Of a stretch of 64,000 nucleotides of DNA, positions 1-64,000 are shown in pieces. This DNA comes from Prevotella sp. (GTDB lineage Bacteria > Bacteroidota > Bacteroidia > Bacteroidales > Bacteroidaceae). The notes below the pieces were generated by a model. The model was not told where the DNA came from and made no database searches. It was given only the letters and a program-made list of their open reading frames with translations. Made by a program: the position numbers and the translations under genes. How positions within the stretch are numbered: the first letter of the stretch is position 1; each line of letters begins with the position of its first letter. Location of the stretch: positions 9,803-73,802 of the forward strand of contig JAFRRN010000002.1 in the NCBI GenBank assembly GCA_017428055.1, given 5' to 3'.

Positions 1-1
1 A

Positions 2-1969
2 TATGCCTCCACATTGAATGTGGGCGGTACGACAAGCGGAAACCTCTCCACCGTGAGCGTCGGCACGTTGACCATGAACTACGGCTCGCGCGTGGTGCTT
101 GACATCAACGGCAGCGGCGACGAGGAGCATGACTGGCTCAACCTCACCACGCTGACCTTGGACACCGACAAGGTGGGCGATGAGACATGGGAAAACTATG
201 GCCCTGACTATCTCGCTCCCATCTTCCAACTACGCATCGGCGCGACCCTCGCCAATGGCCTCTATCCCATCGGCACGTGCGAGACGGTCAACGGCGACCT
301 CTCCAAGGTCGTCCTTGAAGTTTCGGGCATGGGCTTGAGCAACTTGTCATTGGTGCAGCAAGACGGAATGCTCTATCTGCAAGTGTCTGGTCTTCCCTCC
401 ATCAGTGAACCCACTATCGAGATCGTAAGCATGGCAAACTATGCGGGTATGGGTACCATCTATCCCGCCACGAAGAAGGCAGACTATTACCTCCCTGTGG
501 TGGGCGTGACAACAAGCGATGTCAATGGCGAGACCCCAACCCTATCAGGAACATTCACCTCCCTTGACGGTACGACCAAGAGCATAGGAAGCGAGAGCGG
601 CGAGACCCTCTATAGCCAGAATTATGAGAGCGCAAGCGATGGTAGTGACTGGACAACGCGTTATGCGACAATCGACTTCAAGACTGGTGATGCCACCTAT
701 GGCAAATACGTGCAGATAACACAAAATGGAGGGTCTGGCTCCCGTTCGGCATACAAACAGTTCTATAATACGGGCAACTCCATCTATAGCAGCGATGAAT
801 ACACGATAGAGTTTGATGCAGCTATCCACTACGCACATGGAAACTATGCCGACAACCAAATCATCCTCTATGGCGAAGAGGCGACAAAGCCAGCATCCAA
901 CGCAATGTTTGGAGACAGCAACTACCTGTTTAAGATCTCCGGAGGTGCCAACTATGGAACAACTTACACCGTCGAGGGAACTTCCACTGCCTATTCATTC
1001 ACCGATAACGCATGGTATCATTACTTGATACTGGTGAACAGGACAACGGGATCAGTCACCTACACCATCAAGTCGGGATCCACCGTCGTTGGAACGGGAA
1101 GCTACACCATCAATAACGATGCCATCAGCATGGATGTGCAAGGCATCTTCGTGGGACTGGGCAGGGCTTATTCATACGCCAGCATCGACAACATCGTCGT
1201 GAAGTCGGCGGCGGTAGACCTCTCCAGCTACACTTTCACCGAACCGGGTACATTGACGGTGACCGCCAGCATGGGCGGGTCGTCTTATTCGCCTGCCACG
1301 GCGACTTTCACCGTAGAGAAGCCTTACTACAAGCTTTATGAAAGTCCTGACTACAGCACCATCGCTGCGGCAGATGCCGCCACGGTGTTGGGCGGGTCGT
1401 TCAGCAGTGAGCCGTTCAACTCGCGCTGGGCATATTGGAGCAAGGCCAACGCCACCTACGGCGACAGCTATGTCATGGTGTCAAGCGGCAAGGATAGCGG
1501 CTATTTAGACGATGATGCGATGCTCTATTTCAACCGCACAAGCAGCGACCAGTATCATCTCGTGCAGGGATTCGGCATCGGGCATAACTACATAAAAGGC
1601 AACACCACCGTCTCTGCCGAGAAGTGGGGTGATGAGAACACGCTTGTCTATCACAAGATAGACCTCAGCCGTGGAGGCAATGCGTCGATGGATGAAGGCT
1701 TCACCAATGCCAACAGTGATGGCACATGGAGTTACGATCTGTACCAGAACACTACGCTCTGCCAGGTTGCCGCCTACCTGCCCGTGACAGTCCTCATTGG
1801 CGACCTCAACCACGACGGCTATGTCAACATCACCGACGTGGTAATCCTCTCCAATTACATCCTCGGCAACGAGGGTAATGTCTTCAAGTTTGAGGCAGAC
1901 CTCAATGGCGATGGCAGCGTCAACATCACCGACATCGTGACATTGACCAATCTTGTCCTCAACCAATAA
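2..1969 (+). CDS. Secreted modular protein, 5'-truncated by window edge; jelly-roll-like module, uncharacterised module, C-terminal dockerin
   Basis: Frame is open from nt 2 (no stop before the TTG at 14). Last ~60 aa GDLNHDGYVNITDVVILSNYILG...ADLNGDGSVNITDIVTLTNLVLNQ form two DxNxDGxxxxxD Ca-loop plus helix segments typical of type I dockerins. From ~nt 410 it is paralogous to the C-terminal half of the next gene. Confidence 0.85.
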   Translation, partial: YASTLNVGGTTSGNLSTVSVGTLTMNYGSRVVLDINGSGDEEHDWLNLTTLTLDTDKVGDETWENYGPDYLAPIFQLRIGATLANGLYPIGTCETVNGDLSKVVLEVSGMGLSNLSLVQQDGMLYLQVSGLPSISEPTIEIVSMANYAGMGTIYPATKKADYYLPVVGVTTSDVNGETPTLSGTFTSLDGTTKSIGSESGETLYSQNYESASDGSDWTTRYATIDFKTGDATYGKYVQITQNGGSGSRSAYKQFYNTGNSIYSSDEYTIEFDAAIHYAHGNYADNQIILYGEEATKPASNAMFGDSNYLFKISGGANYGTTYTVEGTSTAYSFTDNAWYHYLILVNRTTGSVTYTIKSGSTVVGTGSYTINNDAISMDVQGIFVGLGRAYSYASIDNIVVKSAAVDLSSYTFTEPGTLTVTASMGGSSYSPATATFTVEKPYYKLYESPDYSTIAAADAATVLGGSFSSEPFNSRWAYWSKANATYGDSYVMVSSGKDSGYLDDDAMLYFNRTSSDQYHLVQGFGIGHNYIKGNTTVSAEKWGDENTLVYHKIDLSRGGNASMDEGFTNANSDGTWSYDLYQNTTLCQVAAYLPVTVLIGDLNHDGYVNITDVVILSNYILGNEGNVFKFEADLNGDGSVNITDIVTLTNLVLNQ

Positions 1970-1987
1970 GCGAAGGAACAATACAGG

Positions 1988-2047
1988 AGGACGAACACGA
2001 ATATCACGAATAAAATGAATAATTCGTATTATATTCGTGTTCGTCCT
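1988..2047 (+). terminator. Hairpin terminator candidate after dockerin gene
   Basis: Perfect 17-bp inverted repeat aggacgaacacgaatat / atattcgtgttcgtcct (1988-2004, 2031-2047), 19 nt after the stop codon. Confidence 0.6.
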
Positions 2048-2127
2048 TAACTGATTTATTGCATTCAAAACGAACAGAATATCTCGAATAAACCGAATGA
2101 CTCGTGTCATTTACTTAATACTATTCT

Positions 2128-5100
2128 ATGAACATAAAATCATTCTTGACATTAGCGTGTCTTGGCATCGCCTCCTTTGCGGCGGCACAGACCAATAACC
2201 TACAAAGCCGTGCATTGTGGGCTTCCATCAACGGTACGAAGAATGCCTCCCTCGGCGACTACCAACAACACACGGGTAAGGTACTCGTGACTTGGCGCAT
2301 GTTGCCAAGCGACAATGGCGACACGGCATTTGACCTCTACCGCACCATCGGAACGGGAACGGAACAGCTCATCGCCAGCAATATTGCGGCAACGAACTAC
2401 CAAGACGCATCGGCAAGCAAGACCGCCGACAACACCTATCGCCTCACCTACGCCGGCAGCAATGAGACCATCGGGACATACACCCTGCCACAGGCACAGG
2501 TGAGTGGCGGGCTTCCCTATATCTCCATTCCTCTGCGCGACACCAAGGATGTGTATGCCAATACCGACAAGATTGTCTACACCGCCAACGACGTGAGTGT
2601 GGGCGACCTCGATGGTGACGGCGAATACGAGATTGTGGTGAAACGTCTGCAGAGCGTGAAGGATGAAGATGGGAATGTCATCAGCGACGGGTCGGGGGCA
2701 AGCTATTCCCAACAAGACTGCCTCTATGCCGTCATCTGGGATGCCTACAGGCTTGACGGCACGTTCCTCTGGCGCATCAAGGGCGGCCCGGGCATCATCC
2801 TCGGCAACAGTTCCTCCTTTGCCATAGCCGACTTCAACGGCGACGGTTGTGCCGAGATGGCAATCCGCACCTGCGAGGGCACGGTCTTTGGCGATGGTAC
2901 GGCGATTGGCGACACCAATGGCGACGGCAAGATAGACTATCGCACATGGGGCAACCTCGGCACATCGAATGAGGGTTATGTAGACCATTACAACTCTGCC
3001 GGCCCGGAGTTTATCTCCATCATCGACGGCAGGACGGGACGGGAGCTTGCCCGTGACAACTTCATCGACCGCGAAACGAGCCTGTCGTGGGGCGACGGTT
3101 ACTGGAAACGTGCCTGTTCGTTCCGCATAGGTGTGGGCTGCTTTGATAATACGGGGCTACCTTCGGTGGTATTGGGGCGTGGTGTCTATGCCCACTCCGT
3201 CATCGAGGCGTGGGATTATCGCAATGGCACGTTGTCCAAGCGTTGGCGGTTTGACACCAACAATAGTGGATATGGCAAGGATGGCAACGCCAATAGTGCC
3301 TACGCAGGGCAGGGCAACCACTCGCTGAATGTGGCAGACCTCGACGGCGACGGCCTCGATGAGGTGATGTATGGTTCGATGGCTGTAGACCACGATGGCA
3401 TAGGCCTATGGACCACCAAACTCGGCCATGGCGATGCCAACCATGTGGGTAAGTTTCTCCCCGCCCGCGACGGCTTGCAGATGTACCACTGCTTGGAGAG
3501 TGGCAAGACGATGGTCGCCCTCCATGATGCCAAGACAGGGGCGGTCATCTGGAAAAAGGATGCGGACAGCGACAACGACATGGGGCGTTGCCTCGTGGCA
3601 GACATCGACCCTAATTCGCCAGGGTGCGAGTTTTGGTACTATGGCAGCAATGCCTATTCGCAAGACGGTGCCACCGACCTGGGCTATAAGCCCGCCTCGT
3701 GTAACATGGCTATCTGGTTTGACGGCACGCTCTCCCGCCAACTCATCAACGAGAACATCATCCACAGCCCCGCCAATGGGCGCACGTTCACCATGTATCG
3801 CTACAACGAGACGTTCATCAACGGCACCAAGTCGAATCCCTCATGGTATGGCGACATCCTCGGCGACTGGCGCGAGGAAGTCATCCTGCCCGATGCCACG
3901 CGCCTACAAGACCTCAAGATCTTCTCCACCTGGTACCCCACCACGCACCGCTTCCCTTGGTTGATGACCGACCACACCTATTGGATGAGTGCGCTCAATG
4001 AGAACATCGGCTACAACCAACCCACCAACGTGGGCTATTACCTCGGTTCAGACCTAACGAGCGACGAGGAGGCATGGGCTGCCGCCAAGGACTTGACGAA
4101 CACGGGCATCTTAGATGCCGACTTCGATGCCACTATAGAAATCACTGGCATGGCGCAATATGCCAACATGGCAACTATCTATCCCGCTACGAAAGAGACA
4201 GACTACTACATGCCCGTGGTGGGCGTGAAGACCACTGATACCCAAGGCAAGGCGGTGACGCTCTCTGGCACCTTTACCGCCCTCGATGGCACAACGACCA
4301 GCATTGGCAGTGGGGTGGGGGACATCATCTATTCCGAGGACTATGAGAACAAGAACAACGCTTCTGACTGGGTGGCACAAAATGGACAGTTGGTCGCCTC
4401 GCTTGGCACGGGCGATGCCACGTATGGCAACTATGTGAGTCTCACCAACAACAGCGGCAGCGGAAATCGCTATGCCAAGAAGGCCATCAGCGGCATCACC
4501 TCCGACAACTATATCCTGGAGTTTGATGCTTTCCTGAAGTCGTCGGGGCATAACAGCCAGGTGACGCAATTGGTGATTGGCACCACCGACCTCAACAAGT
4601 TTAACTATTCCGTGTATGAGGGTGATGAATACATCTTCAGCCTACGCTCCGACGGTTCCTATTCCACCGACTTCTACGTGGCTGGAACGGCGGATAACAA
4701 GAGCGGCACATTCGGCGGCTTCAATGGCTCATGGTGTCATTTCAAGATTGAGGTGAAGGACAAGGTCTATTACACCATCTCAAAGAACGGCACCACGCTG
4801 ATGGAAAAGAGCTACAACATCAAGACGGGACGACAAGCCGCCTGTATCTTCGCCCTTGTGGGACGGCCGGGCAACACCGCTTACACCAACACCTACGGTG
4901 AAATCCTCATTGACAACATCGTGGTGAGAAACGAGCCGGTAGACCTCTCCTCATATACGTTCACCAAGCCCGGTACGCTGACCGTGACCGCCGACATCGG
5001 CGCAACATCGGGCTATGCCCCCGTCACGGCATCGTTTACCGTGGAGAAGCCTTACTATAAGCTTTATGAGAGTCCCGACTACAGCACCATCCAAGCAGTA

Positions 5101-5697
5101 GATGCCGCAACGGTTTTGGGCGGAACGTTCAGCGACACACCATTCACCTCTCGCTGGTCTAATTGGAGCAAGACCAATGCCACCTACGGCGAAAGCTATG
5201 TCATGGTGTCTTCGGGCAAGGAGGGAGGCTATTTAGATGATGATGAAATGCTCTATTTCAACCGAACGAATAGTGCCGTCTTCCATCTCGTGCAAGGTTT
5301 TGGCATCGGTCATAACTATACCAGCGGCAATACACTTGTCTCCGCCAACCGCCTAGGCGACGATAAGACCATCGTCTATCACAAGGCAGACCTCAGCCGT
5401 GGCGGCAACGCCAATATCGATGCTGGCTATGGGTATGCCAATGGCGACGGTACGTGGGCGTATGAGTTGCAGGGCAACACCACGTTCTGCCAGTTTGCCG
5501 CCTACCTTCCCGTCACCGTCCTCATCGGCGACCTCAACCACGACGGTTATGTCAACATCACCGACGTGGTGATCCTCTCCAATTACATCCTCGGCAACGA
5601 GGGTAATGTCTTCCAATTTGAGGCAGACCTTAACGGCGATGGTAGCGTCAACATCACCGACATCGTGACATTGACCAACCTCGTCTTGAACCAATAA
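2128..5697 (+). CDS. PL11-family rhamnogalacturonan lyase (YesW-like beta-propeller) fused to a shared C-terminal module and dockerin
   Basis: Signal peptide MNIKSFLTLACLGIASFAAAQ. Repeated propeller motifs VGDLDGDGEYEIVV, ADFNGDGCAEM, DTNGDGKIDY, AGQGNHSLNVADLDGDGLDEVMYGSMAVDHDG, GDWREEV, GYNQP match my recollection of B. subtilis YesW/YesX PL11. C-terminal ~520 aa is shared with ORF 2-1969. Ends in GDLNHDGYVNITD...ADLNGDGSVNITD dockerin. Confidence 0.9.
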   Translation: MNIKSFLTLACLGIASFAAAQTNNLQSRALWASINGTKNASLGDYQQHTGKVLVTWRMLPSDNGDTAFDLYRTIGTGTEQLIASNIAATNYQDASASKTADNTYRLTYAGSNETIGTYTLPQAQVSGGLPYISIPLRDTKDVYANTDKIVYTANDVSVGDLDGDGEYEIVVKRLQSVKDEDGNVISDGSGASYSQQDCLYAVIWDAYRLDGTFLWRIKGGPGIILGNSSSFAIADFNGDGCAEMAIRTCEGTVFGDGTAIGDTNGDGKIDYRTWGNLGTSNEGYVDHYNSAGPEFISIIDGRTGRELARDNFIDRETSLSWGDGYWKRACSFRIGVGCFDNTGLPSVVLGRGVYAHSVIEAWDYRNGTLSKRWRFDTNNSGYGKDGNANSAYAGQGNHSLNVADLDGDGLDEVMYGSMAVDHDGIGLWTTKLGHGDANHVGKFLPARDGLQMYHCLESGKTMVALHDAKTGAVIWKKDADSDNDMGRCLVADIDPNSPGCEFWYYGSNAYSQDGATDLGYKPASCNMAIWFDGTLSRQLINENIIHSPANGRTFTMYRYNETFINGTKSNPSWYGDILGDWREEVILPDATRLQDLKIFSTWYPTTHRFPWLMTDHTYWMSALNENIGYNQPTNVGYYLGSDLTSDEEAWAAAKDLTNTGILDADFDATIEITGMAQYANMATIYPATKETDYYMPVVGVKTTDTQGKAVTLSGTFTALDGTTTSIGSGVGDIIYSEDYENKNNASDWVAQNGQLVASLGTGDATYGNYVSLTNNSGSGNRYAKKAISGITSDNYILEFDAFLKSSGHNSQVTQLVIGTTDLNKFNYSVYEGDEYIFSLRSDGSYSTDFYVAGTADNKSGTFGGFNGSWCHFKIEVKDKVYYTISKNGTTLMEKSYNIKTGRQAACIFALVGRPGNTAYTNTYGEILIDNIVVRNEPVDLSSYTFTKPGTLTVTADIGATSGYAPVTASFTVEKPYYKLYESPDYSTIQAVDAATVLGGTFSDTPFTSRWSNWSKTNATYGESYVMVSSGKEGGYLDDDEMLYFNRTNSAVFHLVQGFGIGHNYTSGNTLVSANRLGDDKTIVYHKADLSRGGNANIDAGYGYANGDGTWAYELQGNTTFCQFAAYLPVTVLIGDLNHDGYVNITDVVILSNYILGNEGNVFQFEADLNGDGSVNITDIVTLTNLVLNQ

Positions 5698-5820
5698 AGC
5701 ATGGAACGAACTATCACCATCTTTGCCATCACAACAATGTTGTTTCCGCTCATGTAAAGGGCAACAGAAAGGTAAGTGATATTGTGAAACTAAACTAAAG
5801 ATCAATAATAATTAAACGTT

Positions 5821-8088
5821 ATGAAGAATAAAATGTTATGTACACTGGCAGTGCTGCTTTTCATAGGACAGGCTGCCTTGGCCCAGCAGGCAGACTACGG
5901 CAAGTTGTCGGGCCTGATGATTACCAAGTTAAACGAGTATGAAAACCATGTGGCACAGGCGCGGCTCGCAAAAAAGGTCGTGAAGGATGTGTTGCTGATG
6001 CCTTTGGTGAAAGCCGACTCCGAGGAGACGCTGACCCGACAGGGTGTCCATGTGTTCGACCATGTGGGCAACATCTACTTCACCGCCATGCCCATGAGCC
6101 GTGTGGCAGAACTCTCCAACGACGAAGGCGTGGCGCGTATCGAACTGCTCGAGACACCCAAACCGATGATGGACCAGACACCGGGCATCGTGGGAGTCTC
6201 CGACATCTACAACGCCGTCAGCCTGCCACAGGCCTACACGGGTAAGGGCGTGCTCGTCGGCATCAGCGATGGCATGTTCGACTACACCCACCCCATGTTC
6301 CAGAATGCCAACGGCACGACGCGCATCCGCTGGGCGTGGGATATGTATACCGGACGTGGAACCAAAGAGGGATACCTTGGCATCGGCTCGCTCTACGACA
6401 CCCCCGAGAAACTGGCAAAAGCCAGAGGGTCTATCGACTCCGTAGGCATCCATGGCACCCACGTGGCGGGGATTGCCGCCGGCAGCCCCGTGCTGAATGG
6501 CAAATATCGCGGCATCGCCTATGAGTCAGACATTGCCTTGATCACGGCGGATGTCTCCAACAATGTGTACGTCGACGAAAACACGACTTTGGGCAATCTA
6601 CTGTATGCCGACGTGGAACGGGCAAAAGGGGGAAATGCTGAAATCGCCAACTATGTCGAGCGGGACTATTACGGCGGCGCGGCCTGCTTGCTCGGTATCA
6701 AGCGATTCTTTGACTATGCCACCCAGCAGGGAATGCCCGCCGTGCTGAATTGCAGTTGGGGCAACAGCGAGACATACTATAACGACTTTTCGCTGTTGGA
6801 AGAAGTGTTCAACGAACTGACAAAGGTTCCTGGCCACATCATCGTCAGCAGCTCAGGCAACGATTCCGACACCGATTACTACCGTGCCAAGAAGGCCAAC
6901 GAGACGCTCAGCGAGACGCTCAACTACATGGGTGCCTCTGACACAGACGAGAGTCCGTATTCGCTATACATCACCACCAAGGGCAATTTCAAGGTTTTCC
7001 TGTCGGCAACCTTTCCCATAGGAGAAAAGAATGAAGGTTTGGCAGTTATGTTCGACTCTCAAACGCCTAACGACAAGGACAGCCATGTCCTATCCCTGCT
7101 CGACGATGACTATACGCCACACTATTTCGGCTTTAAGGCTGTATATCTACGGGATTTGAAAGATGGAAGGAAAGCCTATCGGCTGGATGTCACCATGCCA
7201 CAGTTGTCCTTTTTCCCCCAAGGCACCACCACAAGGAAGGCAGACCTGATGGTGATTTGTGACCAAGACTACGTGGTGAACGGCTCATTCTCACATATCT
7301 CCTTTTCACGAGGGTTTGGGACAAACCTCGCCGACCATACCGTGAGTATTCCCGCAACATACGACTGCGTGCTGGCGGTAGGGGCCACTAACCACCGCAG
7401 CAACTACGTCAATCAGGCGGGCGCGAGCACCAGTACCACATACAACAACTTCCGGGAGGGACTCATCGTCAGTTGGAGCGGTACAGGCCCCACATTCGAC
7501 GGGCGCACCAAGCCCGACGTGTGCGCACCGGGCTTCAACATTATCTCTGCCGACAACAGCAACCTTATCAAGTCTTTCGCCATAGGTAAGGGACACCAAA
7601 ACGGAATCGTCGAGCAATGGCAGGTTAACGGGCGCACCTATGGCATGTCTGCCGTTTCTGGCACGTCGATGGCAGCACCCGTCGTGTCTGGCATCGTGGC
7701 ACTTTGGCTACAGGCCAAGCCCACGCTGACGCTCACTGAGATCAAGGATGCCCTCGCTGCCACGGCAAAGCACTTAGACCCCGAGATCACTTATCCCAAC
7801 AACATTTTCGGGTACGGAGAGATTGATGCCTACGCGGGACTGCTGAAGATACTGAACATCGACACCGCCATCCCCGAACTGCCACGCCAGCAGGTGCAGG
7901 TCAGCCTCAATGGACAAACCCTGCGCATAGAGGGACAGGGCGATGCACTGGTGACCATCTACAACCTCAAGGGACAGCAGATGCTCAACACCCACGCCAC
8001 AGACGGCACGGTATTGTTGCCCAACCTGCCCAATGGTGTCTATGCCGTGAAGGTCGGAAACCAAGGCTCGACACTGATACGGCTGTAG
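5821..8088 (+). CDS. S8 (subtilisin-family) serine peptidase with T9SS C-terminal sorting domain
   Basis: Signal peptide MKNKMLCTLAVLLFIGQAALAQ. Catalytic motifs GVLVGISDG (Asp), HGTHVAGIAAG (His), NCSWG (Asn), SGTSMAAPVVSGIVALW (Ser). C-terminus VTIYNLKGQQMLNTHATDGTVLLPNLPNGVYAVKVGNQGSTLIRL is a Por-secretion-tail-type CTD. Confidence 0.9.
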   Translation: MKNKMLCTLAVLLFIGQAALAQQADYGKLSGLMITKLNEYENHVAQARLAKKVVKDVLLMPLVKADSEETLTRQGVHVFDHVGNIYFTAMPMSRVAELSNDEGVARIELLETPKPMMDQTPGIVGVSDIYNAVSLPQAYTGKGVLVGISDGMFDYTHPMFQNANGTTRIRWAWDMYTGRGTKEGYLGIGSLYDTPEKLAKARGSIDSVGIHGTHVAGIAAGSPVLNGKYRGIAYESDIALITADVSNNVYVDENTTLGNLLYADVERAKGGNAEIANYVERDYYGGAACLLGIKRFFDYATQQGMPAVLNCSWGNSETYYNDFSLLEEVFNELTKVPGHIIVSSSGNDSDTDYYRAKKANETLSETLNYMGASDTDESPYSLYITTKGNFKVFLSATFPIGEKNEGLAVMFDSQTPNDKDSHVLSLLDDDYTPHYFGFKAVYLRDLKDGRKAYRLDVTMPQLSFFPQGTTTRKADLMVICDQDYVVNGSFSHISFSRGFGTNLADHTVSIPATYDCVLAVGATNHRSNYVNQAGASTSTTYNNFREGLIVSWSGTGPTFDGRTKPDVCAPGFNIISADNSNLIKSFAIGKGHQNGIVEQWQVNGRTYGMSAVSGTSMAAPVVSGIVALWLQAKPTLTLTEIKDALAATAKHLDPEITYPNNIFGYGEIDAYAGLLKILNIDTAIPELPRQQVQVSLNGQTLRIEGQGDALVTIYNLKGQQMLNTHATDGTVLLPNLPNGVYAVKVGNQGSTLIRL

Positions 8089-8113
8089 TTTCCAAAACCA
8101 GTCTCTCTCCTAC

Positions 8114-8164
8114 GTCAACATCACCGACATCGTGACATTGACCAACCTCATCTTGAGTGATTGA
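8114..8164 (+). pseudogene. Orphan dockerin 3'-end remnant (VNITDIVTLTNLILSD-stop)
   Basis: 8114-8156 matches 5647-5689 (3' end of the PL11 gene dockerin) at 42 of 43 nt, and matches 1918-1950. It lies 25 nt after the S8 stop codon, in a different frame, with no upstream ORF. Confidence 0.7.
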
Positions 8165-8172
8165 AAATGGTA

Positions 8173-8222
8173 GATGGAAGATGGAAGATTACGTTGCACC
8201 AACCAATCTTCCATCTTCCATC
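8173..8222 (+). terminator. Hairpin terminator candidate
   Basis: Perfect 18-bp inverted repeat gatggaagatggaagatt / aatcttccatcttccatc with a 14-nt loop, followed by a pyrimidine/T-rich tract. Confidence 0.6.
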
Positions 8223-8484
8223 CCTCTTCCTCTTGTCAATGTTTTTCTCACATAAAAAGCGGCATTTTAATTTCTTTCATTGGTGTTTCGTGGCATAAGG
8301 GGTCGCCTTGCGGCGAGAAATGATACAAAATCCTTTTCAAAATGATTCAAAATACCTTTTGCCCCCACGGTCTCGGATGATTCCGATACCAATTTTGAAA
8401 GATTTTGAATTCCATTTTGTGAGATTACTGCGCGTAGCGCACCCATAATTCTAAATCATCGTTTTCATTCTCCAATCTTTTTCG

Positions 8485-8492
8485 TAACTTTG
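8485..8492 (+). promoter_or_regulatory. Bacteroidota -7 promoter box (TAnnTTTG)
   Basis: taactttg matches TAnnTTTG exactly, 5 nt before ATG 8498. This implies a very short leader or use of Met at 8510. Confidence 0.4.
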
Positions 8493-8497
8493 CAAAC

Positions 8498-10393
8498 ATG
8501 AGGAAAGAGATGGTAACGATATTTGCGGCATTGGTGCTGTGGTCATGCGGTGGCGACAGGGATGCGATGCGGGAGCGGCTGGCATACGTGAGCCAGTGCA
8601 ACCGCGCCGACACGGTGTTCACCGAGGCGTGGCTACCCACGGTGGACTCGCTGACCCGATTCTTCGACCGCCACGGCAACGCCAACGAGCGGATGATGGC
8701 ACACTACCTGCAGGGGCGGGTACACCACGACATGGGCGAGGCGCCGATAGCCCTGGAGTGCTACCAACGGGCGACCGAGGTGGCGGACACCGCCAGCAAG
8801 GACAGCATTACCCTCCACACCCTTGCCGCCATATACGGCCAGATGGCAGACTTGTTCCACTTGCATTTCTTACCAAATGATGAGATGAATGCGCTAAGGA
8901 TGGCAGAGCAGATTGCCATGAAAAACCATGAAGCGCAATTTGCCATTAAGACTTATGAGTTACGGGTGAGGCCCTATTTCTTGTTAGGCAAGACCGACAG
9001 CATGATGTACGTGATGCGGGAAGCTCGGGAAAGATACCTCAAAGTCGGCAAGACGAAAGAGGCTGCACAAGCCATATTCCCCATGATAAGTATCTTCCTC
9101 GACCGGGAGGACTTATTAAACGCCAGGCATTGGCTGGATATATACGAGGGACAGTCGGGGAACTTTGACCAACATGGGGAGTTAATCCACGGTGGGGAAT
9201 ATTACTATGACAAGGGACGTTACCTATTTGCTATAGGAAAGACTGACTCCGCCAAGTATTATTTTAGCAAAGCCCGTGACAGGGGGATTATGGAGGCAGC
9301 CTACAAGGGATTGCTTTCAGTGTACAAGAGATTGAACGAGGCGGACTCGACAGCCAAGTTTGCTGAGCTCTTTGCCAATGCCAATGACTCGTCCTACATG
9401 CATGTCAACCAGGAGAAAATCAGCCAGATCTCGTCCTTATACAACTATACTCACCAAAGACAGGTCGCCGAGCAGAAAGGGCAAGAAGCAAAGAGGTGGG
9501 AGACAAGACTGTCATTTATTATCCTTTTGATGCTTTTTACCATCTCTTCCATAGCATTTGTTTTCTCTCACTTCAAAGCACAAAAACTGAAGGAAATTAA
9601 CACATTGGCGAAGATAAAGGATAGGTTAGAGATTCTTTTAGATGAAAAGGAAAAGGAAATCGAGCATATAATACAAGAGAACCAGGTACATGTGGAACGT
9701 GTACGTATGGAAGTTGGCGATGAAATAGGCCGCCTAAACATGGCATTCGAATCGGAGATGGGAAAGGTGAAGGAGTCGGACGGTCAAGAGTTTATTGAGA
9801 GCATACGGCAAAGGCATGAAATGGAAATCAAGCGATTAATGCAAAAGAATGAGTCAACCATAATAGAACTTTCAAGGGAGAAGGAGGCTGAAATTGAAAG
9901 AATTAAAGAAGATAAACGTTTGGAGGCCTTGCGTTTGAACAACAAGAACGCACGCTTACAACGCACATTAAAGGAAGACGTGGAAAGGTTGTCGTTTCAA
10001 GTGGACACTCTCAAGAAAAAACTTGTTGAAAAGTCCGCTTCCATTGCCGACGAAGATGGTCATAAAATCACCATCACCAACTTCAAGGAAAAATTCCAAG
10101 AATACCATAAAGGATATACGGCACCAACGGAGAAGGATTGGGAGGGCCTTGTGGAGGCCTTTCAAGCCATGTATACCAACTTTTTTTGTTTCATCACTTC
10201 TTTCCCCAATATGAAAAAGGAACATATTTACGTATGCTTGATGACCATGCTGGGCTTTTCAGAGCGTATGATGGCTGAAGCCCTGAAAACGGATGGCAAG
10301 CAAGTAGACAGGAGGAAACGACAGATTAACAAGAAACTGTTTCATGAGGATAACGCCAGTTCCCTCAAAGTAAACCTGTTGCGTTTTCTTTAG
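8498..10393 (+). CDS. Membrane protein with TPR-like N-terminal region, one TM helix, long coiled coil and C-terminal LuxR-like HTH
   Basis: Lipoprotein-like start MRKEMVTIFAALVLWSCGG. TM segment LSFIILLMLFTISSIAFVF. Charged heptad-like stretch (KEKEIEHIIQENQ...EKEAEIERIKEDKRLE). C-terminal YVCLMTMLGFSERMMAEALKTDGKQVDRRKRQINKKL resembles LuxR/sigma region 4 HTH tails seen in Bacteroidales. Confidence 0.75.
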   Translation: MRKEMVTIFAALVLWSCGGDRDAMRERLAYVSQCNRADTVFTEAWLPTVDSLTRFFDRHGNANERMMAHYLQGRVHHDMGEAPIALECYQRATEVADTASKDSITLHTLAAIYGQMADLFHLHFLPNDEMNALRMAEQIAMKNHEAQFAIKTYELRVRPYFLLGKTDSMMYVMREARERYLKVGKTKEAAQAIFPMISIFLDREDLLNARHWLDIYEGQSGNFDQHGELIHGGEYYYDKGRYLFAIGKTDSAKYYFSKARDRGIMEAAYKGLLSVYKRLNEADSTAKFAELFANANDSSYMHVNQEKISQISSLYNYTHQRQVAEQKGQEAKRWETRLSFIILLMLFTISSIAFVFSHFKAQKLKEINTLAKIKDRLEILLDEKEKEIEHIIQENQVHVERVRMEVGDEIGRLNMAFESEMGKVKESDGQEFIESIRQRHEMEIKRLMQKNESTIIELSREKEAEIERIKEDKRLEALRLNNKNARLQRTLKEDVERLSFQVDTLKKKLVEKSASIADEDGHKITITNFKEKFQEYHKGYTAPTEKDWEGLVEAFQAMYTNFFCFITSFPNMKKEHIYVCLMTMLGFSERMMAEALKTDGKQVDRRKRQINKKLFHEDNASSLKVNLLRFL

Positions 10394-10532
10394 ATTGATT
10401 GCTGTAACGGTGTAGGTTGTAGACAAGTGTAGATATTTTTAATTGCTTGATAATTAATGCTTTAGATTGTAAACTGTAGATAAGTGTAGATATTTTGTTT
10501 TCTCTTTTGTTGCATTGTATTATCATATTACT

Positions 10533-10540
10533 TATTTTTG
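10533..10540 (+). promoter_or_regulatory. Bacteroidota -7 promoter box (TAnnTTTG)
   Basis: tatttttg, 30 nt upstream of ATG 10570. Confidence 0.4.
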
Positions 10541-10569
10541 CGTTAAGATAACCATATATTTTATGTAAT

Positions 10570-10953
10570 ATGACAAATAAACCATCATCAATCTACGCCA
10601 TTACAATCATTTTCGTATCTTTGGCGTACTCCTTACCAAACTATTCGGCTTTATTGTTTGAACCTGTTCCTTTTCAGGTAACCATTTATGATCCGACCAA
10701 TCAAAATGGGGGTTGCCCAAAGAAACCGATCTTGCCCCCTACCATCTCTCTTGATGACCACACATTGTATTTTGACACACCATGCGACGGCTGTACGCTG
10801 AACATCGTGGACTCAAACGACACGGTAGTCTATACGACCGTGATCCCCACGGGTGCGACCTCGTTGGTGCTTCCCGCGACCCTCTCCGGCAAGTACGGGC
10901 TGCAAATCATCAGCGGCAACTATCTCTTCTACGGCACGATCGACTTGCCATAG
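10570..10953 (+). CDS. Small secreted beta-sandwich protein, DUF3244-like
   Basis: 127 aa with a hydrophobic N-terminus. The pattern ISLDDHTLYFDTP...CTLNIVDSNDTVVYTTVIPTGATSLVLPATLSGKYGLQIISGNYLFYGTIDL resembles my recollection of DUF3244 proteins from Bacteroidales. Confidence 0.65.
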   Translation: MTNKPSSIYAITIIFVSLAYSLPNYSALLFEPVPFQVTIYDPTNQNGGCPKKPILPPTISLDDHTLYFDTPCDGCTLNIVDSNDTVVYTTVIPTGATSLVLPATLSGKYGLQIISGNYLFYGTIDLP

Positions 10954-11000
10954 ATACTTACAGACACATTATATATAATGTCCCGGCGGGAAGGCATGTC
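10942..11000 (+). repeat. 59-bp direct repeat, copy A (3' end of DUF3244-like gene plus downstream)
   Basis: gacttgccatagatacttacagacacattatatataatgtcccggcgggaaggcatgtc matches 15636-15694 at 58 of 59 nt. Looser similarity extends on both sides (about 10925-11045). Confidence 0.9.
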
Positions 11001-11065
11001 GTGAAAGCATACGCGGCGGCATGCCTCCCAAAAAGGCAATCGTAAACCTAATAACAAAAAACAAC

Positions 11066-12280
11066 ATGAAAAAACTGATTATCTTTTTAGTAATTACCTT
11101 ACCTACATGTATCTTTGCGCAATTAAAAGTTGATTCATTAGGTAATGTGGGCATCGGTGTTAGTTCCCCTTTAGTATCAAAATTCTCAGTCGGCAATTCT
11201 GGAACACTTGGTGTTGATGTTGTCTTTAGCGGAAACCAGAATGTCCTTAAACTTTCAAGTACATACCCTAAACTGGCATTTGGTCAAACAACAACTCTCG
11301 AGGTGTTAAATTCCTCCGACCAGCCAACTATTACACAAGGTGTTCAAGTTGGTGCTACAACAACAGCAACATCAGGTACCGTAATTGGATTAAGCAGTTA
11401 TGCGCTTAATGGCAGCTTTGATGACGGGAAAGTCTTTGGGCTATATTCATACTTACCATCTTATGGCTTAAAGGGTGCCGGGATATATGCGAGTTCGACA
11501 TTGCCTTTAGAAACAGGGCTTGATGGACGCTATGCGGGCTTTTTCCAAGGGAATGTCAAGGTGACAGGTACAATCAATGGAGTGGTTGTAAGCAGTTCTG
11601 ACGGTCGCCTAAAAGAAAACATCGAAGAAATTGATGACGGTGAGAGTGTCCTTGAAAGGATTAACCTCCTCAACCCAATCAAGTATAATTACAAGAACGA
11701 GGAAACCGATGGAAAGGAAATGGACGATGACATGAAAGCCTTGGTGGGAAAATACGGTAAGCCGGCGGAACAACCCAATCAGGTGATGAAGAAGAAACAC
11801 TATGGGTTTGTAGCCCAAGAACTACAAGAAATCTACCCCGACCTCGTCTATGAGAGCGACAATGGCTATCTCGCAGTAAACTATACTGAATTAATTCCCA
11901 TCATGCTACAGTCCATCAAGGAGCTCAATGCCAAGGTGGAGCAGCTTTCGTCCCCAGCCGTCAGGAAGGCAAAGGCAGTGGGGACTGAGACGACAGGGAT
12001 AGATGCCGCCATTGCCGACGTGGCGGGGATGGACCAGAATGTTCCCAACCCATTCTGCGGCGAGACGGACATCGCCATCTACCTACCCGAGACCGTGCGG
12101 ACGGCTACGCTCTACATCTACGACCTCAGCGGCAAGCAAGTGGAGCAACACGCGATCGAGGGGCGCGGCAATACCACCATGACCATCCACGCAGACAGGA
12201 TGGACGCCGGCATGTACATCTACTCACTCATCGCCGACGGCAAGGTGGTGGCTACGAAAAGGATGATAGTCGTGAAATAA
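11066..12280 (+). CDS. Tail-fiber-like protein with peptidase S74 intramolecular chaperone domain and T9SS CTD
   Basis: Start chosen at MKKLIIFLVITLPTCIFAQ. SSDGRLKENIEEI...LNPIKYNYKNE...HYGFVAQELQEIYPDLVYE...LAVNYTELIPIMLQSIKELNAKVEQL is the endosialidase/tail-fiber chaperone signature. C-terminus ATLYIYDLSGKQVEQ...GMYIYSLIADGKVVATKRMIVVK is a T9SS CTD. Confidence 0.85.
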   Translation: MKKLIIFLVITLPTCIFAQLKVDSLGNVGIGVSSPLVSKFSVGNSGTLGVDVVFSGNQNVLKLSSTYPKLAFGQTTTLEVLNSSDQPTITQGVQVGATTTATSGTVIGLSSYALNGSFDDGKVFGLYSYLPSYGLKGAGIYASSTLPLETGLDGRYAGFFQGNVKVTGTINGVVVSSSDGRLKENIEEIDDGESVLERINLLNPIKYNYKNEETDGKEMDDDMKALVGKYGKPAEQPNQVMKKKHYGFVAQELQEIYPDLVYESDNGYLAVNYTELIPIMLQSIKELNAKVEQLSSPAVRKAKAVGTETTGIDAAIADVAGMDQNVPNPFCGETDIAIYLPETVRTATLYIYDLSGKQVEQHAIEGRGNTTMTIHADRMDAGMYIYSLIADGKVVATKRMIVVK

Positions 12281-12297
12281 TTATTTATTGTAAAGTT

Positions 12298-14628
12298 ATG
12301 TTACATTATTTCAGATATAATATTTATTTTGTGTTGTTATTATTATGTCCTATGAAATTTAATGCTCAAAATGTAAAAACGATTAATTTCACATATGATT
12401 TATCAAGTTTTACATATGATTATGCAGCAGATAGCAGTCTAACTGTATATTCACAGAGTGTCCAATCATTTTATATAGATGACGATGAAAGTCTTGCTTT
12501 ACCAATGTTTTATCTATCTGTATTGGTCACAAAAGGACAAGAACTTCAAGATTTCTCCATAACGTATGATAGTATACAGGTAAAACAAAATGTCATAATG
12601 GCAAATAGCCCACATATTAACCCCATAAACATTGGATCACAACCTAAACAGAAATCAACACGATTTATTGCTTCCAAGTATCCATTAAAAAATGCAAATT
12701 ATAGTGGAACGGTTTTTTGGGGTGACTATAAGATAATCCAATTTATTATCTCACCTTTTACTTTTATAGCTGAAAATAACAGTTTGTTCTTTAATTCAAA
12801 CTTTGAGTTAACAATAACACTAAACGACTCGACAAACAACGAAATATCTTATTTTATTAAAGATGATTTAACTGAACAATTAGTCAGAGAGAACGTTGTT
12901 AATCCTGAAGACATGGCTTTATATTTAGAAATGCTCCCTTCTTTAACAGAACCTAATGAAACACCTGTAAACAGGGAGAGTTATGACTACATTATCGTGA
13001 CTAACGAAACACTAAAGCCGTCTTTTGCAAGGTTAGTTGAATGGAAGACAACAAAGGGTGTTAAAACAAAAATAATAACATTAGAGGAAATACTTGGTAA
13101 ATACGAAAATACGACTTTTTCAACTCCATATAAAATAAAATTGACTCTTTACAACGAATTTACAAAAAAACTAAATAATAAAGATGGTCATGCCCTTCAG
13201 TATGTATTATTGGGTGGTGATGATAGTGTGATTCCAACTCAATATTGCCAAGGTTCATATTATGGTAGAGATAGTCTTGGTAGAAGAATACTTGTTACAA
13301 AATCAAACATCCCAACTGATTTGTATTATTCAACTTTAACGGGTCAGAACAACCTTTCATGGGATGGTAATAGAAATGGTATTTTAGGAGAAGTGAATGA
13401 AGGGATTAACTTTACCCCATCTGTATCTTTAACAAGACTTCCCGTAAGAACCAATGAAGAAGTAATAGTCTTTGTTAATAGAATATTACAATATGAAAAA
13501 GACAATCTGGCCGATGGATGGAAGAATAACATGTTGATGGTTGGCAATGAATTGGATACTATATATATCGAAAACAATGTGGCAGTTAGCGATGCCCAAT
13601 ACAAAGGTGATTATATATACGAAAAATATATACAGCCAAATTGGCATGGAACTATTAAAAAGTTTTATGACACTTGGACTGATTTTTCTGGTAGAGAAAG
13701 TTATGACCTAAGCGCTAATAACCTTCAATACCAGTTGGCATCTGGTTATAATTTTGTGAATATTATGACGCATGGTGATAGTACCATTTGGGCATTGGAA
13801 ACTGATTGGTATACAAGAGAACATGCATATATGCTGAATAGTTCAATACCTATGATTATTACCACATCTGCTTGTTTGACCAATGCTTATGATAGCGAAG
13901 ATGACCCATGTCTAAGTGAAGCATTATTAAGAAACGCCAATTGTAATGTATTGGGTTATTTTGGTCCAAGTAGGGAAGGGCTGTTTGTTTCTGGCAAGAC
14001 GATTGACCAATCAAATTTATATAATGCCGAATTTTATAAAGCACTTTTTACTGGAAAACACAAAAACTTCGGAACAATAATAAGAACCGCAATAACAAAA
14101 CTTATAGTATTAAATAAGAGATGGGTTTTCTTAAGTACGAATGCTTGTGGTGACCCAGAAATGCCCATCTATACAGAAATTCCGAATACTTTTAGTCAAT
14201 GTTCAATAAATATAAATGGAGATAGCATAGATATTCATGTAGGTGTGGATAGTGCAAATGTGTGTATTATGAGCTACAATGATTTAGGAGCTTCTTTTTA
14301 TGAAGTTCTTAAAGATACTTCTGACATCTCTATAACAAGAAACATACCAGACAGCATTTGTGTCTGCATTACAAAGCAAGGTTATGTTCCATTAATCCAT
14401 AAATATATTAGAGGAGATTTATTGTATATTCAGAACGAAGTGATTGAAGCAAATAACTCTTATATATCAAAACAGGTTCAAATTGGAAATAATGTAACAA
14501 ATATCTTGGAAACTGGAGATGTGACGGTAAGGAATGGTAAATCCACAATAAAAGCGAAAGAATCCGTCTTCATAAAAAATGGTTTTGAAGTTAAAAGAGG
14601 AGCTGAGTTTGAAATTAGAATTGAATAA
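12298..14628 (+). CDS. C25 (gingipain-like) cysteine peptidase family protein, AT-rich gene
   Basis: Signal peptide. YDYIIVTNETLKPSFARLVEWKTTKGVKTKIITLEEI, YVLLGGDDSVIPT, FVNIMTHGDSTIW (His) and MIITTSACLTNAYD (Cys) fit C25 architecture. The C-terminal repeat-like tail ends ...KNGFEVKRGAEFEIRIE with no obvious T9SS CTD. Confidence 0.75.
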   Translation: MLHYFRYNIYFVLLLLCPMKFNAQNVKTINFTYDLSSFTYDYAADSSLTVYSQSVQSFYIDDDESLALPMFYLSVLVTKGQELQDFSITYDSIQVKQNVIMANSPHINPINIGSQPKQKSTRFIASKYPLKNANYSGTVFWGDYKIIQFIISPFTFIAENNSLFFNSNFELTITLNDSTNNEISYFIKDDLTEQLVRENVVNPEDMALYLEMLPSLTEPNETPVNRESYDYIIVTNETLKPSFARLVEWKTTKGVKTKIITLEEILGKYENTTFSTPYKIKLTLYNEFTKKLNNKDGHALQYVLLGGDDSVIPTQYCQGSYYGRDSLGRRILVTKSNIPTDLYYSTLTGQNNLSWDGNRNGILGEVNEGINFTPSVSLTRLPVRTNEEVIVFVNRILQYEKDNLADGWKNNMLMVGNELDTIYIENNVAVSDAQYKGDYIYEKYIQPNWHGTIKKFYDTWTDFSGRESYDLSANNLQYQLASGYNFVNIMTHGDSTIWALETDWYTREHAYMLNSSIPMIITTSACLTNAYDSEDDPCLSEALLRNANCNVLGYFGPSREGLFVSGKTIDQSNLYNAEFYKALFTGKHKNFGTIIRTAITKLIVLNKRWVFLSTNACGDPEMPIYTEIPNTFSQCSININGDSIDIHVGVDSANVCIMSYNDLGASFYEVLKDTSDISITRNIPDSICVCITKQGYVPLIHKYIRGDLLYIQNEVIEANNSYISKQVQIGNNVTNILETGDVTVRNGKSTIKAKESVFIKNGFEVKRGAEFEIRIE

Positions 14629-14744
14629 TATGGTTGGATGTTGAGAATAAATAATTGAATACCATAATAAAAAAATGTATTATGTTTATTTCTAAAAATT
14701 TTTACATTTTATCTCAAGCTGATTAATAACTATGTTTTTATTTG

Positions 14745-14752
14745 TATATTTG
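14745..14752 (+). promoter_or_regulatory. Bacteroidota -7 promoter box (TAnnTTTG)
   Basis: tatatttg, 57 nt upstream of ATG 14809. Confidence 0.45.
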
Positions 14753-14808
14753 CAAGTGTGAATTAAGAGATTATTATATTGAAAGAATTATTCATAAAGG
14801 AGTTGGTT

Positions 14809-15588
14809 ATGTACAAATACCGTTTCTATTTGGTTGTATTGATATCGCTACTCATTAGGTTTCATCCTATAGATGCCCAAAGTAGCAGACGTCCATTCCT
14901 TGAGGAGGGGAAGATATGGAAATATGAGTTCTGGGATGTCAGTTTTATTGACGACAATGACATGTTTAATGGTATCTTATCCTTCGTCATACAGGGAGAC
15001 ACTATCATCAATAACAGAAATTGCTTCAAGTCATACCTGGCCATGAGGGGCAAGAGTGAGTATTTCGTGGCTTTATATGAGGAGGGTGGTAAAGTATACT
15101 TCTATGATGACGGGAGTGCGTCCCCGTCCCTCCTATATGACTTTGGCATTTCCATTGAGGACTCCGTTTATAATAATGACCTTGACGAATATATTTATTG
15201 TCTTGACATAGACACTATCGACGCTTGTGGGGAGTTGTATGTCAGGTACCATTTTTATAATGAATTCAGCAACGTGTTTGTTGGTAATGAACGCATATAT
15301 GGATATGAGTTTTTTACCTATTGGATTGATGGCATAGGCGGGGTTAGATGGCCATTTAAAAAGCCATTCTATGGGAAAGCAATGACAGAATTCAAGTCCT
15401 GCACATTGGATGGCAGAGTGGTATTCACCCATGAGGACTTCTACCAAAAGGCAAATATCCACTCCGCCACCACGGAAAGTCCATCCGACCACAGGCAAGA
15501 GGTTTACGACCTACAAGGTCGCATGGTGCAGACCCCACAATATGGCGGGCTGTACATCCAAGGCGGCAGGAAGTTTATCTTTCGGTAA
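14809..15588 (+). CDS. Secreted protein of unknown function with short T9SS CTD (paralog of 17945-18724)
   Basis: Start at MYKYRFYLVVLISLLIRFHPIDAQ. EEGKIWKYE and WIDGIGG motifs are shared with 17945-18724. C-terminus VYDLQGRMVQTPQYGGLYIQGGRKFIFR. Confidence 0.8.
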   Translation: MYKYRFYLVVLISLLIRFHPIDAQSSRRPFLEEGKIWKYEFWDVSFIDDNDMFNGILSFVIQGDTIINNRNCFKSYLAMRGKSEYFVALYEEGGKVYFYDDGSASPSLLYDFGISIEDSVYNNDLDEYIYCLDIDTIDACGELYVRYHFYNEFSNVFVGNERIYGYEFFTYWIDGIGGVRWPFKKPFYGKAMTEFKSCTLDGRVVFTHEDFYQKANIHSATTESPSDHRQEVYDLQGRMVQTPQYGGLYIQGGRKFIFR

Positions 15589-15635
15589 CGGTAAGGCATG
15601 GGTCTTCTATGGGTTCTCTACCTAATGGAACGTTT

Positions 15636-15694
15636 GACTTGCCATAGATACTTACAGACACATTATATTTAATGTCCCGGCGGGAAGGCATGTC
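15636..15694 (+). repeat. 59-bp direct repeat, copy B (decayed DUF3244-like 3' end plus downstream)
   Basis: 58 of 59 nt identical to 10942-11000. The upstream tcttctatggg...tttgacttgccatag retains frameshifted FYG...FDLP-stop remnants of the copy A gene end. Confidence 0.9.
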
Positions 15695-15779
15695 CGAAGG
15701 CAATCGGTAAGATATGCCTCCCCTTCTCTTAACAAGGAAATAATCTCGTTTTTCTTTTGGCGCTATTCCCTTTATTATG

Positions 15780-15787
15780 TATATTTG
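15780..15787 (+). promoter_or_regulatory. Bacteroidota -7 promoter box (TAnnTTTG)
   Basis: tatatttg. It overlaps the TTG start suggested by the ORF track at 15785, which argues for a downstream ATG start. Confidence 0.45.
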
Positions 15788-15814
15788 CGAAAGAAACGGA
15801 TTATTAACACTTTA

Positions 15815-16174
15815 ATGATGATGAAAATGAAAAGGATTTCTATTTTGCTTATTGTACCCATGCTCATGTTCATGATGCTGGGAGTTATAGGATGTAGTAA
15901 TGAGGATGAAAACGTACAATGTTATACTGTTACTATCAATGGTATGGATGAAAACGACATTGTTAGCGGAAATATTGTTCATTCACCGGAAAACTCTCCT
16001 TTTTTCAAAGGGGGGAGCATTGTCTTTTTCGACAAATCAGACTTGACAAGGAAAGAAATCTCCAAGGGAGACCAAATTGACATAATCATATTGTCATACA
16101 AGAATGTATCTATTGAAGGTCATCAGACTGGTATAAGGCATTTTTATAGGTGTGAAGTCAAAGAATGTAAATAA
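15815..16174 (+). CDS. Small lipoprotein, unknown function
   Basis: MMMKMKRISILLIVPMLMFMMLGVIGCSNEDEN carries a lipobox. The start could be 15815 or 15827. The leader is similar to that of 16963-17490. Confidence 0.7.
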   Translation: MMMKMKRISILLIVPMLMFMMLGVIGCSNEDENVQCYTVTINGMDENDIVSGNIVHSPENSPFFKGGSIVFFDKSDLTRKEISKGDQIDIIILSYKNVSIEGHQTGIRHFYRCEVKECK

Positions 16175-16385
16175 GTAGGTAAGAAATGAATTTATACATA
16201 TATTCACATACACATATTACACAGACTCTGGTTCTACTGAAGTAGGTAAGTCTAACAGTTATAAATGTATAATAGGCAGAAAGGAAATGCGATGGTATGG
16301 AGATAGTGAATTCCTTGGGGTTGTCTATAATATACACGTTTTTGAGAGGTAATATTTTAACTTTAGTAATCGTTAAAAAAAGATT

Positions 16386-16946
16386 ATGAAAAGAATCAAG
16401 AAACCATTATTCATCGTACTTGCGTTGACGCTTGCCCTGTGCTTGACGGGATGTGGAAGCGAGGAGAATTTGTCTCCGACAGTTGACTTGACATTCAGAT
16501 TGTTGGACAGTGATGGGAATGAGAAGACAGCCTTCTCGGAAGGAGAAGACATTGTATTTGAGCTTGCCATTAACAACAGGAGCAATAGTGCCATGTATTA
16601 CAATAATCAATTTGAGGGAGGGGACATTGCCTGGGGCGAAGACTTCTTCATGGTATATAGGGAAGATGGCGAGGTCATAGGGATGCCTTGGAACACAATG
16701 TGGTGCTTGCTTAGTCTACAAAAGACATTCCTCGTCCCAGAGCGTTTTGTTGCTTCTTGGCAAGGAAAGCCAGGGATTCCATTGTCTTATCCTTTGTGCC
16801 TAATAAACGATGGACTCCCTGAAAGCAAGCCTTTACCAAAAAGAAATTATTACACAAAGTTCAAAGTATATTATAACGCCAATCCAGAGCGCCAATCAAG
16901 CGCAACGATGGTGAAAGAATGTGAGTTGCATTTTGTAGTCAATTAA
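16386..16946 (+). CDS. Lipoprotein, unknown function
   Basis: MKRIKKPLFIVLALTLALCLTGCGSEE lipobox. 186 aa, AT-rich. Confidence 0.75.
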   Translation: MKRIKKPLFIVLALTLALCLTGCGSEENLSPTVDLTFRLLDSDGNEKTAFSEGEDIVFELAINNRSNSAMYYNNQFEGGDIAWGEDFFMVYREDGEVIGMPWNTMWCLLSLQKTFLVPERFVASWQGKPGIPLSYPLCLINDGLPESKPLPKRNYYTKFKVYYNANPERQSSATMVKECELHFVVN

Positions 16947-16962
16947 TAAATATCATGAGAAA

Positions 16963-17490
16963 ATGAAAAGGATTTCTTATTTGCTCTTTTTTCCCATTCT
17001 TGTTATTTCGATAATAGGAGTTGTCGGGTGTGGTAATGATGATGTGGAACAAGCCCCATTTAATATGGACACGGAAGACACATTTTATCCAAACAATGAC
17101 ATAAGCAATGAAGTGAGGGAGTTCTTTGAGAGTAAGCTAAAACCAAATGAAAATGTTTTTCTTGATGTGTTCAAAGGCATGTTTGATATAGACACATGCT
17201 TTGTTGTCAACAGCATGGAAGAGTTTTGCTCGCTCAGCCCTAATGTCTCTGGTCTTCCCTTTATTGATTTTTCCACCCATACAGTCATCGTCGGCAAGTT
17301 TGTGAGGACGGCAGGATTTTTAGTCAAGGAGCACAACGTCATTCTTACTGATGACAATTTGGCTCTCCGTATCTATATAACAAATGATAGATACGAAGCC
17401 TATACTTGCGATATGAAGGACTATTTTTATTGGGGTGTTTACCGAAAGCTACCATCAAACAATATTCAGGTTAAATTGATTGAAATATGA
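16963..17490 (+). CDS. Lipoprotein, unknown function
   Basis: MKRISYLLFFPILVISIIGVVGCGNDD lipobox. The stop overlaps the next ATG (ATGA at 17487). Confidence 0.75.
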   Translation: MKRISYLLFFPILVISIIGVVGCGNDDVEQAPFNMDTEDTFYPNNDISNEVREFFESKLKPNENVFLDVFKGMFDIDTCFVVNSMEEFCSLSPNVSGLPFIDFSTHTVIVGKFVRTAGFLVKEHNVILTDDNLALRIYITNDRYEAYTCDMKDYFYWGVYRKLPSNNIQVKLIEI

Positions 17491-17945
17491 AACGTTCTAT
17501 TTTTTTGTTTATATCATATTTCTTTTCGTTGGTTATTCAGGCAAATGTTGGGAACTTTGTCAGAAAGGAAGGTATCCTCTATCAGATTCAAGACGGTAGA
17601 GAGGTGAGGATTAACGAGCGTATAATAACCGTTAAGTTTAAAAACGAAAAATCAGTTTTGCCAAATGATTTTGTTGTCATTAGGAAAAATCAACTTGGTT
17701 ATATAGACTTGTCTGTTCTTGATGATACGGATGTATTAAAATACTATTCAAAACTGAAAGACAGTGGCTTGTTTGAAGTCGTGAATATGAATAATTATGG
17801 TGAAACATGTATGGTGCCAAATGACACTTACATAGGGAGTCAATGGCATTTGAATGCGATTCGCATGTTTGACGCATGGAATATCACAACAGGAAATGCG
17901 AACGTTAAAGTGGCAGTAATTGATACCGAGATTGATTGGCAATAA
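17487..17945 (+). pseudogene. Truncated S8 peptidase (prodomain plus Asp motif only)
   Basis: YIGSQWHLNAIRMFDAWNITTGNANVKVAVIDTEIDWQ-stop resembles the subtilase N-terminus up to the catalytic Asp box (VAVIDTGxD). The His and Ser regions are absent. The ORF ends exactly where composition shifts and the next gene starts. Confidence 0.6.
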
Positions 17946-18724
17946 TGAAGAAAACAGCTATAGCCATATTCTTTCTAATGACAGTAGTTTGTCAGGGACA
18001 AGAGACCTACAAGGTATTTTTCTCCGAGGGGAAGACCTGGGTGTATGAACGTTACGAGACACCCACGCTCAATCCCATGAACGTGGGGCGTTACCCGATG
18101 ACCATCAGCGTCAAAGGCGACACTGTCATCGGCGACTGGATATGCAAGAAAGTGTATATGAGTGCCAATGGCTTCACGGAACTATTCTTTTGCGGTTACG
18201 ATGAGCAAGGGAAAGTCTATCGGATAGACATTGGGAGCGACACCCCGAGGCTGATATACGACTTCACCCTCCAGCCTGGCGATGCCACCCCGTTGCTGGC
18301 ATACAAGGATGATGACTATGACATCACGATGAACGTGTCACGAATAGACACGGTGGAAGTAAACGGCCAGTACTTCAAGCGCATCCACTTCGTGCGCAAG
18401 GGCGACTGTGTGGAGGTGGAAGACTTCTTGGAGGAGAAATGGGTGGAGGGCATCGGCAACGACAATGGCTTGTTTACCCCGTATTGTGTACCGGCATCGA
18501 TGCCGTATGCCTTCAATATAGAGTTCAAGTATTGCGAAGATAGAGACGGCAATGAGCTTTTCTCTGTCTACGACTTCACCAAGAATGCCGTGATGGATGT
18601 CTCTCCTGTTGCTCGGGCAATTGTTCCCGATGGCACGGTTTACGACATACAAGGTCGCAGGGTACAGGCCCCACAGCGTGGCGGACTATATGTCAAGGGC
18701 GGCAAGAAGTTTATCTATCGATAA
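17945..18724 (+). CDS. Secreted protein of unknown function with short T9SS CTD (paralog of 14809-15588)
   Basis: MKKTAIAIFFLMTVVCQGQE signal. SEGKTWVYE and WVEGIGN motifs. C-terminus VYDIQGRRVQAPQRGGLYVKGGKKFIYR. Confidence 0.8.
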   Translation: MKKTAIAIFFLMTVVCQGQETYKVFFSEGKTWVYERYETPTLNPMNVGRYPMTISVKGDTVIGDWICKKVYMSANGFTELFFCGYDEQGKVYRIDIGSDTPRLIYDFTLQPGDATPLLAYKDDDYDITMNVSRIDTVEVNGQYFKRIHFVRKGDCVEVEDFLEEKWVEGIGNDNGLFTPYCVPASMPYAFNIEFKYCEDRDGNELFSVYDFTKNAVMDVSPVARAIVPDGTVYDIQGRRVQAPQRGGLYVKGGKKFIYR

Positions 18725-18827
18725 TGTTATGATGTTTCTTGTATCACGGGAACTATTTTTGCAAATACATAATAGGTGTATTATTACAATAGGCACAAGT
18801 TTGATAAAGGATATTATACATAAAGTC

Positions 18828-18990
18828 ATGAAAAGAGGTTTGTTTATATATATATATGTCCGTCAAGCATGTAACGAAAGATGAGTCCCAAGTTTCAGGC
18901 AAGAGGTATGACTTGTCCGGGCGGAGGATAGGAAGTGCGAGGAAAGGGCAGGTCATGATAAGCGACGGAAAAAAGGTGGTCTCCCCTTGA
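18828..18990 (+). pseudogene. Collapsed T9SS cargo gene: start codon region plus out-of-frame CTD tail
   Basis: -7 box tatttttg at 18754-18761. ATG 18828 gives MKRGLFIYIY..., followed by a (TA)6 run at 18845-18856. The +1 frame then reads ...KRYDLSGRRIGSARKGQVMISDGKKVVSP-stop, a typical short T9SS CTD end. Confidence 0.55.
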
Positions 18991-19040
18991 ACATATAGAT
19001 TGGTTTGCTTACCCTGCATTGTGTCCCATGGCAATGGGTT

Positions 19041-19300
19041 TTGTCAATATTTTATCACAAAAAGAGCCTTCGTGGCTGCGTTATTTGCCACCAACCTCTA
19101 TCTTGGGCGTATTTATGCCCGTTTTTGGCGTTTTCATAACATGTTGAATGCCAACATCTTGCGTTTTATGGTCGTCATTTGCTGACCGTAAATGCGGCAT
19201 TTTAACATATTTTGGGCGGCATCCGTCGGCGATAGATGCCGCATCCGCTACCGATAACCCATACATCTACGGGTCACGGATGCCACACAAAAAATGTTAA
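19041..19300 (+). repeat. Intergenic repeat element copy 1 (~160-nt module plus palindromic GC-rich core flanked by TTAACAT...ATGTTAA)
   Basis: 19041-19200 aligns by eye with the reverse complement of 60415-60566 (ttgtcaat..tttatcacaaaa...cgtgg.tgcgttatttgc...ggcattttaac). 19202-19213 ttaacatatttt and 19289-19300 aaaaaatgttaa are inverted repeats enclosing ggcggcatccg...cggatgcc palindromes. Confidence 0.7.
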
Positions 19301-19464
19301 ACCGCTATTTCTGTCCCAATTATCCGCATAATCCGGTATTTTCGGATATTCTATCCGCTCAAAATTTCCTATTTCGCACTTTTTCCCGAGTGTCGTTTTG
19401 TCAACATCTTTCATCGGGATTTACGAGGTTACGGACATAAGTACACCTTCAGCCATCGCTAATG

Positions 19465-19540
19465 GATGGTGATGGTATCGCTGCTGGTGCAGGCAAGAAT
19501 GAAAAGATGAAACCGAGCAGGAAGGAAATGGTGCGCAACA
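19465..19540 (-). pseudogene. Fragment duplicating the 5' end of the CapA-family gene
   Basis: 19465-19540 matches 26116-26192 (about 88 percent by eye, with a 1-nt indel). It encodes LLRTISFLLGFIFSF... versus MLRSASLLLGFIFSSLSVQAADTITI of CapA, and is frameshifted and truncated. Confidence 0.65.
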
Positions 19541-19771
19541 AATTTTGGTCATGTTTTTATCCCGATTTCGTAAAAAACATCGTCAGTATGTAACTTTTCC
19601 GCTAAAACTTACCATGTTTTATTCAGTTTTTTGTATATTTACACCCAAATTATGACTAACGTAAGAAATAGGCAATGAGTGAGATGTTGCCATTACAAAC
19701 TACTCTCACAAAGAACTTATACGAATTTTATCTTTTAATACCTATTTATTAAACAAACCTAACAAAAAACA

Positions 19772-22700
19772 ATGATGAAAGACATTGGAAAAATGTGTGC
19801 TGTGAATCGCGGTGCGGGTGTGCGGCGATTCCTGCTTCTCTTGTTGCTTGCCGTCTGTTCGACCTACGGCTGGGCACAAGGGACGGTGAGTGGAAAAGTA
19901 GTGGACGCTACTGGTGAACCTGTCATTGGTGCAAGTGTCATGGTGAAAGGCACCTCGACGGGTGCGGTTACCGATATTGACGGTAATTTCTCTATCCCGA
20001 ATGCTCCCAAGAATGGGAATCTTGAAATCTCGTATATCGGCTTCAAGACACAGACCATCCCCGTGGGAGGCAAGAGTTCTATCAACGTGACCCTGCAAGA
20101 AGACCGCCAGATGCTTGACGATGTGGTGGTCGTAGGTTACGGTGTGCAGAAGAAGAGCGACGTGACGGGCGCCATGGCAAGCGTCAGCACGGAGGAGCTG
20201 AATGCCCGCCCGGTCAATAATGCCTTGGAGGCGTTGCAGGGCAAGGCCGCCGGTGTGGACATCACCACCAACGAGCGTCCTGGCCAGTTGGGTAGCATCC
20301 TGATTCGTGGCCAGCGTTCCATCGGTGCCAGCAATGCTCCCCTTTATGTCGTTGACGGCGTGCCCCTGATGTCGGCTTCCGCCATTGAGACGTTGAACCC
20401 CCGCGACATCGAGACCATCGACATCTTGAAGGACGCCTCCGCTACGGCTATCTATGGCTCGCGCGGTGCCAATGGCGTGGTGTTGGTGACGACCAAGCAA
20501 GGGCAGACGGGCAAGTTCAGCATCGACTACACGGGAACGTTGACGGTGTCGAACATCGTTGACCGCTCGCCTTCGATGAGTGCTCAAGACTATATCAATT
20601 ACCGTCGCTGGGCTGCTTATAACCTGGATCCATCGGTTTATGCCCACCCCGACTCTCCTACGTATGAGAATGACAAGGTCATATTCGACAGTGCCCTCGA
20701 CGGACAAACGTCTCGCGACAATGTGCTGAAGGGCTGGGAAGGTGGCAGTTGGGATCCCTCCAAGGTGACCAATACCGACTGGACGGACTATGTCACGCAG
20801 ACCGCCGTCTCGCATGAGCACACCTTGGCTGTGAGCGGCGGCTCGGACATGATGAACGCATACGCCTCCTTTGGCTATCTCTCTAACAAGGGAACACAGA
20901 AAGGACAATGGTACGACCGCTATACCGGCAAGATTAGCGTGAACATCAAGCCTACTAAATGGTTCTCCATCCAAGCATCCATCAACGGCTCTTGGCAGGA
21001 GCAGGACTATGGTATGTCAACGCTCGGCGGACGCTCTGGCTCTGTGCCCGATGCCATCTATGGCACGGCGAAGACCATTTACAACATGGCCGTTCCTTAC
21101 GATGCCAACGGAAATGTCGTCATCAACCCAGGTGGCGAGACAGGTATCTATACCATTATGGAAGAGTGGAACCACTCTACACAGCAGTCGCAGACCTTCC
21201 GTGCCCTTGGAAACTTTGCCGCCACGGTGGACTTCGGCGAGATCTACAGTCCATTACAGGGACTCCGCTACAAGATCAACTTCGGTCCCGACTACCGCAA
21301 CTGGCGCGAGGGTGTCTATATTGACGGGTTCTCTGCCCACAAGATCAATGCCGATGGTTCAGAGGGTATGAACTATGCCCGTTTGAACAACCGCCGCGAC
21401 TTCTCTTGGACGCTTGACAACATGATCATGTTCGACCGCACGTTTGCCGAGAAACATAAGGTAGGTGTTACTCTGTTGCAGACCGCTTCGAAGTGGAATA
21501 CCGAGACATCGGGTATGTCTGCACAGAACATCGCCAAGGATTCCTATCTGTGGAATGCCTTCAACACGGTGGACGTGACCAATTCCGACAATAAGGTGTC
21601 TATCTCATCGGGCTTGACAGAGCGTCAGCTTGAGTCATATATGGTTCGTCTGAACTATGGGTTCAACGAGCGTTATCTCTTGACCGTCAGCGGACGTTGG
21701 GACGGCGCATCGCAGTTGGCAGAAGGACACAAGTGGGACTTCTTCCCATCGGCAGCATTAGCTTGGCGCATTGGTGAGGAAGACTTCATCAAGAACATCA
21801 ATTGGATCAGTAACCTGAAACTTCGCCTTGGCGTTGGCGTGACGGGTAACTCCGCAGTGGATCCCTATAGCACCAAGGGTGACATCACCAGTATCTACCT
21901 ACCTTTCAACGGTATGGAAAACGTATTGGGCTACACCACCAACGAGCCTTACTATACCGCCAACCAACTGACAATGGCCAATCCCGAATTAGGATGGGAG
22001 AAGACCACCCAATGGAACTTCGGTATTGACTATGGCTTCTTGAACAGCCGCATCTTCGGTAGCTTGGACTTTTACTGGTCACGCACCAACGACCTGATCA
22101 TGGCAACGACCATCCCGACGCTGACGGGATTCCCCAGCACAATGTCTAATGTGGGTAAGAGCAAGAACCACGGTATCGAGTTCACGCTGAACGCAATCCC
22201 CGTGCAGACCAAGGACTTCCAATGGTTGACCGACTTCAACATTGCTTACCAAAAGGATGAAATCGTCGAATTGGCATACGGTAAGAACGACATGCCCGAC
22301 AACAGCCTGTTCATCGGCGAGGCAATCTCCGTCTTCTATGGTTACGACAATGAAGGCATCTGGCAGGAGAGTGACGCAGCCGAGATGGCAAAATGGAATG
22401 CCAACGGCTATAACTTCACTGCTGGTAATGTGAGGCCAAAAGACCAGAATGGCGACTACAAGATGGATGCTGACGACCGCGTGGTATTGGGTCGCAAGAA
22501 TCCAAGCACGACACTGGGATGGAACAACACCTTCTCTTGGAAGGGCTTGGAACTGGGTATCCAGATGTTTGGCCGCTTGGGATATATGTTCTCTACTGGT
22601 GGCGAGGCCATGACCGCCCATGCCAACCAGCGCGAGGTTGACTATTGGACCCCGAACAACACCGGCGCAGAGTATCAGAAACCAATCCTCGGACAGGCCA

Positions 22701-22954
22701 CCTCTGGTTCTCTCGACCAATTCTCCAGTTTGCTGGGCTTCCAAAAGGCATCATTCATCAAGGTTCGTAACATCTCTTTGGGTTACAACTTCCCGAAGAA
22801 TATGATTTATCGTACTGGTTTGACACACTTGAAGGCATACGCCCAAGTGGTTAATCCGTTCAGCTTGAAACAGTCGATCAATGGTTATGACCTTGACACC
22901 GGCAAGACCATTTTCAACCGCAGTTTCGTCTTTGGTCTGGAAATTGGATTCTAA
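19772..22954 (+). CDS. SusC/RagA-family TonB-dependent outer membrane transporter
   Basis: Carboxypeptidase-regulatory-like N-domain GTVSGKVVDATGEPVIGASVMVKGTSTGAVTDIDGNFSI. Plug region DDVVVVGYGVQKKSDVTGA...GAAGVDIT. ~1060 aa, terminal ...FVFGLEIGF, immediately followed by a SusD-like gene. Confidence 0.95.
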   Translation: MMKDIGKMCAVNRGAGVRRFLLLLLLAVCSTYGWAQGTVSGKVVDATGEPVIGASVMVKGTSTGAVTDIDGNFSIPNAPKNGNLEISYIGFKTQTIPVGGKSSINVTLQEDRQMLDDVVVVGYGVQKKSDVTGAMASVSTEELNARPVNNALEALQGKAAGVDITTNERPGQLGSILIRGQRSIGASNAPLYVVDGVPLMSASAIETLNPRDIETIDILKDASATAIYGSRGANGVVLVTTKQGQTGKFSIDYTGTLTVSNIVDRSPSMSAQDYINYRRWAAYNLDPSVYAHPDSPTYENDKVIFDSALDGQTSRDNVLKGWEGGSWDPSKVTNTDWTDYVTQTAVSHEHTLAVSGGSDMMNAYASFGYLSNKGTQKGQWYDRYTGKISVNIKPTKWFSIQASINGSWQEQDYGMSTLGGRSGSVPDAIYGTAKTIYNMAVPYDANGNVVINPGGETGIYTIMEEWNHSTQQSQTFRALGNFAATVDFGEIYSPLQGLRYKINFGPDYRNWREGVYIDGFSAHKINADGSEGMNYARLNNRRDFSWTLDNMIMFDRTFAEKHKVGVTLLQTASKWNTETSGMSAQNIAKDSYLWNAFNTVDVTNSDNKVSISSGLTERQLESYMVRLNYGFNERYLLTVSGRWDGASQLAEGHKWDFFPSAALAWRIGEEDFIKNINWISNLKLRLGVGVTGNSAVDPYSTKGDITSIYLPFNGMENVLGYTTNEPYYTANQLTMANPELGWEKTTQWNFGIDYGFLNSRIFGSLDFYWSRTNDLIMATTIPTLTGFPSTMSNVGKSKNHGIEFTLNAIPVQTKDFQWLTDFNIAYQKDEIVELAYGKNDMPDNSLFIGEAISVFYGYDNEGIWQESDAAEMAKWNANGYNFTAGNVRPKDQNGDYKMDADDRVVLGRKNPSTTLGWNNTFSWKGLELGIQMFGRLGYMFSTGGEAMTAHANQREVDYWTPNNTGAEYQKPILGQATSGSLDQFSSLLGFQKASFIKVRNISLGYNFPKNMIYRTGLTHLKAYAQVVNPFSLKQSINGYDLDTGKTIFNRSFVFGLEIGF

Positions 22955-23071
22955 TGGTTTTAAACAGAGTATAATTATAAACAAGGTAAAAAGGTGAAAA
23001 AGTGAAAAGGTAAAAAGACAGACTCGTTGTTTTATATTTTTAAGCTTTTTAATTTTTAAACTTTATAAGAA

Positions 23072-25183
23072 ATGAGTAAGATTATGAAAATAAAGAAATA
23101 TATGATCGGTGGTCTTCTTGCCACAACCATGCTGGCTGGAATGACTTCTTGCTCGAGCGACTTCCTTGACGAGGAACTGACCACCAAATACTCCACGCAG
23201 TATTTCGAGACCTCCGAGGGGCTTGAGGCCTTGGCGGTGTCGCTCTATGGAAATATCCGTTGGCACTTCGGCTACGAGTGGGCATACGGCATCACCCTCT
23301 ATGGCACGGACGAGTTTACGAACGCCAACGACCTGACCAGTGAGTGCTGGAACACTTACGACAACCGCTTTGGCCCTGTCGCCTGTACTCCCGCCACGGG
23401 TGCCGCCAACAAGAACTGCCCCGCCCCCGAGGCTCTTTGGGACCAGCTCTATTATGGCATCGCTTCTTGCAACACCATCATCGCCAATGCGGACAAGATT
23501 TCAGACGAGAAGGTACGTAACCGTTGCCTGGCTCATGCCTACTTCCTGCGCGGATATAACTTCTATCGCCTGACGGCACAATATGGTCGTCCTGTTCTTC
23601 AGACATCTCCAGCTCAGGGCGTAGTGCGTAACTTTACCCAAGCTACGGAGGAAGAAGCATGGGAGCAGACCATCAGCGACCTGCGCCAAGCCTACAACCT
23701 CTTTGAGGGCGAGGTGTTCACTTACGGCAAGGGTATCACGTGGACCAAGGCTACCGCCGCCCACTTCCTGGCCAAGGCTCTTTTGTTCCGTGCATCGGAG
23801 CGTTGTGATGCTTTTAACAGCGGTACGAAAGAGGCAGACTTGCGCGAGGCTATCGAGGCTTGTAACTATGTTATCCAGGCACGCAGCTTGGAAGCCAACT
23901 ACAGCGACTTGTATGCTAACTTCACGGGTATCGACTGTGCCATTGAGGAGTCCAACGAGGTGCTGATGGCTGCTGGCTATAACAACTCCTCGGCAACAAA
24001 GGGGCGTTTCGGCAATCGTACTTATAACTACTTCTGTCCGCAGTTCTCCAACTTTTCCGGCGGTTGGGTGAAACGTGGCGTGTGGATTGGTGACATGGAC
24101 TTCCAGCGTTGCCGCCCCACGGAATACACATACTCCGTGTATGACCATGTGAACGATGCCCGCCTATGGAAGACCTTTAAGACCGTCTTTGGCATCAATG
24201 CCATTCCTAAGGACGGCGAAGGCAAGGGCGTGGCTGTTGGTGACCCAGGTATCGTGATGATCCTGAACACCAAGGATGACCACACATACGATGGATATAC
24301 CTTTGGTGCTTTCGTCCAAGGCCCCACCTTTACAGATGATGCTGGTCGTCTGCCAGAGTGGGATGTTAATGCCCGTCAAACTGCCACAAGCGGTACACTG
24401 ACTTCCAAGGTGGGGCAGTGGGTACCCAATGCCTCCATTCTCTACCAGAACGGTCAGTATGTGGCTCCCAACTTCAAGAGCCAGCCCATCTGTAACTTCT
24501 TTGCCGGCATCAACAAGACTGCCGACGGCACACGTACCGCAGAGAAGGGTGATGCCCAACGCGACGTAACGATGGCTCGCGTGGGTGAGACATATTTGGT
24601 TCGCGCAGAGTGCTATGTCCGTCTGGGCGACTACGAGTCTGCCAAGAGGGACATCAACGTAATCCGCGCCCGCGCCCAGTGGAAGAATGGCGAGAACCGC
24701 TCGTTCTACACCGATGGCTCGCAAGCCTTTGCTAATAATTCCCTCAATACGGGAACCGCCGCTGACAATTATGTGAACTCCAACCTGTGGATGAACACCT
24801 ATTATCTGTCAAATCCCACGCAGCCAGTGACAACCGCAGCATCCACCTTGACCAATTGGGATTGGGACAACCTACCCGCAGAGGATGAGGCTATCCTCGC
24901 CAAATTAGGTGTAAGTGGAAAGCAGCAACGTGCCATCCAGTTCATCCTGAATGAGCGTACACGTGAGTTGATTGGCGAATGGCAACGCTGGGAAACCTTG
25001 TCGCGTACCAAGACATTGGTGGCTCGTGCCAAGGCATTCAACCCGGAGGCCGCTGCCAACGTGCAGGAGCGTCACATCTATCGTCCCATTCCACAGACCT
25101 TCATTGACGGCTTGAAGAACGAGGACGGCTCAGACCTGACCGACGAGCAGAAAGCCGCTTGGCAGAATCCTGGGTATAATTAA
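23072..25183 (+). CDS. SusD/RagB-family nutrient-binding outer membrane lipoprotein (long, 703 aa)
   Basis: Lipobox LAGMTSCSSDFLDE. SusD-type signatures AYFLRGYNFYRL and LNERTRELIGEWQRWETLSRT. Positioned directly downstream of SusC. Confidence 0.9.
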   Translation: MSKIMKIKKYMIGGLLATTMLAGMTSCSSDFLDEELTTKYSTQYFETSEGLEALAVSLYGNIRWHFGYEWAYGITLYGTDEFTNANDLTSECWNTYDNRFGPVACTPATGAANKNCPAPEALWDQLYYGIASCNTIIANADKISDEKVRNRCLAHAYFLRGYNFYRLTAQYGRPVLQTSPAQGVVRNFTQATEEEAWEQTISDLRQAYNLFEGEVFTYGKGITWTKATAAHFLAKALLFRASERCDAFNSGTKEADLREAIEACNYVIQARSLEANYSDLYANFTGIDCAIEESNEVLMAAGYNNSSATKGRFGNRTYNYFCPQFSNFSGGWVKRGVWIGDMDFQRCRPTEYTYSVYDHVNDARLWKTFKTVFGINAIPKDGEGKGVAVGDPGIVMILNTKDDHTYDGYTFGAFVQGPTFTDDAGRLPEWDVNARQTATSGTLTSKVGQWVPNASILYQNGQYVAPNFKSQPICNFFAGINKTADGTRTAEKGDAQRDVTMARVGETYLVRAECYVRLGDYESAKRDINVIRARAQWKNGENRSFYTDGSQAFANNSLNTGTAADNYVNSNLWMNTYYLSNPTQPVTTAASTLTNWDWDNLPAEDEAILAKLGVSGKQQRAIQFILNERTRELIGEWQRWETLSRTKTLVARAKAFNPEAAANVQERHIYRPIPQTFIDGLKNEDGSDLTDEQKAAWQNPGYN

Positions 25184-25215
25184 TGTATATTTTTTAATTT
25201 TTAATGTTTAATTTT

Positions 25216-25252
25216 TAGTGTAGAGTGTTATTTGCATTGACACTCTACACTA
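25216..25252 (+). terminator. Rho-independent terminator candidate between convergent genes
   Basis: tagtgtagagtg / cactctacacta 12-bp perfect stem with a 13-nt loop, followed by aacttttttc. Confidence 0.65.
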
Positions 25253-25302
25253 AACTTTTTTCATTCAACAATAAACATAATACATGTTAGGAGCAATTTT
25301 CA

Positions 25303-26205
25303 TCACTTGAAGACCTCATGTTCAATTACTTTACATTGGATGTCGTCAGCCGTAATGGTGAGCTGCACAATGGCAGCCTTGGCATTGAGGGGTTTGTATT
25401 GGTCGAAGATAAAGTTGCCGATACTATAATAGATGTGGCAATCATGGTATTGCTCCGATGTTTGCAGGGTGTGCGTATGGTGGCATACCAATGCGTTGGC
25501 TCCCGCCATTGCCAATTGCCGCGCTTGTAGGCGTTGCGTGGCGGTGGGGGTGAGTTGGTGTTCCCATCCCCAGTGCATGGACACGATGATGACGGCCGCC
25601 GGCTCATTCGCCCTCAACCGTGCGACACGTGCCGTCAAGGAATCTAAAGGTTCTTGGCTGATGGAGAACTCGTGGGGTAGATAAGCGAAGTTTTCGGGAA
25701 TGAGCCTATTGGATGCGATGAGGTAGATGGGGCGTATGTCATTATCGATGAGTACGGGAGCGGCAGCCTCTTGCATGTCTTTTCCCGCTCCAAAGGGAGT
25801 CATTCCCGCTTGGAGGATGTTATCGTAAGTGTCTTGTAGCCCTCTTCGGCCTTGGTCGATGGAATGGTTGTTGGCGAGGTTAAGATGGGTAAAACCATGT
25901 TTGCGCAAATCCAATAGCCATTCTGGCTCTGCCCGAAAGACGAATTTCTTATAGGCGGGTGCCTTGATTTTGGTGGCAGGACATTCCAAATTGCCTATCA
26001 CATAGTCGGAGGAGCGGAAGAGCGAATCGATAGACGACGAAAAGAGACCATCCATTCCAACGGTCTCAATGCGTTTTCTCACCCCTCGGTCGAGCATGAT
26101 GTCACCTGTAAAGGAGATGGTGATGGTATCTGCTGCTTGTACAGACAAGGATGAAAAGATGAAACCGAGCAGGAGGGAAGCGGAGCGCAACATACTTGTA
26201 TCCAA
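25303..26205 (-). CDS. CapA/PGA_cap-family metallophosphatase-fold protein
   Basis: ISFTGDIMLDRGV, NLECP, NLANNHSIDQG, VSMHWGWEH, VCHHTHTLQ and YSIGNFIFDQ follow the CapA (poly-gamma-glutamate capsule synthesis family) motif order. Confidence 0.85.
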   Translation of the reverse strand: MDTSMLRSASLLLGFIFSSLSVQAADTITISFTGDIMLDRGVRKRIETVGMDGLFSSSIDSLFRSSDYVIGNLECPATKIKAPAYKKFVFRAEPEWLLDLRKHGFTHLNLANNHSIDQGRRGLQDTYDNILQAGMTPFGAGKDMQEAAAPVLIDNDIRPIYLIASNRLIPENFAYLPHEFSISQEPLDSLTARVARLRANEPAAVIIVSMHWGWEHQLTPTATQRLQARQLAMAGANALVCHHTHTLQTSEQYHDCHIYYSIGNFIFDQYKPLNAKAAIVQLTITADDIQCKVIEHEVFK

Positions 26206-26207
26206 CT

Positions 26208-28640
26208 CTAACAGCCAGAGCTATAGAATAATTCCTCGTTATCCTCGGGTTCCTTCTCCAATGGCACGGTGATTTCGTCCATCCATGAGGGGATGCCGTA
26301 TGACGGATGTTGGCGGCGATATTGTTGCCATTCCTCGTCGGTCATCCTCTGTTCGCCCAAGGGACGTGTGAACTCGCGATAGGAAAGCACCGCCCCTCGC
26401 GTGAGGATGAGGTTGCCGTCGATGTCCACGATGACATAAATCTCGTAAGCAGGACCTGTCGCCTCGTAGAGGATGGACTTATTGGGATTGTTGGGCGCGT
26501 TGGCGGTGTACACATCCGCGACGATAGACACCTCCCTGTCTGCGCCATGTACATTGTCCCAGCCGTCGAGGAACTGCTCATCGCTCCGAGCGAGTTGCAA
26601 GGAGATGTATTCAAAGGTGGAGCCGATAATCTCTATCTGGTTGTACTCTGTGTCTGTCAGGGGCGTGTGTCGCAACTCTTTCTCGCTCACTTGCAGGAGG
26701 AACTGCGCCTGTTCGATGAGTGCGTCTGTACCCGTCGCCGCTTTCTCGGTCATGAGGTGATGGCGTTGCAACACGTCTTTCAGCGTCTGGCACAAGGCAA
26801 TGGCACGGTTCCAGAATGCCACGTTAGGTTCCACATATCCTTTGAGGATGGGTTCTGGCGGTCCATAGCCTCCACATTCCGCTCCCGCTGGTTGCTTGGC
26901 ATAGAGGATGGCATCGTGTTTCAGTTCTGCGTAGGATGCCAAGGCGGTGTTGAGGTTCTTCTTCCCCCATTGTTCCGTTTGCATAAAATAGGGAAAGTTG
27001 GCATCATCGCCCGCCATCACCATGAGTGAGTTGAGCCATCGTGTAGCCACCGTCTCGTCCCAATTGATCTCTCCCATGCGCTGTTTCATGTTGGCGAGCG
27101 TGGGCAGGAAGCCCTCCCATTGCTCGGCGGCGTGGAGGTCGCCGAGGAGAATCTTCTCTGCCAACGTGTTTCCCATGGCGGCAAACACGTCCAAGGCACA
27201 CGGCACACTGCGCTTTGTGGGGTCGTTTTCAGCATCAATCATCTCATTGAGCACCTCGGCATCGGGCATATAACGCTGTGGCATGAAATTGACCTTGTAC
27301 CTACTTGTCACCTCAAATTTCGGACGGATACGTGTCTGTTGCTCACTGATTTGCTCGATACGTTGACATAATTGTCGCATGGCGTGTTTGCTCTTCAGCA
27401 GCTTCTCCATGCTGGTTCCCGTGTTCTGGGTCTCCTCATACACCTGTTGGATGGTTACGTTGTCTGGCTTGCCGAAGATGAAGGTCATGGGATTGAACAC
27501 GTCGTCGTATGCCTTGCGCACCTTTTCGTTACAATTCACGGCATCGGCGAGGGCAACGGCGCAAGCCATCTGCTGTGGCTTGTCTGTCCCGAAGGGTACG
27601 TTTTGCAGCCACATCATGGCGCGGAAATAGCGTTGGATGCGCTCGTTGCGGGTGTAATGCCCCCGTGGACGGAAGAGGGAATAGCCGTATTTGACATCAC
27701 GGTAGTCAAGAAAATCCGAGAAATCGTCTTGCGAGGCATAGATTTTCCGCAATTCGTCTTGCACCACCTGTGTGTATGCCGGGGCTACGGGTAGCGGCTC
27801 TTGTCCAGTGACCAGTGCGTTTGCGATGGCGAAATAGGCTTGGCAATACTCGTTGGCTTCCCTCCACCGTTTGTCGTCTGTTGTCTTTGCCCTTGCCGAC
27901 ACTTCGTTGTACATCGTCTGGCATAACACCTGTACCAGCGAGTCGAGGGTCTTCTCCTCAATGTCACGCACCACGGCATCGAAGTAGAAATGGAATAATT
28001 GCAGGTAAAGGTCGGTTGTCACGAAGGACGGGAAATCGGAATAGTCGTTCTTCTCATACACATGGAACAATTGGATCTTATTTCCTGGTACGATGGCAAA
28101 GCCATTCCTCCCCAGTTTATCCTTGAGTCGTGGGTCGAAAGAACTCAACTGGAAGGTGTTGAGCATCTTGTCAGCATCTACCAAGTAGCCTTCCCGTGGG
28201 TGGTATTGTGTCTTGCGCAACTCCTTCTCACGTTGTTGGATGCGAGCAATGAAGGCTTGTTCGTCTTTCGTGAAAGACAATGGCAACGGTTTAAAGGAGT
28301 AATCGTTGGGGGCATCGCTATATCCGTAACCCTTGGTAGCCTCCGTCTTCTCGAATCGTGCCCACATGAGCGAGTCATACCACGAAGTTTGGCTGAATAT
28401 TTCCCGAAGGGGGGCATCCATGAAGATGTGTCCCTGAAGGGCGGCGAAACCGTTTCGGACGATTCGCAGCTCTGCCAATGAGAGGTTGGAGATGTCCATA
28501 TTGGTGTCGATGCCCTTGATGAACTGCTCCACGTCGATGTTTCCCTTGCCTGGGATGATGACAGGGTGTCCTTTTCGCTGCCCCCAAGTGGGGATGATTG
28601 ATAAAAGCAAGAAGGTAAAGGATAGAAAAGTCTTTCGCAT
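26208..28640 (-). CDS. Large secreted protein with N-terminal YARHG-like motif; possibly DUF3160 family
   Basis: Signal MRKTFLSFTFLLLSIIPTWGQ. LSLAELRIVRNGFAALQGHIFMD...WYDSL resembles the YARHG domain. The remaining ~700 aa carries no catalytic motif I can name, and the DUF3160 assignment is from memory only. Confidence 0.7.
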   Translation of the reverse strand: MRKTFLSFTFLLLSIIPTWGQRKGHPVIIPGKGNIDVEQFIKGIDTNMDISNLSLAELRIVRNGFAALQGHIFMDAPLREIFSQTSWYDSLMWARFEKTEATKGYGYSDAPNDYSFKPLPLSFTKDEQAFIARIQQREKELRKTQYHPREGYLVDADKMLNTFQLSSFDPRLKDKLGRNGFAIVPGNKIQLFHVYEKNDYSDFPSFVTTDLYLQLFHFYFDAVVRDIEEKTLDSLVQVLCQTMYNEVSARAKTTDDKRWREANEYCQAYFAIANALVTGQEPLPVAPAYTQVVQDELRKIYASQDDFSDFLDYRDVKYGYSLFRPRGHYTRNERIQRYFRAMMWLQNVPFGTDKPQQMACAVALADAVNCNEKVRKAYDDVFNPMTFIFGKPDNVTIQQVYEETQNTGTSMEKLLKSKHAMRQLCQRIEQISEQQTRIRPKFEVTSRYKVNFMPQRYMPDAEVLNEMIDAENDPTKRSVPCALDVFAAMGNTLAEKILLGDLHAAEQWEGFLPTLANMKQRMGEINWDETVATRWLNSLMVMAGDDANFPYFMQTEQWGKKNLNTALASYAELKHDAILYAKQPAGAECGGYGPPEPILKGYVEPNVAFWNRAIALCQTLKDVLQRHHLMTEKAATGTDALIEQAQFLLQVSEKELRHTPLTDTEYNQIEIIGSTFEYISLQLARSDEQFLDGWDNVHGADREVSIVADVYTANAPNNPNKSILYEATGPAYEIYVIVDIDGNLILTRGAVLSYREFTRPLGEQRMTDEEWQQYRRQHPSYGIPSWMDEITVPLEKEPEDNEELFYSSGC

Positions 28641-28673
28641 AGTCTTTATATATTAAAATCTTGTCATCTATTA

Positions 28674-29213
28674 TTATAAGAAAGGTAGGGCTTCTTCTTT
28701 AGTTACATTCTTAACAACAAACTGAAGGAAACTAAACCCAAAGCCATTCCATGTGTATTCACAGACGAAAAAACGGTCATCTGTGGTGCGTTCCAAACTC
28801 CTTAGGCGACCATCAGCCCATCGGAAGTCCTCAAGGATGCCTCCGAGTTTTGACCCCATCCACAAGGGACGAATGCGCCCGCGATAATTCTTGAAGACAA
28901 AGATTCGTCGTGCTGGAGTGGGGTAGAACCGTGTTGGTTTGATGACCCCCACGAGGGCATCAATGCTGCCGTCTCCATCCACATCGCCCGTTTGGAATTG
29001 GTAGACGGGATAAGGAAGAGTCCATTGGCTCTCATTGATGGTGCCGGATGTCGTTAGTTGGCTCTCCTCTGTGCGGAGGAGGAGCTTGTGGATGCTGTCG
29101 TTCTCGCCCTTGTGGATGGTCCATTGAGCGTAACTCACTTGCCAAGGACAGAAGAATAGCATGAAAAGGAAAGAAACACGACAAGCTACAGACATTGTCT
29201 TATACACAACCAC
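28674..29213 (-). CDS. Small secreted FG-GAP/VCBS-like repeat protein
   Basis: Signal-like MSVACRVSFLFMLFFCPWQVSYAQ (the start may be 29195). TGDVDGDGSIDALVGV motif. 4-nt gap to the upstream gene. Confidence 0.7.
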   Translation of the reverse strand: MVVYKTMSVACRVSFLFMLFFCPWQVSYAQWTIHKGENDSIHKLLLRTEESQLTTSGTINESQWTLPYPVYQFQTGDVDGDGSIDALVGVIKPTRFYPTPARRIFVFKNYRGRIRPLWMGSKLGGILEDFRWADGRLRSLERTTDDRFFVCEYTWNGFGFSFLQFVVKNVTKEEALPFL

Positions 29214-29217
29214 CTTG

Positions 29218-30375
29218 TCATAGCAAAGATTTTATCTCGCTTTCTAAGTCCTTGATTTGCACATCCCGTTTGTGTAGCACATTCTCTCGCGTGATGAGGA
29301 AATATGTTGGGATGTCTTGCAGGTTGTATTGCGTTATGAGCGGACTGTCGATGCCAGCGGCATCACGCACGCTAATCCATGGCAAGGCTGCGGTCTGCGT
29401 CTTCCAGAAATGCTCATCGGGGTCTACCGAAACCTGGTAGATCTCCAGTCCTTGGTCATGAAACTTGTTATAGATATTGCGCATATTCATGATGCGTTCG
29501 GTGCTTCCACTTGATGCGAAGAGATGGAAATCGAGCAATACCACCTTTCCCTTGAGGTCGGTAAGGCGGCGGATGTTGCCCTTGTTGTCTGTCAAGGCAA
29601 TGTCAATAACCCCTGCCTCGGTGATTTTGTTGGGGTCGATAGATTGACTGTTTCTCGCTTGCAGGATCCGTACGTTCTTCATTCCCTCGATAGCGATGTT
29701 GTGGAGGTTAAGCCCCCTTTCGGCATCGGGATAATAGGTGTCCCAACTCGTTGCCACGGCAGCAAACACCTTGACATCACTCTCGTTGGTACGTGGGTTG
29801 AATACGAGTGCGTTCTGGTAGCCTAATGCCACTGTCTGGAAGAGGGCGAAATAGGCGGAAGCCCGTTTGGGGTCGTTGAAGATATAGTTGTTCTTGATGT
29901 TTTCCTTATAGATAGCCAACACGTTGGTGATGCTGTCGGCGACCCTCTCGGAATTTAATGAAGGGTCTTGGGCGATGGCATAGATCTGCGACTGCAATGC
30001 CATTTGCCGTAATGCCAACTCCTTGATGCGCCCACATTCCTCGGAACCTTCCACTTCGTATTGGGCAGACATCGTGGGATAGTCGGCCTTGATGGTGATG
30101 TTCTCGGTGGAGTCTACTGCGATGTTGATAATCTGTTGGCCGATGCGTAGTCGGTAGAACTCGGGAGCCTCGGGTTTGGAGCCGTGGAAAGAGAATGCGC
30201 CGTCGGCATCGAGCTTGGTGGAGTCGATAGCGATAGCCCCATTAAGGCTCATGTTTTCCCAATAAAGGGTAGAGTCGGAGGCATTGGTGATATTCCCGCT
30301 AACATAGAATTTCTCCTTTCCGCAGGATATGAAGATAAGAAGCAAGGAAAGGAAGCAAATAGAACGTGTCTTCAT
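29218..30375 (-). CDS. DUF4369 plus TlpA/thioredoxin-fold lipoprotein lacking the CxxC motif
   Basis: Lipobox LLLIFISCGKEKFYVSGNI (DUF4369-like). C-terminal KGKVVLLDFHLFASSGSTER...GLEIYQVSVD aligns with the TlpA FWASWCGPCR region, but the whole domain has no cysteine. Confidence 0.85.
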   Translation of the reverse strand: MKTRSICFLSLLLIFISCGKEKFYVSGNITNASDSTLYWENMSLNGAIAIDSTKLDADGAFSFHGSKPEAPEFYRLRIGQQIINIAVDSTENITIKADYPTMSAQYEVEGSEECGRIKELALRQMALQSQIYAIAQDPSLNSERVADSITNVLAIYKENIKNNYIFNDPKRASAYFALFQTVALGYQNALVFNPRTNESDVKVFAAVATSWDTYYPDAERGLNLHNIAIEGMKNVRILQARNSQSIDPNKITEAGVIDIALTDNKGNIRRLTDLKGKVVLLDFHLFASSGSTERIMNMRNIYNKFHDQGLEIYQVSVDPDEHFWKTQTAALPWISVRDAAGIDSPLITQYNLQDIPTYFLITRENVLHKRDVQIKDLESEIKSLL

Positions 30376-30404
30376 TGACGTGTTTTTGTTTTGATTTTAA
30401 AATT

Positions 30405-30458
30405 ATTGGGCATTGACCATTGGCGGTTTTCGTAAAGAAACCCAATGGTCAATGCCCG
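30405..30458 (-). terminator. Hairpin terminator candidate downstream of LRR-dockerin gene
   Basis: ttgggcattgaccattgg / ccaatggtcaatgcccga, 17 of 18 bp stem with an 18-nt loop, between the stop at 30478 and the next gene start at 30375. Confidence 0.6.
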
Positions 30459-30477
30459 ATGATTATACGGTTGGCCG

Positions 30478-31281
30478 TTATTTTTCGAGGATGAGGTTAA
30501 TAAGCGCAGTGACATCCGTGATGTTGATGTCGTCGTTATTATCAAGATCGCCCAATAATTTGGCGAAGGGGTCTGGCGTTGTACCCAAGATATAGCTTAT
30601 CATTGCCACAACGTCTTGGATGTTCACTACGCCATCGATGTTCACATCACCGGGAATGTATTCAGCTATATGTTTGAATTTCTCCCAATATTGGGCATTG
30701 GAGTATGCTGTTATCTTTCCTTTGGGTACATAAAGATAAGCATTATAGCAACCATCAAAAGTAGACTCACCGATAGAGAGAGGTGAAGCGATGTCTACCT
30801 TGACAGACTCCAGCCCGCTACAAAGATTGAAGGCATATGTGTCAATATCGGTGATAGAACTGGGAATGCTGACGAAAGTCAACAGGTTGCATTCGGCAAA
30901 GGCATGGTTGGCAATGCCTGTCACCTTATATGTTACGCCGTCTGTTCCCTTAACGGTGGATGGAATTGTTATCATTCCCGCTGTTGTTTTTGAGATAGCG
31001 GTTACAAAAGTGCCTTCCACGACGTAGTCATTGATATTGGGGACGGCGGGCGAGGCAACGTCTGCCTCGTAGTAAAAATTATCGTAGCCAATCATCACTT
31101 CCTTATTGGAGGCATTTGTCACCGTGAAAATGGCATCGATGGTGGAACTGCCATTCTCAATTTTGGCAGTGAAGAAATCATAGTCAGACAACACATTCGT
31201 TGCATTTCCATTTGCAAAAAGCGTTGTTGCACTCATCATAGCGATAATGAGAAACATATATTCCCGTACCTTTTGAATCAT
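30478..31281 (-). CDS. BspA-type leucine-rich repeat protein with C-terminal dockerin
   Basis: Signal peptide. IPSTVKGTDGVTYKVTGIANHAFAECNLLTFVSIPSSITDIDTYAFNLCSGLESVKV is an LRR_5/BspA-type repeat. C-terminus GDVNIDGVVNIQDVVAMISYILG...GDLDNNDDINITDVTALINLILEK is a duplicated dockerin segment. Confidence 0.85.
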   Translation of the reverse strand: MIQKVREYMFLIIAMMSATTLFANGNATNVLSDYDFFTAKIENGSSTIDAIFTVTNASNKEVMIGYDNFYYEADVASPAVPNINDYVVEGTFVTAISKTTAGMITIPSTVKGTDGVTYKVTGIANHAFAECNLLTFVSIPSSITDIDTYAFNLCSGLESVKVDIASPLSIGESTFDGCYNAYLYVPKGKITAYSNAQYWEKFKHIAEYIPGDVNIDGVVNIQDVVAMISYILGTTPDPFAKLLGDLDNNDDINITDVTALINLILEK

Positions 31282-31331
31282 AATATTTCTTGTTAAGATG
31301 GTAATAAAAAATAAAAATTATCCTTGCGCTG

Positions 31332-31339
31332 CAAAATTA
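31332..31339 (-). promoter_or_regulatory. Bacteroidota -7 promoter box (TAnnTTTG on minus strand)
   Basis: The reverse complement of caaaatta is taattttg, 51 nt upstream of the start at 31281. Confidence 0.4.
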
Positions 31340-31405
31340 CGCAAAAATAGAATAATAAAAGAATGAAAAAGGAAAAAAACGCACAACTCTTTCAGTTTTA
31401 AGTGT

Positions 31406-32395
31406 TTATGTGCTCATTCTATGTAACAACCCCCTGCATTCTTCCAAGATGCCAACCAACTCGTTTACCGTCTCCGCCCTGAGCATGGCAATGCGCATGG
31501 GGCGGAAATTGGGAATACCCTTGAAGATGGGAGTGGCGGCGAGGTGGCGGCGCGTATGAAGGATGCCACGATATTCATCGATACGTTCCACATTGATACG
31601 CAACTGCTCTTCCAGAATGTCAATCTTGTCGTCAATGGACAGGGGAGGCTCTCCCGTTTGGTCTAACCCATCCCGCATCTCCTTGAAGATCCACGGCCTG
31701 CCAAAGGTCGCCCTTCCCACCATGATAGCATCCGCGCCATAGCGCTCAAACGCTACTTTCGCCTGTTCGGGCGTGGTGATGTCGCCATTGCCGATGATGG
31801 GGATATGGATTCGGGGATTGTCTTTCACTTCGCCGATGAGCGTCCAGTCGGCCTCGCCCGTGTACATCTGCGAGCGGGTACGTCCATGGATGGTCAATGC
31901 CTGGATGCCGCAGTCTTGTAACTGCTCTGCCAACTCGGTAATGATGAGGTTTTCCTTGTCCCACCCTAACCGTGTCTTGACGGTAACGGGGGTATGCACC
32001 GCCTTGACCACTTCACGTGTGATCTCCAACATCAAGGGGATGTTGCGCAGCATTCCCGCTCCCGCCCCTTTCCCCGCCACCTTCTTGACGGGGCAACCAA
32101 AATTGAGGTCGATGATGTCGGGATGGGCTTGTTCCACGATTTTTGCCGCCTCGACCATCGACTCCACATCGCGTCCATAGATTTGTATGCCCACGGGGCG
32201 TTCCTCGTCGGAGATGGCCAACTTGTTCATCGTTGACTGCACGGAGCGCACCAATGCCTCGGCACTGACAAACTCCGTGTAGACCATCGCAGCACCATAG
32301 CGCTTACATAGCATCCGAAAGCCAATATCCGTCACATCTTCCATCGGTGCGAGGAATATCGGCATCTGTCCGAACTCAACCGTTCCTATCTTCAT
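31406..32395 (-). CDS. dusB: tRNA-dihydrouridine synthase B
   Basis: MKIGTVEFGQMPIFLAPMEDVTDIGFRMLCKRYGAAMVYTEFVSAEALV, DLNFGCPVKKV and TIHGRTRSQMY are Dus-family TIM-barrel motifs. ~329 aa. Confidence 0.9.
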   Translation of the reverse strand: MKIGTVEFGQMPIFLAPMEDVTDIGFRMLCKRYGAAMVYTEFVSAEALVRSVQSTMNKLAISDEERPVGIQIYGRDVESMVEAAKIVEQAHPDIIDLNFGCPVKKVAGKGAGAGMLRNIPLMLEITREVVKAVHTPVTVKTRLGWDKENLIITELAEQLQDCGIQALTIHGRTRSQMYTGEADWTLIGEVKDNPRIHIPIIGNGDITTPEQAKVAFERYGADAIMVGRATFGRPWIFKEMRDGLDQTGEPPLSIDDKIDILEEQLRINVERIDEYRGILHTRRHLAATPIFKGIPNFRPMRIAMLRAETVNELVGILEECRGLLHRMST

Positions 32396-33642
32396 CAATA
32401 AGCAAAGTTGTAAATGACAGCGTTCCCCATTTGGTCATGTACCGTCATGGTCTTGATGGATGAATCGCTGTTGGTGGCGGTCTCTACCCGATAGGAATTG
32501 TATCTTCCCTTGGCTTCTGATATGACTTGGGTGAAGCGAGCCATCTTGAACATCGACAACAACATGAACGGATTGCTATTCTCCACTCCCTCAATCAAGT
32601 GGTTGACATCGATGTTGGTGGCACAATTGCCCACATTGCTATATGACAACTGATATGTTTCGTACACATTCCTGTTGTCTGGATAATGACGATAAACCGC
32701 CATGCTGTCTGCCACGTGGCTGTCGTCGATGACCAAGGAACCATTGCCATTGTAATAAATGCCATATTGCGTGTAGAAGTCGCCACATTGGTCGAGAACC
32801 TTAAAGGCATTCTCAAAGGTTACGGGATAGACCTCATTCATATAGAAGGCGCGATATTCTGCCACATGATTGGCATTGACGGTACGCTTGATGTCACCAT
32901 CCACGATTTGACGCATGGTGATGGTATTATGGGTATTCATACCCATCAAGCAATATGGGTCATAGAAGTTATTATCCACCCCTGCGAAAGACAATTGTTG
33001 GTATTCGCCTTCCAATATGGCATTGTTGATTAAATATGTGGTATCACGATAAACGAACTGGCTCGTCTCGACGACTTGCACCGTCCTTTCACGGTCATCA
33101 TAAGAAAGTTGCAGCAGCCTTTCTGTTCCTCCTTTATTCATGGAAAGGGTAGTCGGGCGCGCATCATCATCGTATGTCATGTCAATCCGGCTACCATCGC
33201 TGCCCGTCACCGACTTCACTAAGGGTGCATTGCCCAACGAGCCATCGATACGTGTGGCATATTGTTGGTAGGCAAACGAGGCGTATGCCTTGTCGGGTTT
33301 TTCCGAATCTGTGATGCGGAACGCCGTGTACCGTGCCTTTCCTGTATGGTTTGGTGTGAAGGTCACGCCATAATGGCTGGTCGTATAAGCCTTTCCACTC
33401 CGTTCACCATGGATGTCAATCCAAGAGTCATCGCCTGTATAGGTGGTGATTTCCCATGGTCGGTTGGAATAAAACACGAGACTGTCCTGCGTTTGGTTGG
33501 CATAAATACACGAGAGGGGAATCTCCCCCGTCATGGGTTTTTGTACGGAAATGACATATTGCGTCAGCGGTTCTGCCTTTTCACAAGCCACCAACAAGCC
33601 ACAAGCCATCATTCCTATTCCAATTTTATTAAATAATCTCAT
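32395..33642 (-). CDS. Lipoprotein, unknown function
   Basis: MRLFNKIGIGMMACGLLVACEK lipobox. 415 aa. The stop overlaps the dusB start by 1 nt. Confidence 0.75.
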   Translation of the reverse strand: MRLFNKIGIGMMACGLLVACEKAEPLTQYVISVQKPMTGEIPLSCIYANQTQDSLVFYSNRPWEITTYTGDDSWIDIHGERSGKAYTTSHYGVTFTPNHTGKARYTAFRITDSEKPDKAYASFAYQQYATRIDGSLGNAPLVKSVTGSDGSRIDMTYDDDARPTTLSMNKGGTERLLQLSYDDRERTVQVVETSQFVYRDTTYLINNAILEGEYQQLSFAGVDNNFYDPYCLMGMNTHNTITMRQIVDGDIKRTVNANHVAEYRAFYMNEVYPVTFENAFKVLDQCGDFYTQYGIYYNGNGSLVIDDSHVADSMAVYRHYPDNRNVYETYQLSYSNVGNCATNIDVNHLIEGVENSNPFMLLSMFKMARFTQVISEAKGRYNSYRVETATNSDSSIKTMTVHDQMGNAVIYNFAY

Positions 33643-33661
33643 ATTGGTTCACTCTATATTT

Positions 33662-36600
33662 TTACCTTACTATCTTGATGCTACGCACCTTTCCATTCTC
33701 CAAAGTTTCTTTCCTAATGAAAATACCATGACCAATAGGCGGTTGGTTTCCGAGGGAACAACCGTTTATGCCTAAATATTCCACACGGACAGTATGCCCC
33801 AGGACATCATTTGGTAGACTTCCCTCCGCTTGGGATATACCCGAAACCAACTCCTCCACATTGTCAATCTTCACGGGAGCAATGCCCTGGCGGGTGGGCG
33901 TGACGGGATTGATCTTGCCTTCAGCGTCAAAGGTGAGCTTGTCTACGCACACCTCACGGTGAATGCCTGGCCCATTGTACAGATAATTCTTATTGATACG
34001 ATGGTAGACGATATACCAATCGTCCGTCCCAGGCACATTGACGATGGAATTATGCCCCGTGCCATAGATATGGGATTCAGGCTTTTGGATGATGACGATG
34101 GGCTGCGAAGCTACCTTGATGGGTCCCGTTGGCGATGTGCTGGTGCCGTATGCCACATGGTAATTGGTAGCACCGGTATCATCCACACTCCACAGAAAAT
34201 AATAAATTCCATTGCGATAGAACACGTATGTACCCTCGCGGAAGGCATAGTCTGCCAACGATCCGCCCGTTGGCGTGATGTTGTATTCCTCTCCCACGAC
34301 ACTCATCATGTCGTCACTGAGCAAGCGATAACACATCCGCCCGTTGCCATAATAGAAATAGGTCTGTCCGCTCACGGGGTCGGTGAACACATCCGAGTCA
34401 ATCATCTGCCCAGCATTGGACGATGTGAACAAAGGAGTTTTCTTGGCAATGAATGAACCAGTGGGACTTTCTGCCGTCGCCACACCCAGAGTCTTCTTGC
34501 CAAGCGTCTTGTTTTGTCCGCTGAAATAGAAGAAATACTTCCATTTCCCGTCCATCCACTTCTCCTCGATGCAAGGTGCCCAGGCATTACCCGTAGCCCA
34601 AGGCACGTCTCCCCCGCTCTTTAGGTTGAGGAACGTACCCTCATTGGTGAAATGCACGAGGTCGGGTGATGAGAACACATCGAATGAATATCCACCCCAG
34701 CTCTCATATCCATCCGTGGTGGGGTAGATATAGAAACGCCCCGTCTTTTGTGAGAACAGCACCTCGGGGTCTGCATGGAAGTCGGGGATGATGGGATTGC
34801 CATCCGCCTCCACCGTCACCTGGTAGGTGTTGGTTGTTTCTCCATTGCTCACAATGTAAGTCACAGCCCCCTTGGAAAAGTCTTGCTTGCCTAAAGGCGA
34901 GAGTGTCGCCCCTGCCGAAACGGCAATCTGTGGGTCGTATAATGTAATGTCAGTGCCTTGCATCACGGGGATAAATACCTCCGTGCCATTGATTTCCACA
35001 TCACCCTGTCTTACTTGAATATCCTTTGCACCCTTGATGGCTGCCGACATGTTATATGGGAAAGCGGCTATCAAAGCCTCCGTCTCTGCCTTGGTGATGG
35101 GGATGACCGTGCCATGACGAGGGGTGAAAGCACCGAAAGTATACGTGTTTCTCACGAAACGGAAGTTCTCCAAGTCCTCGCTGGAGCAGAATTGGTAATA
35201 CCCGCTGGTGTAACAATCGTACATCAAAGTCCACGTGTCTTTGTTGATGAGCTTGAACACGCCGGCTCCCTCCACGGAAACAGATGTCTGCTGGAGCGTT
35301 TCCGACGGTGTTGACCACTGGCTGCCAAGGGGTTCCCCTGGTGCTGCCGTGAGATGCTTGGCTGTTACCTTACAGATGCCACCCTCGCCTTCTGTCTTGT
35401 AGAAAGCATGGTAGAGCGAGTCGTTCTCATTATATATAATGTCCATGTCGATGGTGGCAGAGCCACGGTCGTACATGTAAACGGGGAAAGTCTCTAAGTC
35501 CGTGAAGTCGTCATTGGCATAGCAATAATAGACCTTGTCGTATGGGATGGGGTCTTTCTTACCCGTGCGGAGCGAGAAATAAACCATGTATTTCCCGGCA
35601 TCGGCATCCCAGATGGTCTCCGGTGCCCAAACGCGGGTCAGCCCATCGGCAAAGTCGCTATGCGCAAACCGCTCGGGGAAATGCACGGTGGAATGCGTCC
35701 AATGGATGAGGTCGCGCGATTTCATCATGACAATGCCACGGTTGCTGTCCCATCCCTCCGCGCTTTTCATGTCTGTATTCACCATATAGAACCATCCATC
35801 ATGCCCACGCAAGATATGTGGGTCGCGCACACCCTCCTTGAGGGCGATGGTATCTGCTGCCACCACACGGTTTCCCCAATTCAATGGGGTGTAATTATAA
35901 CCATCTTCAGAAATGGCATAATAGATGTTCTCATCAGAATTAGATGGGAAATAGACAAATAGATAATTCTCGTATGGCTCTTTGGGGCGGATATTAACGA
36001 TAAACTCCTTCGTTGCCTTGGCCTTGCCACGCATCAAGGTGGCGGTGAGCGTCACCTCCTTATTCTCTTCCATGGGTTGTTGCAGCACCCTGCCATCATC
36101 ACTCATCCATTCTGGCAGAGATGATTTCCAGAAAATCACAGAGCCAAACACCCCTACAGTAGGGAGGTTTACATGCTCGTAAACGTGGCTCTGACCGTTC
36201 AGTTGCAACCATTCGGTATCGTGTGACACGATCTCTTCATCTGAATATTCAGGCATCACACCCACCTCAAACACCTTCTCTACTACGATATTAGAATATG
36301 TGAGCGTGGCAGTAAGGGTGGCAGTTGCCTTTGGATAACCGTATGGGGGGCGTGTAATGTGTCCATCGGAAGTGATGATACGCTCATTGCTGCTCCGCCA
36401 TGTAATCTTGATGCCTTCCCAAGTGGTGGGAAGTGTAATGTCTTCAATGAGCTCACTCATGTCGGGCATGGTGAAGGATTGCATGGTGCGCAACATACGC
36501 AGGGAATCCTCATATTCATTCATCTCATCACTCAACGCCCTTAAAGAAGTGATGGTACGGGCATCGAGCGAGTAATTGAAGATACGGAAGTCACTATATT

Positions 36601-37228
36601 TGGCGTTTTTCAGGTATGCGTCGCCAGCATAACAGCTCTTTCCAAGATAGTTCTCTATGGTCTTGCCAATGTTACTGGGGCGTAAACTCACCTTGTTCGA
36701 CGTGTTCTTGCCATCGACAAAGATACGACCATACGCTGCTCGCTGCATGAAGATGACATTGTGCCAACGCCCTTTCTCTATCAACGTATTGGATGTAAAG
36801 GTCTCCTCACCCTCATAATTCGTCTCGGTGATGGCAAAACGGCTGTCCTTGGCACTAAGGAAGAGGTAGCCTTCAGCGGAAGACTTGGCAAAACACCAGA
36901 TGAAATTACCATTTCCCGTCACATCGGTCTCCTCGGGAATGTACACATTGACGGAAATGGCATAGTTCTCATCCAACGACCCTATCAAGTCGCCTACTGC
37001 TTCCCCAAACTCAAAATAGCCATTTTCTGCCCCCAAGTCAAGCACTTGGTGGTTGGAAAACGTGGAAAGGGAAGCCCCCGATTGCAGTGTTCCCGTATAC
37101 TTTCCTGTGGCATCATGGGTAGAAAGGAAGTCGAACTGTACCATGATGCTGTCGCCTTCTGCCCTTGTCATGATGCTTGCCAGCACCAACAAGACGATAA
37201 ACGATAATCTTTTCATAATGGTTTGCAC
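33662..37228 (-). CDS. Multidomain glycoside hydrolase: LamG-like, Ig-like, two GH43-type five-bladed propeller modules, probable T9SS CTD
   Basis: Signal peptide. N-terminal LamG-like region (GNFIWCFAKS...RIFNYSL). First propeller RDPHILRGHDGWFYMVNTDM...VWAPETIWD. Second NPIIPDFHADPEVLF...NAWAPCIEEK...REGTYVFYRNGIYYFLWS...GTGHNSIV. C-terminal ...GIFIRKETLENGKVRSIKIVR. Confidence 0.88.
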   Translation of the reverse strand: MQTIMKRLSFIVLLVLASIMTRAEGDSIMVQFDFLSTHDATGKYTGTLQSGASLSTFSNHQVLDLGAENGYFEFGEAVGDLIGSLDENYAISVNVYIPEETDVTGNGNFIWCFAKSSAEGYLFLSAKDSRFAITETNYEGEETFTSNTLIEKGRWHNVIFMQRAAYGRIFVDGKNTSNKVSLRPSNIGKTIENYLGKSCYAGDAYLKNAKYSDFRIFNYSLDARTITSLRALSDEMNEYEDSLRMLRTMQSFTMPDMSELIEDITLPTTWEGIKITWRSSNERIITSDGHITRPPYGYPKATATLTATLTYSNIVVEKVFEVGVMPEYSDEEIVSHDTEWLQLNGQSHVYEHVNLPTVGVFGSVIFWKSSLPEWMSDDGRVLQQPMEENKEVTLTATLMRGKAKATKEFIVNIRPKEPYENYLFVYFPSNSDENIYYAISEDGYNYTPLNWGNRVVAADTIALKEGVRDPHILRGHDGWFYMVNTDMKSAEGWDSNRGIVMMKSRDLIHWTHSTVHFPERFAHSDFADGLTRVWAPETIWDADAGKYMVYFSLRTGKKDPIPYDKVYYCYANDDFTDLETFPVYMYDRGSATIDMDIIYNENDSLYHAFYKTEGEGGICKVTAKHLTAAPGEPLGSQWSTPSETLQQTSVSVEGAGVFKLINKDTWTLMYDCYTSGYYQFCSSEDLENFRFVRNTYTFGAFTPRHGTVIPITKAETEALIAAFPYNMSAAIKGAKDIQVRQGDVEINGTEVFIPVMQGTDITLYDPQIAVSAGATLSPLGKQDFSKGAVTYIVSNGETTNTYQVTVEADGNPIIPDFHADPEVLFSQKTGRFYIYPTTDGYESWGGYSFDVFSSPDLVHFTNEGTFLNLKSGGDVPWATGNAWAPCIEEKWMDGKWKYFFYFSGQNKTLGKKTLGVATAESPTGSFIAKKTPLFTSSNAGQMIDSDVFTDPVSGQTYFYYGNGRMCYRLLSDDMMSVVGEEYNITPTGGSLADYAFREGTYVFYRNGIYYFLWSVDDTGATNYHVAYGTSTSPTGPIKVASQPIVIIQKPESHIYGTGHNSIVNVPGTDDWYIVYHRINKNYLYNGPGIHREVCVDKLTFDAEGKINPVTPTRQGIAPVKIDNVEELVSGISQAEGSLPNDVLGHTVRVEYLGINGCSLGNQPPIGHGIFIRKETLENGKVRSIKIVR

Positions 37229-37242
37229 TTATCGTATCATAC

Positions 37243-37300
37243 AAAAAGTGAAGAGTTGTAATCTACTTTTCTGTAATGAAAGTAAATTATAACTCTTCAC
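37243..37300 (-). terminator. Terminator candidate after small ORF and cohesin-like gene
   Basis: gtgaagagtt / aactcttcac perfect 10-bp stem (37248-37257, 37291-37300) with an inner tacttt/aaagta pairing. On the minus strand it is followed by ttttt (37243-37247). Confidence 0.55.
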
Positions 37301-37319
37301 TTGGTTATCTTATGCTATC

Positions 37320-37499
37320 TTATTCGTCCCAGACGCTGAAATTGTTTTCCTTACCTGCGGGATCCATGGAACCGTCATCATCAACACCGCCATAGCCGAT
37401 GCCTTGGTCTGGTCCAAACACACCACTTGCCTGCAACAAATCCTCCTCTGTCTGACTGGAAACAATTGTGAGGATGGGGGAAATATATGTCTTTTTCAT
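37320..37499 (-). CDS. Small acidic ORF (59 aa), below the ORF-track threshold
   Basis: Hand translation gives MKKTYISPILTIVSSQTEEDLLQASGVFGPDQGIGYGGVDDDGSMDPAGKENNFSVWDE-stop. It starts 13 nt after the stop of 37512-38717 and lies upstream of the terminator hairpin. Confidence 0.4.
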   Translation of the reverse strand: MKKTYISPILTIVSSQTEEDLLQASGVFGPDQGIGYGGVDDDGSMDPAGKENNFSVWDE

Positions 37500-37511
37500 C
37501 TTCGTAGGATT

Positions 37512-38717
37512 TTATTTTTTAACAACTTTCTTACCATTCACAATATAAACGCCACGCTGCAGACGGTCGGCATTCTTGCCTACATTCATGCCGCTAACAG
37601 AGTAGATGTCGTCATTTCCAGCCTCAACCTTTGTGCTCACACCCTCGATGGATGTAGGAGTTCCACCAATGCTGAAGGAAATCTTTGCACCGGCATTTTC
37701 CACGCTTGACAAGACGTCAAACAACTCGAAGTATGCGCGGAAAGCTTTCATCTTTGTCTTTCCTGTGGAATACCAGAACTTGTTGTTTGCCAAGAACAAT
37801 CCCAAGTCGGGAACAACTGTATTAGCAGCATAAGTACCGTACATATAACTTCTAATACGAGAAGAATGTCTTACTTCTGTACATGGCTCTTCATCTGCTG
37901 CAATATTAACCCTTTCAACGATAAACGGATAGGTAGCGGCCGTGGTCTTTATGATATAAGGATGGTTAGCCTCAATAGCTGTTACAGGATCGAAGGAGAC
38001 ATTAATGACTGAAATATCACCATTTTCGTTCTCACCTGTTTCCCAATCAGCAAAGTCACCAAGCTCAACACCGTCACCGAAAGCAGCCTTCACTTGCTCC
38101 TCTGTCATATCAAATGGCAGGCAGATAGTACTCCATTCGCCATCCGTAAAGGCACGGTATACGCGAACATCAACATCGTTAGCATCTTCAGGAGCGGCTT
38201 CCTCTGTATCATAAAGGTCAACATACCCTGCATTCTCATCAATAATGATTTTGAAATCCACATTAGGAAGGTCGAACTGGGTACCGTCGTACTCCGGGAA
38301 GATCAACTCGTAAGCGCTGGCATCAAGTTCAGTACCAGGAGTCAAAGAAGCATCAGCATAGATGGTAAATGATACCAATACCCCCTCATGGTCTGTAATA
38401 GGCTCATTACCTGTACCGTTACCAAAAGAGAATGTAGCAAAGCGATAATGGCTATTACCCAAATCATTGCTACCCACAATGAAAGTGCTGGGGGTAGTAG
38501 GACCGCTTACGGCATTCGCAACATCTGCAGTAATGCCTTCTGGGAATTGCAAATCCAATTGATAAGCGCAAATCCTCTCGCTATCAAAGTGGTACATCAA
38601 GACGACATCAGCGCGTCCACCGGGACGAACCCTCACGTCGTCAATCGTCACATAGTTGTCAGCAGAGGCATTGAGCGCCAATGCGACCAAAGAGAAAAAC
38701 AATAATACTTTTTTCAT
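37512..38717 (-). CDS. Cohesin-like module protein with T9SS CTD
   Basis: Signal MKKVLLFFSLVALALNASA. N-terminal ~145 aa VTIDDVRVRPGGRADVVLMYHFDSERICAYQLDLQFPEGI...GVLVSFTIYADASLTPGTELD...NVDFKIII resembles cohesin jelly-roll modules. The middle domain (EWSTICLPFDM...NHPYIIK...FRAYFE) is shared with the C10 peptidase tail. C-terminus IYSVSGMNVGKNADRLQRGVYIVNGKKVVKK. Confidence 0.8.
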   Translation of the reverse strand: MKKVLLFFSLVALALNASADNYVTIDDVRVRPGGRADVVLMYHFDSERICAYQLDLQFPEGITADVANAVSGPTTPSTFIVGSNDLGNSHYRFATFSFGNGTGNEPITDHEGVLVSFTIYADASLTPGTELDASAYELIFPEYDGTQFDLPNVDFKIIIDENAGYVDLYDTEEAAPEDANDVDVRVYRAFTDGEWSTICLPFDMTEEQVKAAFGDGVELGDFADWETGENENGDISVINVSFDPVTAIEANHPYIIKTTAATYPFIVERVNIAADEEPCTEVRHSSRIRSYMYGTYAANTVVPDLGLFLANNKFWYSTGKTKMKAFRAYFELFDVLSSVENAGAKISFSIGGTPTSIEGVSTKVEAGNDDIYSVSGMNVGKNADRLQRGVYIVNGKKVVKK

Positions 38718-38801
38718 ATTTTAAATCGATTTAATTATGTTACATAAAAAATTTGACACAAAACGCCACAATAAATTGGTGCGAATATACGATATTCGGG
38801 G

Positions 38802-38809
38802 CAAAGGTA
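38802..38809 (-). promoter_or_regulatory. Bacteroidota -7 promoter box (TAnnTTTG on minus strand)
   Basis: The reverse complement of caaaggta is tacctttg, ~85 nt upstream of the start at 38717. Confidence 0.35.
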
Positions 38810-38916
38810 TGAATAAGTTTTGATAATTCAAAACAATTTATCTGTTTTTTTCATTTATTTTTTGTATAATGTCACTATATTAATATATAAATAATGTGTA
38901 TGTGTTGACATGTTTC

Positions 38917-41778
38917 TTATTTGTTGACATATTTTTTCCCGTCTTTAATGTAGATTCCCTTGGCGGGAGTTGTCACCTGTTGTCCTTGGAGGTTGTATGT
39001 CTTCCCGTTGCCTGGATGTGCTGAGCCATCGGCAGATGGAGTGTCAATACCTAAGGCGAGTTGGTTGAAATCAAAAACGCGCGTCTCCATGGTATAGAGT
39101 GCCGAGACATCCTCGTATGAGAGAATGCGGTCATAGATCATGAGGTCATCGACGCAGATGTCTGCCGACCCTATCTTTGTGTCATATCCGAAATAGAAAT
39201 AGCGGCAGTTAGGGATATGGTCTAATATAAGGTTGAAGTCGCACTTCGACTTCGAGCTGACCGTCACGCCATCCAACTCTCCCGTGTAAGACATAGATGT
39301 CTTATTCGACCTATTGACATACAGCTTGATGCCATCGGCTCGCGAGATGGTCACCACGACATGGTTCCATGCCCCCACGGGGATTTGCGACGACAATTTG
39401 CGACTCTCTGGGTTGTTAATGTCAAACCAATTACCCGCATTGTCGGCATATCCGAAATACGAGTTGCCCGTCATGAAGAACCGTTTGACGGGATTATAGT
39501 TATAGAAACTGAAAATGTCATTGACAAGGTCGTCGGTATTGCGCTTGAGCCAGAACGACAACGTGATGCCATCCCCTATCGAGCCTTGGTAGAATGGGTT
39601 GGCAACCTGCACGTAGCTGCTCTTGGCATAAGTTCCCTCATACTGGTGAACGAATTGCCCTGTACGTTCATGGTCGGAGAGCAATACGGGTTTCGTCCCC
39701 CCGCTTTTCGATAAGAGGGTGGCACGTTGGTTGGTGTTATAGCTATTGGTCAACGGCTGTTCGTCGAAAGCATAATAAGCCACCATCCCTGTGGCATAGT
39801 CGCCTGTGGGTACGGTCTCTGCCTTGGCTCTCACGGTATATGTCTGCGACCAATAATAGTTGCCGCAAGTCAGTCTTCCTGTGAGTGTCACCATCGAGTC
39901 TGTTTCTAATCCCGCGGGATTATACTTCCCCTCCTCGTCGATGATGTCTGGTGCGCTTGAAGTCCAAGCCAAATCCACATTGTCTTGTAGGTTGAAACCA
40001 TACAGATTCAAATTACCACTGACCGTCCGATAGTTGCTTACGGGGATGGTTGAATTGTTGAGCGTGTAAGCGATGGCATAATCGTCGCGCATCTTATAAG
40101 CCCACATGTTCAGGCCTGTCGTGGCACTGACGGCGGTGATGGCGACCGCCTTGATGGTGGTGAGTTCCAGTTGTTGCTCCACTACCACGCCCTTATACGT
40201 GTTGCCATTGAAGGAAAGGGTGATGTACGACGTGCCACCCGTGGTGTTCCACCGCCCCGTATACTGCCCCGTAATGGTGCCATCGGCATTGAGACGGATG
40301 GTGACGGGAGTCACTTGTTCCATGTTCTCCCTGTCAATGCCATACTTGTGAACCATCAATTGGTATGTTCCCAAGATGTCGCTGTCATCGAAGCGCTGGC
40401 GCGAGGCGACGGAATCATTGTTCCATTTCTCCCCATTATACTCGAAGGGCGCGGCGACAAGCCAGCCATTCTCGTTGAGGAACAACTGGTGGACACGCAC
40501 CTGGTGTCCCTCGCCCGCATTGTGGAAACGGGTGTGATACACAAGATAAGCGTTACCATCCTCCGCGTCAATGACGGAGTTATGGCCCTGTGCCGTCTCG
40601 CCATAGTCGCCCACGGCGACATACCCCCACTCTCCGTATGCTCCAAGCAATTTCTCGCCACGGGTGTCAGAGTTCAAACCATAGTTCAGGGCATAGCGTG
40701 TGTAAATGGCACTCGTTCCCTTCGTGTCGGTATATGGCCCATCGGGGTTGCTGCTACGGAACACGCGCATCTCATAACCGCCATTGGCTTGCAACTCGCC
40801 GTAGGTGACAAAGAGGTAATAGTGGTTACCTATATGCTCAATATACGATGCTTCGCCCGATACATAATATCCTCCTGCAATCTTCTTCCCAAAATAGGGG
40901 TCGGATGTCACGCCCTGTCCCTTGCTGGAATAGTCGCTGCTATATGTGACATCATAGTCACGCAACCCCGTCTCCTCATTGAGTTGCAACATCCAGATGC
41001 CACCCGACCATGAGCCGTATGACATCCAAAGGTTGCCCTCCTCGTCATAGAACACGCAGGGGTCAATGGCATGAGGCCAATAACTGCCCCATTTGTTGCC
41101 TTGGTTATAACGGTCTGGCAAGGCTGACAAAGTGCCAAGAGCCAGTTGCAAGTCGGTCTTTTGGTAGGAGATGTTGGCATTGGTGGTGTTGATGAATCCC
41201 GTTATCACCACAGGGCCTTGGTAGACGTATGGCCCATTGATGGCGTCTGCCGTGAGCAGGATGATGCTGGAGTTCCACGAGGAGCCGTTGATGCTGAGGT
41301 AAAGGCACCATTTCTGCATCTTTTCATTATAAATAATGTCGGGAGCCCACATGTTTCCGTCGATGTTATAGTCACCTCCGTATGCGGCAGACCACCCGTA
41401 TGCGTTGAAGTCAGTGAATGCCACCTCCTTGCCATTGATGACGATGGTTTTCACTTGCGGCGTGACAAACGCCTCGGTATTGCCCACCGAACCGACGGTA
41501 CCATTGGCATTGGGAACGCCCCAAGTGGTGCTGACATTCGTCCAGCTCTGCATATTCCGCGAGCGAGCCTGTGCACGATGCGAGCCAAAGATATAATAAT
41601 ATTGGTCTGTGGGATTATAGACGACCGACGGGTCATGCACACTCACACGCGACATCGTAATATTCCGATACATCGACTTGGCTTCGGCGGAGGTCACCTC
41701 CACTTGCGCCCATGCAAGAGATGCCCAGGAAGCCAAGAGCGTGGAAACTGCAAACGTAACTAATCTATTCATTTTCAT
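38917..41778 (-). CDS. GH43-family (endo-arabinanase-like) glycoside hydrolase with LamG-like domain and T9SS CTD
   Basis: Signal peptide. VHDPSVVYNPTDQYYYIFGSH, MWAPDIIYNEKMQKWCLYLS, IDPCVFYDEEGNLWMSYGSWSGGIWMLQL and EASYIEHIGNHYYLFVTYG are GH43 propeller motifs. LamG-like ITLSFWLKRN...WNHVVVTISRADGIKLYVN...DDLMIYDRIL. C-terminus TYNLQGQQVTTPAKGIYIKDGKKYVNK. Confidence 0.9.
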   Translation of the reverse strand: MKMNRLVTFAVSTLLASWASLAWAQVEVTSAEAKSMYRNITMSRVSVHDPSVVYNPTDQYYYIFGSHRAQARSRNMQSWTNVSTTWGVPNANGTVGSVGNTEAFVTPQVKTIVINGKEVAFTDFNAYGWSAAYGGDYNIDGNMWAPDIIYNEKMQKWCLYLSINGSSWNSSIILLTADAINGPYVYQGPVVITGFINTTNANISYQKTDLQLALGTLSALPDRYNQGNKWGSYWPHAIDPCVFYDEEGNLWMSYGSWSGGIWMLQLNEETGLRDYDVTYSSDYSSKGQGVTSDPYFGKKIAGGYYVSGEASYIEHIGNHYYLFVTYGELQANGGYEMRVFRSSNPDGPYTDTKGTSAIYTRYALNYGLNSDTRGEKLLGAYGEWGYVAVGDYGETAQGHNSVIDAEDGNAYLVYHTRFHNAGEGHQVRVHQLFLNENGWLVAAPFEYNGEKWNNDSVASRQRFDDSDILGTYQLMVHKYGIDRENMEQVTPVTIRLNADGTITGQYTGRWNTTGGTSYITLSFNGNTYKGVVVEQQLELTTIKAVAITAVSATTGLNMWAYKMRDDYAIAYTLNNSTIPVSNYRTVSGNLNLYGFNLQDNVDLAWTSSAPDIIDEEGKYNPAGLETDSMVTLTGRLTCGNYYWSQTYTVRAKAETVPTGDYATGMVAYYAFDEQPLTNSYNTNQRATLLSKSGGTKPVLLSDHERTGQFVHQYEGTYAKSSYVQVANPFYQGSIGDGITLSFWLKRNTDDLVNDIFSFYNYNPVKRFFMTGNSYFGYADNAGNWFDINNPESRKLSSQIPVGAWNHVVVTISRADGIKLYVNRSNKTSMSYTGELDGVTVSSKSKCDFNLILDHIPNCRYFYFGYDTKIGSADICVDDLMIYDRILSYEDVSALYTMETRVFDFNQLALGIDTPSADGSAHPGNGKTYNLQGQQVTTPAKGIYIKDGKKYVNK

Positions 41779-41795
41779 TCTTTAGGTTTATGCCG

Positions 41796-41803
41796 CAAAA
41801 TTA
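41796..41803 (-). promoter_or_regulatory. Bacteroidota -7 promoter box (TAnnTTTG on minus strand)
   Basis: The reverse complement of caaaatta is taattttg, 17 nt upstream of the start codon at 41776-41778. Confidence 0.45.
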
Positions 41804-41938
41804 TAAAAAACTAACGAGAGCGCAAAATGTTTATTTGACAACTTGCTTGAAGAGCCTTTTTTTAGCCGTTATGGAGGGATGCTATGGCATTCAAGTGAAA
41901 AAAACAGCAATTCATTTGCAGATAAAAATGATTATGGT

Positions 41939-41946
41939 TAAATTTG
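41939..41946 (+). promoter_or_regulatory. Bacteroidota -7 promoter box (TAnnTTTG)
   Basis: taaatttg, 39 nt upstream of ATG 41985. It supports the internal start over the 41790 ORF start. Confidence 0.45.
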
Positions 41947-41984
41947 TGGTGTTAAATCATGAACTAACTTCAATTCATTATACC

Positions 41985-43076
41985 ATGCAGAACGTAGATT
42001 TCAACCAAATCATGCCGCAGTTTAAAATCGACGGCATCGTGACATCCATCAAGCCTTTGGGCAACGGACTTATCAACGACACGTACAAAGTCATCACCGA
42101 AGGCGACAAGCCTGACTATGTGTTGCAACGAATCAATGACGCCATCTTCACACAGGTAGACCTGTTGCAAAACAACATTGACATAGTGACACGCCACATC
42201 CGGCGCAAACTGGAGGAAAGGGGAGAGAGCGATATTGACCGCAAGGTGCTACATTTCGTGGAAACGACCGATGGAAAGAACTATTACCGAGACCAAGAGG
42301 GGAGGTATTGGAGAATGATGGTTTTCATCCCCAACGCCCAGACCTTTGAGACCGTAGACCCCAAATATTCCTACTTGGCGGGCGTGGCGTTTGGCGATTT
42401 TGAGCAGATGCTGACCGACATCCCCGTGGAATTGGGCGACACCATCCCCAATTTCCACAACATGGAGTATCGTATGCAACAACTTCGTGAAGTAGTCAAG
42501 CAAGACCCAGTGGGCAGGGTAGGGGGCGTAAAGGACATCCTCGACCTCTTCGAGCAAGACTCCGAGCGCATGTGCCAGGCGGAACGGCTTCACCGAGAGG
42601 GCAAGCTTCCCAAGCGTATCTGCCATTGCGACACGAAGGTGAACAACATGATGTTTGACGCAGACGACGGTCGTTTCCTCCTCGTCATAGACCTTGACAC
42701 GGTGATGCCGAGCCTTTTCTATTCCGACTATGGTGACTTCTTGCGCTCTGCCGCTAACACCACGGCAGAGGATGACCCCAACTTGGACAATGTACATTTC
42801 AACGAGGAAATCTTCAAGGCATTCACGAAGGGCTATATCGAGTCGGCGGGCAAGTTCCTCACGCCCTTGGAGAGGGAGTTGTTGCCGTATGCCGTCGAGT
42901 TGTTCCCCTTCATGCAGAGCGTCAGGTTTATGTGGGACTACCTCAGCGGCGACCATTACTGGAAGTGCAAATATCCCACGCACAACCTCGACCGCTCGCG
43001 CAACCAGTTGAGACTCTACCAAGAAGTCTCCAAACATGAGGCAATGATGGCAGAGTTCATTGCCAGCCTTGATTGA
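41985..43076 (+). CDS. Aminoglycoside-phosphotransferase-fold sugar kinase, N-acetylhexosamine 1-kinase-like
   Basis: GNGLINDTYKV...YVLQRINDAIF nucleotide-binding region. Catalytic loop ICHCDTKVNNMMFD and LVIDLDTV (HxDxxxxN, DxD). Size ~363 aa. Confidence 0.8.
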   Translation: MQNVDFNQIMPQFKIDGIVTSIKPLGNGLINDTYKVITEGDKPDYVLQRINDAIFTQVDLLQNNIDIVTRHIRRKLEERGESDIDRKVLHFVETTDGKNYYRDQEGRYWRMMVFIPNAQTFETVDPKYSYLAGVAFGDFEQMLTDIPVELGDTIPNFHNMEYRMQQLREVVKQDPVGRVGGVKDILDLFEQDSERMCQAERLHREGKLPKRICHCDTKVNNMMFDADDGRFLLVIDLDTVMPSLFYSDYGDFLRSAANTTAEDDPNLDNVHFNEEIFKAFTKGYIESAGKFLTPLERELLPYAVELFPFMQSVRFMWDYLSGDHYWKCKYPTHNLDRSRNQLRLYQEVSKHEAMMAEFIASLD

Positions 43077-43240
43077 CGGCATCCTCTTACGCATTCCATA
43101 AATACCTTAGATACCCTGATGGGAAAGCCCCATCTGCCCAATTTGGGCGGGTGGGGTTGCCTGTTTCCATCGCCCAAGGAGGCATCTATGTGTTCCCAAG
43201 GTGTGTAAAAGGACATCGATAATCGTTTGTTTACGTATGG

Positions 43241-43330
43241 TAAACAGTTTGTTTTTGCATGGTAAACAATTTGTTTTCCATACGCAAACAAATTGTTTAT
43301 GGTGCCTCCGCCAAGGGTAAACAAATACAT
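43241..43330. promoter_or_regulatory. Array of AAACA-N3-TGTTT palindromes (candidate operator)
   Basis: taaacagtttgttt (43241-43254), taaacaatttgttt (43263-43276) and aaacaaattgttta (43286-43299) are spaced about 22 bp apart, with a half-site-like gtaaacaaatacat at 43317-43330. They lie 160-250 nt upstream of the C10 peptidase promoter. Confidence 0.4.
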
Positions 43331-43488
43331 TGCCGGGCCGATAGGTATCATCCAGGCATTTCAGGGGCGGCAAATATCGTGTCTTTGGGTGGATTCTAAT
43401 GCGAGCGTGAGCCACGTTCACTATCCGTGAATGCCGCCAATTAATGATTTTTTACTATACTTGTAGCCTATGATTCAACAAAAACCAT

Positions 43489-43496
43489 TAATTTTG
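43489..43496 (+). promoter_or_regulatory. Bacteroidota -7 promoter box (TAnnTTTG)
   Basis: taattttg, 34 nt upstream of ATG 43530 and downstream of the ORF-track start at 43470. Confidence 0.45.
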
Positions 43497-43529
43497 CAGC
43501 GATTATTAGCTTTTTTTGTTGTAGACAAG

Positions 43530-46500
43530 ATGAAGAGATGTATTATTTTGTTCGTGACGGCGATGGCATTCATCACCGTACACGCAGGGCCTGTGGATAA
43601 GCAAAAGGCATTTCAGGAGGCAGTGAAGTTTGTCCAAGGAGTCAACCCAACGATTCATTTTACCGAAAACCAAGTGCGCAAGATAGCCGGGAAATCAGCC
43701 GAAACAGCAGATACAGTCCAACCCTATTACGTTTTCAATGCAGATGAGGACAAAGGGTTTGTCATCGTTTCGGGCGATGACCGCACGGAACCCATCATAG
43801 GATATGCCGAGGAAGGGTCGTTTGATGCCGACAACATTCCAGGGGGATTGCAATTCCTGCTTGACTGCTTTGCCGAGGAGACACAATCAATGGAGTCGGA
43901 AGAGACGGCATCCAATACCGCGAGGAAGGTTGTAGCCCTCCCCCGTCGTACAGTGACGCCATTCAACCCGCGAAGATGGTACCAAAGTGGGCCATACAAC
44001 AACTTCTGTCCCAAGGACGGGGACAAGCGTTGCTCCACGGGTTGCCTTGCCACCGCCGTGGCGATTACCATCGGTTGCTTCAATTGGCCCGCGCAGACCA
44101 CGGCCATCCCTGCGTACACCACATCCACCAGGGGCTTCAAGATGCCTGAGTTGCCCCCGCTGACCATCGACTGGGAGCACATGCTTGACAGGTATGATGG
44201 CACCTATACCATGGAGGAGGCAAACGCCATTGCCAACTTCATGCTATACGTGGCACAAGGCATCAAGTCAGACTTCACGAAAGATGCCGTCAACGCATAC
44301 ATCTCGGCAGCCCTCAATGCCTACGTCAACTACTTCGACTTCGATCCGGGGATACGCCACATCAGTGCCGACGACTACGACACGGTAAACGACTTCATCG
44401 ACATCGTCTATGGCGAGATCTCACAGGGAAGGCCCGTCATGCTGGACGGCTTCTCCCTTGGCACACCCACGTCAAGCGCAGCCGGACATGCTTTCATCTG
44501 CGACGGCTACGAGCAAAACGACATGTTCCATATCGACTGGGGATGGACGGGATATTGCAATGGCTACTTCCGGCTGACGGTGCTTAACCCCTACAAGACC
44601 ACCCGCAACCGTAACTACACCAATAAACTCGGTGCGACCGTTGGCATCCAGCCCAATGGATGGAAGAGCAACGATGAGTTCTCATACGAGAAAGAGGACA
44701 TGGCATTGCAGCTCCTCAGCATCACACCAAGCGGTGACAATATCCGCGTGGCGTTGCAGAACGCCTACAACGAGAAGCTGGACTTCGACAACGCACTGGC
44801 TCTTTACGACGACAGCCTACAGTTCGTGCAGTTCATCTCATCGACAGACACGACCACCTTTAACCGTAACGGGTGGAATTACAAGACCTATTCCTCCATC
44901 TCATTTGAAGGTGTTGCCGATGGCACCTATAAAGTCATTCCCATGAGCCGCGTCAACGGACAAGAAGAATGGCACTTCGACCGATGCCTGGGCACTTATG
45001 CCTATTTGGAAGCCAACGTGGCGGGCGGGCAAGCCACTTACAAGGCGGTGGAAACCATCGTGGTGAACTCGTTTGAGGTGTTGGAGTCTGACCGCGGGAA
45101 CGGCATCGGTGCACCACAGACCGCTCGCCTCAATATCACCAACAATTCGTTTGACAAATTCGACAAGCACTATTATCTTGTCGCCAATAAGTCGCTAAAC
45201 ATGATCAATGGCCTGAGAATCCCCATGAACTCCACCGTGGACATCGACTTTGAGTTTGTGCCATACGTCGCGGGCGAGTATAAACTGGAAATTTGCAAGG
45301 ACTCCAACGGCGACTTCCCCATTGCCACCACCATGACAACGGCAAGCGACAATATCCATTATGGCGACGAAAGCAACAGCTTTAGGATGATTAAAGCCAC
45401 CATCCTCAACGACAACACGGAGGATAACGACGGCACCATAGGGTATGTCTACACAGATAAATACAAGGCGACGGTCAGTTTGACCAATGCCGATACGGTA
45501 AACACGTTCAACGACTATGTGCGCTTCTCCCTCTCACTGAGCAAGTCCACCGTGTCGGCCTGGGAGTCAACGGAACTCGTCCATGTCAGGCTCGCCCCCG
45601 GGGAGACCAAGACATTCACTTTCGAGTCTACGGAGATGTCGAAGAACAACAAGGACTACACTTTCAGGGTCATGACAAAATGGTATTCTTACGCCTCGAT
45701 GGATAACGTCGTGGACTGGTCGAAGCCCGGCACATACCAAATCACATACACGCCATACACCATAGCGCGCGCCCAGGGCTATCGCTATTGGACCGCTGGC
45801 GGCATGGCACACGGCCATGCGGCGGTGGCAGCCCCGTCGTTTGTGACGCCTGAGGATGTGGTTGCCATCAGCTTCGACACGCCCGACAGGGAATTATGGC
45901 CATTGGCATTCACCCCCAACAGCAACCCCAACACCCTCTATTATTTCAACGGAGAGAGCGACTACCCCAGCTTGGGGAATGTCATCAACGCGGGGAAAGC
46001 CAAGCGCATCAGCTTGACAGACGGCTTCCCCACCTTCGTTCCCGAATCGTTCATGGCAGACAGCGTGACCTACACCCGCACTTTCCGTCGGGGGTGCGAC
46101 GGGTTGGAAAACAAGTACAACTGGTCAACCATCATCCTGCCCTTTGACGTGCAGAGGGTTTCCATCCTCCCCGACAGCATTGATGTTGACTGGTTCCACA
46201 ATGCGGACGAGCTGGGGAAGGACTTCTGGCTATGCAGTTACCACGGGAAGGAGAACTACACGCTCCTCTTTGACTATTCTGATGAGTTCCTGGCAAACAC
46301 GCCTTATATCATCACCGTCTCCGATGAGAGAATTGATGGTCCCGGACTCGTGGGTAAGCCTATCGCGTTTAGTGCCACAGATGCGGAAGTCAAGGCAGGA
46401 ACGCTATTCATCGACACGAATGACTTTGACGTCGAAGGCAACTATTCGGGTGGAACAGTCACGGGCAGCCACCTCTACGTGATGGACGAGGAGGACTACG

Positions 46501-46772
46501 AGAAAGACTTTACCTATGTAGGCGATACGGTCACGGCAGTCCCGTTCCGCGCATACATCACTTCGGAGGTTTCCCCGAATGACAACAACAAGCAGCTTTT
46601 CATCAAGCTGCTGCATGAGAACCCGGAGATGACAGGGATTCAGCATGTGACGGAAATCCCATCCCCATCAAATAACGATGTATATGACATGATGGGAAGG
46701 AAAATGATTGGTAATTACATGCTCAATAAAGGTATATTTATCATCAATAAAAAGAAATACGTCGTTAAATAA
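43530..46772 (+). CDS. C10 (streptopain/SpeB-like) cysteine peptidase with Ig-like repeats, shared C-terminal domain and T9SS CTD
   Basis: Signal MKRCIILFVTAMAFITVHAG. Propeptide-like PYYVFNADEDKGFVIVSGDDRTEPIIGY. Catalytic Cys region RCSTGCLATAVAITIG and His region GHAFICDGYEQNDMFHIDWGWTGYCNGYF. C-terminus VYDMMGRKMIGNYMLNKGIFIINKKKYVVK. Confidence 0.9.
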   Translation: MKRCIILFVTAMAFITVHAGPVDKQKAFQEAVKFVQGVNPTIHFTENQVRKIAGKSAETADTVQPYYVFNADEDKGFVIVSGDDRTEPIIGYAEEGSFDADNIPGGLQFLLDCFAEETQSMESEETASNTARKVVALPRRTVTPFNPRRWYQSGPYNNFCPKDGDKRCSTGCLATAVAITIGCFNWPAQTTAIPAYTTSTRGFKMPELPPLTIDWEHMLDRYDGTYTMEEANAIANFMLYVAQGIKSDFTKDAVNAYISAALNAYVNYFDFDPGIRHISADDYDTVNDFIDIVYGEISQGRPVMLDGFSLGTPTSSAAGHAFICDGYEQNDMFHIDWGWTGYCNGYFRLTVLNPYKTTRNRNYTNKLGATVGIQPNGWKSNDEFSYEKEDMALQLLSITPSGDNIRVALQNAYNEKLDFDNALALYDDSLQFVQFISSTDTTTFNRNGWNYKTYSSISFEGVADGTYKVIPMSRVNGQEEWHFDRCLGTYAYLEANVAGGQATYKAVETIVVNSFEVLESDRGNGIGAPQTARLNITNNSFDKFDKHYYLVANKSLNMINGLRIPMNSTVDIDFEFVPYVAGEYKLEICKDSNGDFPIATTMTTASDNIHYGDESNSFRMIKATILNDNTEDNDGTIGYVYTDKYKATVSLTNADTVNTFNDYVRFSLSLSKSTVSAWESTELVHVRLAPGETKTFTFESTEMSKNNKDYTFRVMTKWYSYASMDNVVDWSKPGTYQITYTPYTIARAQGYRYWTAGGMAHGHAAVAAPSFVTPEDVVAISFDTPDRELWPLAFTPNSNPNTLYYFNGESDYPSLGNVINAGKAKRISLTDGFPTFVPESFMADSVTYTRTFRRGCDGLENKYNWSTIILPFDVQRVSILPDSIDVDWFHNADELGKDFWLCSYHGKENYTLLFDYSDEFLANTPYIITVSDERIDGPGLVGKPIAFSATDAEVKAGTLFIDTNDFDVEGNYSGGTVTGSHLYVMDEEDYEKDFTYVGDTVTAVPFRAYITSEVSPNDNNKQLFIKLLHENPEMTGIQHVTEIPSPSNNDVYDMMGRKMIGNYMLNKGIFIINKKKYVVK

Positions 46773-46783
46773 CAACGTTTTCC

Positions 46784-47764
46784 ATGCCTATCATTTCTAT
46801 TGTCATACCCGTTTATAATGTAGAAAAGTTATTGAGAAAATGTCTTGACAGCATATTGTCTCAAACTTTTACGGATTATGAATTGATTATCGTTGATGAT
46901 GGAAGTACAGACCAATCAGGTAAGATTTGTGACGAATATAAAGAAAAAGACCAACGAATTGTTAGCGTAATCCATCAAGAAAATCAAGGGTCAAGTGCTG
47001 CAAGAAACGCTGGATTGTCTTTAGCTAAAGGTAAATATTTGTCTTTTATTGATGCTGACGACTGGGTTGAGCCACAGTATCTTCAATCCATGTTAGATTG
47101 CGCTGAAAGGGAACATGCGGATTTGGTCATTTCATCCTTTATCAGGGAAAGCACTGACTATCCCGCTCTATACAATCGGAACGAGCCAAAAGACCTTAGT
47201 AAGAGAGCTGTCGTTTTAGGCTACTTTACCAATCTACACGCTGGATTGTGGAACAAGCTGGTCTTGCGTGAATTATTCGTCAAAAATGGAATTGCCTTCC
47301 CTCAGTATAATTACTATGAGGACATGGTGGTTTCCACAAAGATTACCATTGCCGCATCAAATATTGTCTACAGTGATACCCCGTTGTACCATTATGTGGT
47401 ACATGACTCGTCCATGACCCAATTACAAAACGCCGAGAAGCGACTTTCTTTATTTACTGAATGCTTAAACAACATCATGGGCATTCAGGAAATACCTTTC
47501 GTCAAATCTGACAAAGCCCTGTTAAGGGCATCGATGAATATAGTGAATTTTAATAAGAAGAAAATAATTAAGAATGTCTCTGATGAGCGAGTCATCCGTA
47601 GTGTCTTGGGGCAGTGCCGTGAGTCAATCACATTTAGTAATATTAGAAGCATCTCGGACTTATTGCTATATATCGCATCAAGGTTTACCATTTACAAACC
47701 CCTGAAATACTATTTAAAGAATCCGATTACACCTAAACTTTTTAATTATATAAAGCATACATAA
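46784..47764 (+). CDS. GT2-family glycosyltransferase
   Basis: ISIVIPVYNVEKLLRKCLDSILSQTFTDYELIIVDDGSTDQS...FIDADDW are GT-A fold motifs. 11-nt gap after the C10 peptidase gene. AT-rich. Confidence 0.9.
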   Translation: MPIISIVIPVYNVEKLLRKCLDSILSQTFTDYELIIVDDGSTDQSGKICDEYKEKDQRIVSVIHQENQGSSAARNAGLSLAKGKYLSFIDADDWVEPQYLQSMLDCAEREHADLVISSFIRESTDYPALYNRNEPKDLSKRAVVLGYFTNLHAGLWNKLVLRELFVKNGIAFPQYNYYEDMVVSTKITIAASNIVYSDTPLYHYVVHDSSMTQLQNAEKRLSLFTECLNNIMGIQEIPFVKSDKALLRASMNIVNFNKKKIIKNVSDERVIRSVLGQCRESITFSNIRSISDLLLYIASRFTIYKPLKYYLKNPITPKLFNYIKHT

Positions 47765-48688
47765 CAATATTCTCCTTTTCCAACTTGCCAAGGGACAATA
47801 CTGCCGACAGAATATGGGAACGGCATCCGTTGACAATCCTGCGAGGAGTTGGCAAAATTTCACCTTGTCACGTTTCCACATTTTCCTCATTATTGGAATG
47901 AGTGGGTACGGCTCATCCTCAATTAAATAATGGTGGGAACAAGCGAGATTAAAACATCTGATGCCAATTTCTGCACGTAAGACATGTTCGTCCATGTCCT
48001 CGCAGAACTTGCTTGTCAATGACCCCTCCTTTTCACATAATACATATAGGACACGGTCGTCTATATGAAGACTTTCTGCCAAACAACCTGATGATACCGA
48101 GAAGAAAAAGTCATTTGACCAACGTGTTTCATCGAACCTAAAACGATGGTTCTCGACAAATGACCTCTTGATCATCTTGGCAAAGGGAAATGGATAATAT
48201 GTGCGCGCAAAAACTTCCTTTTGAGGGTGATGATGCAATTGAACCCTGTAGTTTTGGTCACGATTTGACGTAATGGAGGGATTGTCAGACATCACGCTCT
48301 TATAATCAAAAAAGACAATATCGTCTTGCGCGTCAACGAAAGAATCTATCATGGACTCAAAGCCATCCACGAAAAAATCATCCGCATCTGCAAACAGTAG
48401 CCATTTTCCCTTGGCGTGGGCAAGCCCAACATTACGTGCCCTTCCCGCGCTTCCGCCCTTTTCCGTAGAATAGAATTCCAGGAAGGGACGAGACAACAAA
48501 GGATATTTTTCCAAGTATGTATCCGCATCTGGACTACAGTCATCTATTACAATCACTTGTATATCTTCCCGTATAGGAATGGAATTTAAACACCTCATCA
48601 AAAGAAGAGGGGTGTTATAATGGGGGATAATTACTGAAAAAGTGAAAGGATGTGCCATACTTCCAGAAGAGAAGGAATAAGAAGTCAA
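47714..48688 (-). CDS. GT2-family glycosyltransferase
   Basis: FSVIIPHYNTPLLLMRCLNSIPIREDIQVIVIDDCSPD...GSAGRARNVGLAHAKGKWLLFADADDFF. The start overlaps the stop of the upstream CotH-like gene by 4 nt. Confidence 0.85.
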   Translation of the reverse strand: MTSYSFSSGSMAHPFTFSVIIPHYNTPLLLMRCLNSIPIREDIQVIVIDDCSPDADTYLEKYPLLSRPFLEFYSTEKGGSAGRARNVGLAHAKGKWLLFADADDFFVDGFESMIDSFVDAQDDIVFFDYKSVMSDNPSITSNRDQNYRVQLHHHPQKEVFARTYYPFPFAKMIKRSFVENHRFRFDETRWSNDFFFSVSSGCLAESLHIDDRVLYVLCEKEGSLTSKFCEDMDEHVLRAEIGIRCFNLACSHHYLIEDEPYPLIPIMRKMWKRDKVKFCQLLAGLSTDAVPIFCRQYCPLASWKRRILLCMLYIIKKFRCNRIL

Positions 48689-51600
48689 TTGTTAGCAGAC
48701 AATATCATGCTGTTTATCATGATGACATCCGTGATGTTGATAAAGCCATCACAATTCACGTCTGCGACTTTCATGTTCAACAAATTGGTCTTGGATTGTA
48801 AGATGCAATTGAGAAGACAAACGCCATCGGTGATGTTGACAATCCCGTCTTCGTTGACATCCCCTATCAAATATTGGTTGACATCATAGCTTGACAATTG
48901 GTTTGTCTTGCCGATGGTGGGAACATCCATCAAATAGATGTTTTTCCCTCCATCAGGGTATCTGCCAACAGTGGAGTTTCCATCATGTACACAGTACTGC
49001 AAAGTATCAGACCAACTCCTGTCTGCTGCCGTGAGAGAGATAATGCCTCCGTCGCCATCTATCTTGAAAGAAGCATGAAGACCTTGGTCTGTTGTTGCCA
49101 GTTTGTCACACCACACGATGAGGTGGCCATGGGCGGGTATCACGGTGACAGCCATTGTCCCTTCCTTGGAAATCTTATACTTCGTGGGAACGCTTATGTT
49201 GTCAGAGAGATACATTCCTTCTACATCGATGGGACTGTTGGTCGAATTATATAATTCCACCCAGTCATTCTTCTTGTAATACTCGTTGACATAAATGGAA
49301 TTGTTTCCGCTTACTTCGTTTATCATGACGGGCTTGGTGGATGACATGGCCATTTCGGCATTTGACAACTCCTCATAGCAAGCGGTGAGGTGGCAGTTGG
49401 TGTCAGGCAAGGTAATCTCTGTTTCCGTGGAATAGTAGACGGCAGACTCATCGTCCAAAGTGCCAATCAGTCGTGCATCCCAATAGATATCGCTCGATGA
49501 AGCACTTGAATTATGCACCTCAACGGCGATGACATTGCTACCTTTGTGGAAAAGGGAGCTTGGCAACACAATGACAGTGTTGTCGGGATTGTCGTGGGCA
49601 TAGGATTTTGAATAAGTGCTATACGCCACAGTTCCTGTTGTCATGAGATAACGCCCGGCTTCCGTGCCGTTGACATAGACGATGAATCCATCATCCGCCT
49701 TGCAATCCAAGACAAAAAGGGAATGGTCGTCGGGCTCTTTGTCTATCTGAAAGGACTTCCTGAAATAATAAGTCGGTATTTTGCTGCTGGCATTACTGCC
49801 GTATGAAATGGTGGTGCCAATACTACTGAACCCATAGCCCAATGGTGTCTTCCCCGTACTCCAGCTACTGCTGTTGTACGAAGAGGAAGTCCAACTCTTT
49901 CCATCTAATGAGCCTTTGTCGTAATATGACCAAGAGTCGCCAAAGCTGAAGATGACACGTTCTTTTGCCATGCCATCCTTCCAACCCACGAACTTATATC
50001 CTGCGGGACAAACGGCTGAAACCGTGACAGAAGGGAAAAGGCGGCCATTGAATTGGCCTGTTGGGATCTTCTGTTCATTCAACATGATGTCCGCTCCTTG
50101 GATATTGCTTCCTAAAACCGCGTGGTAAGAGGCTGTGTTTGTAAGACCCATAGGGGAGAAACTTTTCAGATAATATGTCATCAAGGGCATTCGGTTAGCA
50201 AAGGCCTCTTTCATCTCTTCCGCAGTCTTGTCGGGTGACTTCCCTTCGAGACTTAACGCAGGTCTTGTGATGGCGGTGATGGAATCAATGATGGCGTTGC
50301 ATCGCTCTGGGAGAAACACGCTACCTCCCATGATGCAATAGGTATCGATAAATCTTTTCCTAAACTCATCATTGTTGAGGAGGTTGCTGAAGATGGAAAT
50401 AAACTTCTGCTCAACACCACTTATCACTTGCCTGCTCATCATTTTGTTAAAGACATCATCGATACTGAAAGCCAAGTCTACATCATAGGAAATGATGCGG
50501 AACTTTCCATTTTGGCTGTGCCTAAAACCTTTCAAGTTGTTCAAAGGCCAGTCGTTAACGCCTAAATACAGTTCCTCAGCCATGTAGTTGGCATATTCGT
50601 CAACATCCAAGATATTCTTGATTTCCTTATAGGTGTCAGGGTCTGCGGCATCAGAGGACAATGAATACAACTGCTCAAACTTGTCTGGTGTGCCACATTG
50701 CTGGAGGTATGTGGAACTCCCTATCTCAAACTGGTCAATCTCATCATCATCCCATCCATAATTCGCGTAAACATAATGTTTGTTGTTGGGCTCGCGGATG
50801 TTAAGCATCCCAATATATTGCCCATTGATAAACTCATGGCAGGGCTGGGCACTTTGGCAATCGATGTCTATGCCCGAAGACATGACCATGGTATGTATGG
50901 CCATGTCTTTCAGCCTGCAATTCACGTCATTTCCTCCGTTCCGTACTTGTAAGGTGCGATTGCGGATATATGGTTTTGAGGAAAAGAAAGGATATGGCAA
51001 ATTCTTGTTGCCTCCCAATTCCTTGCTCCCTTTCAGCTTCAACGACCGTGGTGTCCAAGCCCTGCTGTAGCCTCCTGCAATTTTCAAGTTGACATCCTGG
51101 TTTAACACCATGTCGTTATCGATGATGTAAGAGAAATTGCCAGGGCGTTCCCAATCCATGTTCCAATTGCAGGGAGTGGTCTGTCCATTGCCAGCCACAC
51201 CATTTACGCCTTTCACATAAATTCCAATCGAGTCATCATAAAGAAAAACCGGGTCAACAACGATGGAGACAATAGGAAGCGTATAGTCCTTGTCGTTGTA
51301 AAGGTATGAGCGGGTTATAGTCCTGGAAGCTAAGTAGTTGTCCGAAAAGAGGCGAAATCGTAGAACGGTGGACTTGGTTAAAGAGAATTTTCCACTTGCC
51401 GCGGTCTTGCCATTTGTCAACGTGGGTAGTGTCCCGTCTGTAGTGTAGCGCAAAACCGTGCCGGAGGGGATGCCAACGTTGATGTATAGTGTACCCGTGA
51501 ACAATTGTGACGGTTGGTCTACAATAGGCGAGGGAAGTTGGCTGTTTGCATAGGTTGCCAACGAATTGGCCTTTCCGGGTGTTGGGGTAGAAGTGTAATT

Positions 51601-52080
51601 CCATACGCTCCCTCCGTCTGTTGTTCTTGCATAACTGGCTCTTTCTATACCCTCTGGGTATGTTTGGCTGGCAATCAATTGTCCATTTGCATCACTAATA
51701 TATACCGTTCCACCATCAACATCAAGTTTGAATGGTACACTATTGGAGCTCAACATGTCTTCATCAAACCAAACCAGTAAATACCCATGAGCGGGGATTT
51801 TTCCCATGGATGACGGGGCTTGCCAAAGTTTCAAGTTCTGGATGTCGTTACTGAAAAATAAGCCGCCAACATCTATGGCACTACTTGTTGGATTATATAA
51901 TTCTATCCATCCGTCAAAGTTCCAAGAAGGACTTATCCACTCATCAACATTAGACACCATCACTTCATTGATGACAATATCTGAGGACGTACTATTTTCA
52001 TTGGCATGGCAATCCATTGCCCTCAATAGTAAAAAGAAGAGATATACGAAAACCGTATATTTAATAAACTTATCATTCAT
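48685..52080 (-). CDS. CotH-like kinase-fold protein with two lamin-tail domains and C-terminal dockerin
   Basis: LTD motifs VINEVMVSNVDEWISP...GWIELYNPTSSAIDVGGLFFSND and MINEVSGNNSIYVNEYYKKNDWVELYNSTNSPIDVEGMYLSDN. CotH core NLKIAGGYSRAWTPRSLKLKGSKELGG...LQVRNGGND...EFINGQYIGMLNIREP. C-terminus GDVNEDGIVNITDGVCLLNCIL...ADVNCDGFINITDVIMINSMILSANN. Confidence 0.88.
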   Translation of the reverse strand: MNDKFIKYTVFVYLFFLLLRAMDCHANENSTSSDIVINEVMVSNVDEWISPSWNFDGWIELYNPTSSAIDVGGLFFSNDIQNLKLWQAPSSMGKIPAHGYLLVWFDEDMLSSNSVPFKLDVDGGTVYISDANGQLIASQTYPEGIERASYARTTDGGSVWNYTSTPTPGKANSLATYANSQLPSPIVDQPSQLFTGTLYINVGIPSGTVLRYTTDGTLPTLTNGKTAASGKFSLTKSTVLRFRLFSDNYLASRTITRSYLYNDKDYTLPIVSIVVDPVFLYDDSIGIYVKGVNGVAGNGQTTPCNWNMDWERPGNFSYIIDNDMVLNQDVNLKIAGGYSRAWTPRSLKLKGSKELGGNKNLPYPFFSSKPYIRNRTLQVRNGGNDVNCRLKDMAIHTMVMSSGIDIDCQSAQPCHEFINGQYIGMLNIREPNNKHYVYANYGWDDDEIDQFEIGSSTYLQQCGTPDKFEQLYSLSSDAADPDTYKEIKNILDVDEYANYMAEELYLGVNDWPLNNLKGFRHSQNGKFRIISYDVDLAFSIDDVFNKMMSRQVISGVEQKFISIFSNLLNNDEFRKRFIDTYCIMGGSVFLPERCNAIIDSITAITRPALSLEGKSPDKTAEEMKEAFANRMPLMTYYLKSFSPMGLTNTASYHAVLGSNIQGADIMLNEQKIPTGQFNGRLFPSVTVSAVCPAGYKFVGWKDGMAKERVIFSFGDSWSYYDKGSLDGKSWTSSSYNSSSWSTGKTPLGYGFSSIGTTISYGSNASSKIPTYYFRKSFQIDKEPDDHSLFVLDCKADDGFIVYVNGTEAGRYLMTTGTVAYSTYSKSYAHDNPDNTVIVLPSSLFHKGSNVIAVEVHNSSASSSDIYWDARLIGTLDDESAVYYSTETEITLPDTNCHLTACYEELSNAEMAMSSTKPVMINEVSGNNSIYVNEYYKKNDWVELYNSTNSPIDVEGMYLSDNISVPTKYKISKEGTMAVTVIPAHGHLIVWCDKLATTDQGLHASFKIDGDGGIISLTAADRSWSDTLQYCVHDGNSTVGRYPDGGKNIYLMDVPTIGKTNQLSSYDVNQYLIGDVNEDGIVNITDGVCLLNCILQSKTNLLNMKVADVNCDGFINITDVIMINSMILSANN

Positions 52081-52089
52081 ATAATATGA

Positions 52090-55000
52090 TTACTTCATAA
52101 ATTTGCAGACAACTCGCTCGTTGTTACTATCTGTCGCTACCGCCACATAAAAACCAGAAGGTAATCCTGAAACGTCTATCAAGGAAACGCCACGATGGAT
52201 ATTCGTAGATACAGACATCATGTTTTGCCCATCTACCGTATAGACTAACACACGGGCAAAGTCGGTGTCTTCATCCTTTAAGATGAGTGTCCCGTCGCCA
52301 TATCTGATACGGAAGCCATTGGATGATGCGATGGTTGCCTTGTGTATGTCAAGGGTCTCTTGGTCAGTCTTTTGAGAATAAGATGTCATGAGGTTGCGCT
52401 TTTCAATGGTAGGCATACTGAACGCATACACCTCATTCCCTCCGTCTGGGTATCGCCCGACAGTGGTGTTCCCATCATGAGTACCATAATATAAGGTATC
52501 AACCCAACTGTTGTCTGCGGCAACGAGTGCAACAAGTCCTCCATCACCATCAATCTTAAAGGAGGCGTGGATGGCAGAGTTGGTTGTTTCCAACTTATCA
52601 CACCACACAAGCAGGTATCCATGCGGAGCAATCTTGGTGTTGGCACTTGTGTGCCCTTTCGTGATTTGGTATTTGGTGGGTTTGTCGAGATTGTCCGTCA
52701 AATACATCCCTTCCACATCAATCACCTCATCGGTGGTGTTATACAGTTCCACCCAATCACTTTTCTTCCCATACTCATTGACATACACGGAATTGCTGCC
52801 ACTCACCTCATTGATACGGACAGGGCTGATATTATCGTCGGTACGTTCAGATGGCGTCATGGGTTTATATGAGGCGGTAAGCCGGAAATTACCACTTGGC
52901 ATGTCTATTTCCGCATCCGTAGAATAATAATCCACATCCTGCTGAGATACCGTCCCCGTTAATTGCGCATCCCAATAAATATCGGATGAAGAGGCACTGC
53001 AATTATGCACTTCCGCCGCAATGACATTTTCGCCTTTTCTCAATAAGCTTGCGGGGATGGATATGGAACCCTCAAAAGGCACATCATCAGCATACGTCGA
53101 TGAATAGGTGTTGAAAGAGACCGTTCCCGAAGGCATGTTGTATCTCCCCACCTCCGTGCCATTCACGTAGAACACGAAACCATCGTCAACGGCATAGTTG
53201 AATGTAAAGCTTGCATTGCTGGCAGGTTTCTCTTGGAGCGTGAAAGTCTTTCGGTAATATGACGTGGGATATTTATTGCGTGAGTCATTACCGTATGAGA
53301 TGGTGGTTGCCACGTCTAACTTAAAACCAAGCGGTGCCCTCCCACTACTCCAATTAGTGGTGGGGTAATCGACGGAATACCATTGTTGACCGTCAAGTGA
53401 GCCCTTGTCATAATAATACCAACTCTCACCCTTGTCGAACACCACACTTTGATGAGCCGTTCCCGACAGCCAACCTTGGAAGGTGTATCCAGCAGGGGCA
53501 ACGGCTTTCAACTTCACTGGCGCAAAGAGGTTTCCCTTGAATGACCCCGTTGGGATGTCGATGCCATTTATCTCAATCCGCGCACCATCTGCATCACTAC
53601 CCAGTTGGGCTGATTGTGCCGATGTCTGCGACAAGTCAAACGCATAATAATTCCTCAAGGCATTGATCATGGTGTTATTCCTACCGCTCAAATTGTTCTT
53701 CAAGTTATTCCCCATGCTTGTCACATTGCCCGAGCGTCCCTCCAAAGCCATCGCTGGGGAGCATATCGCCACCAACGAGTCAATCACCTCATTGCAACGA
53801 CTCGGCTCGAAGACGCTTCCGCCTATGATGCAAAAGGTATCAATAAACTTCTTCTTAAACTCATTGTTTTGTAACAGTTGACGGAACAACCTCACCAACG
53901 TGTTGTCCGTGGTGATACGTGTATTGCTGGGATAGAGTAAGTCAAACGTATAGTTGTATTCCATCCCAAAGAACCATGAGAACATTCCACTGCCATTGGA
54001 GAAAGACCCATCGAGGTCGAACAAGACAAAGCGGTACTTCCCACCATCACGGTAACGGAATGCTTTCACGTTGTTGCGAATCCAGTCTGAACCACCCAGA
54101 TAGAATCCCACCGCCATGTATGCCGCATACTCGTCTATATCCAGCAATTGCTTTATCTCCTCGTACGTCTCGGTATTGGCGGCATCGGCTGATAATTGTA
54201 ACAAATATTGATAAGACTCATCCGTACCACACTTCTGCACATAGAAAGAGTCTGGGGATATTTCAAATAGGTCAATCTCGTCATCGTCCCATCCATAGTT
54301 GGCATAGACAAAATGCTTGTTGTTCGGCTCGCGGACATTCAACATGCCCACATAATCACCATTGATAAACTCATGGGCGGGACGGAAACTTTGTCCATCA
54401 ATGTCGATACCCGAGGTAAGGACGATGCTTTGTAGAGCGCCATCTTTCAGTCGGTCATTGTTATTGTTGCCCCCATTCCTTATCTGTAAGGTGCGGTTGC
54501 GGATGTAAGGCTTGTTTGCAAAGAATGGATAATCCAAGTTCTTACTGCCCCCCAATTCCTTATTTCCCTTGAGCTTGAATGAATGGGGAGTCCACGCACG
54601 ACTCCATCCGCCACACATCTCAAGGTTGACATCTTGGTTGAGAACCATCTCGCCATCGGGCATGATATATGAGAAATTGACGGGACGCTCCCAATCCATG
54701 TTCCAGTTGCACTTGGAAGATTGCCCGTTGCCGGGCCTTCCATTCACGCCTCTCACATACACACCTATCGAGTCATCGTAAAGGAAGTCAGGGTCGGTTA
54801 TCACCGACACGACAGGCAACATGTAATCCTGATAACGATAGATATAAGAGCGCGATGTCACGGGTGACGGTAAATAGTCATCTGCGAACAAGCGGAAACG
54901 ATAACATGTGGTATATGGCACATCAAATTGTCCCGTACTCGATGTCTCGCCATTGGTCAACGTAGGCAACGTGCCATCAGTGGTATAGCGCAAGGTGCAT

Positions 55001-56457
55001 CCTGCGGGTATTTGTACGTTGACTATCAATGAGCCATTAAACAATTGGGACGGCTGGTCTACGATTGGCGCACCGAGTTGCATCTGCGCAAAGGTAGAGG
55101 TATTATTACTTGACCCGGGCGTGGGGTTGGATGTAAAGGACCACTCGCCGCCACCATCCGTCGTGCGGGCATAACTCACACGCTCCATGCCAGCCGGGTA
55201 TTCCTGTTGGGTAATCAGTTTTCCGTATGAATCACTAATGTAGAGCGTTCCCCCGTCCACATCCAATTTGAACATGGCATTCTTGCGGTTCAACGTACCA
55301 CTATCAAACCAAATCACACGATAGCCATGCGCGGGAATGGTGCCCATGTTATATGGCATTTGCCATAATTTCAAATTGCCCGGCGAGTCGCTTAGGTACA
55401 TGTTGTTCAAGCCTACCGTTTGGTCTGTAGGGTTATACAACTCCACCCATCCGTCAAAATTGAAGGCGGGACTTATCCACTCGTCCACATTAGATGCCAT
55501 GATCTCATTGATGATGAGCGACTCCGACGTGGCAGGGTTGCTGGTAACACGCACCACGACATTCGCCACCTTGTTGGAACCGTCCGTCGTTCTCGCCGTG
55601 ATGATGGCACTGCCTTGTTCATGGGCCGTAACCATACCATCGTCACTCACCGAGGCGATGCTGGAATTACTGCTGGCCCATGACAACTTCTTATAAGTGA
55701 CATTCTCCGGTTTGATGGAGGCACTCAATTGAAACGACTCCCCTATCAACAATGTCATCAAGGATGGAGTGACGCTAAGCCCTGTGGCAAGCACCACCTC
55801 GCCATAATATTCTATCTTGAAGTTATCAAACAAGCACCAGTTGTTGCTGACGAAATTATCGTTTTTCAAGCCAATAACCAAATCACCCCCATCGAAGTCA
55901 AACTCCAATTCGTTCCAATAATAACCATCCTTGAAAGCACGAGTGCCGCTCTCCATGTTATTGGGGAAATAGACATACGTCTGATTCCACCAGCCACCTG
56001 AGCCATATCCCCAGCAACCACCTTCCAAGTTCTCGGTGAACGACTGTGAATAGACACTCGCCAAAGGCTTCTCGAAGTAAGTCTTATTGCCAGCATAAAG
56101 ATACCCCGTAATGTCCTCCGTGCCATTCAGGTAATCCTGATACCCATTCTGATTGTCCTTGCAACGGTAATACGACTGCACCGACAACCGATAATGTCCG
56201 GCTGTCAGGTTCATCAAGTTTTGGTGAATGTCAAACGTGGCATTCCAAAACTCCATCGCATCCACACGATTGTTGCAACTGCCATGTTGCCACGAGAACG
56301 TCCACCCTTGGTTGGTGTTCCCGTCAAATGTGTAATTGGTAATCAGTTGGTCGGTCAAGTCAATCCAGTCCTTGGCAGCATAGCTTTCCATAGGGACACA
56401 CCATGCTCCTATTGCCAGCAGGAAAACCTGGGATAAAACGTGTCGGAGAACATTCAT
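52090..56457 (-). CDS. CotH-like kinase-fold protein with CBM-like N-domain, Big_2, two lamin-tail domains and T9SS CTD
   Basis: Paralog of 48685-52080 (about 55-65 percent aa identity by eye over the shared region). Extra N-terminal domain and Big_2 (LSVTPSLMTLLIGESFQLSASIKPENVTYKKLSWASSNSSIASVSDDGMVTAHEQGSAIITA). C-terminus VLVYTVDGQNMMSVSTNIHRGVSLIDVSGLPSGFYVAVATDSNNERVVCKFMK. Confidence 0.88.
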   Translation of the reverse strand: MNVLRHVLSQVFLLAIGAWCVPMESYAAKDWIDLTDQLITNYTFDGNTNQGWTFSWQHGSCNNRVDAMEFWNATFDIHQNLMNLTAGHYRLSVQSYYRCKDNQNGYQDYLNGTEDITGYLYAGNKTYFEKPLASVYSQSFTENLEGGCWGYGSGGWWNQTYVYFPNNMESGTRAFKDGYYWNELEFDFDGGDLVIGLKNDNFVSNNWCLFDNFKIEYYGEVVLATGLSVTPSLMTLLIGESFQLSASIKPENVTYKKLSWASSNSSIASVSDDGMVTAHEQGSAIITARTTDGSNKVANVVVRVTSNPATSESLIINEIMASNVDEWISPAFNFDGWVELYNPTDQTVGLNNMYLSDSPGNLKLWQMPYNMGTIPAHGYRVIWFDSGTLNRKNAMFKLDVDGGTLYISDSYGKLITQQEYPAGMERVSYARTTDGGGEWSFTSNPTPGSSNNTSTFAQMQLGAPIVDQPSQLFNGSLIVNVQIPAGCTLRYTTDGTLPTLTNGETSSTGQFDVPYTTCYRFRLFADDYLPSPVTSRSYIYRYQDYMLPVVSVITDPDFLYDDSIGVYVRGVNGRPGNGQSSKCNWNMDWERPVNFSYIMPDGEMVLNQDVNLEMCGGWSRAWTPHSFKLKGNKELGGSKNLDYPFFANKPYIRNRTLQIRNGGNNNNDRLKDGALQSIVLTSGIDIDGQSFRPAHEFINGDYVGMLNVREPNNKHFVYANYGWDDDEIDLFEISPDSFYVQKCGTDESYQYLLQLSADAANTETYEEIKQLLDIDEYAAYMAVGFYLGGSDWIRNNVKAFRYRDGGKYRFVLFDLDGSFSNGSGMFSWFFGMEYNYTFDLLYPSNTRITTDNTLVRLFRQLLQNNEFKKKFIDTFCIIGGSVFEPSRCNEVIDSLVAICSPAMALEGRSGNVTSMGNNLKNNLSGRNNTMINALRNYYAFDLSQTSAQSAQLGSDADGARIEINGIDIPTGSFKGNLFAPVKLKAVAPAGYTFQGWLSGTAHQSVVFDKGESWYYYDKGSLDGQQWYSVDYPTTNWSSGRAPLGFKLDVATTISYGNDSRNKYPTSYYRKTFTLQEKPASNASFTFNYAVDDGFVFYVNGTEVGRYNMPSGTVSFNTYSSTYADDVPFEGSISIPASLLRKGENVIAAEVHNCSASSSDIYWDAQLTGTVSQQDVDYYSTDAEIDMPSGNFRLTASYKPMTPSERTDDNISPVRINEVSGSNSVYVNEYGKKSDWVELYNTTDEVIDVEGMYLTDNLDKPTKYQITKGHTSANTKIAPHGYLLVWCDKLETTNSAIHASFKIDGDGGLVALVAADNSWVDTLYYGTHDGNTTVGRYPDGGNEVYAFSMPTIEKRNLMTSYSQKTDQETLDIHKATIASSNGFRIRYGDGTLILKDEDTDFARVLVYTVDGQNMMSVSTNIHRGVSLIDVSGLPSGFYVAVATDSNNERVVCKFMK

Positions 56458-56477
56458 GGTTCTTACACCTTATTATA

Positions 56478-59400
56478 TTATATAGTATACTCTTGCCAAC
56501 TCTTGATTTGGATGTCTTCCATCCGCATAGCACAGAATGCCTCTATAAATGCCTTGGCAAGCCTCACGTTGGTCATCAGCGGGATGTTATGGTCAATGGC
56601 GGCGCGGCGGATGCGATAGCCATTGGTCAACTCGCGCTTGGTATGGTTCTTGGGAACATTGATGATGAGTTCCAACTTGTGCGACGAAATCAGGTCCATC
56701 ACGTTATTGGGACCCTCCTCGTCCGGCCAAGCCACCGCCGTTGCCTTCACGCCATTGTCGTTGAAGAATTTGGCGGTGCCCCTTGTCGCGTAGATGTCAT
56801 ATCCTTTCTCTGCCAACTCACGCACAGGCTCGAGCAAGTCCACCTTCCCTTTGGCTCCTCCCGAGGAAATCAAGATGCTCTTCTTCGGCAGACGGTAGCC
56901 CGTGGCGATGAGGGCGTTTAGCAACGCCTCGTTCAGGTCATCGCCCAAGCAACCCACTTCTCCCGTACTGCTCATGTCAACACCCAAAACGGGGTCGGCA
57001 TCCTGCAATCGGGCAAAAGAGAACTGGGAAGCCTTCACGCCGATGCGGTCGATGTCAAACTCTCCCTTGTCTGGCTTTTGGTAAGGCACGTCAAGCATGA
57101 TCTTGGTAGCCGTCTCAATGAAGTTGGTCTTCAAGATCTTGCTGACGAAGGGGAACGAGCGGCTCGCCCTCAAGTTGCATTCTATCACTTTCACCTCGCG
57201 GTTCTTGGCAAGATACTGGATGTTGAATGGTCCAGAGATGTTCAGTTCCTTGGCAATCTTATGGGAAATCTTCTTAATCTGTCGGATGGTAGAGAAATAA
57301 ATATGTTGCGCGGGAAACACCATCGTGGCATCGCCAGAGTGTACGCCGGCATACTCCACATGCTCGGAGATGGCATATTCAACGATCTCGCCCTTGTCAG
57401 CAACGGCATCGAACTCTATCTCCTTGGTCTCCGTCATGAACTTAGACACCACCACAGGATAGTCTTTCGACACCTCCGTCGCCATGGCGAGGAAGCGTTC
57501 CAACTCCTCATTGTCGTAACAGACATTCATTGCCGCGCCACTCAATACGTAAGACGGGCGCACCAATACGGGGAATCCCACCTCGCTGACAAACTCCTTG
57601 ATGTCATCCAACGATGTCAAGGCACGCCACGCTGGCTGGTCTACGCCCAGTTTATCAAGCATGGCAGAGAACTTGTCGCGGTTTTCGGCACGGTCAATAT
57701 CCACGGGCGACGTGCCAAGTATAGGTACACCCTGTCGATATAGCTTCATCGCAAGGTTATTGGGTATCTGCCCACCCACGGAGACAATCACGCCACGCGG
57801 TTGCTCCAAGTCGATGACATCCAACACACGCTCCATCGACAACTCGTCGAAATAGAGCCTGTCGCACATGTCATAGTCGGTGGAGACGGTCTCAGGGTTG
57901 TAATTAATCATGATGGACTTATACCCCAGCTTGCGAGCCGTATTGATGGCATTCACCGAACACCAGTCAAACTCCACAGACGATCCGATGCGGTAAGCAC
58001 CCGAACCGAGTACCACCACGCTCTTCTCATTCTTATAATACTCGATATCGTGCAATGAGGCCGACTTGTCATAATGGTAAGTGAAATACAGGTAATTGGT
58101 CAACTCAGGATGCTCGCTTGCCACGGTATTGATTCGTTTCACGGCTGGCACCACACCACGCTGCTTGCGATAGCGGCGCACGGCGAGGTTCTCGTTATAC
58201 ATGTTACCCGCTGCGGGTTTTAACACAAACCGTGCTATCTGGAAGTCGGAGAAGCCAGCGGCTTTCACCTCCATCAGGAACTCGTCTGGTATGTCCTCCA
58301 ACTTGTCAAAAGCCTGTAGTTTGCACTTCAGGTCAACAATTCTCTTCAACCGCTCGATAAACCACTTGTCAATTCGCGTCAGTTCCTCTATCCGCTCGAT
58401 GGAATAACCATCTTCCAACGCCTGGGCGATGGCAAAGATGCGCAAGTCCGTGGGATTCTCCAAGGCATCGTCGAGATTCTCAAAGCGCGTGTGGTCATTG
58501 CCCACAAAGCCATGCATCCCCTGCCCAATCATGCGCAAGCCTTTCTGGATCATCTCCTCAAAGCTACGGCCTATCGACATGATCTCTCCCACCGACTTCA
58601 TGCTGGAGCCGATCTTGCGGGAGACACCCGCGAACTTGGTCAAGTCCCAACGTGGGATCTTGCAAATCATATAGTCAAGGCTCGGCGCAACGTAGGCGGA
58701 ATTGGGCGTTCCCATCTCGCCAATCTGGTCGAGCGTATATCCCAACGCTATCTTGGCGGCAACGAAAGCCAACGGATAACCCGTAGCCTTTGATGCCAAC
58801 GCCGAGGAACGACTCAATCGGGCGTTGATCTCGATGATGCGGTAATCATTGGTCGTGGCATTGAAAGCAAACTGGATGTTACACTCGCCCACGATATCCA
58901 GATGCTTCACACATTGGATAGACAGTTCCTGCAACATCTTCACTTGCTCTTCGGTGAGCGAGCAGGTGGGGGCTACCACGATGGACTCGCCTGTATGGAT
59001 GCCCAACGGGTCGAAATTCTCCATCGACGCCACGGTGAAACAGTGGTCGTTGGCATCGCGTATCACCTCAAACTCTATCTCTTTCCAGCCCTTCAACGAC
59101 TCCTCCACCAAGATCTGGGGGGCAAACGTGAAGGCACTCTCGGCAACCTCCTTAAACGTTTTCTCGTCGGGACAGATGCCCGAGCCCAAGCCGCCAAGGG
59201 CGTAAGCGGAGCGAATCATGATGGGGAAACCTATCTCACGGGCAGCCTTGAGCGCATCATCCATGTTCTCCACGGCATGGCTCACGGGGGTCTTCAGCCC
59301 CACCTCGTCAAGCTTGCGCACAAAGAGGTCGCGGTCCTCTGTGTTCATGATAGCCTCTACCGACGTGCCTAACACCTCCACGCCATACTCTTTCAATATG

Positions 59401-59711
59401 CCGTTGGTATACAGTTCCGTACCACAATTCAAGGCAGTCTGGCCGCCAAACGCCAAGAGGATGCCATCGGGACGCTCCTTCTTGATAATCTCCGTCACGA
59501 AATACGGCGTGACGGGTTGGAAATATACCTTGTCGGCAATGCCTTCGGATGTCTGGATGGTCGCGATATTGGGATTGACCAGCACCGAGGAGATGCCTTC
59601 CTCGCGCAACGCCTTCAACGCCTGGGAACCGGAATAGTCAAATTCACCCGCCTGTCCAATCTTCAAGGCACCACTGCCCAATACCAATACCTTTGAGAGT
59701 TTCTTGTTCAT
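56478..59711 (-). CDS. carB: Carbamoyl-phosphate synthase large subunit
   Basis: MNKKLSKVLVLGSGALKIGQAGEFDYSGSQALKALREEGI... Duplicated ATP-grasp halves (second VVVLGSGAYRIGSSVEFDWC) and a C-terminal MGS-like domain. ~1077 aa from the internal ATG. Confidence 0.97.
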   Translation of the reverse strand: MNKKLSKVLVLGSGALKIGQAGEFDYSGSQALKALREEGISSVLVNPNIATIQTSEGIADKVYFQPVTPYFVTEIIKKERPDGILLAFGGQTALNCGTELYTNGILKEYGVEVLGTSVEAIMNTEDRDLFVRKLDEVGLKTPVSHAVENMDDALKAAREIGFPIMIRSAYALGGLGSGICPDEKTFKEVAESAFTFAPQILVEESLKGWKEIEFEVIRDANDHCFTVASMENFDPLGIHTGESIVVAPTCSLTEEQVKMLQELSIQCVKHLDIVGECNIQFAFNATTNDYRIIEINARLSRSSALASKATGYPLAFVAAKIALGYTLDQIGEMGTPNSAYVAPSLDYMICKIPRWDLTKFAGVSRKIGSSMKSVGEIMSIGRSFEEMIQKGLRMIGQGMHGFVGNDHTRFENLDDALENPTDLRIFAIAQALEDGYSIERIEELTRIDKWFIERLKRIVDLKCKLQAFDKLEDIPDEFLMEVKAAGFSDFQIARFVLKPAAGNMYNENLAVRRYRKQRGVVPAVKRINTVASEHPELTNYLYFTYHYDKSASLHDIEYYKNEKSVVVLGSGAYRIGSSVEFDWCSVNAINTARKLGYKSIMINYNPETVSTDYDMCDRLYFDELSMERVLDVIDLEQPRGVIVSVGGQIPNNLAMKLYRQGVPILGTSPVDIDRAENRDKFSAMLDKLGVDQPAWRALTSLDDIKEFVSEVGFPVLVRPSYVLSGAAMNVCYDNEELERFLAMATEVSKDYPVVVSKFMTETKEIEFDAVADKGEIVEYAISEHVEYAGVHSGDATMVFPAQHIYFSTIRQIKKISHKIAKELNISGPFNIQYLAKNREVKVIECNLRASRSFPFVSKILKTNFIETATKIMLDVPYQKPDKGEFDIDRIGVKASQFSFARLQDADPVLGVDMSSTGEVGCLGDDLNEALLNALIATGYRLPKKSILISSGGAKGKVDLLEPVRELAEKGYDIYATRGTAKFFNDNGVKATAVAWPDEEGPNNVMDLISSHKLELIINVPKNHTKRELTNGYRIRRAAIDHNIPLMTNVRLAKAFIEAFCAMRMEDIQIKSWQEYTI

Positions 59712-59846
59712 GAGTTTGTTGTTGTAATTTGTTAAAGACGGTGCAAAAGTACAAATAAAAAATGACAAAGGGAACGCGATACTACCAAAATGCTATAATT
59801 TCTAAAAAAATATCTGCATTTTGTTACGTCATTACAAAAAAATTCC

Positions 59847-59854
59847 TATATTTG
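59847..59854 (+). promoter_or_regulatory. Bacteroidota -7 promoter box (TAnnTTTG)
   Basis: tatatttg, 50 nt upstream of the small ORF at 59904. Confidence 0.45.
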
Positions 59855-59903
59855 CGATGCGAATAACTATTATCACTATCAATTAACAAAGGGAGGAAAT
59901 GCT

Positions 59904-60020
59904 ATGATGAAACAAAGGAAAATGAACCGTTCCGAAGAGGAACATGAGTACGACAACGTGTACAACTGCGATGCAGATGAGAGGTATGCAGAGGTGGACA
60001 CCTCCGTTTGGTACAATTAG
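59904..60020 (+). CDS. Small acidic ORF (38 aa), below the ORF-track threshold
   Basis: MMKQRKMNRSEEEHEYDNVYNCDADERYAEVDTSVWYN-stop, bracketed by a consensus -7 box and a hairpin. It could equally be a non-coding transcript. Confidence 0.3.
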   Translation: MMKQRKMNRSEEEHEYDNVYNCDADERYAEVDTSVWYN

Positions 60021-60037
60021 AACTTGACGAATCACAG

Positions 60038-60069
60038 GCAGGGCGATTCCCAACGTGGGGTCGCCCTGC
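60038..60069 (+). terminator. Hairpin terminator candidate
   Basis: gcagggcga / tcgccctgc 9-bp GC-rich stem with a 14-nt loop, followed by ttgtctttcc. Confidence 0.45.
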
Positions 60070-60315
60070 TTGTCTTTCCTGCCCCTTCCTGTCCCTATCC
60101 GAAACCAAACAAGGATTTGTTACGGAGCAGAGTCGTATGGATGGAGGGATTGCAAATCCCTGCCACCCATTCTACGGGGGCAAGCCCATCGGAATTAACT
60201 ATGAAAATCCTTAACAAAACGGTGTTTGGCAAATGACACGAAATAGGATTTCCATGCGTCGAATTATCGACTGGAAAGCACGGAAACGGTCGCTTCTCAG
60301 GGTGGAAACATGCCT

Positions 60316-60566
60316 TTAACATTTTTTGGGCGGCATCCGTCGGCGGCGGATGCCACATCCGCCACCCATAAACGTGGCATCTATCAGCCGCGAAGGTATC
60401 AGAAATAATGTTAAAATGCCACTTTCGCGGGTGATAAATGATAGCCTCATTTCGTAAATGGTTGGTATCCAACGGGTTGCAAAATGCACGAAAAAACGGC
60501 CTAAGGTTGGGGTTGCTTGCAAATAACGCAACCACGGAGGCCCATTTTGTGATAAAAAATTGACAA
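60316..60566 (-). repeat. Intergenic repeat element copy 2 (inverted relative to copy 1)
   Basis: The reverse complement of 60415-60566 aligns with 19041-19200. 60316-60327 ttaacatttttt and 60403-60414 aaataatgttaa flank the ggcatccg(7 nt)cggatgcc palindrome. Confidence 0.7.
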
Positions 60567-60594
60567 TTCCGTGGGCAGTCCCAAAAAGAATGAC

Positions 60595-60602
60595 TACCTT
60601 TG
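60595..60602 (+). promoter_or_regulatory. Bacteroidota -7 promoter box (TAnnTTTG)
   Basis: tacctttg, 24 nt upstream of ATG 60626 and immediately after the repeat element. Confidence 0.45.
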
Positions 60603-60625
60603 CAGTGACATTGAATCAAGAATAC

Positions 60626-63547
60626 ATGAAAACAGAAAGACAAATGGCAGCCGCCGCCAAGGAGTTCGCGGAGCGTTGGCGGGGCAGGGGATATGAGCGA
60701 GGCGAGTCACAGCCCTTTTGGATGGACTTGCTTTGCAATGTGTTTGGCATCGATAAGCCTACGGAAGGCTTTATCCGCTTTGAGGAGCATCGCATGGTGG
60801 ACAGCTCCAACTTCATCGATGCCCGCATCCCTTCCACCCGTGTGTTGATTGAGCAGAAGTCATTGGGCAAGGACTTGCGTAAGGGCATCGCGCAAAGCGA
60901 CGGCTCCGTGCTCAACCCGTTCCAGCAGGCACGACGCTATGTGGTGAGCCTCCCCGTGTCGGGACATCCCCGTTGGATCGTGACATGCAACTTCTCGGAG
61001 TTTCTCGTCTATGACATGGAGTTGCCCAACGGCGAGCCGGAGAGCATCTTGTTGGAGAACTTGGGCAAGGAATATTATCGTTTGACGTTCCTTATTGACA
61101 ATAAGAGCGAGCACCTCAGCAAGGAGATGGAGGTGTCGATGCAGGCTGGAGAGATCGTCGGCAAGATTTACGAGGCGTTGCTCAAGCAATATGATGACAG
61201 TTCGCCCGCCGCCCTGCGGTGGCTCAACATCCTTTGCGTCCGTATCGTGTTTTGTCTCTATGCCGAGGATGCTGGCGTGTTCGGGCATGACCAGTTCCAT
61301 GATTTCCTTGCCAGCTATGATGCAAAGGACTTGCGCAGGGCGTTGCGCGACTTGTTTGAGGTGCTGAACACGCCTATCGAGAAGCGCAGCAAATACCTGC
61401 AAGAGGAGTTGAGGGCATTTCCCTATACCAACGGCGGGCTGTTTGAGGAGGAGATAGAAATCCCGCAATTCACGGAAGAGTTGAAACAGACCCTCCTCCA
61501 AAATGCCTCGCTTGACTTCGACTGGAGCGAGATTTCGCCCACCATCTTCGGGGCGGTGTTTGAATCAACACTCAACCCCGAGACCCGACGCAGCGGTGGG
61601 ATGCACTACACGTCAATCGAGAACATCCACAAAGTCATCGACCCCTTGTTCCTTAACGACTTGCGGAGCGAACTGGACAACATTTTGGAGGAGAAAGTGG
61701 AGCGGCAGCGGCAGCGCAAACTCGACCGCTACCAGGACAAGTTGGCATCGTTGACGTTCCTCGACCCCGCCTGTGGCAGTGGCAATTTCCTCACGGAGAC
61801 CTATCTGTCGTTAAGGAGATTGGAGAATGAGGTGATTCGTGAACGATACCACGGGCAGACGATGATGGGCGAATTTAGGAACCCCATCAAGGTAAGCATC
61901 CAGCAATTCTATGGCATCGAGATCAACGACTTTGCCGTTACCGTCGCCACGACAGCCCTCTGGATTAGCGAGGCACAGATGCTTGCCGAGACGGAACGTA
62001 TCATCCAACAGGACATCGACTTCCTACCGCTGAAAAGTTATACCAACATCCGCGAGGGAAATGCTTTGCAGATGGATTGGGACATGATAGATGTCCCGCA
62101 AAACCAGCCTACCGTTTATGCCAGGAATACATACCTCATTCCCGATGAGGAGGGTGTAATGGCAAGCGAACCCATCGTCTACGATGAGATTAACTTGGTG
62201 ACAAATAACCAGCATATTGGCTACAAACCGCTCGTCAGGGTAAATGTTCATTATGACTATATCATGGGTAATCCACCGTTTGTGGGGGCGAGGATGATGC
62301 CGCAGGGCAGTCCGCAGAAGAAGGACGTGGAACGTCTGTTCGGTCGGATTAAGGATGTGCAAGACCTCGATTATGTGTGTTGCTGGTACAAGAAAGCAGC
62401 GGAGCTGATGCAACAGTCGCATACGAAGGCGGGTTTTGTCTCAACCAACAGCATTTGCCAAGGTTCCCAAGTCCCTATCCTGTGGAAAGTGCTGTTCGAT
62501 ACTTATCATGTTCATATTGATTTTGCCTACCAGACGTTCAAGTGGAGCAGTGAGGCAAGCGAGAAGGCGGCGGTGCATTGTGTGATTATTGGGTTCAGTA
62601 CCGATGAGGCAAAGCAGAGACACCTCTTTACGTCCGATGGGCAGATGCAAGAGGTGAGCAACATCAGTCCTTATCTCTTAGAAGGTGACAATGTGCTGGT
62701 TGCCAGTTGGAAAACGCCTTTGTGCGATGTTCCCAAGATGGCATTTGGCAACCAGCCCCGCGATGGGGGGCATTTTGTGTTGGACGATGGGCAGCGCACG
62801 GCTTTGTTGGCACGCGAGCCACAGCTTGAAAGATGGATACGTCCGTATATCGGAGCGGAGGAGTTTATCAATCGAAAGTCGCGTTGGTGTCTCTGGCTGA
62901 AGGATGCGTCGCCTTCAGACATCAAGGAGAGCAAGACGCTTTATGAGGTCGTCAATCAAGTGAGGGAGTTTCGGCTGGCATCGACCGCCAAGACCACAAG
63001 GGGCTATGCCAAGGTTCCCCAGTCTTTTGCGCAAGTGACGCAGCCAGAAAGTGTTGACTATCTGCTTATCCCCCGCGTGTCATCGGAGCGTCGTCGTTAT
63101 GTGCCTATTGGTTTCATCAAAGCAGGAATAGTAGCTTCTGATGCTGTCCAGATTCTTCCGAGGGCTACGCTTTATCATTTTGGCATACTGACCTCTAATG
63201 TTCATAATGCTTGGATGCGTGTGTTATGTGGCCGGTTGAAGAGCGATTACCGCTATAGCAAGGAGCAGGTGTATAATCCTTTCCCGTGGCCGGAGCCTTC
63301 GGAAAGGCAAAGGAAAAGGATTGAGGAGACGGCAAGGGCAATCCTTGACGCAAGGGCAAAATACCCCGGCAGTTCGCTCGCCGCCCTATACGATGAGGTC
63401 ACGATGCCCGTCGATCTGCGTAAGGCACACCAAGACAACGACCGTGCCGTGATGCAAGCCTACGGCTTCGATACGAAGACGGTGACTGATGAACAGTTTG
63501 TTGCGGAATTGTTTAGGACATACCAGAAATTGGTTGACAACGAATGA
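60626..63547 (+). CDS. MmeI-like type IIL (IIG) restriction-modification enzyme: N-terminal PD-(D/E)xK nuclease, N6-adenine methyltransferase, target recognition domain
   Basis: N-terminus FAERWRGRGYERGESQPFWMDLL...FIDARIPSTRVLIEQKSLGKDL (D...ExK as in MmeI). Motif I FLDPACGSGNFL and motif IV IMGNPPFVGA. ~970 aa single polypeptide with no adjacent partner genes. Confidence 0.8.
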   Translation: MKTERQMAAAAKEFAERWRGRGYERGESQPFWMDLLCNVFGIDKPTEGFIRFEEHRMVDSSNFIDARIPSTRVLIEQKSLGKDLRKGIAQSDGSVLNPFQQARRYVVSLPVSGHPRWIVTCNFSEFLVYDMELPNGEPESILLENLGKEYYRLTFLIDNKSEHLSKEMEVSMQAGEIVGKIYEALLKQYDDSSPAALRWLNILCVRIVFCLYAEDAGVFGHDQFHDFLASYDAKDLRRALRDLFEVLNTPIEKRSKYLQEELRAFPYTNGGLFEEEIEIPQFTEELKQTLLQNASLDFDWSEISPTIFGAVFESTLNPETRRSGGMHYTSIENIHKVIDPLFLNDLRSELDNILEEKVERQRQRKLDRYQDKLASLTFLDPACGSGNFLTETYLSLRRLENEVIRERYHGQTMMGEFRNPIKVSIQQFYGIEINDFAVTVATTALWISEAQMLAETERIIQQDIDFLPLKSYTNIREGNALQMDWDMIDVPQNQPTVYARNTYLIPDEEGVMASEPIVYDEINLVTNNQHIGYKPLVRVNVHYDYIMGNPPFVGARMMPQGSPQKKDVERLFGRIKDVQDLDYVCCWYKKAAELMQQSHTKAGFVSTNSICQGSQVPILWKVLFDTYHVHIDFAYQTFKWSSEASEKAAVHCVIIGFSTDEAKQRHLFTSDGQMQEVSNISPYLLEGDNVLVASWKTPLCDVPKMAFGNQPRDGGHFVLDDGQRTALLAREPQLERWIRPYIGAEEFINRKSRWCLWLKDASPSDIKESKTLYEVVNQVREFRLASTAKTTRGYAKVPQSFAQVTQPESVDYLLIPRVSSERRRYVPIGFIKAGIVASDAVQILPRATLYHFGILTSNVHNAWMRVLCGRLKSDYRYSKEQVYNPFPWPEPSERQRKRIEETARAILDARAKYPGSSLAALYDEVTMPVDLRKAHQDNDRAVMQAYGFDTKTVTDEQFVAELFRTYQKLVDNE

Positions 63548-63552
63548 GAGCC

Positions 63553-64000
63553 TCACTCATCTGCCAATTGCCTGTAAATGTCAAGGACTTGCCCGGCAAC
63601 ATTCGTGTTTTCAAACCGTTTGACGTAAGCTTTCGCCCGTGCGATGCGTTCTTGGATGTTGTTTTCTTCTGACAGTTGGATAACCGCATTTGCCAATGCT
63701 TGGGGGTCATCGGGGGAGATATAGATGCAATCAGGTCCCCCTGCCTCTTCCAAACACGAGCCTGTGGCGGCAATGACAGGTGTTCCCGAATGGATGGCCT
63801 CGATGATGGGAATGCCAAAACCCTCGTAACGGGAGGGATAGACGAAGCATTTAGCCAACTTATAAAACACGGGTAGGTCTTCATTTGGAACGCCATGATG
63901 GATGAAAATCCTGTCGCCGAGACGGTTTTCATTGACAAACCGTTGTATCTTGTCGGTATATGGGGTCTTTCTTCCTACGATGACCAATGAGACATTTGTA
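63553..64000 (-). CDS. GT4/GT1-family glycosyltransferase, C-terminal part (5' end beyond window)
   Basis: FVYPSRYEGFGIPIIEAIHSGTPVIAATGSCLEEAGG is the GT-B EX7E region. The frame stays open to nt 63999. Confidence 0.85.
   Translation of the reverse strand, partial: TNVSLVIVGRKTPYTDKIQRFVNENRLGDRIFIHHGVPNEDLPVFYKLAKCFVYPSRYEGFGIPIIEAIHSGTPVIAATGSCLEEAGGPDCIYISPDDPQALANAVIQLSEENNIQERIARAKAYVKRFENTNVAGQVLDIYRQLADE

Follow-up and report, generated by a model that had tools for sequence, protein, structure and literature searches.

The gene at 37512-38717 on the reverse strand of the 64-kb stretch of Prevotella DNA analysed here (the window) encodes a divergent cohesin that is followed by a new conserved domain and, at the C-terminus, by a short tail of secretion type. 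From sequence and modelling we predict that this protein is probably the single-cohesin anchor of a cohesin-dockerin system native to rumen Prevotellaceae. Such a putative surface-anchoring system is well supported by the dockerin genes found upstream of related anchors, by fusions of partner and anchor, by co-variation of dockerin and cohesin, and by the interchangeable C-termini of homologous proteins. The ORF call and translation confirmed the 401-aa ORF as real, and its product matches P0001, annotated as a 'hypothetical protein' in a Prevotella sp. MAG, with 100% identity. At least 1816 homologues were found; at 50% identity the family falls into at least 1080 clusters (E <= 1e-30), and it has at least 539 loci in species-representative genomes and several copies per genome. 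All hosts among the loci listed are ruminant Prevotella, Prevotellaceae, Bacteroidaceae or Bacteroidales MAGs. The family shares one layout, in which a signal peptide and a cohesin are followed by a domain of ~175 aa lacking Pfam or PDB relatives, and then by the tail.

Architecture of the putative anchor protein

The protein begins with a Sec type I signal peptide read from the sequence (38661-38717, reverse strand; residues 1-19), MKKVLLFFSLVALALNASA/DN, with a cleavage site ASA/DN, no lipobox and a helix at residues 2-14 of the AlphaFold2 model. The same model has a pLDDT of 86.2 over the whole protein and mostly above 90 over residues 21-160, and it places a cohesin fold, the nine-stranded flattened beta-sandwich with jelly-roll topology, in the N-terminal module (38223-38660, reverse strand; residues ~20-165). 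The structure prediction that had been proposed for this module agrees with the cohesin-like character originally claimed for it. In a Foldseek search of the PDB, ranks 1-38 were all cohesins; the best was 5nrm_A (E 1.3e-8, TM 0.84, rmsd 2.3 A over 147 columns), others included 1aoh, 2ccl and ScaE (2zf9; E 8e-8), and across these matches, aligned over ~147 columns, TM reached 0.84 and the rmsd ranged from 2.3 to 3.8 A. Identity to the solved cohesins is 11-22%. The direct HMM comparison that had also been proposed came out negative, as PF00963 gives no match to the anchor protein even at E <= 10 and Pfam misses the module; the protein has no NCBIfam match and no PDB sequence match either, and the Pfam Cohesin model matches 5 of 68 anchor-family members, the window protein not among them.

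The sequence tie to known cohesins is transitive, running from the window module through the cohA ('type A') profile of related modules to the cohesins of PDB and Pfam. The window module matches cohA with E 2.8e-16; the cohA profile in turn matches cohesin 5n5p of Ruminococcus flavefaciens ScaB (E 5.8e-11) and six more cohesins below 1e-3, and 27 of 42 type-A modules are matched by Pfam Cohesin. The anchor-family profile compared directly with ScaE (2zf9) gives E 0.011. Fold and transitive profiles agree, and on the model the N-terminal module is best described as a genuine but highly divergent cohesin. It is assigned to the 'type B' anchor subfamily: the cohB profile gives it 89.6 bits and the cohA profile 47.6 bits. 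By these profiles cohA and cohB are distinct cohesin subfamilies, ~45-60 bits apart. We also considered whether the window protein could be a deletion derivative carrying an 'enzyme-binding' type-A cohesin, and rejected this since the module scores as type B.

Between the cohesin and the tail lies a conserved domain of ~175 aa that the original prediction had passed over (37683-38210, reverse strand; residues ~170-345). It is all-beta with one helix, is modelled confidently (pLDDT ~90), and contains most of the invariant columns of the anchor family, of which it is the most conserved part; its motifs are WSTICLPF, NHPYIIK, FWYS and AFRAYF. No Pfam match was obtained for this mid domain in the window protein or in family members, and a model of mid domain plus tail found nothing better than E 0.15 among PDB folds; it is a new conserved domain with no Pfam or PDB relative. 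It is always C-terminal, ahead of the tail, and occurs also on CotH and other large proteins.

The protein ends in a tail (37515-37682, reverse strand; residues 346-401, ending DDIYSVSGMNVGKNADRLQRGVYIVNGKKVVKK) that had been called a T9SS CTD. A kinship is suggested at the level of profiles, but the tail fails every curated CTD model: PF18962 and TIGR04183 recognise it neither in the anchor nor in any of 68 family members, and the other tail-bearing proteins of the window do not match curated CTD models either. The same tail was found by a tail HMM on five further ORFs of the window and on 126 of the 1895 C-termini examined, and the tail-bearing proteins of the window genome include many secreted hydrolases and proteases. 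An iterative search seeded with canonical CTDs pulls in 124 of the 126 tails, and an HMM built solely from canonical CTDs adds 11 sequences to its own members (E 1.7e-4 to 0.015), every one of them of the tail type. When tail and canonical CTD are aligned by hhalign, the probability is 84% (P 7e-6), but only 24 columns are covered; the tail also matches PDB chain 4kca, in the C-terminal part of that chain (E 5e-5). To judge from these comparisons, the tail appears to be a shortened relative of the T9SS type-A CTDs, probably homologous to their last strands. Use of the T9SS by this organism is suggested by a canonical TIGR04183 CTD cargo protein at 11021-12280 (36.4 bits, cut-off 23). No T9SS core genes were seen within the 64-kb window; a C25-like gene at 12298-14628 scores 79 bits against PorU, for which the cut-off is 420.

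Dockerins and partner genes

Four proteins of the window end in dockerins, as had been predicted, and all four score above the curated PF00404 cut-off of 22.9 bits, with duplicated Ca-loop and helix segments (DxNxDGxxNITD) visible by eye in each. The dockerins form the C-termini of an unknown protein (ORF 2-1969; dockerin 1793-1966, forward strand, 51.3 bits), a PL11 rhamnogalacturonan lyase (2128-5697, RGL11_C 412 bits; dockerin 5527-5694, forward strand, 47.6 bits), a small BspA-type LRR protein (30478-31281, reverse strand, LRR_5 43 bits; dockerin 30487-30654, reverse strand, 31.3 bits) and a protein with LTD and CotH domains (48685-52080; dockerin 48700-48864, reverse strand, 36.6 bits). 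The N-terminus of ORF 2-1969 is cut off by the edge of the window. The remnant of a fifth dockerin tail, at 8114-8164 on the forward strand just past an S8 peptidase gene (translation VNITDIVTLTNLILSD up to a stop), is likewise real and contains a stretch of 33 nt that is 100% identical to 1918-1950. The dockerin proteins were rightly said to lack a CTD; they have type-I-like signal peptides and no lipobox, and such a signal peptide is the sole export signal of 52 of 64 dockerin-terminated proteins family-wide; no route across the outer membrane is recognisable in their sequences. Export of the dockerin proteins as surface lipoproteins was considered and rejected, there being no lipobox in those of the window and 4 heuristic matches among the 64 family-wide. 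Pairwise comparison showed the window dockerins to be 39-48% identical, without a common signature and no closer to each other than to dockerins of other genomes, so that a shared specificity is not indicated.

At the window locus the anchor has no dockerin partner upstream of it. The slot that is taken by a dockerin-terminated partner in related loci is filled, as judged by synteny with loci L001 and L002, by a GH43 arabinanase gene (38917-41778, reverse strand; Pfam GH43) whose product has the same short tail as the anchor (tail HMM E 6e-10), and in the clade of the window the anchor stands alone, in the window and L001 alike. Family-specific HMMs detected no second cohesin and no cohesin-dockerin adaptor within the 64-kb window. 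Across the family, a dockerin-terminated gene lies directly upstream of the cohesin-mid-tail gene in 56 of 71 evaluable loci, and partner and anchor are fused into one gene in 5 further loci. Set against a background of 22 dockerins among 1698 other ORFs, dockerins are enriched ~60-fold in the gene next upstream of the anchor. Most of these upstream genes (44 of the 56) end in X-cohesin-dockerin, the usual order being BspA-type LRR, cohesin, dockerin; Pfam confirmed Dockerin_1 in 10 of 10 upstream proteins tested and BspA-type LRR repeats in 8. The partners in relatives are mainly LRR and Ig-like proteins, and BspA-type LRR proteins, the class to which the 30478-31281 protein of the window belongs, are the usual operonic partners.

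Distances among upstream dockerins correlate with those among the neighbouring anchor cohesins (Mantel r 0.36, p <= 3e-4), and the correlation is 0.35 once the mid domain is controlled for; between the anchor cohesin and the mid domain of the same protein there is hardly any correlation (r 0.11, p 0.09). This co-variation could arise in part from cassette-like recombination of adjacent DNA. Among homologues of the dockerin-bearing proteins the C-termini appear to be exchangeable, relatives of the PL11 and CotH proteins having, by sequence, a tail or mid-tail at the very position of the dockerin in the window proteins. The short tail is present in 116 of the 120 closest PL11 homologues and a dockerin in the other 4, and CotH proteins were found with a dockerin, a canonical CTD or a mid-tail in cis, the last in a CotH relative at locus L068. 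In the window itself, the paralogue at 52090-56457 that adjoins the CotH gene ends in a canonical-type CTD; the syntenic locus L001 is without the 48685-52080 CotH gene.

Proposed surface anchoring and alternative readings

In the proposed mechanism, the mid-tail module would take the anchor to the cell surface and fix it there, most likely through the type IX secretion system, with the tail being cleaved and the protein attached to the outer membrane. The anchor cohesin would then hold in place, by a Ca-dependent contact, proteins that carry a dockerin in place of a tail of their own. In the common two-gene version the cargo would be a BspA-type LRR adhesin-like protein, whose own second cohesin, of type A, could take up further dockerin proteins. 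The ligand at the window locus may be at least one of the local dockerin proteins (LRR, PL11, CotH-like or unknown) or an adaptor encoded elsewhere in the genome. Proteins would in effect be displayed on the surface in a modular, non-covalent way, with a single tail-bearing anchor able to serve many cargoes. The original prediction that the cohesin docks dockerin proteins on the surface is in part borne out by the conserved synteny, the five fusions and the correlation of distances given above, the dockerins of the window being no more than candidate ligands. Its further description as a pectin-oriented analogue of a cellulosome overstates the data, with one CAZyme, the PL11 lyase, among the four dockerin proteins and operonic partners that are mostly BspA-type LRR proteins. 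In a cellulosome, repeated cohesins assemble many CAZymes that bear dockerins; the window has one cohesin and one dockerin-bearing CAZyme, and the partners in relatives are mainly LRR and Ig-like proteins. Compared with the known anchoring scaffoldins, the anchor protein has the signal peptide and cohesin but no SLH or LPXTG signal, and by analogy it would act like an anchoring scaffoldin that lies outside the known anchor types.

It is possible, though we think it unlikely, that docking takes place in two tiers, the type-B cohesin binding only the dockerin of an X-CohA-Doc adaptor encoded elsewhere in the genome, and the dockerins of the window docking on the type-A cohesin of this adaptor or on another anchor paralogue. 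The pairing of type-B cohesins in relatives with the dockerin that a neighbouring X-CohA-Doc gene encodes, the separation of the cohA and cohB subfamilies and the presence of several anchor paralogues per genome are all consistent with this arrangement, as are the Doc-CohA insert within the same protein in the closest relatives (L002, P0009, P0010 and P0023) and the lack of a common signature in the window dockerins. However, it would require an adaptor gene that the 64-kb window does not contain, and the anchor stands alone both here and in L001. That the module binds no dockerin at all, and is a beta-sandwich spacer or glycan-binding module on a T9SS cargo with the nearby dockerins a coincidence, seems very improbable. 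Such a reading could draw on the failure of Pfam Cohesin to find the window protein, on the low identity to solved cohesins and on the missing partner gene directly upstream at this locus, but it would leave the enrichment of upstream dockerins across the family, the fusions and the dockerin-cohesin co-variation without explanation. To our knowledge, all characterised cohesins, including those that are not cellulosomal, bind dockerins.

Anchoring of cargo on the outer surface by the type-B cohesin, the reading that we prefer, can be set beside a related proposal that concerns export and which we regard as slightly more doubtful than docking in two tiers. Here cohesin and dockerin would already form their complex in the periplasm, and the anchor's tail would act as a 'detachable CTD' that takes the dockerin protein, itself without a CTD, through the T9SS translocon, so that the anchor would be both export adaptor and tether. 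The T9SS transports folded proteins as well as very large ones. The prevalence of dockerin proteins whose only export signal is a type-I-like signal peptide, with neither lipobox nor CTD, fits this proposal, and these proteins include enzymes and adhesin-like proteins that are expected to work outside the cell. Close orthologues bear the tail in cis, and the conserved operon and the fusions link each CTD-less cargo to a tail-bearing partner. Against this, the dockerin proteins might instead leave the cell by vesicles or lysis, and some proteins, at L014, L024 and L072, have both a dockerin and a tail and would reach the surface unaided, which fits docking outside the cell. Our literature search, in which subscription journals were thinly covered, found no earlier description of the anchor family and no precedent for piggyback export through the T9SS. 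With a similar degree of doubt, the design of T9SS cargo may have been split in rumen Prevotellaceae between a dockerin-ended passenger (adhesin, lyase, CotH-like protein or protease) and a shared small protein of cohesin, mid domain and minimal CTD, the two being assembled in the periplasm and exported and anchored as a unit. If so, this would be the first case of a cohesin-dockerin system built into a secretion machine of Gram-negative bacteria.

Orphan dockerins of the rumen and known cohesin systems

Genomes and PULs of rumen Prevotella and Bacteroides have repeatedly been reported to contain dockerins, with cohesins few or undetected (PMC6071333, PMC6487960). Bacteroidetes bins contained 11 dockerins and 0 cohesins in one study (PMC6071333), and in another the Bacteroidetes share was 8.8% of rumen dockerins and 1.7% of cohesins (PMC6487960). 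The missing partners of these orphan dockerins appear to be a large family of cohesins that is mostly missed by the Pfam model, is joined to a secretion-type tail and lies beside dockerin genes. If this is true, the numbers of "cellulosomal" components counted in rumen metagenomes will have to be revised, and BspA-like adhesins and some enzymes of the most abundant rumen genus would be displayed by a modular non-covalent system. The orphan-dockerin question would then be open to direct test with recombinant modules, the passage of CTD-less dockerin proteins across the outer membrane would become a sharp question for the family as a whole, and a natural Gram-negative cohesin-dockerin display scaffold would be available for engineering.

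Among known proteins, ScaE of R. flavefaciens (2zf9), the best direct sequence-profile match of the anchor family, resembles the anchor in having a signal peptide, one cohesin and a C-terminal surface sorting signal, and both are expected to hold dockerins of adaptor scaffoldins and of non-enzymatic adhesion proteins. The two are ~15% identical, and ScaE has a type III cohesin and an LPXTG sortase signal in a Gram-positive organism, whereas the anchor has a Gram-negative host, the extra ~175-aa domain and a truncated CTD-like tail. OlpA and OlpC of Clostridium thermocellum (3ul4, 4dh2), which are among the top fold matches, each tether individual dockerin enzymes to the surface with a single type I cohesin, but do so through an SLH anchor on a Gram-positive cell wall and as part of a cellulose-degrading cellulosome. 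The R. flavefaciens adaptors ScaA and ScaB share a cohesin-dockerin end with the upstream genes of related loci, the cohesins of which match cohesin 5 of ScaB at the E value given above for 5n5p; these partners differ from ScaA and ScaB in having mostly BspA-type LRR N-terminal parts and usually one cohesin, and none occurs in the window. Like type-A CTD cargo of the T9SS, such as gingipains and BspA of Tannerella forsythia, the anchor has its tail at the extreme C-terminus, with YxxxGxxV, GxY and KxxxK-like motifs. In contrast to these CTDs, the anchor tail has ~50 aa, lacks one hairpin and falls below all curated thresholds; in contrast to such cargo, the LRR adhesin-like proteins here bear a cohesin-dockerin end, with the CTD-like tail on a separate protein. 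The non-cellulosomal pairs of Clostridium perfringens glycosidase complexes and of Archaeoglobus fulgidus (2w1n, 2jh2, 2xdh) come from other phyla, with no outer membrane and no link to the T9SS, but they too serve general protein assembly, not the breakdown of cellulose, and are among the top fold matches of the anchor.

Cohesin module of the anchor protein

The anchor gene (37512-38717, minus strand) is an uninterrupted frame of 401 codons, whose product carries a type-I signal peptide at its N-terminus (MKKVLLFFSLVALALNASA|DN) followed by the module originally predicted to be a cohesin. Homologues of this protein number at least 1816, and in a Prevotella sp. MAG an identical sequence is annotated as 'hypothetical protein'. 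The original prediction proposed Pfam Cohesin as a check on the module, and this went against it, as a Pfam scan of the window anchor gave no PF00963 and just two meaningless sub-threshold matches; NCBIfam and PDB sequence searches with the same protein gave no match. An AlphaFold2 model built on an alignment from 68 homologues was confident (pLDDT 86.2, pTM 0.70, residues 21-160 mostly > 90), and in a Foldseek comparison with the PDB ranks 1-38 were cohesins, with E 5e-9 to 4e-7. These included the A. cellulolyticus ScaB cohesin 5nrm_A (TM 0.84, rmsd 2.3 A over 147 columns), C. thermocellum CipA, OlpA and OlpC, R. flavefaciens ScaE, ScaB and ScaC, and non-cellulosomal cohesins of C. perfringens and A. 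fulgidus. Profiles led to the same family. The anchor family profile reached ScaE (2zf9, E 0.011), and Pfam Cohesin was found in 5 of 68 family members. The window module matched a profile built from related modules that neighbouring genes encode (E 2.8e-16), and this profile in turn matched R. flavefaciens ScaB cohesin 5 (E 5.8e-11) and six more cohesins at E < 1e-3. With the fold evidence and these transitive profile links in agreement, the predicted cohesin identity of the N-terminal module is well supported. The neighbouring-gene modules, which lie before a dockerin (type A), and those before the anchor's conserved mid domain (type B) form two subfamilies that can be told apart, and profile scores place the window cohesin in type B. 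Scanned alone, 27 of 42 type A modules matched PF00963; in 10 full-length upstream proteins Pfam found a cohesin in none. Given such misses by Pfam, the number of cohesins in rumen Bacteroidota has probably been greatly underestimated in published counts.

Mid domain and CTD-like tail

Between cohesin and tail lies the mid domain (~175 aa, residues ~170-345; motifs WSTICLPF, NHPYIIK, FWYS and AFRAYF), the most conserved region of the anchor family. It had been overlooked in the predicted layout of cohesin plus CTD. Mid had no match in Pfam; modelled on its own alignment it gave a confident structure (pLDDT 85), with no relative among PDB folds (best match E 0.15). A profile of mid plus tail matched 1080 clusters at E <= 1e-30, in every case at the extreme C-terminus, and the best 150 matches were mostly anchors of ~400 aa, while some were proteins as long as 2639 aa. 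In the C10 peptidase (43470-46772) the tail follows a weak mid-like domain, and a 2115-aa Listeria-Bacteroides-repeat protein of a related locus (L074:10057-16401) has three to four partial mid copies, so that mid is a wider pre-tail module extending beyond cohesin anchors.

The tail, the last ~55 residues of the anchor (…IYSVSGMNVG…RGVYIVNGKKVVKK), also terminates five other ORFs of the window, namely a flanking GH43 (38917-41778), the C10 peptidase, 14779-15588, 17936-18724 and the fragment 18832-18987, and matches the C-terminal part of 4kca, a rumen arabinanase chain. Its prediction as a T9SS CTD held in part: it falls below the PF18962 and TIGR04183 models in the window anchor and all 68 relatives, but is akin to canonical CTDs at profile level. 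Beyond its own members, an HMM of canonical CTDs only (eight canonical-type CTDs, one passing TIGR04183) found only tail-type sequences, 11 in all (E 1.7e-4 to 0.015). Comparison by hhalign gave 84% probability (P 7e-6), pairing YdLqGrrV…KGIYIv with canonical motifs across a deleted hairpin, and an iterative search from three canonical CTD seeds recruited 124 of 126 tails. On these results we read the tail as a putative shortened type-A CTD, and T9SS anchoring of the anchor protein is plausible. A cluster of secreted proteins is encoded at 11021-18987, including an endosialidase-chaperone domain with a bona fide TIGR04183 CTD (11021-12280), a C25-like peptidase (12298-14628) that resembles PorU weakly (79 bits, cut-off 420), and three of the short-tailed ORFs listed above (14779-15588, 17936-18724 and the fragment 18832-18987).

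Dockerin partners and exchange of C-termini

The four predicted dockerin tails of the window proved sound, all exceeding the PF00404 cut-off of 22.9 (51.3, 47.6, 31.3 and 36.6 bits), with duplicated Ca-loop and helix segments directly readable. The window's one cohesin is accompanied by four dockerins of three sequence types, which are 39-48% identical mutually and no closer than to dockerins elsewhere, so that none is singled out as its ligand. With one genome scanned for each species, at least 539 relatives of the anchor were obtained; the best 80 all belonged to ruminant MAGs of Prevotella, Prevotellaceae, Bacteroidaceae or Bacteroidales, several genomes having multiple copies. A survey with HMMs built from the anchor family and from dockerins bore out the expected co-occurrence of the two module types: 67 of 80 loci had a dockerin ORF, and in 56 of the 71 cases where the region upstream of a short anchor could be evaluated, the immediately upstream same-strand gene ended in a dockerin, against a background of 22 in 1698 other ORFs. 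A cohesin directly preceded the dockerin in 44 of these 56 genes, and five further loci had a fused X-coh-doc-coh-mid-tail protein. Pfam Dockerin_1 was present in all 10 upstream proteins tested, of which 8 had BspA-type LRR repeats and the remainder Ig-like domains, a partner spectrum that does not support the proposed pectin-oriented cellulosome analogue. Across 39 two-gene loci, pairwise distances of upstream dockerin and downstream cohesin were correlated (Mantel r 0.36, p <= 3e-4), also with mid controlled for (r 0.35, p <= 3e-4); for the anchor cohesin and its own mid domain r was 0.11 (p 0.09). Such a pattern is consistent with a putative interacting pair that co-evolves or is exchanged as a cassette, and a functional cohesin-dockerin system is well supported by these sequence comparisons.

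The window arrangement is a minority type, as the gene upstream of the anchor encodes not a dockerin protein but a GH43 arabinanase that itself bears a tail; the same holds for the syntenic locus L001 (84% nt identity). In the more distant syntenic L002, and in the homologous proteins P0009, P0010 and P0023, a dockerin and a type A cohesin lie between cohesin and mid. Two GH43 genes flank the window anchor, with their own tail or CTD-like end. The segment 46640-52085, with the CotH-dockerin gene and two GT2 glycosyltransferase genes, is absent from the otherwise syntenic L001, an indel through which dockerin content differs between close relatives.

C-termini also vary within protein families. 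Among the 120 closest PL11 homologues, 116 were of ~710 aa with a short tail at the end, four, namely the window enzyme and three proteins closely related to it, had a ~480-aa extension and a dockerin, and none lacked both. CotH-like proteins end in a dockerin (48685-52080), in a canonical-type CTD (52090-56457, its adjacent tandem paralogue) or, joined to LTD at a related locus (L068:6704-10702), in mid-tail in cis. Taken with the mid plus tail matches, a dockerin with cohesin-mid-tail in trans looks equivalent to a tail or mid-tail in cis. The predicted dockerin remnant at 8114-8164 was confirmed, as it translates to VNITDIVTLTNLILSD* and shares 33 nt, at 100% identity, with the end of the first dockerin. 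This relic of a last dockerin helix lies 25 nt past an S8 peptidase gene (5821-8088), itself with a canonical-type CTD end, which suggests recombinational swapping of dockerin and CTD as 3'-end modules. The last ~790 nt of the truncated first ORF (1183-1969) and the PL11 lyase (4908-5697) are 79% identical, a duplicated module of ~260 aa plus dockerin in which the dockerins are 98% identical. A SusC/SusD pair (19772-25183) lies between dockerin genes, with no dockerin gene directly attached.

Proposed surface tethering and export

In the best-supported reading, the anchor would sit at the cell surface and tether dockerin-bearing proteins, as a Gram-negative counterpart of ScaE and OlpA/C in which mid-tail replaces their sortase or SLH anchor. 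The system is of a known kind, but both its phylum and its anchoring module are new. Rumen Bacteroidetes are reported to have dockerins with few or no cohesins, of undefined function (PMC6487960, PMC6071333, PMC7480376, PMC9763041, PMC10266427). In the literature searched, which excluded most subscription journals, we found no prior description of the cohesin-mid-tail family, and this family makes the old question of these dockerins directly testable.

How dockerin proteins without a CTD cross the outer membrane was raised in the original prediction, and the problem is real and general, since 52 of 64 dockerin-terminated proteins have a type-I-like signal peptide only, with no CTD and no lipobox. 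It is possible that they associate with the anchor while still periplasmic and are exported together with it, a route for which a literature search found no paper. They may also exit the periplasm by a separate route and dock outside; some proteins carry dockerin and tail together, which makes docking outside the cell at least possible.

Follow-up and report, generated by a model that had tools for sequence, protein, structure and literature searches.

A tandem pair of CotH-type paralogs in a ruminant-gut Prevotella combines a shared core with two different C-terminal modules, a dockerin and a predicted T9SS tail

Why do two adjacent genes in a Prevotella from the ruminant gut encode proteins with the same core and different C-termini? 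In the window, i.e., the whole 64-kb stretch of DNA analyzed, both genes lie on the minus strand. Paralog A (48685-52080, ORF of 1131 aa) was annotated from its translation, Pfam, PDB dockerin matches and an AF2 model, and paralog B (52090-56457, ORF of 1455 aa) from its translation and HMM matches. A consists of a signal peptide, LTD, Ig-like domain, CotH, sugar-binding jelly roll, LTD and type I dockerin. B is laid out as signal peptide, CBM-like jelly roll, Big_2, LTD, Ig-like domain, CotH, GH2-type jelly roll, LTD and T9SS type A CTD. A sequence-only reading had described them as paralogs with exchanged C-termini, dockerin versus T9SS CTD, and pairwise comparison confirms this. BLASTP aligned both proteins with 592/1053 identities (56%, E = 0) over A30-1065 and B309-1360, and the alignment stopped exactly at ...QLSSY in A and ...LMTSY in B. 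This fixes the swap point at ...SSY/...TSY; the C-termini are not homologous, as the tails A1066-1131 and B1361-1455 gave no alignment at E ≤ 100. Judged by their sequences, A and B are true paralogs with a clean C-terminal module swap.

To regard the pair as one and the same enzyme, as the earlier reading did, goes too far, since identity is limited to this level, the whole N-terminal module differs and the duplication is old. A-to-B identity amounts to 56-58%, and A reaches up to 59% with distant Prevotella members. In a neighbor-joining tree, in which long-branch effects are possible, the dockerin clade is monophyletic and branches outside the B clade. A recent tandem duplication was rejected because A is no nearer to B than to distant Prevotella and its clade falls outside that of B. 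The tree and these identities, open as the former is to long-branch effects, thus point to an old duplication.

The genes are closely packed, with 20 nt between the carB stop and the B start and 9 nt between the B stop and the A start, close enough to allow co-transcription, as had been noted before. carB (carbamoyl-phosphate synthase large subunit; 56478..59711, minus strand), identified from its translation, is the upstream gene of this same-strand cluster. It most likely starts at ATG 59711 rather than at TTG 59768; the ATG start and the resulting length of 1077 aa agree with gene calls in L001, L086 and L088. A motif scan located a Bacteroidota-type -7 motif (TAnnTTTG) at 59751 just upstream of carB, the sole one near the cluster. 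Terminator-like sites in the cluster were no commoner than in shuffled sequence and none was convincing; the scan used for this includes a sigma-70 promoter model unsuited to Bacteroidota and was taken for terminators only. carB, B and A hence probably form one transcription unit, and with a gap of at most 26 nt to the next gene, the same features may support a carB-B-A-GT2 operon.

This next gene is a co-directional GT2 glycosyltransferase (47714..48658, minus strand), recognized by Pfam. A 4-nt overlap with A, as read earlier, exists only if TTG 48688 is the start. ATG 48658 (MAHPFTFSVIIPHYN) is the more likely start and gives a 26-nt gap after A and a product of 314 aa; orthologs measure 311-316 aa and follow A after 38 nt in L088 and L090. 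A convergent GT2 gene (46784..47764, plus strand), only 34% identical, overlaps it with its 3' end by 51 nt. The co-directional GT2 stands behind A in 3/6 related lineages (the window, L088 and L090, not L001-L004 or L089), and L006 has the same GT2 pair without A. The idea that A and GT2 are coupled is therefore not supported, and comparative synteny rules out any obligatory coupling. What separates the CotH genes from the C10 peptidase gene is a variable islet of glycosyltransferase genes. Its conserved boundary, according to synteny, is the peptidase gene (43470..46772, plus strand), whose streptopain-like product carries an I69 inhibitor domain and has a T9SS-like C-terminus.

The core common to A and B comprises an LTD, an Ig-like domain, CotH, a GH2-type sugar-binding jelly roll and another LTD. 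Both LTDs of each protein match PF00932 at 85-88 bits, and CotH (PF08757) scores 88.2 bits in A and 90.5 bits in B, above the cutoff of 23.8. Weak GH2/beta-galactosidase sugar-binding matches cover the SWSYYDKGSLDG...DDGF region in both proteins. A PDB sequence search with the full-length profile missed CotH; a search with the CotH domain only found 5JD9, weakly (E = 0.19), with spacing and fold in agreement with the alignment. For the AF2 model of A (pLDDT 84), the best two Foldseek matches were B. cereus CotH 5JDA/5JD9 (E = 2e-9, target-normalized TM 0.63-0.65). Its dockerin part was not used, as CTD sequences dominate the alignment in that region and make the prediction unreliable (pLDDT about 40).

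A phmmer alignment to 5JD9 pairs A residues D510, N515, D533 and D535 with Bc D224, N229, D247 and D249. It hence places a putative catalytic loop, D510-x4-N515, and a metal-binding D533-x-D535 at A residues 510-535 (50476..50553, minus strand), and B keeps the same catalytic residues in ...SDWIRNN...FDLD. D510, N515 and D533 thereby stand for the catalytic Asp, the metal-binding Asn and the DFG-like Asp. In B. subtilis CotH, where the two Asp are D228 and D251, the mutants D228Q and D251A are inactive (PMC7821199). Within the family, N515, D533, D535, K348 and K350 are invariant in 89/89 members, and the D510 position holds Asp in 85/89 and Glu in 4/89. The Glu variants are exactly the four dockerin-clade orthologs P0003-P0006 and include no CTD form; the window's A retains Asp, as does P0002. 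Glu in 4/6 A orthologs counts against the explanation preferred below. With PF08757 above cutoff and Asp/Asn/Asp intact in both proteins, the suggested check of CotH and its catalytic residues came out positively, and A and B carry an intact putative phosphotransfer site. They might thus be kinases whose substrate is a protein or glycan of the envelope or outside the cell. Any secreted kinase would, however, have to obtain ATP in the extracellular space, a difficulty that likewise counts against the preferred explanation.

B extends about 300 residues further at its N-terminus, with a module missing from the first reading. This jelly roll with Big_2 (residues 28-298, 55564..56376, minus strand) is absent from A and occurs across the family in zero, one, two or more copies. 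Its model (pLDDT 95) matched Big_2 and CBM51/MAM-like folds in Foldseek. A role of the module as a cohesin for A's dockerin is unsupported, since no cohesin was found among the top 50 Foldseek matches and the module is also widespread in species without a dockerin copy. Judged by eye, the B N-terminus MNVLRHVLSQVFLLAIGAWCVPMESYA|AK looks like a Sec signal peptide. At the opposite end, a linker and the T9SS type A CTD occupy residues 1361-1455 (52093..52377, minus strand), with an HMM match at 1390-1455 that runs to the last residue of the tail ...GFYVAVATDSNNERVVCKFMK. The CTD scores 23.9 bits with TIGR04183, just above the cutoff of 23.0, and 17.4 bits with PF18962, below the cutoff of 27; these borderline scores count against the preferred explanation. 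The tail motif ...GFYVA.A.....G..V.CKF.K is conserved family-wide in about 80 genome loci, many B homologs carry precomputed PF18962 matches, and the CTD form of the family is common in Prevotellaceae. Indirect evidence for T9SS machinery comes from other CTD-bearing proteins of the window, one at 11021-12280 (PF18962, 29.5 bits) and the C10 peptidase with its tail.

A ends in a type I dockerin at residues 1071-1127 (48700..48870, minus strand) with the Ca-binding loops DVNEDGIVNITD and DVNCDGFINITD. The Dockerin_1 profile (PF00404) matches residues 1073-1127 of 1131 at 36.6 bits (cutoff 22.9), and matches to solved dockerins in the PDB have E = 3e-6 to 3e-3. Each of the two duplicated loops (D-x-N-x-D-G-x-x-N-x-x-D) is followed by a helix. 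Dockerin and Ca loops are kept across orthologs of 64-100% identity, with both loops retained in 6/6 dockerin-clade orthologs and Gly replaced by Glu once, in P0005. Dockerins serve for docking and do not act as secretion signals, and A has a Sec signal peptide only, so the picture of one protein routed by two tags is not supported. A and its orthologs carry SPI-type signal peptides and no CTD, and the orthologs share no conserved lipobox Cys. A was rejected as a lipoprotein, as the Cys of the window's A and P0002 is missing in P0003-P0006 and there is no canonical lipobox. A signal peptide of Sec type alone, and a lipobox Cys that is not conserved, thus leave A without a known outer-membrane route, which counts against the preferred explanation.

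Altogether, the window encodes four dockerin proteins, A and three further ones with C-terminal dockerins; this dockerin-tagged set comprises CotH/LTD, PL11 and LRR proteins and sits near C10 peptidase and LRR genes. Pfam detected no cohesin in the window ORFs scanned, which, like the Foldseek result for the N-terminal module of B, counts against the preferred explanation, and with four dockerin proteins and no cohesin in 64 kb we do not class the locus as a cellulosome. Among orthologs of the PL11-dockerin protein, most lack a C-terminal tag. Dockerin-tagged proteins hence need not derive from T9SS cargo, a further point against the preferred explanation. The nearest named dockerin relatives of A are Prevotella and Muribaculaceae proteins. 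A dockerin-profile search returned mostly short fragments, two of which were traced to split C-termini of an LRR protein and a C10 peptidase. The pair is less unusual than it had first seemed, because dockerin tails are common here and have been reported from rumen Prevotella (PMC6487960), and LTD-CotH-dockerin is already known as a cellulosomal architecture in Cthe_0239 (PMC6083626).

Between strains, A shows 16 synonymous and 2 non-synonymous differences (pN/pS 0.03) and B 32 and 17 (pN/pS 0.14); carB has a pN/pS of 0.02. Both paralogs are under purifying selection. The locus is contiguous in contigs of four independent gut metagenomes, for which neither A nor B had a reported insertion or deletion, and the order carB, B (CTD), A (dockerin) recurs in 5/5 other dockerin-clade lineages with a visible flank. 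In RUG036, A and a GT2 are missing together, while the carB and B region is 98% identical. Among representative genomes, 80/80 loci are single-copy within the 8 kb fetched per side and 77/80 have a CTD; the extra dockerin paralog is confined to the carB-linked clade. A second, independent swap from CTD to dockerin, at the same boundary and with a different dockerin subtype, is found in the Bacteroidaceae MAGs L074, L078 and L083. The A/B pair is genuine and kept by selection, but its parts are known ones, and the locus itself is no new kind of system. What appears to be new is that two lineages independently exchanged a CTD for a dockerin at the same domain boundary, and that a matched tandem pair exists.

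We think it probable that A and B are old tandem CotH paralogs, that the CTD of A was swapped for a dockerin and that A was thereby placed apart from B. Both would belong to a large Prevotellaceae/Bacteroidaceae family of secreted multidomain proteins resembling CotH-type atypical kinases. B would be its standard form, with a Sec signal peptide, N-terminal CBM-like and Big_2 modules and a type A CTD that, by what is known of the T9SS, should direct it to the surface of the cell or into the medium. A would be a short form in which a type I dockerin replaced the CTD just after the second LTD, a dockerin of the kind that this genome seems to put on several other secreted proteins. Most likely it would serve as a Ca-dependent tether to a cohesin-like receptor, and A would consequently work in another complex or location than B. 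These secretion routes and the dockerin partner are what we infer from the modules present. A broader and rather doubtful proposal is that Prevotellaceae and related Bacteroidales run a dockerin-based docking system beside the T9SS, with a receptor not recognizable as a cohesin and perhaps an unknown export route. If so, the tandem pair, with one core and two tails, would be a natural matched control for receptor and route, and one could ask whether one phosphotransfer activity sits at two sites of the envelope or plant fiber.

It is also conceivable, though unlikely, that A stays in the periplasm after Sec export, where it acts on envelope or glycan intermediates or enters outer-membrane vesicles, while B performs the same chemistry at the surface. 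The dockerin would then be a Ca-dependent module for oligomerization or tethering, and one activity would be found in two compartments. The signal peptides of A and its orthologs without CTD or conserved lipobox would fit, as would the glycosyltransferase neighbors in a variable sugar-gene islet, the joint loss of A and GT2 in RUG036 and the PL11-dockerin orthologs without a surface tag. However, all solved dockerins that match A come from secreted cellulosomal enzymes, A retains the sugar-binding jelly roll and LTDs of the surface form, the GT2 linkage is not conserved, and the periplasm contains no ATP either.

Compared with placement of A apart from B as an active protein, a drift of A away from catalysis, by which it would become an adhesin, a ligand binder or a pseudokinase scaffold and B would remain the enzyme, is quite improbable. 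Fungal CotH invasins bind host receptors, the exchange of the catalytic Asp to Glu is restricted to dockerin-clade orthologs, and for the same species pair A orthologs are 66% identical compared with 78% for B orthologs. But the window's A and P0002 keep the Asp, the remaining catalytic residues Asn515, Asp533 and Asp535 are invariant, the pN/pS of A is low, and Asp-to-Glu is a conservative change that may keep catalysis.

Even less credible is that the dockerin of A aims at foreign cohesins, e.g., of Ruminococcus scaffoldins, and inserts a Prevotella protein into foreign cellulosomes. This would agree with the scanned window ORFs lacking a cohesin of their own, with the proposal that Bacteroidetes obtained dockerin modules laterally from Firmicutes (PMC6487960), and with the CotH/LTD, PL11 and LRR set having C. 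thermocellum cellulosome counterparts in Cthe_0239, Cthe_0246 and the LRR module type (PMC6083626). Yet cohesin-dockerin binding is generally species-specific (PMC6487960), and the dockerin of A has its closest named relatives in Prevotella and Muribaculaceae. That A is a decaying or unexpressed duplicate with a chance dockerin-like tail is effectively refuted: A is absent from one near-identical strain, but its pN/pS, the four metagenomes free of reported insertions and deletions, the dockerin score above the curated cutoff and the conserved Ca loops all speak against it.

Among characterized systems, A resembles Cthe_0239 (LTD, LTD, Fn3, CotH and dockerin) and CseP/Cthe_0044 (CotH and dockerin) of the C. 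(Acetivibrio) thermocellum cellulosome in joining LTD and CotH to a type I dockerin in a secreted protein of a plant-fiber-degrading anaerobe, with a function that is likewise unknown (PMC6083626). Unlike the diderm host of A, however, that organism is Gram-positive and has known cognate cohesins on scaffoldins. Moreover, the domains of A are arranged differently, in that a sugar-binding jelly roll is added and the second LTD stands C-terminally, and its core, given the similarity to B, is a Prevotella lineage protein and no clostridial import. Like A, the rumen Prevotella dockerin proteins of Bensoussan et al. 2017, e.g., a C10 peptidase-dockerin, are secreted and end in a type I dockerin, although that set holds no CotH/LTD example, no paired CTD paralog and no tested Prevotella dockerin partner (PMC6487960). 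In one rumen survey, Bacteroidetes accounted for 1.7% of cohesins and for none of the contigs that held both modules (PMC6487960), which counts against the preferred explanation.

CotH joined to dockerin reportedly also recurs in anaerobic gut fungi (Neocallimastigomycota), fiber degraders of the herbivore gut. Secreted CotH-like proteins are abundant in cellulosomes, gut fungi and Prevotella, with >3400 relatives in one search. Fungal dockerins have an unrelated fold. A shares the atypical kinase fold and the Asp/Asn/Asp-x-Asp residues with Bacillus CotH (5JD9/5JDA), at a sequence identity of ~14-16%. Bacillus CotH, however, is a single-domain protein of ~360 aa whose targets in the mother cell are CotB and CotG, whereas A and B are exported by Sec, measure 1100-1450 aa and include LTDs, CBM-like modules and a tail for sorting or docking. 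To our knowledge, CotH-like proteins have no known substrate or role outside Bacillus spores, and in agreement with the first reading our literature search found no paper on the function of LTD-CotH proteins of Bacteroidota. Likewise, we know of no partner or outer-membrane route for dockerins of diderm Bacteroidota. The locus joins both puzzles in a tractable form, with two selected paralogs that combine the same catalytic core with different C-terminal modules, and strains that naturally lack the dockerin copy, as well as active sites in which Asp has naturally become Glu, provide an experimental handle. B itself is an ordinary T9SS-tagged 'CotH kinase family protein', and its named relatives in Xylanibacter brevis ATCC 19188 and Prevotella sp. 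E13-17 have the same architecture and CTD at 50-60% identity.

BLASTP aligned the dockerin-tailed CotH protein A (48685-52080, minus strand, 1131 aa) and its neighbor B (52090-56457, minus strand, 1455 aa) with 56% identity over 1053 columns (A30-1065 / B309-1360). The alignment stops at ...QLSSY in A and ...LMTSY in B, and beyond it the tails, i.e., the last 66 residues of A and the last 95 of B, gave no alignment whatever; the paralogy and the swap point proposed by the sequence-only reading thus held. According to Pfam, A and B have in common two lamin-tail domains (LTDs), a CHB_HEX_C-like Ig domain, the CotH domain and weak matches to GH2 sugar-binding domains. The C-terminus of A is a type I dockerin (36.6 bits, cutoff 22.9) with two canonical Ca loops, and it matches solved C. 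thermocellum dockerins with E = 3e-6. In B, the last domain is a T9SS type A C-terminal sorting domain (CTD) of borderline score, with 23.9 against a cutoff of 23.0 for TIGR04183 and 17.4, below the cutoff of 27, for PF18962; the family-wide tail motif ...GFYVA.A.....G..V.CKF.K corroborates this assignment. At its N-terminus, B has about 300 residues more than A, which were modeled (pLDDT 95) and matched with Foldseek to a CBM51/MAM-like jelly roll followed by Big_2. Copy number of this module varies across the family (clusters P0007-P0120; loci L069-L071 and L075): it is missing at ~1165 aa, present once at ~1445 aa and twice at ~1715 aa, and ORFs of 2100-2440 aa suggest, by their length, further copies.

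The full-length model of A (pLDDT 84, pTM 0.80) had as its best two PDB matches the B. cereus CotH structures 5JDA and 5JD9 (Foldseek, E = 2e-9, target-normalized TM 0.63-0.65). Next in the list came GH2 sugar-binding domains, to which the beta-sandwich seen in the sequence-only reading corresponds. With the domain alone as phmmer query, LGVND510WPLNN515...SYD533VD535 of A paired with CotH D224, N229, D247 and D249, and a four-position shift leads to B. subtilis D228 and D251. The B. subtilis CotH mutants D228Q and D251A are inactive (PMC7821199). N515, D533, D535, K348 and K350 are invariant in all 89 family members, and position 510 is Asp in 85 and Glu in 4 of the 89. The catalytic residues asked for are present in A (D510, N515, D533, D535), and both A and B are probably active phosphotransferases. 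The Glu-510 carriers are exactly the dockerin-clade clusters P0003-P0006, with Asp in the window's A and in P0002. Residue 510 (window 50551-50553) is thus Glu in four of six dockerin-clade orthologs, and all 80 CTD forms and all three Bacteroidaceae dockerin forms examined lack Glu there.

More than 3400 proteins are related to A at E <= 1e-10, and the named ones belong to Prevotella and Xylanibacter, with the NCBI label "CotH kinase family protein". At 80 representative-genome loci, all from outside the window's own species (best identity 58%), we found one copy each within the 8 kb fetched per side, and 77 of the 80 carry a CTD. The A-related dockerin form consists of six clusters (P0001-P0006, 64-100% identity), all with both Ca loops and a Sec-type signal peptide; no conserved lipobox was found across them. 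Wherever the flank is visible, this form lies directly downstream of the CTD paralog and carB. Uncultured Bacteroidaceae MAGs (L074, L078 and L083) hold a further lineage with a dockerin tail. It retains the N-terminal module, has a different dockerin subtype (...GDVNGDGEITVADITAVADIIM...) and sits elsewhere in the tree, and its junction is at the same place, right after ...PTIAK.N.YTDY. The CTD has therefore given way to a dockerin independently at least two times, in each case at the same domain boundary. No second CotH copy was seen on the three MAG contigs, which are short.

In sequence identity, A is no nearer to its neighbor B (56-58%) than to far-removed Prevotella members (up to 59%). 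An NJ tree recovers the dockerin clade as monophyletic and places it outside that of B. We class B as an ordinary T9SS-tagged family member and A as a long-established paralog that has exchanged its sorting domain for a docking module from the lineage's own dockerin pool. The likeliest outcome of the tail exchange would be the same chemistry in a different location or complex. For A as a Sec-only protein, outer-membrane crossing and a dockerin receptor would have to be assumed, and likewise a phosphate donor and a substrate for both A and B. In the sequence-only reading, the observation was correct and non-trivial, and the interpretation, one enzyme routed by two tags and coupled to a GT2 gene, was partly right.

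Every component of this arrangement is already known. Prevotella dockerins have been described, including a C10 peptidase-dockerin, and Bacteroidetes cohesins are few (PMC6487960). The C. thermocellum cellulosome offers close parallels, with Cthe_0239 combining LTD, LTD, Fn3 and CotH with a dockerin and CseP combining CotH with a dockerin; PL11 with a dockerin is also listed (PMC6083626). No earlier description of the matched pair, or of a CTD-to-dockerin swap recurring in a diderm, appears to exist.

On the minus strand, carB (56478-59711), B, A and a co-directional GT2 glycosyltransferase gene (47714-48658 or 47714-48688, with ATG or TTG start, respectively) form four consecutive ORFs, with gaps of 20 nt between carB and B and of 9 nt between B and A. 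The stop of A shares 4 nt with the TTG, and translational coupling to GT2 had been proposed from this overlap. An alternative ATG 26 nt further on begins MAHPFTFSVIIPHYN and gives a product of 314 aa, in line with GT2 orthologs of 311-316 aa that start 38 nt past A. The overlap hinges on the TTG and is therefore probably an artefact of longest-ORF choice. Co-transcription from a predicted carB promoter is plausible, as the gaps are tight, terminator-like sites are no commoner than in shuffled sequence and the cluster has a single TAnnTTTG in its vicinity, upstream of carB. One metagenome population, X2, has a 10-nt insertion, TATTATATTA, within the 20-nt carB-B spacer (window 56470). The gene at 60560-63547 (plus strand), which adjoins the carB promoter region on the upstream side, encodes a complete restriction-modification enzyme of MmeI type (type IIL) in which all five MmeI Pfam domains are present.

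The conserved gene order is carB, B, a variable segment, C10 peptidase, APH and GH43. The variable segment holds A with a co-directional and a convergent GT2 in the window, L088 and L090; A with a single convergent GT2, belonging to a third type, in L001-L003 and L089; A, GT4, aminotransferase, sugar transferase and GT2 in L004; and a sugar dehydrogenase and the same GT2 pair as in the window, without A, in L006. It is empty in L010, the RUG036 MAG. Over carB and B, L010 is 98% identical to L001 at the DNA level, 4.5 kb with A and GT2 is missing (L001 8143-12710 compared with L010 11458-11614), and identity falls to 88% downstream. This gap looks like a strain-level presence/absence polymorphism, with a MAG assembly artefact as the alternative. 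As segment content differs between loci, we regard A as sitting in a strain-variable glycosyltransferase islet. The proposed tie to a particular GT2 finds no support, given the other GT2 type in L001-L003 and L089 and the GT2 pair without A in L006; a looser link of A to envelope glycan synthesis is possible. The two GT2 genes of the window converge with 3' ends overlapping by 51 nt (47714-47764), similarly by 45 nt in L090.

In one species pair, identity is 95% for carB, 78% for B and 66% for A, and by this measure both CotH proteins are fast-evolving, A the faster. Within the species, synonymous and non-synonymous differences number 16 and 2 in A (pN/pS 0.03) and 32 and 17 in B (pN/pS 0.14), both small counts, with pN/pS 0.02 for carB. 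Selection on A within the species is strong. Compared with B, A thus combines faster divergence between species (66% versus 78%) with tighter constraint within the species (0.03 versus 0.14), again from small counts. The whole block is contiguous in contigs from four independent gut metagenomes, one of them sheep-gut, and no insertions or deletions in A or B were reported in these.

The 64-kb window encodes three further dockerin-ended proteins, i.e., one without assigned function (14-1969, plus strand), a PL11 rhamnogalacturonan lyase (2128-5697, plus strand) and a BspA-type LRR protein (30478-31281, minus strand), as well as several CTD-type proteins. The window ORFs that were scanned gave no cohesin match. 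The closest named dockerin relatives are Prevotella and Muribaculaceae proteins, and two dockerin-search matches that we examined are split C-termini, one of an LRR protein and one of a C10 peptidase. A C-terminal module of ~520 aa (59% identity) is common to the products of 14-1969 and 2128-5697, whose dockerins are almost identical; orthologs of the PL11 protein are mostly ~710 aa long and lack the tag. The window's C10 (streptopain-like) peptidase (43470-46772, plus strand) combines an I69 inhibitor domain with a T9SS-like tail, whereas in L092, a metagenome contig without assigned taxon, a dockerin fragment comes after a C10 peptidase; tail type therefore seems variable in this family too. 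GC content drops to 36-43% at ~10000-18000 (versus ~50% elsewhere), and this possible acquired island encodes a T9SS-tailed Peptidase_S74 protein (11021-12280), a C25 peptidase (12298-14628) and several short ORFs without Pfam match.
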